A DNA stretch of 35,623 nucleotides from Candidatus Krumholzibacteriota bacterium (lineage in GTDB: Bacteria > Krumholzibacteriota > Krumholzibacteriia > LZORAL124-64-63), in contig JBDLKA010000030.1 in assembly GCA_039714075.1 (NCBI GenBank), positions 1 through 35,623 on the forward strand, in the 5' to 3' direction. Under the pieces are notes generated by a model. The model saw only the letters and a list, made by a program, of their open reading frames with translations. It was not told the DNA's origin and ran no database searches. Made by a program: the position numbers and the translations under genes. Of the stretch, positions 1-35,623 are shown one piece after another. How positions within the stretch are numbered: position 1 is the first letter of the stretch; every line of letters starts with the position of its first letter.

Positions 1-2
1 TC

Positions 3-3000
3 GTCATTCCCACTCCCCTGCTGCTGGGCGCTCCGGTCACGACGAGTGACTACATGGCGTTCCCCAAGGGCGGCGTGGATTCCCGCGTCGGCGCCCCGGT
101 GATCGACGGCTCCGGCGGCCCGGACAACTTCGGTTACCGCTGGACCGACAGCAACGATCCCTTCGGGCCGACCTTCGCCTGGATGGACATCTCGGGCATG
201 GGCTCGGTGGCCATGTCGTCGGGTGACGACGTTACCGCCGGACCGTTTGCCATCGGTTTCGATTTCCCCTTCTATGGTGGGGATTTCAACCAGTTCAACG
301 TGTGTTCGAACGGGTTCATCAGCCTGACGACGGGCGCCACGGACTACAACAACCAGCCGTTGCCCTCGCCCGGCGCGCCGAGCCATCTCATCGCCCCGTT
401 CTGGGACGATCTGATTGTCGACGCCGGGACTGTCTACTACTACAACGACGGTTCCCGGATGATCGTACAGTGGGAAGGCGTTTCCCACTACGGCAGCGGC
501 GGACCCTACTCGTTCCAGGCCCTCATCTATCCTGACGGGACCATCGAGTACCAGTACAACACGATGGGTGTTCCGACAGATGAGTGCACCGTGGGTATCC
601 AGAACGGCGGCGGGACCGACGGTCTGGGTGTGGCCTTCAACACCGCCTACGTGGCCGACGGCCTGGCCGTGCAGATCCGCGCCATGCCCCAGTGGCTTTC
701 CGTGGCGCCTGCCGACGGCACCGTCTGGGCCCCGGGCAGCACCGACCTGGATGTGACCTTCGACGCCACCGGCCTGGTCGGCGGCACCTATGACGGGATC
801 ATCCGCGTCATCAGCAACGATCCGGACGAAGGCGAATACGAAGTTCCCGTGCAGCTGGTCGTGACCGGCGCGCCGGACATTTCCGTCACTCCGCTGTCCC
901 ATGACTTCGGCGATCTGTTCCTGGGCGCCACGGCCCAGACGACCGTCATGGTCCGGAACATCGGCACGGATGTCCTGAACGTTTCCGGCATCACTTCGGG
1001 TGATCCGGCGATCTTCGCCATCGACGTCTCCTCGGCGATCCTGCCCCCGGGCGGGAGCCAGGCCGTGACCGTAACCTTCACGCCGGCCATGGCGCAGTAC
1101 TACAGTACCATGCTGACGATCACCAGCGACGACGTCGACGAGCCGTCGGTGATGGTCGATCTGGCCGGGACGGGCCTCGAACCCCCCGACTTCGACGTGA
1201 CGCCGACCTCCCTGGTCAGCAATCTTTACACCGGGGAATCCGAGAGCCAGGAGCTGCTCCTGACCAACTCCGGCGGCGCCGATTTCGAGTTCAACCTGAG
1301 CGTCGACTTCCATGCCGACGTGACGGTCCATGAATATGTCGAAGTGGGCAAGGAAAGCATCGACGCCCGTATCGGCGATCCGGTGCTGCTGGGTTCCGGC
1401 GGTCCGGATATCTACGGTTACCGCTGGGTCGACAACAACGATCCGGGCGGACCGACCTACAACTTCACCGATATCTCGACCACCGGAACGCCGGTGTTCT
1501 CGGGAACGGCGGATGACACGAATGAAGGTCCGTTCCCGATCGGCTTCGGCTTCAACTTCTACGGAACCACCTTCAACGAGTTCAACGTGTGCTCGAACGG
1601 CTTCATCAGCTTCACTTCGACGAGCACTTCGTACTCCAACCAGCTGCTGCCCAACAGCGGCGCGCCGGAGAACCTGATCGCGCCCTTCTGGGATGATCTG
1701 CGCGTCAACACCAGCACCGGCGCCAACGTGTTCTACGAATACGACGGCTCCAGGCTGATCGTGCAGTACCACCGGGTGCCGGCGTATTACGCCACCGGTG
1801 AGCACACCTTCCAGGTGATTCTCTACCCGGACGGCACGATTCTCTACCAGTACGAAACGATGGACAGCACCGATCTGCAGCTGTGCACCGTCGGCATCCA
1901 GAACGGGACGAAGGACGACGGTCTGACCGTGGCCTTCAACACCCCGTACGTGGCCGACGGCCTGGCCGTGCGTTTCCAGGCGTTCCCCGAGTGGTTGACC
2001 GTCAACCCGCAGTCGGGTGTCGTGCCTCCCGGCGGTTCGCTGCCTGTCGCGGCCAACTTCAACGCCGCCGGCATGTTCGGTGGCCAGTATCTGGCCGACA
2101 TCGTGATCGACAGTAATGATCCCGCGGTTCCCACGCTTCCGGTCCCGGCGACATTGAACGTCACCGGCGCCCCGGATATGGCGTTGTCGCCCGAGTCCTT
2201 CGACTTCGGCGTCAACTTCGTCGGTACGCCGACCCTGCAGAACCTGGTGATCAACAACCTCGGGACCGATGATCTGGTCATTTCGTCGGTCAGCATCGAT
2301 AATGCTGACTTCAATACCTCGCTGACTGCTCCAGCGACCCTGGGTGCCACGGAGACCCTGGTCGTCACGGTGGGCTTCAACGCCTCGGCTGTGGGAGCCC
2401 AGAGCGGGGTGCTGACCATTGTCAGCAACGATCCGTCAACTCCGACCTTCGAAATTCCCCTGGCGGGTGAAGGCGTCCTGCCGCCGGCCGCATCGGTGGA
2501 TCCGACGGCCTTGGCCTCGGACCTGTTCACCGGGGAATCCGAAAACCAGACCGTCACCTTGTCCAACACGGGTGACAGCGACCTGAACTTCACCGCCCAG
2601 ACCCTGCTGGGTGCGGCGGAGGTCGTGGTTCACGCTGCTCTGGATCTCGGCAAGGAGGAAGTGGACCCGCGTCCGGGTATCCTGGGTTCGGGCGGTCCCG
2701 ATATCTACGGCTATCGCTGGAAGGACAGCGATGAGCCTGACGGACCGATCTTCGACTGGGTCGACATCAGCGGGACCGGTACTCCGGCCTTCACCAGCTA
2801 CTCGGACGACCGGAACTCCGGTCCGTTTGAAATCGGTTTCGCGTTCCCGTTCTACGGAACGCCGTTCTCCGAATTCCGGGTTTGCTCAAACGGTTGGATT
2901 AGTTTCACCAGCACTTCGACGGACCTGTCCAACGGCCCGCTGCCGGGCACCGGGGCTCCCGAGAATCTGCTGGCGATGTTCCACGACGACCTGAAGGTCG

Positions 3001-5696
3001 ACCCCACCGGTGTCGGCAGCAACGTCTACTACCAGAATGACGGCGCCAAGCTGATCATCCAGTACGACGGCGTCATGCGCTACGGATCGGGCGGGCCCTA
3101 CACGTTCCAGGCCCACCTGTATCCCACAGGCGCAATCTACTACTACTACCTGTCCATGCAGGGGAGTCGTCTGGACGAAGCCACCATCGGCATCCAGAAC
3201 GCCACCCGGGATGACGGGTTGACGGTGGTCTACAACGACGTCTACGTGCACGACAATCTGGCCATCCGGATTGCCCCGGTCAGCGACTGGCTGGTTGTCA
3301 GCCCGAACGCCGGCACCGTGCCCGCGGGCGGCAGCATGCCCCTGGACGTGACCTTCAGCGCTGCCGGAATGTTCGGCGGAGTCTATGAAGGCGCCGTGCT
3401 GATCACCAACAACGATCCGGTCAACGGCCTGATCGAAGTGCCCGCCGTCATGACGGTCACCGGAGTTCCCGTGGCGGCGGTCGATCCCGCGGCCCTGGAC
3501 TTCGGCGAGGTCTTCATCGGCTACGACAATCAACTGCAGATGACTGTCAGCAACGCCGGGACGGATGTCCTGATGGTCACGGGCATCACGGCGGGATCGG
3601 GTGACTACTCGGCTTCCCCGTCGGTGTTCGACCTGGATCCGTTCGCGGAGCAAGTGGTCACGGTGACCTTCGCGCCCAGCGCCGTAGGCGTGGTCGCCTC
3701 CGATCTGCAGATCGTCAGCAACGACGCCAATTCGCCGCTGATCGTTTCGGTCACGGGCGTCGGCGTCGTCCCGCCGGACGCCAACTGGACACCTGATCCG
3801 GTGATCGGTGTCGCCATGCCTGGCGGAACCGACGTCGAAACGTTGACCCTGTGCAACGACGGCGGCAGCGACCTGATCTGGAGCCTGAACGGTTCCGAGA
3901 GCATGGCCGCGAACATGGTCCAGTATCCTGAAGTCCTGTTCGGCAAGGAGGAAGAGGACACCCGACCCGGCATCCTGGGTTCCGGTGGTCCCGACACCTT
4001 CGGCCACACCTGGATCGACAGCGATGATCCGGGCGGACCGGCCTTCATGTGGACGGACATCAGCGGCACCGGTACGCCGATCTTCGGCCAGTACGAGGAC
4101 GACGACAACTACGGTCCGCAGCCGATCGGTTTCGACTTCGGCTTCTACGGCAATACGTTCAGCGAGTTCTACGTGTGTTCGAACGGCTGGCTCAGCTTCA
4201 CGAACAGCACCCTGCGTACGTATTCCAACCAGCCGTTGCCCAACGGCGGGTCGAGCACCCCGGAAAACCTGATCGCCCCGTTCTGGGACGACATGGTTGT
4301 CGATCCGATCACCCGCGGTCTGGAAGTCTACTACCAGTACGACGGCGAGAAGCTGATCGTCCAGTACGACATCCGTCGTATCGCGACCTTCAACCCGCCG
4401 TACTACAGCTTCCAGGTGCTGCTGTATCCCAACGGCGACATCATGTTCCAGTACGACACCCTGGGGACCAGCACCACCAGCGCCACCATCGGTATCCAGA
4501 ACGGTACCAAGGATGACGGGCTGATGATGGTCTACAACGATTCGTACGTGCACGAGGACATGGCGATCCTGATCACTTCGGCGCCAGGCTGGCTGTCGGT
4601 CGGCACCGAGAGCGGCGTCCTGCCTCCGGGCGAGTGCGTCGATATCGACGTGGTTATGGATGCCTCGGCTCTCGAAGCGGGCGACTACTTCGGGACGTTG
4701 ACGATGACCAGCAACGATCCGGCCGACCCGACCAAGACCATGGACGTGATCTTCCACGTCGGTACGGTTATGGCGGCCGATTCGGACATCGAACCCAACA
4801 CCCTGAACCTCGCCAACAACGGCAAGTACATGGCCTGCTACGTCGAGTTGCCGGTCGAGTACGACCCCGCGGACGTGGTGCTTGAAACCGTCATGTTCAA
4901 CGGCGTGGTCCTGGCCGACGACAAGTTCTTCGTCTACGACGGGGACTTCAACGGCAACGGTATCCCCGACCTGATGTTCAAGTTCTCCCGTTCGGAGATC
5001 GAGGGCATCCTCGAGGAGGGTGAAGAGGTCGAAGTGACGGTCACCGGTGAAATCAGGGACACGATCTATTTCGTGGCCACCGATATCATCCGGGTGATCA
5101 ACCCGACCATGGTTGCGCCCAACGGCGGCGAGTTTGTCGCGGCAGGTGCTCCCTTCCAGCTGGTCTGGAACAACCCGTCCGAATGGAACGTGGACCACTC
5201 AGACCTGGTCTACACCATTGACGGCGGCGAGAACTGGATCGAGATCGCCTCGGGCGTCACGGGCGACACCTACGCCTGGACCACTCCGGTTCTTGCTTCG
5301 GATCAGGTCAAGGTCCGGGTGTTCGTCTACGACAACCAGGGAATGCTGGGCTTCGACTCCAGCGACGAGTTCTTCACCTTGAGCAGCGGGGCCACTCCGG
5401 TGGAACCGAGCATGCCTCTGGTCTACGCTTTGGGGCAGAACTTCCCCAATCCGTTCAACCCGAAGACCGAAATCCGGTTCGAACTGCCGCACGCGAAGAA
5501 TACGCGGTTGCGCATCTATGACCTCAGGGGACGCCTGGTCAAGGACCTCGTCTCCGGTCACATGGATGCCGGTCGTCACAGCGTCGTGTGGATGGGACGG
5601 GATAACGGCGGACGGCAGGTCGCGTCCGGCGTGTACTACTACAAGATCGATTCCGGGACATTCAGCGAAGTCAAGCGGATGACCCTGGTCAAATAG
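3..5696 (+). CDS. Giant secreted/surface repeat protein, 5'-truncated. At least 4 NIDO-like modules alternate with Ig-like (ASH/choice-of-anchor D/BACON-like) domains; C-terminal FlgD-Ig (T9SS-like) domain
   Basis: Frame is open from the window start (VIPTPLLLGAPVTTSDYM...). GSGGPD..GY.W.D motifs start at 108, 1392, 2685 and 3978, followed by xCSNG(F/W)xS and mostly IAPFWDD. Repeated SNDP Ig strands. C-terminus NFPNPFNPKTEIRF...IYDLRGRLV...GVYYY...MTLVK. Confidence 0.85.
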   Translation, partial: VIPTPLLLGAPVTTSDYMAFPKGGVDSRVGAPVIDGSGGPDNFGYRWTDSNDPFGPTFAWMDISGMGSVAMSSGDDVTAGPFAIGFDFPFYGGDFNQFNVCSNGFISLTTGATDYNNQPLPSPGAPSHLIAPFWDDLIVDAGTVYYYNDGSRMIVQWEGVSHYGSGGPYSFQALIYPDGTIEYQYNTMGVPTDECTVGIQNGGGTDGLGVAFNTAYVADGLAVQIRAMPQWLSVAPADGTVWAPGSTDLDVTFDATGLVGGTYDGIIRVISNDPDEGEYEVPVQLVVTGAPDISVTPLSHDFGDLFLGATAQTTVMVRNIGTDVLNVSGITSGDPAIFAIDVSSAILPPGGSQAVTVTFTPAMAQYYSTMLTITSDDVDEPSVMVDLAGTGLEPPDFDVTPTSLVSNLYTGESESQELLLTNSGGADFEFNLSVDFHADVTVHEYVEVGKESIDARIGDPVLLGSGGPDIYGYRWVDNNDPGGPTYNFTDISTTGTPVFSGTADDTNEGPFPIGFGFNFYGTTFNEFNVCSNGFISFTSTSTSYSNQLLPNSGAPENLIAPFWDDLRVNTSTGANVFYEYDGSRLIVQYHRVPAYYATGEHTFQVILYPDGTILYQYETMDSTDLQLCTVGIQNGTKDDGLTVAFNTPYVADGLAVRFQAFPEWLTVNPQSGVVPPGGSLPVAANFNAAGMFGGQYLADIVIDSNDPAVPTLPVPATLNVTGAPDMALSPESFDFGVNFVGTPTLQNLVINNLGTDDLVISSVSIDNADFNTSLTAPATLGATETLVVTVGFNASAVGAQSGVLTIVSNDPSTPTFEIPLAGEGVLPPAASVDPTALASDLFTGESENQTVTLSNTGDSDLNFTAQTLLGAAEVVVHAALDLGKEEVDPRPGILGSGGPDIYGYRWKDSDEPDGPIFDWVDISGTGTPAFTSYSDDRNSGPFEIGFAFPFYGTPFSEFRVCSNGWISFTSTSTDLSNGPLPGTGAPENLLAMFHDDLKVDPTGVGSNVYYQNDGAKLIIQYDGVMRYGSGGPYTFQAHLYPTGAIYYYYLSMQGSRLDEATIGIQNATRDDGLTVVYNDVYVHDNLAIRIAPVSDWLVVSPNAGTVPAGGSMPLDVTFSAAGMFGGVYEGAVLITNNDPVNGLIEVPAVMTVTGVPVAAVDPAALDFGEVFIGYDNQLQMTVSNAGTDVLMVTGITAGSGDYSASPSVFDLDPFAEQVVTVTFAPSAVGVVASDLQIVSNDANSPLIVSVTGVGVVPPDANWTPDPVIGVAMPGGTDVETLTLCNDGGSDLIWSLNGSESMAANMVQYPEVLFGKEEEDTRPGILGSGGPDTFGHTWIDSDDPGGPAFMWTDISGTGTPIFGQYEDDDNYGPQPIGFDFGFYGNTFSEFYVCSNGWLSFTNSTLRTYSNQPLPNGGSSTPENLIAPFWDDMVVDPITRGLEVYYQYDGEKLIVQYDIRRIATFNPPYYSFQVLLYPNGDIMFQYDTLGTSTTSATIGIQNGTKDDGLMMVYNDSYVHEDMAILITSAPGWLSVGTESGVLPPGECVDIDVVMDASALEAGDYFGTLTMTSNDPADPTKTMDVIFHVGTVMAADSDIEPNTLNLANNGKYMACYVELPVEYDPADVVLETVMFNGVVLADDKFFVYDGDFNGNGIPDLMFKFSRSEIEGILEEGEEVEVTVTGEIRDTIYFVATDIIRVINPTMVAPNGGEFVAAGAPFQLVWNNPSEWNVDHSDLVYTIDGGENWIEIASGVTGDTYAWTTPVLASDQVKVRVFVYDNQGMLGFDSSDEFFTLSSGATPVEPSMPLVYALGQNFPNPFNPKTEIRFELPHAKNTRLRIYDLRGRLVKDLVSGHMDAGRHSVVWMGRDNGGRQVASGVYYYKIDSGTFSEVKRMTLVK

Positions 5697-5711
5697 CTTT
5701 ACAAACGAGGC

Positions 5712-5737
5712 CCGGCGGGATTTTGCGATCCCGCCGG
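5712..5737. other. GC-rich hairpin downstream of the giant gene
   Basis: CCGGCGGGAT-TTTGCG-ATCCCGCCGG, perfect 10-bp stem, no U tract. Confidence 0.5.
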
Positions 5738-5757
5738 AGCCCCGGCAAACCGAAAGG

Positions 5758-5787
5758 AAAAAGGGCGCTCGAAAGAGCGCCCTTTTT
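5758..5787. terminator. Bidirectional intrinsic terminator
   Basis: AAAAAGGGCGCTC-GAAA-GAGCGCCCTTTTT between convergent genes, with a T run on each strand. Confidence 0.9.
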
Positions 5788-5843
5788 ATTTATCGATGAT
5801 GTCGGTCGACCTGGCGGCCGCCTGTACGTCGCCTATTGATCGC

Positions 5844-6023
5844 TTATTCGTCCACCATGTTGATGGCGTCTTCGGGGCAGGCGTCGATGCAGGCTTCGCA
5901 GTCGATGCACTCTTCGGCATTGACCAAGGCTTTGCTTTCAACCATGGAGATGACTTCGGTGGGGCAGGATTCCACGCATTCTTCACACGCGGTGCACAGG
6001 TTCTTGTCGACTAATGCGGGCAT
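5844..6023 (-). CDS. 2[4Fe-4S] dicluster ferredoxin (59 aa)
   Basis: Manual translation MPALVDKNLCTACEECVESCPTEVISMVESKALVNAEECIDCEACIDACPEDAINMVDE*. Two CxxCxxCxxxCP motifs and an AGGAGG RBS upstream of the ATG. Not in the ORF track. Confidence 0.95.
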   Translation of the reverse strand: MPALVDKNLCTACEECVESCPTEVISMVESKALVNAEECIDCEACIDACPEDAINMVDE

Positions 6024-6092
6024 TGCTCATCCTCCTGAGGACATCGAAATATCAGGCGCCGGGGGCCGCACAAAGCGGCATAGAACTATTGA

Positions 6093-6120
6093 AAAGTAAC
6101 CTTTGATCCTCTTTTGTCAA
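6093..6120 (-). promoter_or_regulatory. Candidate sigma70 promoter of the ferredoxin gene
   Basis: Minus strand TTGACA (6120-6115), 16 nt, TACTTT (6098-6093) in an AT-rich intergenic region. Confidence 0.45.
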
Positions 6121-6201
6121 ATTGGTGTTGAATGTCAATATCAGAGATAACTGGCTATATTCACAAGGGATTGAGAAGAAATCGTTGAACTGTTGCAAAG
6201 T

Positions 6202-6639
6202 TTATTTTCGAAATAACCGGTCCAGGCCGAACCCGGGATTCCTGGCCAGCAGGGGCGGCAGGCAAAGCAGCAGCAGGATTCCGTCCCGCCACAGCAGATC
6301 GATCCCCACGGCGTGACCGCCATCGGTGTTGAAGCACCCGCAGGAGATATCCAGATTCCGGATCAGGGCCGACGTGATGGCGGCCATGAAAACCACGGTC
6401 ATGGCGGCGGCCAGCAGCGCCGCGCCCCGGCGCCCGATACCCAGCACCAGGGCGGAACCGGTCACGATTTCCACCACCGGCAGCAGATGGGCGAAAAAAT
6501 GAAGCAGGGGATAGGGGACGATGCGGTAGTGACTGATGGCGACGGCGAAGGCCTGGGGGTGGCCCAGCTTGTCCAGGGAGGCGTAGATGAAAATACCGCC
6601 GACAAACAACCTGCAGGCAAGGACCAGGATTCCCTTCAT
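6202..6639 (-). CDS. MauE/DoxX-family membrane protein
   Basis: RLFVGGIFIYASLDK..P..FA.AI..Y, LPVVEIVTG and the LDISCGCF motif; about 4 hydrophobic helices. ATGA overlap with the upstream gene. Confidence 0.85.
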   Translation of the reverse strand: MKGILVLACRLFVGGIFIYASLDKLGHPQAFAVAISHYRIVPYPLLHFFAHLLPVVEIVTGSALVLGIGRRGAALLAAAMTVVFMAAITSALIRNLDISCGCFNTDGGHAVGIDLLWRDGILLLLCLPPLLARNPGFGLDRLFRK

Positions 6640-7154
6640 GACTCGTCTCCGGTCCGGTGGGAGATTTCGCCCCCGGCTGTGCGCCAGGCGGTCAAACCGC
6701 CCTTGAGGATGAACACGTTGTCGTAGCCGCGTTCCATCAGCCGCGCGGCGACATCCGAGACGGGCAGCAGGTTCCCGTCTCCGAACAGGATGAAGTGGTC
6801 CTCGGGACCCATGAAGTCGAAGTACCCGAGCAGGTCGTCGTCGAAGGTTTCGGCGCGGATGAGGAAGGCCCCCGGAATGGTTGCCTCTCCCGTTTCGACG
6901 GCGGAGCGGGCATCGACGAAGAGGTATTCCCCTTCAGCGAACAACTCCAGGGCCTGTTCGGTCCCGATCAGGGGGGCGGCCAGTTCCAGCTCATACCCGG
7001 TCGAATCGGCCGTCAGGGGGAGTCCGTCGCTGCGCAGGATCCAGGAAACCCCGGTGACCAGGACGGCAACCAGCAGCAGCAGGCCGGCTTCCCGCAGGGA
7101 GGCCGGCCACCAGGTTCCCGCCGGTGCGGGGGAGGAAGAGGGCGCCGAAAGCAT
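6636..7154 (-). CDS. Membrane-anchored rhodanese-like domain protein lacking the catalytic Cys
   Basis: N-terminal TM segment; FVDARS, IPGAF and GY.NV.ILKGG..AW rhodanese motifs; no cysteine anywhere in the protein. Confidence 0.8.
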   Translation of the reverse strand: MLSAPSSSPAPAGTWWPASLREAGLLLLVAVLVTGVSWILRSDGLPLTADSTGYELELAAPLIGTEQALELFAEGEYLFVDARSAVETGEATIPGAFLIRAETFDDDLLGYFDFMGPEDHFILFGDGNLLPVSDVAARLMERGYDNVFILKGGLTAWRTAGGEISHRTGDES

Positions 7155-7160
7155 CGCTGT

Positions 7161-8174
7161 CTACAACCGGACCATATAGGTCACCGGAATAATGATGGTC
7201 GGCGTGTCCGGCTGGTCGGTATGAATGGTCAGGGTCCCCTTGATGTGGCCTTTGGTCTTCTGGGCGCGCGGATCGTCGCTGCTGATCGGTTTGCCCGTCA
7301 GGATGACCTTGGTCTCCTGGTTGGGAATGGTTTCCATGACCTCGACGGAAATCTCGGGCAGATCGATATCGGCGCCGGTGACCTTGAATTCCGTGCCCTT
7401 CTCGAATGGGGAGACGCGGATGGTCTGCCGGAAATCCTTCTTGTAGCGGAAGCTGACCTGTTCCGGGCTGCAGATCAGGTTCTGCACGACCCAGGCCTGC
7501 ATTTCGATATCCACGGTCGCCATGTCCTCGACGTTGGTCTTGACCCGCACGTGATCGCGGTGACGCCCCGGTTTCATGTCCGCCGGAACCGTGATCTCCA
7601 GGAGGGATACCTGGGGGTTGCCGTCATGATTGTCGATGGTCTTGACCTGGAACAGGCCTTTGCGCGTCTTGGCGGCCTGGATCTCCAGATCGGGGGCGTC
7701 CACGGCGGTGAAGGTGACATTCTTGGAATGGACCTCGCCCTGGATCGAACGGGTAAACCCGACCCGCTGGTTGACCGGGTCGATGATCAGCGGCGTGTGG
7801 ACGGTGGCCCTGATCATGACGTCGACCTGCGGATTGACCGGGTCGTTCGAGATGATGTTGACGGTCTTGTACACCGTGCCGTTGAATTTCTTGCTGTTGA
7901 ACGTGATCTCGATCTGGGTGGATTCCCCCGGCGCGAGCGTATTGTTGGTCAGGGTCGGCACGGTGCAGCCGCAGTCGGCCTTCACGTCCTTGATCTGGAG
8001 CTGGCCAGCCCCGTCATTGGTGACCGTCACGATGCCGATCTTGGTCTCCTGCTGTTTCATGTCCCCGAAATCGAAGCTCTGGGGATCGATGGAAATGACC
8101 TGCGCCGCCGCGGGGGCCGTCAGCAGGGCCGTGGCCGTCAGGATGAGAAAGAAGGAAGCGGTCGCGTTTCGCAT
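7161..8174 (-). CDS. DUF1573-domain secreted protein (Ig-like)
   Basis: Signal peptide MRNATASFFLILTATALLTAPAAA. FDFGD...TNDGAGQLQIKDVKADCGCT...LAPGES is typical of DUF1573. Start moved to ATG 8174 because the upstream part of the 716-aa ORF is the antisense shadow of the K+ channel gene. Confidence 0.8.
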   Translation of the reverse strand: MRNATASFFLILTATALLTAPAAAQVISIDPQSFDFGDMKQQETKIGIVTVTNDGAGQLQIKDVKADCGCTVPTLTNNTLAPGESTQIEITFNSKKFNGTVYKTVNIISNDPVNPQVDVMIRATVHTPLIIDPVNQRVGFTRSIQGEVHSKNVTFTAVDAPDLEIQAAKTRKGLFQVKTIDNHDGNPQVSLLEITVPADMKPGRHRDHVRVKTNVEDMATVDIEMQAWVVQNLICSPEQVSFRYKKDFRQTIRVSPFEKGTEFKVTGADIDLPEISVEVMETIPNQETKVILTGKPISSDDPRAQKTKGHIKGTLTIHTDQPDTPTIIIPVTYMVRL

Positions 8175-8321
8175 GGGAAACCTGCCTGGGTTTGTCGATA
8201 GGGTTGATTGTCCATCCGGGTTCCGTAAAAACCGGGTGGGCCTGTCAGGTTCCCCCCAATTTTGCTCCTTTTCCTCCCGGTGGCAAGCCTTTAGGATACA
8301 GGCAGAAGGTATGGAGGCGTC

Positions 8322-9341
8322 ATGTTCGATTCCAGATTGAGTTTCCGCAGCGTGATCAGGGGGTTGATCTTCCTGGTCCTGGTGCTGGCCGCCGGTACGC
8401 TCTGGCTTTATTTCATGGAGGGATTCACCCTCCTGGACGGGCTGTACATGACGGTTATCACCGTGAGCACGGTCGGGTTTCGCGAGGTCCATAAACTGGA
8501 CGGTTCGGGCAAGATTTTCGTGGTTGTTCTTATCGCCAGCGGCTTGGCCGTGATGACCTACACCCTGGGGTCGCTGGGGCGGGTCATCGTGGAGGGGTCC
8601 ATCCAGCGCTATGTCGGGAGGAAACGGATGCTGCGGGAAATCGAAAATCTCAGTAAACACTACATCGTTTGCGGCCATGGGCGGATGGGACAGATCCTGT
8701 GCGAGGAACTTGTCAAGGAAATGGTCCCCTTCGTGGTGATCGAGGGCGATCCGGAGTGCGCCGAGGGCCTCATTGAAAAGGGGTTCATGGTGGTCGAGGG
8801 GGACGCCACCGAAGATGCCATCCTGCGCAAGGCCGGCGTCATGCGGGCCCGGGGCCTGGTGGCCGTCGTTTCCAGCAACGTGGACAATCTCTACATCACC
8901 CTGTCGGCACGGGTGATCTGCCGGGAGGAAAATCCCGGCCTGTATATCCTGTCCCGGGCCACCGATCGCCAGGCCAGTGAAAAGATAGAGCGGGCGGGGG
9001 CCGACAGGGTCGTTTCGCCCTACGAGATCGGGGGCATGAGGATCGTCCAGGCCTTGTTGCGGCCCACCGTGAGTGATTTCCTGGAAATCGCGACGCAGAC
9101 CGGCGACCTGGATCTGATGTTCGAGGAACTGGCCGTCGGCGGCGATTCCTCCCTGGACGGGGTCGCGCTCAAGGATTCGGGGATCCGCAAGAGCTATGAC
9201 GTGGTGGTCATCGCCATCAAGAAAAGGACCGGGGACATGGTGTTCAATCCCGGGCCCGAAGCCGTTCTGCACAACGGGGACATGCTGGTCACCCTCGGCG
9301 ACAAGGATCAACTCGATCGCCTGGCCGCGACCCTGGTCTGA
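8322..9341 (+). CDS. Potassium channel protein (2-TM pore plus TrkA-N/TrkA-C RCK domains)
   Basis: Pore ITVSTVGF; HYIVCGHGRMG Rossmann motif; GDAT and AGADRVVSP; C-terminal TrkA-C domain; GGAGG RBS. Confidence 0.92.
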   Translation: MFDSRLSFRSVIRGLIFLVLVLAAGTLWLYFMEGFTLLDGLYMTVITVSTVGFREVHKLDGSGKIFVVVLIASGLAVMTYTLGSLGRVIVEGSIQRYVGRKRMLREIENLSKHYIVCGHGRMGQILCEELVKEMVPFVVIEGDPECAEGLIEKGFMVVEGDATEDAILRKAGVMRARGLVAVVSSNVDNLYITLSARVICREENPGLYILSRATDRQASEKIERAGADRVVSPYEIGGMRIVQALLRPTVSDFLEIATQTGDLDLMFEELAVGGDSSLDGVALKDSGIRKSYDVVVIAIKKRTGDMVFNPGPEAVLHNGDMLVTLGDKDQLDRLAATLV

Positions 9342-9378
9342 ATCAGGGCCGTTGCGGCCTGGCCGCCGAGGGATCCGG

Positions 9379-9410
9379 TTGCTGAAAACCTAACTATTTT
9401 TATCATATAT
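9379..9410 (+). promoter_or_regulatory. Candidate cysK promoter overlapped by an Rrf2-family (IscR/CymR-like) operator
   Basis: TTGCTG-16-TATCAT. AAACCTAACTATTTTTATCATATAT (9386-9410) matches 19/25 positions of the IscR type-1 consensus as I recall it. Confidence 0.4.
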
Positions 9411-9501
9411 ATTCAGCGGTTCATTACCCGTCCTGCCCGTTTCGTAAGGGCCTGATCTTGATCATTTCATTGGCAGCCGGACGCCCGGCGGAGGTATATC
9501 G

Positions 9502-10437
9502 ATGAGCGGAATCATCCATGACGACATCACCGATCTGGTGGGTTCCACGCCGCTGGTGCGCCTGAAGCGATTGTGCAACGGACCCGGGGAAGTGGTGGCC
9601 AAGCTGGAGTCCTCCAATCCCCTGGGCAGCGTGAAGGACCGGATCGGCCTGGCCATGGTCCAGGCCGCGGAAAAGGACGGGCGGTTGGCCCCCGGCGGCG
9701 AGATCATCGAACCGACCAGCGGCAACACCGGGATCGCCCTGGCCTTCGTGGGGGCGGCCCGGGGCTACAAGGTGACCCTGGTCATGCCCGACAGCATGTC
9801 CATGGAACGCCGGGCGACCCTGCGGGCGCTGGGAGCGGAACTGGTGTTGACCGAGGCCGCCGGCGGAATGAAGGGGGCCATCGCCAGGGCGGAGGAACTG
9901 CTGGCCGACCGGCCGGACGCCTTCATGCCCGACCAGTTCAACAACCCGGCCAATCCCGATATTCATTACCGGACCACGGCGGAGGAAATCTGGGCCGACA
10001 CCGGGGGCCGGGTGGACGTGCTGGTGTCCGGCGTGGGAACCGGTGGCACCATTACGGGTGCGACCAGGCGGTTGCGGGAACTGAATCCCGGACTGATCTC
10101 CGTGGCGGTGGAGCCGGAGGATTCCGCCGTTCTTTCCGGCGGAGCGCCCGGGCCCCACAAGATCCAGGGCATCGGGGCGGGTTTTATTCCCGGCATCCTG
10201 GACACCGATCTGATCAGCGAGGTCCTGACCGTGGGCAACGACGAATCCATGGCCATGGCGCGGAAAGCGGCCCGGACCGAGGGCCTGTTCATTGGCATCT
10301 CCTCGGGCGCGGCGCTGCTGGCGGCGGTCCGGGTCGCCGAGCGGGCGGAAATGGCGGGCAAAATGATTGTGGCCATCATCCCTTCCTTCGGAGAAAGATA
10401 CCTGTCATCGGATCTGTTCCGGGAATTCGTGTATTGA
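9502..10437 (+). CDS. cysK: Cysteine synthase A (O-acetylserine sulfhydrylase)
   Basis: [17 protein letters not shown] (PLP Lys), [26 protein letters not shown] and GERYLSS; GGAGGT RBS. Confidence 0.96.
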
Positions 10438-10444
10438 GGATGCC

Positions 10445-11395
10445 ATGACCAACGAAGATCGAAACGACAAGCTGCGGGACGTCACCCGGGACATCGTCGA
10501 GACCTACCGGACGATCGGGGGCATCAACCGCATCGGCGAAAAGAACCTGCCATCCCAACAGGTGGTGGTCGAAATCCTGGAGGAACTGCTGGCGGTGGTT
10601 TTTCCGGGCTATCACGGTTCACCGGTGCCGCGGGATGCCGATCTGGAACTGCTCGTGGGGGGGCGACTGGACAGGGTGAGCCGGCATCTGGCCGCGGTCA
10701 TCGAGAGCACCCTGGTGTTCTGCCAGCACCTGCGGTGCGAGTGTGAAAAGCTCTGGACGATGGTCGCGGTTCCCGACGACGAGAATCGTTTTTCCAGTGC
10801 CGCGAGCTATGTGACCATGGCCTATCTGGAGCAGCTGGCCGGGATCAGGAAGCTGCTGGACCGCGATGTCCAGGCGGCCTTCGAGGGCGACCCCGCCGCC
10901 ACCAACACCGAAGAGATCATCCTCTGTTATCCGGGAATCCAGGCTATCGCCATTCATCGTCTGGCCCACCCGCTGTACCGCATGGGGGTGCCCCTGCTGC
11001 CCAGGATCATGAGCGAGTGGGCCCATCATCTTTCGGGTGTGGATATCCATCCGGGAGCCGATATAGGAGAGTATTTCTTCATCGATCACGGCACGGGCGT
11101 GGTCATCGGCGAGACGACCACGATCGGGAACCGGGTCAAGATCTACCAGGGCGTGACCCTGGGCGCCCTCAGTTTTCCCCGCCACGAGGACGGTTCCCTG
11201 GTCAAGGGGGGCAAACGTCACCCGACCATCGGCGACGATGTGACCATCTATGCCAACGCCACCATCCTGGGGGGGGAGACGGAGATCGGGGACCGGGCGA
11301 TCATCGGGGGCGGCGCCTGGATCACGGAATCGGTTCCCGCGGACCGCAGGGTGACCCTGAGCCGGTCGGACTCCATTCCTGAAGCTGATTTTTAG
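10445..11395 (+). CDS. cysE: Serine O-acetyltransferase (long EpsC-type)
   Basis: GDPAA, CYPG, VDIHPGA.IG..FFIDHGTGVVIGET, GVTLGA and KRHPTIGD. ATG at 10445 with GAGG RBS just after the cysK stop. Confidence 0.93.
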   Translation: MTNEDRNDKLRDVTRDIVETYRTIGGINRIGEKNLPSQQVVVEILEELLAVVFPGYHGSPVPRDADLELLVGGRLDRVSRHLAAVIESTLVFCQHLRCECEKLWTMVAVPDDENRFSSAASYVTMAYLEQLAGIRKLLDRDVQAAFEGDPAATNTEEIILCYPGIQAIAIHRLAHPLYRMGVPLLPRIMSEWAHHLSGVDIHPGADIGEYFFIDHGTGVVIGETTTIGNRVKIYQGVTLGALSFPRHEDGSLVKGGKRHPTIGDDVTIYANATILGGETEIGDRAIIGGGAWITESVPADRRVTLSRSDSIPEADF

Positions 11396-11420
11396 GGTCC
11401 CATGTGTTAGCATTATTGTC

Positions 11421-13481
11421 ATGAAACCCCATATGAATCCCACCGGCCGCCATTCCAGCGGAGCACTGTTGAGCCTTGTATTGGCGGCCGTAGCCTGTCT
11501 GGCAACCGCCGCCGAGGTGAACCAGCCCCACGGACCCCTTTCCCGCTCCGAATTCGAATGGGACAAGGCCGTCGCCGCGGGGGACCAGACCGCCAAAAAC
11601 GGCGAACTGGGCGATGCCGCGGCCGGCAGCGACCGCTACGATGTCCTGCGGTACGACCTGGACCTGAAGGTTTTCCCGGACACTCGCACCATCGAAGGTG
11701 CGGTCAAGATGGTCTTCTCCAGTAAGGAGCCGGACCTCGTCGATTTCGTTTTCGACCTGCGCCACACGCTGACCGTGGACGGGGTCGATCATGCCGGCGG
11801 TCCGCTGGCGTTCACCCATGACGCGGATTCCGTTTCCGTGGTTTTGCCGGCGCCCCTGGCCGCCGGAACCCTGGATTCGGTCGTGGTCCGTTACAGCGGC
11901 CTGCCCCGGTCGCCGGTCGTCAACCGGGGCCTCATGTTCAAGACCCATACCCGCCTGCCCGATGGTCCGCCTGAGGATACCTCGCCCATCATCGCCAACA
12001 TGAGCCAGCCCGGTTATGCGCAGTCCTGGTGGCCCTGCAAGGACAAGCCCGGCGATAAGTTCCTGGTGTCCATGAAGCTCACGGTGCCCGACACCCTGGT
12101 CGGGGTTTCCAACGGCACTCTGCTGGAGGTGACCGTCCCGGAACCGGGTTGGTCGACGTCGCACTGGCGGGAGGATTATCCCATCGCCACCTACCTGGTG
12201 TCGGTGGCCATCAGCGACTACGTCCTTTTGGAGGAGAGTTGCGTCACGCCGGGACTGGGTTCGTCCGTTCCCCTGAAAAACTGGGTGTTCCTGGCTGATG
12301 TCGAAGATGCCATCATCGAGTTCGCCCCCTTGTGCGACATGATGGATTTCTGCGAATCCCTTTTCGGGGCCTATCCTTTTCTGGGGGAAAAATACGGGCA
12401 CGCCGAGTTCATCTGGCCCGGCGCCATGGAACACCAGACGGTGACCAGCGTCGGCCACGGCACCCTCGACGGGCTGGGGTTGCACGCCTGGCTCATCGTC
12501 CACGAGCTGGCCCACCAGTGGTTCGGGGACAGCCTGACCCCGGACACCTGGGCCGATATCTGGCTCAATGAAGGTTTCGCCACCTACTCGGAAGCCCTCT
12601 GGTTCGAGCAGACGGTGGACCGGGACGCCTACTTCACCTACCTGTCCAATCATCGCAATGAGCAGGAGTGGTCGAGCCAGGGTCCCGTTTATGATCCGGT
12701 CCCCGTTTTTCCGGGCCGGGTCATCTACGACAAGGGATCCTGGATCCTGCACGCCCTGCGGGGGCGCATGGGGGACGCCGCTTTCTTCGGGTTCGTGGAG
12801 GAATGGGCCGCCGGCGGCGGACGGCGGGACAACACCGTCACGACACCGGAATTCATCGCCCTGGCTTCCTCCTGGGCCGGCGAGCTTCTGGATAATTTCT
12901 TCGATCCGTATCTGAATGAGACCGTCCTGCCGCAGATCTCTTTCGATTATGAAATCGGCGACGGGGTCTCCGGCGCCGGGACGCAGCTGTCGGTCCACCT
13001 GCGTCAGAACCAGGGGCCCCTTTTCGACAACGTGTTTCCCCTGGTCGTGACGACCGATGCCGGAGTCGTCACGCGCAGGATTCCCCTGAACACGCGCAGC
13101 ACCTCGGTCGACCTGCAGTTTTCGTCCCCCGTCACCGGCGCCGAACTGGATCCGGAGCGATGGGTGATCTGGAACGAGTTCACACCCGCGCCCACGCCCC
13201 AGGGGTTGACCCGGATCTATCCCAATCCCTCGAACGGCGGCTATGTTGTTTTCGGTTACAAAATTACGTCACCGACTCATGTCCAGGTCCGCGTCATGGA
13301 CGTCATGGGGCGCCAGGTTTATCACCACGATCTCGGTACGGTGTATGTCGACCCCGAGGGCAATGAATATGCCTGGGACGTCCGGACCGTTGCCGGTGCC
13401 CGCGCCCCCAGCGGCATTTACTGGGCGACCCTGGAAATCGGCGGCCAACGTCACGTGGAAAAGTTCTCGGTGGTGCGTTGA
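11421..13481 (+). CDS. Secreted M1-family zinc aminopeptidase with C-terminal FlgD-Ig/T9SS-like domain
   Basis: Signal peptide; WWPCKD, GAMEH, HELAHQWFG, WLNEGFATY and YDKG. C-terminus IYPNP...VMDVMGRQV...SGIYW. Confidence 0.9.
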   Translation: MKPHMNPTGRHSSGALLSLVLAAVACLATAAEVNQPHGPLSRSEFEWDKAVAAGDQTAKNGELGDAAAGSDRYDVLRYDLDLKVFPDTRTIEGAVKMVFSSKEPDLVDFVFDLRHTLTVDGVDHAGGPLAFTHDADSVSVVLPAPLAAGTLDSVVVRYSGLPRSPVVNRGLMFKTHTRLPDGPPEDTSPIIANMSQPGYAQSWWPCKDKPGDKFLVSMKLTVPDTLVGVSNGTLLEVTVPEPGWSTSHWREDYPIATYLVSVAISDYVLLEESCVTPGLGSSVPLKNWVFLADVEDAIIEFAPLCDMMDFCESLFGAYPFLGEKYGHAEFIWPGAMEHQTVTSVGHGTLDGLGLHAWLIVHELAHQWFGDSLTPDTWADIWLNEGFATYSEALWFEQTVDRDAYFTYLSNHRNEQEWSSQGPVYDPVPVFPGRVIYDKGSWILHALRGRMGDAAFFGFVEEWAAGGGRRDNTVTTPEFIALASSWAGELLDNFFDPYLNETVLPQISFDYEIGDGVSGAGTQLSVHLRQNQGPLFDNVFPLVVTTDAGVVTRRIPLNTRSTSVDLQFSSPVTGAELDPERWVIWNEFTPAPTPQGLTRIYPNPSNGGYVVFGYKITSPTHVQVRVMDVMGRQVYHHDLGTVYVDPEGNEYAWDVRTVAGARAPSGIYWATLEIGGQRHVEKFSVVR

Positions 13482-13511
13482 GCGGCCCCTGCCCGATGGA
13501 GCGAGAAGGTC

Positions 13512-14042
13512 ATGGTGCTGGAATTCGGCGAATACATGATCCGCGAACTGGTCGCCGCTGATGCAACCGCCATTGCCCGCCATGCCGACAATCCCGGGAT
13601 CGCCCGCGTCCTGCGTGATCTTTTCCCCAGCCCGTATTCCCTGCCCGACGCCGAAGAATTCATCGCCAAATTCAGCACGGCGGAACCGCGCACCGTATTT
13701 GCCATTGCCACAAAAGAAGAAGCTGTCGGAGTGATCGGGTTTTTCCCCGGCGAGGATGTCTACCGTTTTTCCGCAGAAATCGGGTACTGGATCGGCCAGG
13801 ACCATTGGGGACGCGATGTCATGACTCGCGCTGTCGAAATTTTTACCGAATACGTTTTCAACAATTTTAAAATCAATCGCCTGTACGCCGGAGTCTTTTC
13901 GTCAAACCCCGCCTCGGGCCGAGTCCTGGAAAAGGCCGGCTACACCTGTGAGGGCACCCACCGCTGCCACGTCTACAAAAACGGTGAGATCCTCGACGAG
14001 CACCTTTATGGCAGGGTGCGTCCCGGTTTGGTCGACAAGTAG
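13512..14042 (+). CDS. GNAT N-acetyltransferase (RimJ/RimL-like)
   Basis: SAEIGYWIG...WGR.VMT, RLYAGVF..NPASGRVLEKAGY..EG. Confidence 0.9.
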   Translation: MVLEFGEYMIRELVAADATAIARHADNPGIARVLRDLFPSPYSLPDAEEFIAKFSTAEPRTVFAIATKEEAVGVIGFFPGEDVYRFSAEIGYWIGQDHWGRDVMTRAVEIFTEYVFNNFKINRLYAGVFSSNPASGRVLEKAGYTCEGTHRCHVYKNGEILDEHLYGRVRPGLVDK

Positions 14043-14051
14043 ATCCCGTCC

Positions 14052-14167
14052 CATTGCAAGTAATCAAGGCTGGAGCCGTCAGGGGGGATCCGAATAATCC
14101 GCAGGGCCGAAGGCCTGAGGACATTTCGGATCCCCCCTGACGGCTCCAGCCTTGATTACTTCCAATG
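14052..14167. repeat. Long palindrome with 37-bp perfect inverted repeat arms (MITE/REP-like or large hairpin)
   Basis: 14058-14094 AAGTAATCAAGGCTGGAGCCGTCAGGGGGGATCCGAA is the exact reverse complement of 14125-14161. It extends to 43 bp with one mismatch, and the 30-nt centre is itself partly self-complementary. Confidence 0.9.
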
Positions 14168-15547
14168 CGACGAGATGAATTCGTCCACCTCTGGAATGCC
14201 CCCCTGGAAGACAAGGTACCCGTTGTGGGGTTCGCGTTCGGTGGTTTCGCCGTTGACGGGTGTGAGCATGATGCGCTCGACCTCGGCCGGATCGTGGCTT
14301 TGCCCGAGGGCCCAGCCCAGTTTCACGTAGGCCACCTCGGGCAGCATGTTCGCGGCGGGAATCACGCCTTTTTCCATGATCTCGCGGCCGGTTTCGTAGA
14401 CGTACATCTGCACGTAGCCCCACAGGGTCTGCACGGTCATGTACACGTGTACGCCCGCTTCCCGGGCCCGGTCCAGGGCGGGATACAGGGGTTTGTTGAC
14501 GTGGCCGAGGCCCGTGCCGGCAATGACGATCCCCTTGTAGCCGTTGTCCACCAGGGAATCGATGATGTCGGGTTTCATGGACGGGTAGTAATAGACGAGG
14601 GACACCCGATCGTCGAAGACCGCGTTCAGCTTGACCTGGTGGTCGTCGCGCCGCCGGCTGTAGTCCTGCCGGAAGGGGGTCACGCCGGTTTCGTCGATCT
14701 TGCCCAGGGGAATGTCGCTCAGGGTGCGGAAGGTGGAACGGTAGCTCGAGTGCATCTTGCGGACCCGCGTGCCTCGGTGCAGCAGGCCGTACTTGTCGCT
14801 GGTGGGGCCGAACATGCAGACCATCACTTCGGCGATGTCGCTGGTGGCGGCCGTGCGCGTGGAGTTGATCAGGTTGATGGCCGCGTCACTGCTGGGCCGG
14901 TCGCTGCTGCGCTGGCTGCCGACCATGACGATGGGCACCGGCGAATCCTGCAGCATGAAACTCAGGGCTGCGGCGGTGTGGTGCATGGTATCGGTGCCGT
15001 GGCCGACCACGATGCCGGAGACACCCGTTTCGATTTCGGCGGCGATGGCTTCGGCCGTGCCGATCCACTGCTCGGGACCCATGTTCTCGCTGAACACCCC
15101 GTACAGCTTTTCGGTCTCCATGTTGCAGATGTCCGCCAGCTCGGGCACCGATCCGTAAAGCTCTCCGGGACTGAAGGCGGGTATGACCGCACCGGTCCGA
15201 TAGTCCAGCCGGCTGGCGATGGTGCCGCCGGTCCCGAACAGTTTTACCCGCGGTTTTTTGGGGTCGAAGGGGAATTCCTTTTCCGGAATCTGGTAGCTGG
15301 CCACCTTGCGGCCGGTGACGGTTATCTTTTCCACCGTGTTGTGACGGACGCCGATGTTGTAGCCGGTGTCCAATTTGAGCACGATGTGCTCGGCGTCCGC
15401 GGTTTCGCTGCGGGGCAGGATCAAACCGGAAAATTCACCACCGGTGGTGTGCAGGGTGACCTGGCTCCAGACGGGAGAGCTCTGCTTTTGCAGCAGGTCC
15501 AGGGTGGGGGAGCGATAGCCCTTGTAGTCTTCGGATGTGCTGCTCAC
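14156..15547 (-). CDS. gatD: Glutamyl-tRNA(Gln) amidotransferase subunit D (archaeal type)
   Basis: GatD-specific N-terminal domain (GLILPR...HIVLKLDTGYNIGV) plus asparaginase-like motifs GTGGTIASRLDYRTGAV, HGTDTMH, GSQRSSDRPSSD, HRGTRVRKMH, GTGLGH and MLPEVAYVKL.W.LG. GTG start overlaps the gatE TGA; GAGGT RBS. Confidence 0.93.
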   Translation of the reverse strand: MSSTSEDYKGYRSPTLDLLQKQSSPVWSQVTLHTTGGEFSGLILPRSETADAEHIVLKLDTGYNIGVRHNTVEKITVTGRKVASYQIPEKEFPFDPKKPRVKLFGTGGTIASRLDYRTGAVIPAFSPGELYGSVPELADICNMETEKLYGVFSENMGPEQWIGTAEAIAAEIETGVSGIVVGHGTDTMHHTAAALSFMLQDSPVPIVMVGSQRSSDRPSSDAAINLINSTRTAATSDIAEVMVCMFGPTSDKYGLLHRGTRVRKMHSSYRSTFRTLSDIPLGKIDETGVTPFRQDYSRRRDDHQVKLNAVFDDRVSLVYYYPSMKPDIIDSLVDNGYKGIVIAGTGLGHVNKPLYPALDRAREAGVHVYMTVQTLWGYVQMYVYETGREIMEKGVIPAANMLPEVAYVKLGWALGQSHDPAEVERIMLTPVNGETTEREPHNGYLVFQGGIPEVDEFISSHWK

Positions 15548-17457
15548 GATTGTACCTCTTTCACCCAGGCGCGGACGGTCCGTCCCGGAATCCGTCCCCG
15601 CAGATCACCCATCACGTGGCCCATGACGAAGTGTTCCCGCTCCTGGGCGCCGGTCGGGCCGTCATCAGGCAACCGGGACAAATGTTCGTCGAATATCTTC
15701 CGGCCGGCGTCCTCGTCCATGCGGTCGGGAATGCCGTCCTCGCTGTTCCAGACGGCCTCCGGGATGATATCGCCGGACAAAAGGCGCTCGAGGGTTTCGT
15801 CCCACCATGCGCCGGCCGCGGCCAGGCTGGCGGGCCGGGGGCAGGACCGGTCCAGCAGCAGCGAGGCCAGCGCCGCGGGGTTGAGGCCGCCGGCTCCGTC
15901 GAGCTTGTCCGCCATGTGTTTGAACAGGGGCCAGGACCGGTGGCGGCTCAGCCGGCCGGCCAGATCGTCGCCCACGCCCAGCTGCAACAGTTCTTCCTTG
16001 CGTTCCCAGGGCCTTTCCGGCAGGGAGGACCTGATTTTTTCCACGCGGTCGTCTTCCAGACGGATGGGAGGCAGATCGGTGTCGGGATACATGCGGTCGG
16101 CTCCGGGAAGAATCCGCTCGAAGCCGTTGGTGCCGTCGTCCAGGGCCTGCCGGGTTTCCTGGGGGATCCCCAGGGTGGCTTCGCGGGCGCGGATGGCCAC
16201 TTCCTTGACCGCGGTCTCGGCGTCCTGCCTGCGGCCCCACACCACGATCACCGGAACGTCGGGTTCAACCATGCAGACCTTGCTGACCCGGTCCCATTCG
16301 CCGCTGGAAAGCGTGGGCACGTCCTGGGTGGAAAGGGCGAGGTTGGGCAGGTCGTCGATGCAGGCGATGACCCGGATCCGGTCGCTGAACTCCTTCAGGA
16401 ACGAGGTCCGCGGCTGGGTGTGTGCCTGGAGCAGGCCCTGGAAACCGGGCAGGGGGATGGCCAGCACCGAGGCCCCCTTGTCGATGGCCTTCTGGATGAA
16501 TTTGCAGTCGGTGCCCCGCACGATGGGCGTCACGTCATGGCCCTTGTCGCTGATATCCGCGGCGGTCACGCCCCGCTTGGCCAGTTCGGCCTTGATGCCC
16601 ACCAGGGAGCGCTGCCTCAGGGCTTCATTGTGGGTCAATAACGGTATGGCGCGCAGACTGGAGACGCCTTTGATCTCGATGCGCGTCCCCCCTGTCACCG
16701 AGACGTTGACGTCCTGCCGGGCGGCTCCGCTGCCGGTCCGCACCAGGCCGCTGACCCGGCACAGATAGCGCAGGATCTGCCCCACCGCCATGGCTTCGGC
16801 GGGCGTCTTCATGTCCGGGTCGGTCACCGTCTCGATCAGGGGCATGCCCAGGCGGTCGGTCCGGAAGGTGCGCACGTGTCCCTTGTCGCTGACCTCGCGG
16901 CAGGAGTCCTCTTCAATGCTCAACTGGCGGATGTGCACGGTGCGGTCACCGAAGGGGATGTCCCCGTCGGTCCCGATGATGGCGGTCCTCTGGAAGCCCG
17001 TGGGAATGCTGCCGTCCAGGTACTGCTTGCGGGTGATGTGGACCTCGCCCACAACGTTGCACCCCAGCAGCATGGTGATGGCGATGCTCCGGTCCAGGGC
17101 CTGGTCGTTGATTTCGAAAGGGGGCGCGTCATCCATCTCATAGGTGCAGACGGTTTCGCGATCCAGCAGATATATGATTTCCTTGCGGGTCTTGAATTCC
17201 ATCAGGGCGGTGCCGTCGTACTCGCCCATTTCCGACAGGGTGGGGCGCATGTGGCGCAGGATTTCCGCGTGGTGCTCGACGTTGTTGTAGCGGCCGGCGG
17301 GGCAGCGGCAGAAGAGTTTGCGATCGGTGTCGAGCTGCTGGTGCACCTCCAGCCCGCACATGAACCCGATGTCGGCATAGTCGGCGGGGGTCATCTGCCC
17401 GAACAGGGGCAAGGGATTGAGCAGCCAGGGGTCGGAAAGGGCGAATTTGGTGTCCAT
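15544..17457 (-). CDS. gatE: Glutamyl-tRNA(Gln) amidotransferase subunit E (archaeal type)
   Basis: DY..IG..CGLEVHQQLDT.RKLFCRCP, RPTLSEMGE.D, RKQYLDGS..TGFQRT, EEDSCR, DRLGMPLIE and RQDVNVS..GG.RIEIKGV. Has the GAD-like insertion (LPGFQGLL...QP) and GIPQETR.AL.DG....R.LPGADRMYPDTDLPP. ATG 17457 chosen; the exact start is uncertain. Confidence 0.92.
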   Translation of the reverse strand: MDTKFALSDPWLLNPLPLFGQMTPADYADIGFMCGLEVHQQLDTDRKLFCRCPAGRYNNVEHHAEILRHMRPTLSEMGEYDGTALMEFKTRKEIIYLLDRETVCTYEMDDAPPFEINDQALDRSIAITMLLGCNVVGEVHITRKQYLDGSIPTGFQRTAIIGTDGDIPFGDRTVHIRQLSIEEDSCREVSDKGHVRTFRTDRLGMPLIETVTDPDMKTPAEAMAVGQILRYLCRVSGLVRTGSGAARQDVNVSVTGGTRIEIKGVSSLRAIPLLTHNEALRQRSLVGIKAELAKRGVTAADISDKGHDVTPIVRGTDCKFIQKAIDKGASVLAIPLPGFQGLLQAHTQPRTSFLKEFSDRIRVIACIDDLPNLALSTQDVPTLSSGEWDRVSKVCMVEPDVPVIVVWGRRQDAETAVKEVAIRAREATLGIPQETRQALDDGTNGFERILPGADRMYPDTDLPPIRLEDDRVEKIRSSLPERPWERKEELLQLGVGDDLAGRLSRHRSWPLFKHMADKLDGAGGLNPAALASLLLDRSCPRPASLAAAGAWWDETLERLLSGDIIPEAVWNSEDGIPDRMDEDAGRKIFDEHLSRLPDDGPTGAQEREHFVMGHVMGDLRGRIPGRTVRAWVKEVQS

Positions 17458-17600
17458 ATTCACATCCAGTGCTGAAAACGCGTAATCCTCGGTGTGGCCG
17501 CGGGGCCGGCACGCGCCGGAAGGGCAAAGATAGAGATTGGGTTCCGAAAGCTCCAGCAATTGTTGCCCAGGATTATGGCCGCCGGGGTCCACTTAATCGC

Positions 17601-17629
17601 TTGACGCTTTACGGGCACCGGTTTATTGT
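17601..17629 (+). promoter_or_regulatory. sigma70 promoter of rex
   Basis: TTGACG-17 nt-TATTGT. Confidence 0.65.
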
Positions 17630-17633
17630 AGAG

Positions 17634-17651
17634 TTGTGAAAACCGTAACAG
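17634..17651. promoter_or_regulatory. Rex operator 1
   Basis: TTGTGAA-AACC-GTAACAG versus the Rex consensus TTGTGAA-N4-TTCACAA; covers the predicted transcription start. Confidence 0.55.
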
Positions 17652-17674
17652 AATGGGATGTGAGACAGCAATTT

Positions 17675-17692
17675 TGGTTAAAAAATTAACAA
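17675..17692. promoter_or_regulatory. Rex operator 2
   Basis: TGGTTAA-AAAA-TTAACAA, one mismatch to the TTGTTAA-N4-TTAACAA variant, immediately upstream of the rex RBS. Confidence 0.7.
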
Positions 17693-17705
17693 CCAACAGG
17701 AGGAT

Positions 17706-18383
17706 GTGGCCTTGAGGAAGAACAGGAAAAGTTGCGATGTGCCCGATGCCACCATCCACCGTCTTCCCCTGTATCTTGAAAAACTCAAACTGTTGCAGGC
17801 CATCGGAGTAGAAGACGTCTCCAGCCGGCAATTGGCGGAGTCCCTCGATATCAAGGCCAGCCAGTTACGGCATGACTTCCACTATTTCGGAGGCTTTAGC
17901 CGACCCGGACGTCCCTATCAGGTCGAGAAACTGGTTCCCGCCCTGGAAAAGATCATCGGCATTGCCGAGCCGGTGCCGACGGCCATCATCGGCGCGGGGC
18001 ATCTGGGGCAGGCGCTGGCCAACTACCAGAACCTGGATTTGCAGGGGTTCCCGGTGCGCGGCATCTTCGACACCAATCCCAAGGTGATCGGTCTGGAAAT
18101 GCGCGGCCAGCCCGTCAGGGACATGGATGAACTGGAAAAAGTCATCAAGGCAGAAAATATCAGGATTGCGATCCTGACCGTGCCGTCCGCCCATGCCCAG
18201 GCCGTGACCGACCGCCTGGTCGATGCCGGCATCATCGGTATCTTCAACTTCGCACCGACGGACCTGAAGGTACCCGAGGGGATCGCCGTGCGGAACGAGC
18301 GGCTGGCCGTCGGAATCATGTCGTTGAGCTTCAAGGTGAAGTGTATCCTGCAAAGCCAGGAAGAGAGTATCTCGGAAGTCTGA
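17706..18383 (+). CDS. rex: Redox-sensing transcriptional repressor Rex
   Basis: VPDATIHRLPLY, VSS.QLA, QLRHDF.YFG, IIGAGHLGQAL, AILTVP...AQ and GIFNFAP. TTG at 17712 is better spaced from the AGGAGG RBS than GTG 17706. Confidence 0.93.
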   Translation: MALRKNRKSCDVPDATIHRLPLYLEKLKLLQAIGVEDVSSRQLAESLDIKASQLRHDFHYFGGFSRPGRPYQVEKLVPALEKIIGIAEPVPTAIIGAGHLGQALANYQNLDLQGFPVRGIFDTNPKVIGLEMRGQPVRDMDELEKVIKAENIRIAILTVPSAHAQAVTDRLVDAGIIGIFNFAPTDLKVPEGIAVRNERLAVGIMSLSFKVKCILQSQEESISEV

Positions 18384-18415
18384 TTTGAAGTCCTGTGGAA
18401 GGCGCCCCGCCTTCC

Positions 18416-19426
18416 TCACCACCGGATCAGATTCGCCCCCCAGGTAAACCCGGATCCGAAAGCCACGGTGACCAGCAGGTCGCCTCTTTGCAGACGGTCT
18501 TCCCGCACCGCCTCGGCCAGGGCGATGGGGATGGAAGCGGCCGTGGTGTTGCCGTATTTGGCGATGTTGGAGTACACCCGCTCCGGCGGCAGACCCATGC
18601 GGGCACCCACCGCGTCGGTGATCCGCTGATTGGCCTGATGGGGGATGACCAGGCTCACCTCGTCGATATCCACCCCGCCCTTTTCCAGCACTTCCCGGAT
18701 GGATTCGCAAAAACGGCGCGTGGCGTGCTTGAAGACCATCGATCCGTTCATGAATGGGAAGTGCCGGCCCTGGTCCAGGATCTCGTTGTTGACGCGGCCC
18801 TTGATGGTGGACATGGGGGCTTCGCCGTAGAGTTCCCGGGCGAAGCGGCCCTGGCTGTGCAGAGCGGAGGCAATGACGCCCCGGTCTTCCTCGACCGCCT
18901 GGACGATGGCGGCGCCGGCCCCGTCACCGAACAGGACCGCCAGGTCACGGCCCTCGGTGGACAGGTCCAGGCCGGTGGACTGGATCTCCTGCCCGACGAT
19001 CAGGACGGTCCGGGCGGTGCCGGCCCGGATGAAGCCGTCGGCGGCCGCCAGGGCGTAGACGAACCCGGTGCACTGGTTGCGGATGTCCATGGCCCCGGCC
19101 GTATTCAGTTCCAACAGGTCTTCGATGAAAACCCCGTTGCCGGGGAAAAAAACGTCCGGGCTGAGGGTGGCGTAGAGAATCAGGTCGATATCGTTCTTGT
19201 CGATGCCCGCTTCGGCGATGGCCATCCGCGCCGCGGCCGCGCCCATTTCGGCGCCTGTCTCGACAACCTGGCCGTTGTCGTCCATCTCCACCCAGCGGCG
19301 TTCCTTGATACCGCTGCGCTCGGTGATCCACTCGTCCGAAGTGTCCATCCATTGGGTGAGATCATCGTTGGTGATGGTGCGGGCAGGGACATGGAATCCG
19401 GTGCCGATGATGGCCGCGCGGGACAT
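18416..19426 (-). CDS. fabH: 3-oxoacyl-ACP synthase III
   Basis: DTSDEWITERSGIKERR, DIRNQCTGF (Cys), LFGDGAGA, IPHQAN (His), YGNTTAAS (Asn) and AFGSGFTWG. ATG 19426 with GGAG RBS. Confidence 0.93.
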   Translation of the reverse strand: MSRAAIIGTGFHVPARTITNDDLTQWMDTSDEWITERSGIKERRWVEMDDNGQVVETGAEMGAAAARMAIAEAGIDKNDIDLILYATLSPDVFFPGNGVFIEDLLELNTAGAMDIRNQCTGFVYALAAADGFIRAGTARTVLIVGQEIQSTGLDLSTEGRDLAVLFGDGAGAAIVQAVEEDRGVIASALHSQGRFARELYGEAPMSTIKGRVNNEILDQGRHFPFMNGSMVFKHATRRFCESIREVLEKGGVDIDEVSLVIPHQANQRITDAVGARMGLPPERVYSNIAKYGNTTAASIPIALAEAVREDRLQRGDLLVTVAFGSGFTWGANLIRW

Positions 19427-19476
19427 GGGCAACTCCAATCAACCTGTTTTGGGACTATTCCTGGACGGATGCCGGG

Positions 19477-20118
19477 CTAACGATGTGCGGGAATGGCCCC
19501 GGGCATGACTTTCCTGTTCTGCCGGATGAAGGCCTCGGCCTGGGTCCGGGATTTGAAATATCCGATCCTGACCCGGAAGATCAACTTGTCGTCAGAGGTG
19601 TTGCCCACCTTGACCCGGGCGTCGAAACCCCTGGCCTTGAGACGGGCCGCTTCCTTGTCGGCGTTGGCCACTTCGCCGAAGGATCCCGTCTGAACCATGT
19701 ACGGACCGCGGGCCACCGGTTGGATGAGTTGGGGGGCGGGCCGGGTGGCTTTGGGTTTGACGGGCGCCGGTTTGGGGGTCGGGTTGGTGGCGGCGGCCTG
19801 CTGGATCGGTTCTTTGACGACGGGTTTGGCCGCGGTCTGTCCGGTGGGTTTTTCCGGAGTCAGGTTGGTGGTCTGATCCGCGATGTCCACATCGCCGGAG
19901 CGGGGCTCGGTATTTTTCGGCATATTGGTTTCGTTTTCGGGCGCGGTGACGACGGTCTGGTATTCCCCGATTCCGGTGGGCACATCACTGCCCTGATCCC
20001 GGAAAATGAGGACCGCGCCGATGATGCAAACTGCAATGGCCACCCACATGATCCTCGGCAGGCCCCGGCCCCTGCGGGAGCGGCGCATCCTGGATCCGGA
20101 TTTTCTGCTGCTGGTCAT
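19477..20118 (-). CDS. SPOR-domain protein (FtsN/DedD-like architecture)
   Basis: Basic N-terminus, one TM helix, Pro/Thr/Lys-rich linker, then C-terminal YMVQTGSF...NA......L...FRVRIG.F.SR..A. Confidence 0.85.
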   Translation of the reverse strand: MTSSRKSGSRMRRSRRGRGLPRIMWVAIAVCIIGAVLIFRDQGSDVPTGIGEYQTVVTAPENETNMPKNTEPRSGDVDIADQTTNLTPEKPTGQTAAKPVVKEPIQQAAATNPTPKPAPVKPKATRPAPQLIQPVARGPYMVQTGSFGEVANADKEAARLKARGFDARVKVGNTSDDKLIFRVRIGYFKSRTQAEAFIRQNRKVMPGAIPAHR

Positions 20119-21596
20119 GGCTTGCGGTCATCTTTCGCTTTGATGTTCAACGCAGGGTCCGTCCGGTCGGGAATCAACAGGCTGAACAGGACCGTGGCCG
20201 CCAGGGAAACCAGGAACCCCGGGATCATTTCATAGAGCAGGCCGTTCAGGAAGTCGATATTGTACCAGACGACCACCGTGACGGTTCCGGAGATGAACCC
20301 GGCCAGGGCCCCCGCCCGGCTGGCGCCCCGCCAATGAAGCGCCAGAAGCAAGGGAGGTCCGAAGGCCGAACCCAGGCCCGCCCAGGCATAAAGCACCATA
20401 TCGTAGACAAACCTGTCCGCCTGCCATGCAAGAATGAAGCCGATCGCGCCCACTCCCAGGGTCGCCCAACGGCCGAGGGCCACCAGTCTGGCCTGGGGGG
20501 CGTCCGGACTGATCAGGCGCCGGTAGATATCTTCGCTGATCGCGCTGGCGGATGCAAGCAATTGGCTGTCCGCGGTGGACATCATGGCGGCTATGGCCCC
20601 GACGATCATCAGCACCGCCAGCCATTCGGGCATGAAAGTTCGTGCCATCAAAGGCATGAGCTGTTCCTGGTCGGCGATCACCTGCCCGGGTCCCATGGCT
20701 TCCGGGCCGAAGTGGGCCAAGCCGGTCAGTCCAATCAGGATGGCTCCGAAAAAGGCGATCAACGCCCAGCCGACGGCGATCAGGCGGCCGGTTTTGACCT
20801 CTTCCGGTGAACTTATGGCCATGAAGCGCAGCACCAGGTGCGGCTGGCCCATGTAGCCCAGCCCGATGCCCAGGCTGCCGATCACGCCGCTGATGGCCGC
20901 CCAGCCGGTGTCCCCGGGCGCCACCTGAAGATAGGTCCCGCCAAAGTCTGCCAGTTTGGCATGAAGTCCCGCCGGTCCGCCCAGTTCCCCCAGCACGGCC
21001 AAAGGCAGAACCGCCAGGGTGACGAGCATGATGACGCCCTGGACCAGGTCGGTCCAGCTGACGGCGAAAAGGCCGCCCGCGGCGGTGTAGAACAGAACCA
21101 GAACCGCGCCGATCCCCATCCCGGCCAGGGGTGGGATGTTGAGGTAGAAATTCAGGACCTTGCCCGCGGCCAGGAACTGGGCGGCGACGTAGAAGGTGAA
21201 GAAAAACAGGATGATCGCCGTGGCGGTGATGCGCAGGGAATGGCCCCGGTCGCCGAAGCGGGCGGCGAAATAGTCGGCCAGGGTCAGGGCGCCCACACGC
21301 TCGGTTTCTTCGCGCAGGCGGCGGGCGACCACGAACCAGGAAAACGCGATGCCCGCGCAGCAGCCGATCCCGACCCAGATGGTGGTCAAACCCGTGGCGA
21401 AAGCCAGTCCGGGCAGGCCGATCAACAGCCAGGCGGATTCACCGCTGGCCCTTTCGCTGAAGGCGGCCACCCAGGGGCCCAGGCGGCGGTCGGCCAAAAG
21501 ATAATCGTCAAGGGTGCGGTTCAGCCGGGCGGCCCGGATTCCGACAACCAGGATGATGAGACTGTAGATGATCAGACCGATGACAAGGGGATTCAC
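20115..21596 (-). CDS. putP: Sodium/proline symporter (SSS family)
   Basis: DYLLADRRLGPWV.A.S..AS.ES.WLL.GLPG, GG..AVSWTD..QG, GLGYMGQPH...RFMA, AAMMSTADSQL and YAWAGLGSAFGP. GTG 21596 with GGAGG RBS. Confidence 0.88.
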   Translation of the reverse strand: MNPLVIGLIIYSLIILVVGIRAARLNRTLDDYLLADRRLGPWVAAFSERASGESAWLLIGLPGLAFATGLTTIWVGIGCCAGIAFSWFVVARRLREETERVGALTLADYFAARFGDRGHSLRITATAIILFFFTFYVAAQFLAAGKVLNFYLNIPPLAGMGIGAVLVLFYTAAGGLFAVSWTDLVQGVIMLVTLAVLPLAVLGELGGPAGLHAKLADFGGTYLQVAPGDTGWAAISGVIGSLGIGLGYMGQPHLVLRFMAISSPEEVKTGRLIAVGWALIAFFGAILIGLTGLAHFGPEAMGPGQVIADQEQLMPLMARTFMPEWLAVLMIVGAIAAMMSTADSQLLASASAISEDIYRRLISPDAPQARLVALGRWATLGVGAIGFILAWQADRFVYDMVLYAWAGLGSAFGPPLLLALHWRGASRAGALAGFISGTVTVVVWYNIDFLNGLLYEMIPGFLVSLAATVLFSLLIPDRTDPALNIKAKDDRKP

Positions 21597-21757
21597 GGAC
21601 CCTCCCTGATGGCGGATGATGAACGTTGGCGTCATATTAATGCCCTGCCGCCCGTTTGATCAACAAGGCAAAACACGGTTGACCTGAAGGGAAATTCCCT
21701 TGCAGGATGATGGTCCAGGTCGAACCGAAAGCCGAATTTCCCCTGAAGGAGAGAGAA

Positions 21758-22570
21758 GTGCCTCATTGGTTCGTGGAGATGCACCCGGTCAAACAGGCCC
21801 TGGTGGCCACCCTTTTCACCTGGGGCGTGACGGCCCTGGGAGCGTCTTTCGTGTTTTTCTTCCGGACCATAAACCGGAAGCTGTTGGACGCGATGCTCGG
21901 GTTCGCCGCCGGCGTCATGATCGCCGCCAGTTTCTGGTCCCTGCTGGCTCCGGCCATCGAAATGGTCGAAGCCGAAGGTGGACGGCCCTGGGTGCCGGCC
22001 GTTATCGGATTCCTGGCCGGTGGGGTCTTCTTGTATATTGTCGACAAGATCCTGCCCCACCTGCACCTGGGGTTCCCCCGGGAGGAAGCCGAGGGCATCA
22101 AGACCAGCTGGCACCGCTCGGTGCTGCTGGTGCTCGCGATCACCCTGCACAACATTCCCGAAGGTTTGGCCGTGGGGGTGGCCTTCGGCGCGGTGGCCGC
22201 GGGGGTGGAATCGGCCACCCTGGGCGCCGCGGTGGCCCTGGCCCTGGGTATCGGCATCCAGAATTTTCCGGAGGGGTTGGCGGTGGCCGCGCCTCTGCGC
22301 AGGGAAGGCTGGACGCGCCGCAAGAGTTTCGCCTACGGACAGGCTTCGGGTATCGTCGAACCGGTCGCCGGGGTGATCGGCGCCGCGGCCGTGCTGATGA
22401 TGCGTCCGATCCTGCCCTACGCCCTGGCCTTCGCGGCTGGCGCCATGATCTACGTCGTGGTCGAGGAGTTGATCCCCGAATCCCAGCTGGAAAAAAACAC
22501 GGACATCGCCACCATCGGCACAATGTTCGGTTTCGCGGTGATGATGACGCTGGATGTGGCCCTGGGTTGA
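21758..22570 (+). CDS. ZIP-family divalent metal transporter (GufA/ZupT-like)
   Basis: [60 protein letters not shown] 21758 follows an AAGGAG/GAGAG-rich RBS; the ORF extends to 21707. Confidence 0.93.
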
Positions 22571-22571
22571 T

Positions 22572-23126
22572 TCATTTTTTCGGGCGTAAACCCAGCTGGT
22601 GCAGGCCGGGCGGCGGACCCTGGGGGAACCGCGCATACATGTTGAGTTCGCTCCAGCCGAGATCCGGGTAGTTTTCCAGGGGTGCCCGGGAGTGACCGCC
22701 CGCCATGGCGCTTCCCATGATGATCCACAGGGGCAAGGAAACCGCGGCGCCCAACCCGTGGGAAAGGGTCGACAGGGATCCGGCGGTCACCCACCCGATT
22801 GCCTGGCCGGTCTCGGGGTCGAAATGCGCGATTTTTGCTTTCTTGACCATCCCCAGCGGCACCCCCCTGACGGGATCCTTGGTTGAACTGGTCCAGGCCA
22901 GGACATACAGGCTGTCATTGTCGACCGCCAGGAATTCCCCCCACAACTCCTCCTCGTCATGTGAGTCCACGAACTCCACCGTCACCCAGGCACCATAGGG
23001 GTCGACGGGCGCTTCGGACGCGGTGGAAAGCCAATCGTCCGGCGCTCCGGTACTGGCGCAGCCGCCCGCGGCAAGACAGGATACCAGCACGAGTCCCAAC
23101 ATTCTTGAATTCCGGCTAATGCGCAT
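22572..23126 (-). CDS. Hypothetical lipoprotein
   Basis: MRISRNSRMLGLVLVSCLAAGGC signal and lipobox; overlaps the 3' end of the upstream gene by 11 nt. Confidence 0.7.
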   Translation of the reverse strand: MRISRNSRMLGLVLVSCLAAGGCASTGAPDDWLSTASEAPVDPYGAWVTVEFVDSHDEEELWGEFLAVDNDSLYVLAWTSSTKDPVRGVPLGMVKKAKIAHFDPETGQAIGWVTAGSLSTLSHGLGAAVSLPLWIIMGSAMAGGHSRAPLENYPDLGWSELNMYARFPQGPPPGLHQLGLRPKK

Positions 23127-24681
23127 AACGGCTCCCCCAGAAATGAGCTTCCATGCCCGGTTCGAGCTCCTTGAATTTCGGAGCCAGGTAGCTTAACGCC
23201 AGGCGCGGATAGCGGAACATCAAGGCGGCCTTGACGGGGTCCTCCTCGGCCAGCCACTCCTCGCGCATCCATTCCAGGTAGTAGCCGCGGCTTTCCAGGA
23301 ATACATCCCACTGTCCACCGGCTGTCGGGAGGTCGTAAACGAGTCGGTACCGGTCTCCCGGCAGGGTTATCAGGGTCCGGTCCGGCGACGTCAGTTTGGC
23401 CAGGGCGTCGGGATCGGGATGCCCGTTCCGCAGCACCATCGCCGGGGCCACCCTGTCCGGCCACACCCGGTCTCCGAGAACGGCCAGGGCCACGTAGTCC
23501 AATCGCCAGTTGCCCTTGGTAAACCTCAGGCGCAGGCGGGGGTCGGCGGGATCCAGGTCCGGCAGGCGCAGCATATGGACATTGACGGCCAGGGGGCCGG
23601 TTTCGCCCGTGGTTCCCGCGGTGATCCATTCACCGTCCGGGCCGGGGACCTGGACTTCGATCCTGCCCAGCAGGTCTCCCAGGGTTTGACTGCCAGGCTG
23701 GGTTTCGGGGGCATGATCCAGACGAGCCAGGGCCGGCGCCGCCTGTTCCCCCAGGTAGGCCAAACCCTGATAGAACAGGTACGTGCTGAGCAGGGAATGC
23801 CGGGAAGCGACGACCAGGCCCAGCTTTCCCGGAGGAATTCGGTCGAATTCCAGATCGAGGCTTTCCTTGGCGCCCAGATAGAGCGAATCCGCCAGGCTGG
23901 TCCTTTCCCTGCCGTCGCAGGCGGTCAATAATTCGGTGCATTCCCCCTCGGAGCCGAGGCCGCGTACCGGGCTCTGCAAATTCATGGCTTCCCAAAAGGT
24001 GCCGTCCTGGGCGGCCATGACTCTCCCGTCGGGCGGCCGGGGGACCATCAGCAGGTCGGCATGCCTGACCACATGTGTTTCCAGGGCTTCGTTGGTCATG
24101 TCGAGGGTGAATCGGCCTCCGGTCCCGGTCGCGCGGAACAGCGCATCGAGGTCGGAGTCCTCCAGGTTCGGCGCCACACTCGCGGAAAAACCCTCGGCCA
24201 TCAGCAAGGATTGGCCGTGTTCGTCTGCGGCGTAGAAAGTGGGACAGGAACCGAAACAGGCTTTGGGATTGGCGATGCAGTAAACAGTCAGACCGAGGGA
24301 GGCCACGCTGAGAACCGACAACCCCGCGACCGCCGAGGAAGTGTGGACGATATTCGATTCGAAGATGGCGACGGAATCCAGGGGGACGACAAAGGGGCCA
24401 CCGGCCACGGAATCCCGCCGGGCGTCATAAAGGATGCCCCGGCCTTCGATGACCCGGCTGGTTTCGTCGACATGCCAATTGGAAAGGAGGTAAACCCCAC
24501 CGTCGGACAGGTGGGCCTTGAGCCACGGTGATTTTCCGTCCAAACCCTCCTCGCGAGCCAGTTCATACGGCTGGTGAAGGGCTTTTTTCTGAACCTTGAG
24601 GGAACAGCCCAGGCAAAGGACCAAAAGAATTCCCACAGACAAAATGAAGGGAATCCGACTTTTCAGGATTGTTATGGTCAT
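23116..24681 (-). CDS. Hypothetical lipoprotein with CIANPKACFGSCPTFY motif
   Basis: Start MTITILKS (ATG 24681, GGGGG RBS); lipobox-like LCLGC; long GC3-biased ORF. No family recognised with confidence. Confidence 0.7.
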   Translation of the reverse strand: MTITILKSRIPFILSVGILLVLCLGCSLKVQKKALHQPYELAREEGLDGKSPWLKAHLSDGGVYLLSNWHVDETSRVIEGRGILYDARRDSVAGGPFVVPLDSVAIFESNIVHTSSAVAGLSVLSVASLGLTVYCIANPKACFGSCPTFYAADEHGQSLLMAEGFSASVAPNLEDSDLDALFRATGTGGRFTLDMTNEALETHVVRHADLLMVPRPPDGRVMAAQDGTFWEAMNLQSPVRGLGSEGECTELLTACDGRERTSLADSLYLGAKESLDLEFDRIPPGKLGLVVASRHSLLSTYLFYQGLAYLGEQAAPALARLDHAPETQPGSQTLGDLLGRIEVQVPGPDGEWITAGTTGETGPLAVNVHMLRLPDLDPADPRLRLRFTKGNWRLDYVALAVLGDRVWPDRVAPAMVLRNGHPDPDALAKLTSPDRTLITLPGDRYRLVYDLPTAGGQWDVFLESRGYYLEWMREEWLAEEDPVKAALMFRYPRLALSYLAPKFKELEPGMEAHFWGSRYAH

Positions 24682-24961
24682 GTTTCCCCCTTTTGTTGAT
24701 TGTACCATTTCAATCATATCAAGTCGCAAGCCAAAATCCGCAGAAGGGGAAAATTTAATAACTTGTTGGTATTGGCTGTTTTGTGTGCTTTTGGGAAAAC
24801 AGGTCGGGTTCGGGGAAGCCGATCATAGTGCGGGATCGGGCAACCGGGTGCATCCGAATGGAAACAATGATCCACAGAAATGAGCCTGTGCTTGCTACCA
24901 TGTAGCCGGGCCGTTTATCCTCCCGCTATGGGTAGGGGGCGGAAACCAGGAGGCGCGCGGA

Positions 24962-25666
24962 TTGGGAAAATACAAGGGCATCCATCCCGGATCCTTCATC
25001 TTTGATCTGGACGGCACACTCATCGATTCGGGTCTGGATATCGCCCTGTCGGCCAATTTCACCCGGATTCATTTCGGGCTGCCGGAACTGCCGGTGCCCA
25101 CGGTGAAGGGTTACGTGGGTGATGGGGTGGCCAAGCTTTTGACCCGGACCCTGGGGCACGACATCGGCTCCGGCCTGACCGGCGAGGCGGGGCTTCCCGT
25201 CAGCGATGAGAGGCACGCCGAAGGCATGACGGTTTTCGCCGACCATTACGGCCGCCATCTGCTGGACAACACCTCCCTGTATCCCGGAGTCCTGGACATG
25301 TTGGCCCGGTTCCGGCGGATCCCCCTGCATCTGGCCACCAACAAACCCCGGGAATTCACGGACAGGATCCTGGCCGGGCTTCACCTGGCCGGCGCCTTCC
25401 GCAAGGTCGTCTGCGGTGACGAGACGCCCGCCCGCAAACCGGATCCGGCGCATCTTCGGGTGGCCCTGGAGGGGCTTGATGTCGCCCCGCGGGAAGTGGT
25501 GGTCGTGGGGGACAGTCCCAATGATGTCCACGCCGCCAAGGCTTTGGGCGCGGTGTCGGTGGCCTGCACCTTCGGGCTGGTTCCGCCGGGGCTGCTGAAA
25601 TCCGCGGGGGCTGATTTCACCATCGATGCCATGGGCGACCTGGCCCGCCTGTTCCCTTCACGATAG
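24962..25666 (+). CDS. HAD-IA hydrolase, phosphoglycolate phosphatase-like
   Basis: FIFDLDGTLIDS, ATNKP, RKPDP and VGDSPND; TTG start with AGGAGG RBS. Confidence 0.88.
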   Translation: MGKYKGIHPGSFIFDLDGTLIDSGLDIALSANFTRIHFGLPELPVPTVKGYVGDGVAKLLTRTLGHDIGSGLTGEAGLPVSDERHAEGMTVFADHYGRHLLDNTSLYPGVLDMLARFRRIPLHLATNKPREFTDRILAGLHLAGAFRKVVCGDETPARKPDPAHLRVALEGLDVAPREVVVVGDSPNDVHAAKALGAVSVACTFGLVPPGLLKSAGADFTIDAMGDLARLFPSR

Positions 25667-25676
25667 GACATTCGTC

Positions 25677-27461
25677 ATGAGCGACCGCGTGCCTCCCCTG
25701 TATCCCTGGCCACTGGACCGTCTGCTGCGGCGCGTGGCGACCGAGTGGGAGGACCGGAGTGAGATCTTCGGCCTGGCCGGGCGGCGTTTCTTCCGGCCCG
25801 ACTCGGCGATCGATCTCGGCTGCGACATCGCCGGACGCCGGGTGGCCACGCCCGTGGGGCCGGCCGCGGGACCCCATACCCAGCTGGCCCAGAACATCGC
25901 TCTGGCCTGGCTCGCGGGGGGGCGGACCTTCGAGTTGAAGACGGTGCAGATTCTGGATGAACTGGACATCGAGCGGCCCTGCATCGACATGGAAAACGTC
26001 GGCTACAACATCGAGTGGAGCCAGGAACTTACGTTGGACGAATCCCTGGTCGAATACGCCAAATCCGCCTTGCTGCTGGCGGTTCTGCGCCGTTGGGAAC
26101 CTCTGGCCGCGGTCATGGGAGACCTGGCCGGCCCCGCAGGCGATCATACCTTCGAACTTTCGGCGGGATACGACCTGGCGGGCATCCGGTCCGACCGGAT
26201 GACCGCTTTTTTCGAGGGCATGCTGGACGCCCGGACGGTGGTCGACAGGTTGCGGGAGGATATTCCGGCGCCCTTCGGTCACCTGCGGGATGTTCCGGTT
26301 GAAACGCGGATTTTCGATCACGTCACCCTGAGCACGTTCCACGGTTGTCCGCCGGACGAGATCGAGGGAATCGTCGAACACATGATGACCGCCCACGACG
26401 TCGACGTGACCGTGAAGCTGAACCCCACCCTGCTGGGAATGGAAACCGTCCGCGAAATTCTGCACGAACGGTTGGGACATACCGAAGTGCCGCTGGTGCC
26501 GGACGCTTTCGCGGCGGATCTTCAGTTCGACCGGGCCCTGGAAATGATCAATCGCCTGGAGGCGTTCGCCGCCTCGCGGGGGCGTGAGTTCGGCGTCAAG
26601 CTGACCAATACCCTGGTGGTGGGCAACCGGCGCGGGGTGATGCCCGGCGAGCAGATGTATCTGAGCGGCAAGCCACTGCACGTCATGGCGATCACCCTGC
26701 TGGACAAGCTGGTGGATGCCCTGCCGGGAAAATTCCGCCTGGGAACCGGCACGGGGCCCATTCCGGTGGCCTTCAGCGCGGGGATCGACAAGGACAACCT
26801 GGCCGCAGCCGTCGCCCTTGGTCTGGCGCCGGTGACGATCTGCAGCGACCTGCTGAAACCCGGCGGGTACGGCCGCATGGCGCAGGGGTTGCGCAAACTG
26901 GTCAAGACCATGAAGGAGCAGGGCCTGCCCGATCTGGGCGCCCTGCGCGGACAGGCCGAGGCCGAGGCAAGCACCCAGGGCCACCGGGACGCGGCGCAGG
27001 AGTTCGCCCGCCGTCTGGCCACGAGCGAGGGTTCGACTCCGTATGCCCTGGCGACCACCGGCAAACCCCTGCGGCAGGTCGATCACCAACTGGAAATGTT
27101 CGACTGCGTGGCCTGCACCAACTGCGTGACCGTGTGCCCCAACAACGCGTTCCTGCAGGTTCCGTCACAGGGGATCGAGGGCCTCGAGGCCCGGGCGCAG
27201 TACCTGGTCCTGGCGGAACTGTGCAACGATTGCGGCAACTGCACGACCTTCTGTCCCGAAGTCGGGGCGCCGCATCTGATCAAGCCCCGTCTCTACTTCG
27301 CTGCCATTGCCTGGGAAGAAACAGGAAGCCGGGGTTTTTTGTTGGACGGGATGGATGACGGCCTGGTGAGGACCGAAGGACCGGACGCGAAAGACGCCGC
27401 ATTGGTGAAGAGCCTTGTGGAGAATGAAAGGTGGCTCAAGTCCTGCCTGGAAGGGGAGTAG
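25677..27461 (+). CDS. YgfK-like oxidoreductase: N-terminal DHOD-like domain fused directly to a 2[4Fe-4S] domain
   Basis: TPVGPAAGPHTQLAQNI, FELKTVQILD, RPCID, YNIEWSQEL, TLSTFHGCPP.EIE, KLNPTLLG, FGVKLTNT, MYLSG and LLKPGGY.R. C-terminal CVACTNCVTVCPN and CNDCGNCTTFCP. Confidence 0.8.
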   Translation: MSDRVPPLYPWPLDRLLRRVATEWEDRSEIFGLAGRRFFRPDSAIDLGCDIAGRRVATPVGPAAGPHTQLAQNIALAWLAGGRTFELKTVQILDELDIERPCIDMENVGYNIEWSQELTLDESLVEYAKSALLLAVLRRWEPLAAVMGDLAGPAGDHTFELSAGYDLAGIRSDRMTAFFEGMLDARTVVDRLREDIPAPFGHLRDVPVETRIFDHVTLSTFHGCPPDEIEGIVEHMMTAHDVDVTVKLNPTLLGMETVREILHERLGHTEVPLVPDAFAADLQFDRALEMINRLEAFAASRGREFGVKLTNTLVVGNRRGVMPGEQMYLSGKPLHVMAITLLDKLVDALPGKFRLGTGTGPIPVAFSAGIDKDNLAAAVALGLAPVTICSDLLKPGGYGRMAQGLRKLVKTMKEQGLPDLGALRGQAEAEASTQGHRDAAQEFARRLATSEGSTPYALATTGKPLRQVDHQLEMFDCVACTNCVTVCPNNAFLQVPSQGIEGLEARAQYLVLAELCNDCGNCTTFCPEVGAPHLIKPRLYFAAIAWEETGSRGFLLDGMDDGLVRTEGPDAKDAALVKSLVENERWLKSCLEGE

Positions 27462-27467
27462 GTCCTC

Positions 27468-28013
27468 TTACTCCCCGCCCAGGCTTTCCAGAAGATCTTC
27501 GAGAAGATTCCGGACGGCCGCCCGGGTGTAAGGGTCGTCTGGGTGGGACGGTTTCCCCTCGGTTTCGAAGTGCGGCCGCTCTGAATAATCCCTGCCCCAG
27601 CGGGCGTCGGTGTCCCGGACCAGCGAGGTCAAAAGGGATTCGGAACCCAGGGTGACATTCAGGAATTCCTCCAGCGCCCCGATCGGCCGGTCGAAGTGGC
27701 GGGCCAGCAGGGATGGGTCGAGTTTCAGTCTGGCAAGTATGGTGATGACTAGGGTTCCTGAGGGGTCCGCCAGCCGGGCTTCCAGGAGTTGCTTTATCTC
27801 CAGCAGGATCTGTTCTGCCCGTGCCACAGGCGAAGCTCCGGACAGGGAACCGGCAGCTTCACGCCCCACGGCTTCGGCCAGGGTGAATTTTCTTTCCCGC
27901 CGGATTTCGGATTCGGATATTTCCGTAGGCTTCCGCTTGGATTCCGGTTCCTGCCCGGGACCGGGAACATTGTCATTATCTGCACCTGGTTTTTTGGGCA
28001 TTAACGGGGACAT
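27468..28013 (-). CDS. Hypothetical protein
   Basis: 181-aa ORF filling the gap, co-directional with the TylF gene. Start uncertain; no family recognised. Confidence 0.6.
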   Translation of the reverse strand: MSPLMPKKPGADNDNVPGPGQEPESKRKPTEISESEIRRERKFTLAEAVGREAAGSLSGASPVARAEQILLEIKQLLEARLADPSGTLVITILARLKLDPSLLARHFDRPIGALEEFLNVTLGSESLLTSLVRDTDARWGRDYSERPHFETEGKPSHPDDPYTRAAVRNLLEDLLESLGGE

Positions 28014-28034
28014 CTCCAGGAATTTATCATCCCA

Positions 28035-28790
28035 TCAACCTGTTTTGATGAAAATGGCATGACCATTGATGTTCTGGACGCAAGTCAGATCCGGATCGGT
28101 TTCCTTTTCATGGACAAGGGTGGCGATTCCACGGGTACTGGGAAACCCGAAATCATCGAAAACGACAATGCCGCCGATGGGCATGCGCGGCCAGACCCAC
28201 TCTAGGGTGTCTTTTCCGGATTGATAGACATCAACGTCGATGTGGCAGAATCTGAAGCTGCGCTCCTCGATTTCACCACCGGTTTCTTCAGGGAAAAGAC
28301 CTTTCAGGATCTTGACCCGCTCGATACCGAGTTCGTCCATCAAGGAGCTGACCACCGGAATGGATGTGTCCGCATGTTCGCCGTCCGAGTAATATTTATC
28401 CTGTTCACCGGATTTCGCGACCCCTTCGAAAGTGTCACAAAGAAAAATATCCGCACTCAAGCCGAGCAGTTGGGACTTTTTCGCCAGCAAACCGCCGGTC
28501 CCGCCACGCCAGGCCCCGATTTCAACGATGTCTCCGTCAAGGTCCTTGGTCTGGGCCAGAAGATGCCAGAGTTCGTAACATCGAAAAAGATCCACCAGGG
28601 TGTTTTCCTGAATGATCCGGTGGCAAGCGAGGAATTCATCGTCCAGCAGCCAGGGACTGTAGGTTGCCCAGGACAAAAGGGTGGAGTCCCGTTCGGGGTC
28701 GAGGCATTTCTCGACAAACTTCGAGCGGGCCTGGAAAAGTGCCGTTTCCACCAGTTTTTTCCCGGATTTGGCGATCTTTTTCTTGTCCAT
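28035..28790 (-). CDS. TylF/MycF-family O-methyltransferase
   Basis: GDIVEIGAWRGG, LCDTFEG, KG.FPE, FCHIDVDVY.S and GGIVVFDDFG. Confidence 0.85.
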   Translation of the reverse strand: MDKKKIAKSGKKLVETALFQARSKFVEKCLDPERDSTLLSWATYSPWLLDDEFLACHRIIQENTLVDLFRCYELWHLLAQTKDLDGDIVEIGAWRGGTGGLLAKKSQLLGLSADIFLCDTFEGVAKSGEQDKYYSDGEHADTSIPVVSSLMDELGIERVKILKGLFPEETGGEIEERSFRFCHIDVDVYQSGKDTLEWVWPRMPIGGIVVFDDFGFPSTRGIATLVHEKETDPDLTCVQNINGHAIFIKTG

Positions 28791-28850
28791 GGCAACCTCA
28801 AAATTCAGGGGCCCCGTGAAGGCCCCTGGAAAAAATACCGGTCTCGGAGT

Positions 28851-29945
28851 CTAACGGAACAATGCCTTAAGGGATCCCCAACTTTCGGTTTCCACGGAAA
28901 CGACATTGTCCGTGCATCCGGCAGCGGGGTTGAATCCAATTAAACCACCTGGTCCGGTTAAACAAGGAGAGAATTGTGAAACCGCGCAATCGTCCCCGGT
29001 CGGTTGGCAGACCATTGAATTGACGTGGGCGTTGTCGGCCGTCCCGATGGGATCACAGGGTCCGATATAATCAATACCGTTATCCCAGAAAATATTGAAC
29101 GAAAAAATCTGGCAATCAACGGCTCTGACAGCGGGCGCTCCTCCGCTATTATGCGCAAAGAGGTTATACTCTGCGATCAATTGAGAACTGCCGCCATCCC
29201 TGATACAAGAGGCTCCGTAGGGGGCCAGGTTCCTGAGGAAGGTATTGTGTCTGAGCTCGCAGGTGGCAACAAAAAGGTCAATGTTGCCGGCGTATGACCC
29301 GGACCGGTTTTCCACAATACGGTTCCACTCGACAACAACACTTGACCTGTTGACGCCGATGACTCCGGCATAATTGGTGCTGGTGTTGTTATTGAAGAAG
29401 TTGTTCGTAATGGTGGCCTGGGCGTATTCAATAACCGTGATGGCCGACGATTTGTAGGAAATGTTTCCGATGAAATCGTTGTCGTGGATATCGGCGGTGG
29501 AATACATCTGGACGGATACTCCAGCACCTTCATAACTGGTATGGTTGTTCAGGAAGATATTGTTGTCGATTTCAATCTCCGTATGGTCATAGACCCTGAC
29601 ACCGCCGCCGATATAACCTCCGCCGTTAGTGAGGGTGAAACCGGAAATCCTGTTCCCTGGACCGCACAAATCTGCACTTATGCACATGTCGCCATTTCCG
29701 TTGATGATGGTGGATCCGGGTCCTGAAGAGCTTATCAACACCACTCCGCCGACCATGGTAATGTTTTCCACATAGGTGCCTGCGTTGACTGTCACCGTGT
29801 CGCCGGACCCCGCGAGATCCAATCCACCCTGGATGGTAAGGGCATCACCAGACCCGCCCTTGTCGACAATGATTACCGCGGCCATCGTGGTGGAAGAAAA
29901 AAGTATCAAGGTGAAAAAGACGAGTATCCCTTTTATTATTTTCAT
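28851..29945 (-). CDS. Secreted right-handed beta-helix repeat protein with C-terminal SWGxxKALFR tail
   Basis: Signal MKIIKGILVFFTLILFSSTTMA; TIQ.GLD.A.SGDTV.V.AGTY.ENI; Asn-ladder repeats (NNIF.NN); ends VSVETESWGSLKALFR. Confidence 0.82.
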   Translation of the reverse strand: MKIIKGILVFFTLILFSSTTMAAVIIVDKGGSGDALTIQGGLDLAGSGDTVTVNAGTYVENITMVGGVVLISSSGPGSTIINGNGDMCISADLCGPGNRISGFTLTNGGGYIGGGVRVYDHTEIEIDNNIFLNNHTSYEGAGVSVQMYSTADIHDNDFIGNISYKSSAITVIEYAQATITNNFFNNNTSTNYAGVIGVNRSSVVVEWNRIVENRSGSYAGNIDLFVATCELRHNTFLRNLAPYGASCIRDGGSSQLIAEYNLFAHNSGGAPAVRAVDCQIFSFNIFWDNGIDYIGPCDPIGTADNAHVNSMVCQPTGDDCAVSQFSPCLTGPGGLIGFNPAAGCTDNVVSVETESWGSLKALFR

Positions 29946-30113
29946 GTCATCTTCCAATCATTCAAATGGAAAATATATGCGAACATTAATGAGTCTACGC
30001 CCAATACAACTGCTTTCCAACAGCAAATTGGATTTCATATTCCGGAAAGTGATTGAAAAGTAAGGAATTGAGAGCTTTTAGATCTCAGATCTGGAAATTC
30101 AGGAGCCGTAGGA

Positions 30114-30866
30114 ATGGTCGATCGACAAGCTAATTTTCAGGACCTGGATCATTTGGCGGCGGGCGTCCCTGCTGCTACGGGGCAATTTATTCTTGAACGC
30201 CGAGCCCGCCTGATCCGCCCCCTGATTCCGGTCCCCTGCGGCCACCTGGTCGATTTCGGCTGCGGCAACGGGGCCCAGACACTGTTGTTCGCCGGGGATT
30301 GCGACCGGTTGACCGGGGTGGACGTCAGCCATGAGTTCCTGGCGGAATTTCGCCGGGAAATCGCCGGCCGCGGGCTGGCCGACAGGGTGGACGCCCTGGC
30401 CACCGCAGGCGGTCCCATCCCGCTGCCCGACGGTTCCGCCGATGTCGTGACTTCTTTTACGGTCCTGGAACATGTCCCGGACGAAATGGCGGCCCTGGCG
30501 GAGATGCGTCGGATTCTGCGTCCCGGGGGAAAGCTGATCATCACCGTTCCCAACCGGTGGTGGATTTTCGAAACCCACGGGGCCGATTTGCCGTTGTTAC
30601 CGTGGAATCGGGTGCCCCTGGTCAGTTGGTGGCCCAAAAAACTCCACGACCGCTGGGCCCGGGCCCGCATCTACCGCCGCCGGGAAATCGAGAAGCTTTT
30701 GGTCCGGTCGGGTTTCAACATCGAGGCAAGTTTTCGCATGACGGCTCCCATGGACATGATTTCGTGGGATCCACTACGCCGTTTTGTCCGGTCGACCCTG
30801 TTTCGCCCCGACCGGGCGCCCACACCATTCCAGGCCACGGAAATTGTGGTGGCCGCCACGAGGTGA
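30114..30866 (+). CDS. Class I SAM-dependent methyltransferase (Methyltransf_11-like)
   Basis: VDFGCGNG, GVDVS, D.V....VLEHVPD and EMRRILRPGG.L.ITVPN. Confidence 0.88.
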   Translation: MVDRQANFQDLDHLAAGVPAATGQFILERRARLIRPLIPVPCGHLVDFGCGNGAQTLLFAGDCDRLTGVDVSHEFLAEFRREIAGRGLADRVDALATAGGPIPLPDGSADVVTSFTVLEHVPDEMAALAEMRRILRPGGKLIITVPNRWWIFETHGADLPLLPWNRVPLVSWWPKKLHDRWARARIYRRREIEKLLVRSGFNIEASFRMTAPMDMISWDPLRRFVRSTLFRPDRAPTPFQATEIVVAATR

Positions 30867-30870
30867 TCCC

Positions 30871-32985
30871 ATGCACTCCCCTTCGAAGGTAGTCCTCTTC
30901 ATGATCTTGTCCCTTGCTGCAGTTACCGGTTGCGGGGGCGGAGACGAGGCTCCCGAAGCCGAAATCCGTCCCCACGAAATGACCCTCCACGGCCATACCC
31001 GTGTCGACAACTATTTCTGGCTGAAGGACAGGGAGAACCCCGAAGTTATCGCCTACCTCGAGGCCGAAAACGCCTACCTCGCCGAGACGATGGCCCACAC
31101 CGAAGAGTTTCAGGAAGATCTGTTCGAGGAGATGAAGGGGCGCATCAAGAAGGACGATTCCTCGGCTCCCTACGAATGGAACGGCTATTGGTACTATACC
31201 CGCTTTGTAAAGGGCGGCGAGTATGCCCTGCATTGCCGCCGGCCGGGCAGCATGGACGGTCCCGAAGAGATCATGTTCGACGGCAACGCCATGGGAGAGG
31301 GGCTCGGCTATTTCTCCCTGCGCGGCGTCGGGGTCAGCCCGGATACCAGACTGGCCGTGTTCGGCGTGGATGAAGTCGGCCGGCGGTTCTACACCCTGCG
31401 CGTGAAGGATCTGGCTTCGGGCAAGGTCCTGAAGGATGAAATCAGGGACGTGACCGGCAACGTGACCTGGGCCATGGACAACCGGACCCTGTTCTATTCC
31501 CGGCAGGACCCGGAGACCCTGCGCTCATACCAGGTCTGGCGGCATGAACTCGGGACGGACACTTCCCGGGACATCCTGGTATTCGAGGAAAAGGACGACA
31601 CCTTCAGCTGCTATGTCTCCCGCTCGAAATCGGACAGGTATCTGTTCATCAATTCCCGCCAAACTCTCAGCAGTGAAACCCGTCTGCTGGAAGCCGACAA
31701 CCCGACCGGCGAATTCCGGGTCTTCCAGGAGCGGCAGCGGGATATGGAATACAGGGTGGGGCATCAGGGGGATCGGTTCCTGATCAGGACCAATCTGCAT
31801 GCGAAAAATTTCCGCCTCATGGAATGCGGGCTGGAACAGACCTGGCTGGCCAACTGGCGCGAGGTCGTGGCCCATCGCGACGACGTGCTGCTCGAAGACG
31901 TGGAAATATTCGACGACTACCTGGTGCTGGGGGAACGGTTCGACGGTCTGACCCACTTGAAAATCATGCCGATGGATGGCAGCGCGCCGCATCACCTGGA
32001 TTTCGGCGAACCCACCTGGTCGGCCTGGACGGCCTACAACCCCCAAATGGATGCGGGGACCCTGAGATTCGGTTACACCTCCCTGACCACGCCGCGGTCG
32101 ACCTTCTCCTACGACATGAAGACCCGGCGCAAGGAATTGATCAAGCAGCAGGAAATCCTCGGCGGTTTCGACGCGGCCAACTACCAGGCGGAGTATCTGC
32201 ACGTCCCGGTGCGTGACGGCGTGCTGGTCCCGGTGTCCCTGGTCTACCGCAAGGGATTCAAGCCTGACGGGAAAAGTCCTTTGCTGCTGTACGCCTACGG
32301 GTCCTACGGATTCAGCATGGACGCGGGATTCAACTCGAACCGTTTGAGCCTGCTGGACCGGGGTTTTGTCTACGCCATCGCCCATGTCCGGGGCGGGCAG
32401 GAGATGGGCCGGTCCTGGTACGAGGACGGCAAACTACTGAAAAAGAAAAACACCTTCACCGATTTCATCGATTGCGGCCGATACCTGGTGAAAGAGAAAT
32501 TCACCTCCGATGACCGGCTTTTCGCCGCCGGTGGTTCGGCCGGCGGTCTGCTGATGGGTGCAGTGGTGAACATGGCCCCGGATCTGTGGCGGGGCGTGGA
32601 AGCCGGGGTCCCGTTCGTGGACGTGGTGACCACCATGCTGGATGATTCCATTCCCCTGACCACCGGCGAGTACGACGAGTGGGGCAACCCCAACGACAAG
32701 GAATACTACGACTACATGCTCAGCTATTCCCCCTACGACCAGGTGAGCGCCCAGGACTACCCCGCCATGCTGGTCACCACCGGGCTGCACGACAGCCAGG
32801 TGCAGTATTTCGAACCGGCCAAGTGGGTGGCGAAGTTGCGGGCGGTTGGCACCGGCGACAACCCCCTGATCTTCAAGATCAACATGGAAGCCGGCCACGG
32901 TGGAAAATCGGGCCGCTTCCGGCGGTTGGAAGAGAAAGCCCTGGCCTACGCGTTCTTCCTGGATCTGGTGGGGATCAGGGAATAG
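30871..32985 (+). CDS. ptrB: Oligopeptidase B (S9A) with lipoprotein signal
   Basis: HGHTRVDNYFWL, YAYGSYG, AHVRGG.E.G..WY, GGSAGG (Ser), HDSQV (Asp) and AGHGG (His). N-terminus ...LAAVTGC; ATG 30871 with GAGGTG RBS. Confidence 0.92.
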   Translation: MHSPSKVVLFMILSLAAVTGCGGGDEAPEAEIRPHEMTLHGHTRVDNYFWLKDRENPEVIAYLEAENAYLAETMAHTEEFQEDLFEEMKGRIKKDDSSAPYEWNGYWYYTRFVKGGEYALHCRRPGSMDGPEEIMFDGNAMGEGLGYFSLRGVGVSPDTRLAVFGVDEVGRRFYTLRVKDLASGKVLKDEIRDVTGNVTWAMDNRTLFYSRQDPETLRSYQVWRHELGTDTSRDILVFEEKDDTFSCYVSRSKSDRYLFINSRQTLSSETRLLEADNPTGEFRVFQERQRDMEYRVGHQGDRFLIRTNLHAKNFRLMECGLEQTWLANWREVVAHRDDVLLEDVEIFDDYLVLGERFDGLTHLKIMPMDGSAPHHLDFGEPTWSAWTAYNPQMDAGTLRFGYTSLTTPRSTFSYDMKTRRKELIKQQEILGGFDAANYQAEYLHVPVRDGVLVPVSLVYRKGFKPDGKSPLLLYAYGSYGFSMDAGFNSNRLSLLDRGFVYAIAHVRGGQEMGRSWYEDGKLLKKKNTFTDFIDCGRYLVKEKFTSDDRLFAAGGSAGGLLMGAVVNMAPDLWRGVEAGVPFVDVVTTMLDDSIPLTTGEYDEWGNPNDKEYYDYMLSYSPYDQVSAQDYPAMLVTTGLHDSQVQYFEPAKWVAKLRAVGTGDNPLIFKINMEAGHGGKSGRFRRLEEKALAYAFFLDLVGIRE

Positions 32986-33002
32986 CGCGATCGGCGGCAT
33001 CG

Positions 33003-33035
33003 AAAAAGCCCCGGGCGGTTGCCCGGGGCTTTTTT
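33003..33035. terminator. Bidirectional intrinsic terminator
   Basis: AAAAA-GCCCCGGGC-GGTT-GCCCGGGGC-TTTTTT between convergent genes. Confidence 0.92.
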
Positions 33036-33054
33036 ATTGGTGAAGGAACCGCCC

Positions 33055-35622
33055 TTATTTGATCAGAAGCATCCGGCGCGTCTGCCTGATGGCCGGACCC
33101 TCCATGGTGTACAGGTAGGTTCCCGAGGCCACCGCGCGGCCGGACTGGTCCCGGCCGTTCCAGACCTCGGAATGACGGCCCGCGGTGTAGGGACTGTCGA
33201 CCAGCGTCCGGATGCGCCGGCCGTCGATGCTGTAGATGTCGATCCTCACCCGGCCCGGAACCGCCAGATCGAACGAGATGGTGGTCATGGGGTTGAACGG
33301 GTTCGGATAGTTGAGATGCAGGGCCGAAACCGTGGGCAGATCTCCGTCGTCACCCACGGGTGTGGCCGCAGTGGTGGTCACCGGGACGGAGCTGTTGTCC
33401 TGGCCGCGGGCGTCGACGTCGGCGATCTGGAGCTGGGTATTACCCGCAGCCAGAACCTGGAAAGTAACCGAGGCTATCGTTCCGACCCCGGATATACCGC
33501 TTTCCCGTACTCCGGCCAGACAGACATCCACCACACCGGGGGAGGCCGACAGGACCAGGGAGTTGCCGCCCTGATCGGTCAGTAGTTGGCCACCCTGGAT
33601 TGAAACGGGTTCGACCACGGCGGGATCCCACACCAGGGGCATTTGGATGCCCTGGATCCGGCCGTCGGATGCCAGCACCAGATTGGCCTGGAAGGTTTCC
33701 CCGACGCCGGGTATGTCCGGCAGGTGGAGCGCCAGAATGTTGTTGGGCGCCGGATCCGGCACGTCATTGGAAGCCAAGGCCTGGGCGGAGGCTCCCGCGT
33801 CCGTACCGTAATTGATCCCGAAGAGCATGAGATCCTCGAATTCGATCATGTCGTCGGTGGTCGGCAGACCGTCGACGCTCATGTCGCTGGAGGGACCGAT
33901 ATCGAGGTTGTTCAGGTACAGGGGTTGGCCGTCCGATGTGCCGTAATGGGCACCGAGCAGCGTCAGGTCGTCGGTCCAGACCTTGTTGTCCCCGTCCAGG
34001 ATGGGGTCGCCGCCGTCCGAGACGTCACCCAGCAGGTAGTTCAGCACACCGGTGGTCATGACGGCTGTCGACTGGTTGCCCAGGGCATCGGCAGCCCGGG
34101 CGCAGAAGTACCAGTAATCCCGGGTCGTGGCCAGGTCGGTGGTGGTTTCCGCACCTGCGGGTACCACGTTCACCAGTTCCCAACCTTCGGCGATGGGATT
34201 GACCGGCAGGGTCGGGGCGCTGCCGCCTCCGTCATCGTACTCGGGGTAGCCGCCGAAGCCCTTGCGGTACACCGAGACGGTTGCGGCGTCCGGGTCCACC
34301 GAATCGGTCCAACTGATGTCGACCTCCGTGACGTTGCCGGGCGCGTTGTCCAGCATGACCTTGCTGAAGGCCAGGTTGGTCACGCCGGTCGGGGCGGTGG
34401 TGTCGATGAGGATGTCCGCGGGCCCGCCCGCCGCCGCGGCGATGGGGGCGTTGAGACAGTCGCGCAACTCCACATTCGTGATGTCGATGGTGCCGGTCCC
34501 GTCGGGTATCGTGTTGGTCACGTCCAGGGTGAACAGCGTGCCCGTAAGGGCGGTCGCTCCACAAGGCTCCCCGAGAATGGCGATATCGACGTCATAGGTC
34601 CCGTCCAGATTGTCGATGGGGTTGAACGAGGTCGCACTGATACTGCTCAGATAATCACCTTCAGTGATGCTGAGGATTCCGTCGCACAGATCCAGGTTGG
34701 TCAGCCCGAAGGTGACCGTGAACCCGCGGATATCGGTCCCGCTGTCCCGCAGGATCTCCACCGGGACACCGGTCGCACAGGGGAGGCCGGTTGAAATTCC
34801 GGGCACTCCGCTGGTGTTGGCGACGATGACGGTCCCCGAAGTCGGCGCGAAATTGGCGGTCACGTGGCGCGGCCGGTCCATGGTGATGGTGGCCGGGTTG
34901 TCGGTGCCGCTCAGGTCACCCGACCAGCCGGTGAAGACCCAATCGACATCGGGCGTGGCGGTCAGCTGGACCGGATCGCCGCAGGTATAGACGGCCTGAT
35001 CCGGGCTCTTGGCCACCGAGCCGAGGCCTGATGTGGTGATGTAGATGGAGTTCAGGTCCTGGTCGTCGGGCTCGACCACCGCATCGACGGTGTTGGAGAA
35101 ATAGTCGACGAAGGTGGTGAAGGGCGGGGCGCTGGTACCGTTGGGGCTGTGATTACCGGCGAACAATCCAACACCGGTCACCGTCAGGTTGTATGTCAAG
35201 CTTCCGGCCAGTGTCCAGGCGGATCCATCCGAGGAATAGTACATGTCCCAAAGGTCGCCGGTTCGTTGGACCCTCAGGTAAAGGGGTTGGTCACCCGGTA
35301 TTCCCACGCCGCCGTCAAAAATCGTGGGGGTGTTGCCGTCAGTGGTCCCAAATGCCCTGATGGCCGTTTCGGTGCTGTTGAAGTCGAATCGCAACCAGGT
35401 CTGGTTGTCCTGAAGAACGATTATGCCCTGTTCACCGTACGAGGTGTCCGGCAGGGTCGAGGAGAATTTCACCTCAACGGTGAAATCCTTGTCCTGGGAT
35501 GCCTGCAGGATGTACGGAGCGTTGATGACCCCGTTATACGGTTCATGGGAAATGCCACCGGGTACCGAAATGGCCACCTGGGCGTCGCCGGAAAATGCGC
35601 CGACAATGACCGGATCGGGTGC
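33055..35622 (-). CDS. Large secreted multidomain protein, 5'-truncated: ConA/DUF1349-like sandwich, InlB-B/Flg_new repeat, cohesin-like, FN3-like, dockerin-like, cohesin-like and FlgD-Ig C-terminal domain
   Basis: Frame is open to the window end. LTATPD..W.F.GWSGD...NP..ITMD....VTANF repeat; duplicated D...D..V/I..(D/E)DL....HYG/NYG motif; G.GTIASVTFQV cohesin strand; NYPNPFNPMTTISF...IYSIDGRRIR...ASGTY...MLLIK. Confidence 0.8.
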   Translation of the reverse strand, partial: APDPVIVGAFSGDAQVAISVPGGISHEPYNGVINAPYILQASQDKDFTVEVKFSSTLPDTSYGEQGIIVLQDNQTWLRFDFNSTETAIRAFGTTDGNTPTIFDGGVGIPGDQPLYLRVQRTGDLWDMYYSSDGSAWTLAGSLTYNLTVTGVGLFAGNHSPNGTSAPPFTTFVDYFSNTVDAVVEPDDQDLNSIYITTSGLGSVAKSPDQAVYTCGDPVQLTATPDVDWVFTGWSGDLSGTDNPATITMDRPRHVTANFAPTSGTVIVANTSGVPGISTGLPCATGVPVEILRDSGTDIRGFTVTFGLTNLDLCDGILSITEGDYLSSISATSFNPIDNLDGTYDVDIAILGEPCGATALTGTLFTLDVTNTIPDGTGTIDITNVELRDCLNAPIAAAAGGPADILIDTTAPTGVTNLAFSKVMLDNAPGNVTEVDISWTDSVDPDAATVSVYRKGFGGYPEYDDGGGSAPTLPVNPIAEGWELVNVVPAGAETTTDLATTRDYWYFCARAADALGNQSTAVMTTGVLNYLLGDVSDGGDPILDGDNKVWTDDLTLLGAHYGTSDGQPLYLNNLDIGPSSDMSVDGLPTTDDMIEFEDLMLFGINYGTDAGASAQALASNDVPDPAPNNILALHLPDIPGVGETFQANLVLASDGRIQGIQMPLVWDPAVVEPVSIQGGQLLTDQGGNSLVLSASPGVVDVCLAGVRESGISGVGTIASVTFQVLAAGNTQLQIADVDARGQDNSSVPVTTTAATPVGDDGDLPTVSALHLNYPNPFNPMTTISFDLAVPGRVRIDIYSIDGRRIRTLVDSPYTAGRHSEVWNGRDQSGRAVASGTYLYTMEGPAIRQTRRMLLIK

Positions 35623-35623
35623 G

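Follow-up and report, generated by a model that had tools for sequence, protein, structure and literature searches.

Reviews up to 2022, in the sections that treat this enzyme, describe the amidotransferase GatDE as confined to archaea and argue that it co-evolved with the unusual archaeal tRNA-Gln, helping to keep glutaminyl-tRNA synthetase (GlnRS) out of archaea (PMC9499178, PMC2811023). As these sources put it, archaeal GatDE reads the A1-U72 pair of tRNA-Gln (PMC9499178, PMC2811023); the passages on specificity in one of them state that it is specific for Glu-tRNA(Gln) and that a motif in the tail of archaeal GatE is thought to serve the rejection of Asp-tRNA(Asn) (PMC2811023). Delta-proteobacteria, according to the relevant part of another source, usually retain the amidotransferase GatCAB next to GlnRS and asparaginyl-tRNA synthetase (AsnRS), for the formation of Asn-tRNA(Asn) (PMC4206432).

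Here we describe a gatE-gatD pair from a Krumholzibacteriota metagenome-assembled genome (MAG), encoded within a stretch of 35,623 nucleotides that was analysed as a whole and is hereafter called the window. The host genome differs from the setting in which GatDE has been described (an archaeal host, no GlnRS and an A1-U72 tRNA-Gln). An initial sequence-only reading knew of no characterised bacterial GatDE, and our literature search likewise found no paper discussing one. That reading also supposed that similar automated annotations might exist in other bacteria, and NCBI and JGI records indeed already label these proteins GatE. The window is thus an ordinary, already annotated member of a large clade and is not exceptional.

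The gatE and gatD genes and their products

The two genes lie on the minus strand and overlap, as follows:

14156-15547, minus strand: gatD (463 aa, GTG start), the glutaminase/asparaginase-type ammonia-donor subunit
15544-15547, minus strand: gatE stop and gatD start overlapping as GTGA, read from the sequence; translational coupling
15544-17457, minus strand: gatE (637 aa, ATG start), the kinase/transamidase and tRNA-binding subunit
15574-15603, minus strand: segment encoding the changed GatE tail motif (residues 619-628, LRGRIPGRTV)

The sequence AGAGG is found 8 nt upstream of the gatD start, and the gatE reading frame is open as far as 17592. Both genes are full length and their translations contain all the motifs named in the sequence-only reading. 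In profile searches, GatD scored 510.2 bits against TIGR02153 (NCBI-curated cut-off 324) and 509.9 bits against NF003217 (cut-off 310). Its Pfam domains comprise the GatD-specific N-terminal domain (GatD_N, 29-77) followed by the two asparaginase domains (Asparaginase, 100-290; Asparaginase_C, 314-427). TGGT, HGTDT, and RKMH, which hold the catalytic residues of asparaginase-type enzymes, are all present in the translation and are aligned with the same motifs of the GatD chains 2d6f_A and 1zq1_A, to which approximately 400 residues align (406 and 397 bits) and with which the longer stretches GTGGTIASR, HGTDTM, QRSSDRPSSDA, and RVRKMH are conserved.

GatE was likewise placed above the curated cut-offs of the GatE models (487.3 bits against NF003107, cut-off 456; 411 bits against TIGR00134, cut-off 319.55) and far below those of the GatB models, all of which are 315 or more (best 144.4 bits, cut-off 338; TIGR00133 132.9 bits, cut-off 314.8). 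The match covers profile positions 3-487 of 622, and the equivalog profiles end at 487-503; in other families of Krumholzibacteriota GatE matches the whole profile, to about position 620. The motifs GLEVHQQ, EEDS, PLIE, and RMYPDTD are all found in the translation, and 55 columns, including E37, H39, E182, E183, and the RMYPDTD region, are invariant over 55 bacterial and archaeal GatE rows. About 470 residues align with the GatE sequences of 2d6f and 1zq1 (336 and 316 bits). An AlphaFold2 model of the protein (pLDDT 91, pTM 0.88) is consistent with the four-domain fold, and the closest structures are 2d6f_D (Z 38.3, 505 residues aligned) and 1zq1_C (Z 34.8).

The GAD-like insertion proposed from the sequence is borne out by the predicted fold, in which residues 298-432 correspond to the domain inserted in aspartyl-tRNA synthetase (AspRS), with Z of about 12 (1c0a_A: Z 12.6, 120 residues), and by an alignment of this region with P. 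abyssi GatE. By contrast, Pfam detects neither GAD nor the GatB_Yqey tail in this protein. Residues 578-636 of the model resemble YqeY proteins with Z of about 7, a level that is common by the scale of the tool, and GatB chains align to the model as far as residue 637. Within this tail, archaeal-side GatE rows carry RG[KR]x[DE]GK (acidic residue in 13/16, Lys in 12/16), whereas those of the bacterial clade mostly read RGR[VI][PA]G[R] (acidic residue in 7/39, Pro in 18, Ala in 9, and Lys in 4/39); the GatE of the window has RGRIPGR instead of the archaeal-type motif.

Both genes are under purifying selection. Compared with relatives, dN/dS was 0.04-0.17 for gatD and 0.11-0.34 for gatE, and in the less saturated comparisons it was 0.04-0.18.

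Genomic context, distribution and phylogeny

The sequence-only reading had placed the pair among plainly bacterial genes, and the neighbours were identified as such:

17458-17705, intergenic: region between the divergent genes gatE and rex, possible control region, for gatED as a candidate only
17706-18383, plus strand: rex (NF003995, 226 bits, cut-off 126), a neighbour and not a part of the enzyme
18416-19438, minus strand: fabH, bacterial neighbour gene
19477-20118, minus strand: SPOR protein gene, bacterial neighbour gene
20115-21635, minus strand: putP-like symporter gene, bacterial neighbour gene

The putP-SPOR-fabH-rex / gatE-gatD order is repeated in dozens of independent Krumholzibacteriota assemblies, and gatE was above the cut-off in 139 of the 201 genomes of this phylum. 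Because gatE is widespread in the phylum and the local gene order is kept across it, the contig is native bacterial DNA and not a chimera. GC content is even over the region, and contigs of run X1, which may be the source sample of the window's assembly, covered all 30 bins and bridged the gatD/gatE and gatE/rex junctions with no differences. No archaeal label appears among the 80 nearest genome records. Of 80 related loci, 63 have a GatD homologue that follows gatE in the same orientation (the remainder being mostly cut by contig ends), and 51 have a rex homologue beside gatE; in loci L094-L111, mostly Myxococcota and KSB1-type, rex was beside gatE in 0/18. Across the 650 kb of these 80 related loci Aragorn detected four tRNA genes, none of them tRNA-Gln or tRNA-Asn.

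A scan of the window with a Rex-box consensus gave only two matches, both located in the spacer (17634-17651 and 17675-17692) and each with three mismatches to that consensus. The chance expectation is 0.81 matches per window, and two or more were obtained in 17 of 100 shuffles. A promoter-like site on the plus strand (17601-17629) is directed at rex. Control of gatED by Rex was dropped as a candidate, given the three mismatches per site and the position of the sites at the rex promoter.

Phylogenetic trees of GatE, both a quick and a careful one, recovered the bacterial sequences as a single clade that is apart from GatB and distinct from archaeal GatE (rows marked U_ were unlabelled, and archaeal labels were taken from a second homologue search). 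The proteins of the window group neither with GatB nor with plain asparaginases. The nearest sequences outside the bacterial clade are Asgard GatE, namely P0169 (42% identity, 384 bits to the window's GatE; grouped with a Heimdallarchaeota-labelled protein) and P0176 (41% identity, 348 bits; grouped with Njordarchaeota-labelled proteins). The quick tree placed the Heimdall pair as sister to the bacterial clade (SH-aLRT 98), and in the careful tree their relation is a three-way split without resolution.

Synthetases and tRNAs of the genome

Searches of the window's genome identified a full GlnRS (705 bits, cut-off 425.8) and an AsnRS (645 bits). GatCAB was not found there, with no other GatB match and a best GatA-like match of 187 bits (cut-off 481), nor was it found in any of the eight genomes of the genus. 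GlnRS was present in 7/8 genomes of the genus, in 28 of the 30 related genomes (among 41) with GatD above the cut-off, and in all five GatDE-bearing genomes of other phyla that were tested. Since the genome encodes both GlnRS and AsnRS, GatDE is not the needed route to Gln-tRNA(Gln), and the earlier suggestion that this lineage relies on it for that purpose was not supported.

Both tRNA-Gln genes of the genome have a U1-A72 pair; tRNA-Gln(UUG) is E. coli-like with G73, and tRNA-Gln(CUG) has C3-G70 and A73. A division of labor between these isoacceptors (GlnRS for the UUG/G73 tRNA, glutamyl-tRNA synthetase (GluRS) plus GatDE for the CUG/A73 tRNA) was considered and rejected, because the A73 tRNA is equally conserved in two genomes without an amidotransferase (G018 and G023) and adjoins glnS in G013, G016, G019, and G021. 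In the class, gltX is often near a tRNA-Gln(CUG)/tRNA-Glu(CUC) pair.

The sole GluRS of the genome has Arg at the position of Arg358 of T. thermophilus, the residue that makes that enzyme discriminating. Genomes of the class with GatCAB only, in which no GlnRS was found and which must therefore have a non-discriminating GluRS, have Ser at this position (3/3); G018 and G023 have Arg, as in the window's genome. The criterion is a weak one, since chains 3pnv/2ja2, taken here as the M. tuberculosis GluRS, a non-discriminating enzyme, also align with Arg at the equivalent position. On this sequence criterion the single GluRS looks discriminating, and therefore little Glu-tRNA(Gln) may be made. The AspRS of the genome is single and of bacterial type; an archaeal-type second AspRS was not found, and an extra class II synthetase match on contig C167 proved to be a LysRS.

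Role of the enzyme and comparison with known systems

Our preferred reading, which we hold tentatively, is that of a working GatDE-type amidotransferase of a bacterial clade, vertically inherited within Krumholzibacteriota, that most likely acts on Glu-tRNA(Gln) as a parallel route or safeguard. By homology, GatD would free ammonia from glutamine or asparagine, and GatE, at the expense of ATP, would activate an acidic aminoacyl-tRNA that has been mischarged at its side-chain carboxyl group and then amidate it. As in archaea, the likeliest substrate would be Glu-tRNA(Gln), with the difference that recognition would go through the U1-A72 acceptor pair of bacteria. With GlnRS at hand in the genome, GatDE would be a safeguard against Glu-tRNA(Gln) or a parallel route rather than the main one. 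The scores above both sets of equivalog cut-offs, the invariant columns, the fold (Z 38/35), the low dN/dS, the wide distribution, the retention of GatDE as well as GatCAB in 15 relatives (among them G036, in which no GlnRS was found), the position of gltX near the tRNA pair, and the lack of a constant partner gene around gatED in other phyla argue for this reading; GlnRS here and in most relatives, the Arg of GluRS, the U1-A72 tRNA-Gln, and the changed tail motif argue against it.

It is possible, if somewhat doubtful, that GatDE instead replaces GatCAB, with a GatCAB-like U1-A72 specificity, and that its substrate is Asp-tRNA(Asn), either exclusively or in addition to Glu-tRNA(Gln). Asn-tRNA(Asn) would then have a second, tRNA-dependent source of the kind that GatCAB supplies in bacteria with GlnRS and AsnRS, for which the delta-proteobacteria offer a precedent. 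Among 41 related genomes, 15 had GatD only, 15 GatD and GatCAB, 7 GatB only, and 2 neither (G018, 95% complete, and G023, 88% complete, both members of the family), and G005 and G006 had GatD fragments at contig ends. The two enzymes thus look interchangeable, despite an AsnRS match in 41/41 and GlnRS in 35/41 of these genomes. Outside the phylum, GlnRS and AsnRS occur without GatB in three of the five GatDE genomes tested, one of which is a complete 6.0-Mb Myxococcota chromosome. The altered GatE motif, whose archaeal form is implicated in the rejection of Asp-tRNA(Asn), and the apparently discriminating GluRS also point in this direction, as does the failure to find AsnB or AsnA in the window's genome or in its genus mates G002, G003, and G004.

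On the other hand, archaeal GatDE is specific for Glu-tRNA(Gln), and AsnB was above the cut-off in 30 of the 41 relatives, including 10 of the 15 with GatD only, and in 4/5 of the outside genomes (AsnA was present in 2/13 genomes tested); tRNA-dependent asparagine synthesis therefore seems not to be generally needed. The 15 genomes with both enzymes argue against full redundancy and fit separate jobs, as in archaea. In one of them (G036, 97% complete) no GlnRS was found, so that its Gln-tRNA(Gln) must come from an amidotransferase. The single bacterial-type AspRS and the absence of a tRNA-Asn gene from this genome's assembly also speak against a role in Asp-tRNA(Asn) amidation. Were GatDE to act on Asp-tRNA(Asn), its bacterial clade would be no copy of the archaeal glutamine enzyme but one with re-learned tRNA recognition (U1-A72, altered tail motif) that now does the job of GatCAB (Asp-tRNA(Asn), with or without Glu-tRNA(Gln)), which would explain the replacement of GatCAB in many genomes already having GlnRS and AsnRS; we regard this as conceivable rather than expected. 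If true, asparagine or dual specificity would be seen here for the first time in a GatDE. The tRNA served by the window's GatDE may thus be Gln, Asn, or both.

We consider it unlikely that the enzyme has been repurposed (for another aminoacyl-tRNA or for a conditional, redox-regulated function), the alternative offered by the sequence-only reading, or is a dispensable relic. An enzyme of this kind has no evident use next to GlnRS, AsnRS, and a GluRS of discriminating type, the family members G018 and G023 do without any amidotransferase, and in Krumholzibacteriota gatED and rex are divergent genes whose shared spacer contains Rex-box-like sites. However, a relic would not be expected to show the strong purifying selection seen on both genes, and no catalytic or tRNA-binding domain appears to have been lost. 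Moreover, neither a biosynthetic cluster nor a constant extra partner gene was found beside gatED in 12 loci from other phyla, and the Rex-like sites, lying where rex has its promoter, may act on rex only.

It is very improbable that this lineage makes Gln-tRNA(Gln) solely or mainly through GatDE: family membership and the lack of GatCAB matches throughout the genus favor this reading, but it is contradicted by the full-length GlnRS gene shared by nearly all of the genus and by the location of glnS next to tRNA-Gln(CUG) in several relatives. Archaeal contamination or a chimeric contig, which a MAG with an estimated contamination of 4.3% might suggest, is already refuted as far as sequence data go by the gene order repeated across assemblies, the even GC content, the bridged junctions (with X1 possibly being the source sample), and the lack of archaeal labels.

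GatDE is native here to a bacterial host that has GlnRS and whose tRNA-Gln is of the bacterial U1-A72 type, which shows that coexistence of GatDE and GlnRS is possible. This pairing bears on scenarios for the origin of both amidotransferases and raises the biochemical question of which tRNA a bacterial GatDE serves.

Compared with archaeal GatDE (Methanothermobacter thermautotrophicus, 2D6F; Pyrococcus abyssi, 1ZQ1), the enzyme of the window has the subunits and catalytic motifs in common, and apparently also the domain order. It differs in its bacterial host with GlnRS and AsnRS, in the first pair of tRNA-Gln (U1-A72 instead of A1-U72), in the GatE tail motif, in the organization of gatE and gatD as a coupled operon, and in an insertion and tail that the Pfam GAD and YqeY models miss. 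Both domains are detected by Pfam in the Asgard GatE, the nearest relatives outside the bacterial clade. GatCAB performs the same chemistry, and, judged by the predicted structure, GatE and GatB appear to have the cradle and tail folds in common (Z 27-31), but the ammonia donor is an asparaginase-type GatD in one enzyme and an amidase-type GatA with GatC in the other, and GatB lacks the AspRS-like insertion domain of GatE. In its physiological setting, the enzyme of the window resembles the GatCAB of Bdellovibrio bacteriovorus, Deinococcus radiodurans, and Thermus thermophilus, which the part of the source concerned with these species describes as an amidotransferase beside both direct synthetases (PMC4206432).

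Genes, products and predicted activity of GatDE

The two genes lie on the minus strand of the window:

15544-17457, minus strand: gatE, 637 aa
14156-15547, minus strand: gatD, 463 aa, GTG start

The TGA stop of gatE is overlapped by the GTG start of gatD (GTGA), and AGAGG, resembling a Shine-Dalgarno sequence, stands 8 nt 5' of the latter. The window makes up the entire contig C30 (35.6 kb) of the source MAG, which comprises 4.06 Mb in 260 contigs (92% complete, 4.3% estimated contamination). All the motifs listed in the sequence-only reading were found in the translations, and profile scores bore out its naming of both subunits. GatD, with GatD_N and both asparaginase domains, scored 510 bits against the NCBI gatD_arch equivalog (cut-off 324), and GatE scored 487 and 411 bits against two GatE equivalogs (cut-offs 456 and 319.6), whereas GatB models gave it at most 144 bits (cut-offs at least 315). 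Among solved structures, P. abyssi 1ZQ1 and M. thermautotrophicus 2D6F gave the top sequence matches, through their GatD and GatE chains.

The pair is predicted, with good confidence, to be a working tRNA-dependent amidotransferase. In a 55-sequence GatE alignment of bacterial and archaeal rows, 55 columns were invariant, and these span the GLEVHQQ, EEDS and RMYPDTD regions; dN/dS against relatives was 0.04-0.17 for gatD and 0.11-0.34 for gatE. The AlphaFold2 model of GatE (pLDDT 91, pTM 0.88) matched 2D6F GatE (Z 38.3, 505 residues aligned) and 1ZQ1 GatE (Z 34.8); its residues 298-432 resembled the bacterial AspRS insertion domain (Z about 12) and residues 578-636 resembled YqeY at a modest Z of about 7. 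Among relatives, an in-frame TGA inside one gatE match (G049:C21:35615-37447) and an asnS match split in two adjacent pieces (G016:C3:276042-277428) may each reflect an error in sequencing or a disrupted gene.

Synthetase inventory and candidate substrates

The window's genome encodes a full GlnRS (705 bits, cut-off 425.8), an AsnRS (645 bits), one bacterial GluRS and one bacterial AspRS; an extra class II synthetase match, rejected as a second AspRS, was LysRS. Profile searches of this genome found no GatCAB (no GatB besides GatE itself, no GatA above cut-off) and no AsnB. Among 41 related genomes, GlnRS was above cut-off in 35, AsnRS matched in all (40 above cut-off), GatB was above cut-off in 22 and GatD in 30; 15 had GatD only, 15 both, seven GatB only and four neither, the last comprising two with contig-end GatD fragments (G005, G006) and two without any (G018, G023). 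GlnRS accompanied GatD in 28 of the 30 GatD-bearing relatives, and within the window's genus GatB occurred in 0/8 genomes and GlnRS in 7/8. Outside the phylum, five GatDE genomes were examined, two of Myxococcota (one of these a complete chromosome) and one each of KSB1, Bradymonadales and Zhuqueibacterota; all had GlnRS and AsnRS, and two had GatB. AsnB was above cut-off in 30 of the 41 relatives, including 10 of the 15 with GatD only, and AsnA was present in 2 of 13 genomes tested.

GatDE here is thus an amidotransferase maintained alongside the two direct synthetases, and it is not required to supply Gln-tRNA(Gln), a role which had been proposed for it from sequence. We tentatively favor Glu-tRNA(Gln) as its substrate, with GatDE as a second route alongside GlnRS or as a safeguard. 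It is possible, and somewhat less probable, that it takes the place of GatCAB, with Asp-tRNA(Asn), alone or together with Glu-tRNA(Gln), as substrate. Another role, or a relic, seems rather unlikely, and the full GlnRS makes it very improbable that GatDE is the main route to Gln-tRNA(Gln).

Both tRNA-Gln genes of the genome have the bacterial U1-A72 pair. The CUG gene (contig C164:5209-5282, outside the window) combines it with C3-G70 and discriminator A73, and the UUG gene is E. coli-like (G3-C70, G73). Reservation of the former for GatDE was rejected, as it is equally conserved in amidotransferase-less relatives, and it often lies beside glnS; in loci L115-L144 of relatives it stands in tandem with tRNA-Glu(CUC), and gltX and glnS are often close by. 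In the related loci, gatED adjoins neither a tRNA-Gln or tRNA-Asn gene nor any constant partner gene. A tRNA-Sec gene is located elsewhere in the genome (C2:36675-36772).

Arg380 of the single GluRS aligns with Arg358 of T. thermophilus GluRS, which becomes non-discriminating when this residue is changed to Gln, according to PMC2978374. In all three genomes that need a non-discriminating GluRS, having GatCAB as their sole amidotransferase and no GlnRS match, Ser occupies this position; Arg occupies it in G018 and G023, the relatives with GlnRS only, and in all six aligned GatDE-plus-GlnRS genomes of the family, the window's included. This internal calibration supports the residue as a probable, not absolute, marker of GluRS type in this class. 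Chains 3pnv and 2ja2, which we take as the non-discriminating M. tuberculosis GluRS, likewise align with Arg. GluRS is encoded twice in each of two relatives (G026, G036; loci L153, L154, L163, L164), with Arg in one copy and Asn in the other, reminiscent of the GluRS1/GluRS2 division seen in other bacteria; in two more (G013, G016; loci L161, L162) a shorter second GluRS adjoins glnS.

Genomic context and phylogeny

The gatED contig is native bacterial DNA. Its neighboring genes are bacterial: besides those first read as such (rex, fabH and the genes for a SPOR-domain protein and a putP-like symporter), they include cysK and a cysE-like gene. The closest genome records bear Candidatus Krumholzibacteriia or Krumholzibacteriota in their titles, and an archaeon is named in none of the 80 nearest related loci kept. 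GC content is level throughout the gatED region, and contigs of a public run, which may be the source sample, covered 30/30 bins and bridged both gene junctions with zero differences. GatD was above cut-off in 23 of the 24 genomes of the window's family with a match. An artefact is exceedingly improbable, since 139 of the 201 genomes sampled from across the phylum have gatE above cut-off and a rex homologue adjoined it in 51 of 80 related loci. There, fabH and the SPOR gene each occurred in 29/80; the rex/fabH/SPOR block is restricted to Krumholzibacteriota-type loci (0/18 in loci L094-L111).

Other features of the window are as follows:

54-5696, plus strand, and 33055-35577, minus strand: very large HYDIN/ASH/DUF1573-type Ig-like repeat proteins near gatED, ending in FlgD_ig domains, presumably a T9SS-like sorting tail
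17601-17692: rex promoter-like site, then two Rex-box-like palindromes (three mismatches each), the only such matches in the window, likely explained by rex autoregulation
28001-30000: GC 0.50-0.53 against about 0.62 elsewhere, which may be an acquired island
28035-28790, minus strand: TylF-like O-methyltransferase, within the low-GC stretch
28851-29957, minus strand: 368-aa ORF with no Pfam match, within the low-GC stretch

Searching 1.84 billion cluster representatives gave 630 GatE matches at E ≤1e-30, with a step in scores between group 1 (45-58% identity, at least 425 bits) and group 2 (33-42%, at most 385 bits). In trees rooted with relatives' GatB, which include many representatives without labels and from which a misplaced GatB row was dropped, all bacterial-labelled GatE rows and group 1 formed one clade apart from archaeal GatE (FastTree 100; quick IQ-TREE, SH-aLRT 100; careful IQ-TREE, ultrafast bootstrap 88 and SH-aLRT 100). 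The nearest sequences outside this clade cluster with Heimdallarchaeota- and Njordarchaeota-labelled proteins. In the quick tree, the Heimdall pair was the sister of the clade (SH-aLRT 98); the base is an unresolved three-way split in the careful tree, so no donor lineage is claimed. Myxococcota-labelled rows fell at three places within the clade, one group being sister to Krumholzibacteriota (100/100, careful tree), which suggests GatE transfers between bacterial phyla, insofar as MAG labels, which are uncertain, can be trusted. Identity across bacterial loci was 70-95% for GatD and 48-87% for GatE.

Comparison with archaeal GatDE

According to PMC2811023 and a 2022 review (PMC9499178), GatDE occurs in archaea only. 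Full-text literature searches, which included the phyla concerned and had most subscription journals outside their coverage, found no paper on a bacterial GatDE among those listed, in line with the sequence-only reading; databases already name these proteins GatE, as it had guessed. The window is one more member of a large, annotated but undiscussed bacterial variant of GatDE; new here are the pattern of its coexistence with both GlnRS and AsnRS, the calibration of GluRS type and the altered GatE tail motif. The catalytic motifs of both subunits align with those of archaeal 1ZQ1 and 2D6F. In contrast, archaeal GatDE reads the A1-U72 pair of tRNA-Gln, according to PMC9499178, whereas the window's genome has U1-A72. 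A motif in the GatE tail, which PMC2811023 implicates in the rejection of Asp-tRNA(Asn) by archaeal GatE, also differs, reading RG[KR]x[DE]GK on the archaeal side (acidic residue in 13/16 rows) and RGRIPGR in the window, with the acidic residue in only 7 of 39 bacterial rows. The match to the archaeal GatE profile reaches about position 620 in families f3, f7, f8 and part of f4 and mostly stops near 490 in f1, the window's family, where the tail has therefore diverged further.
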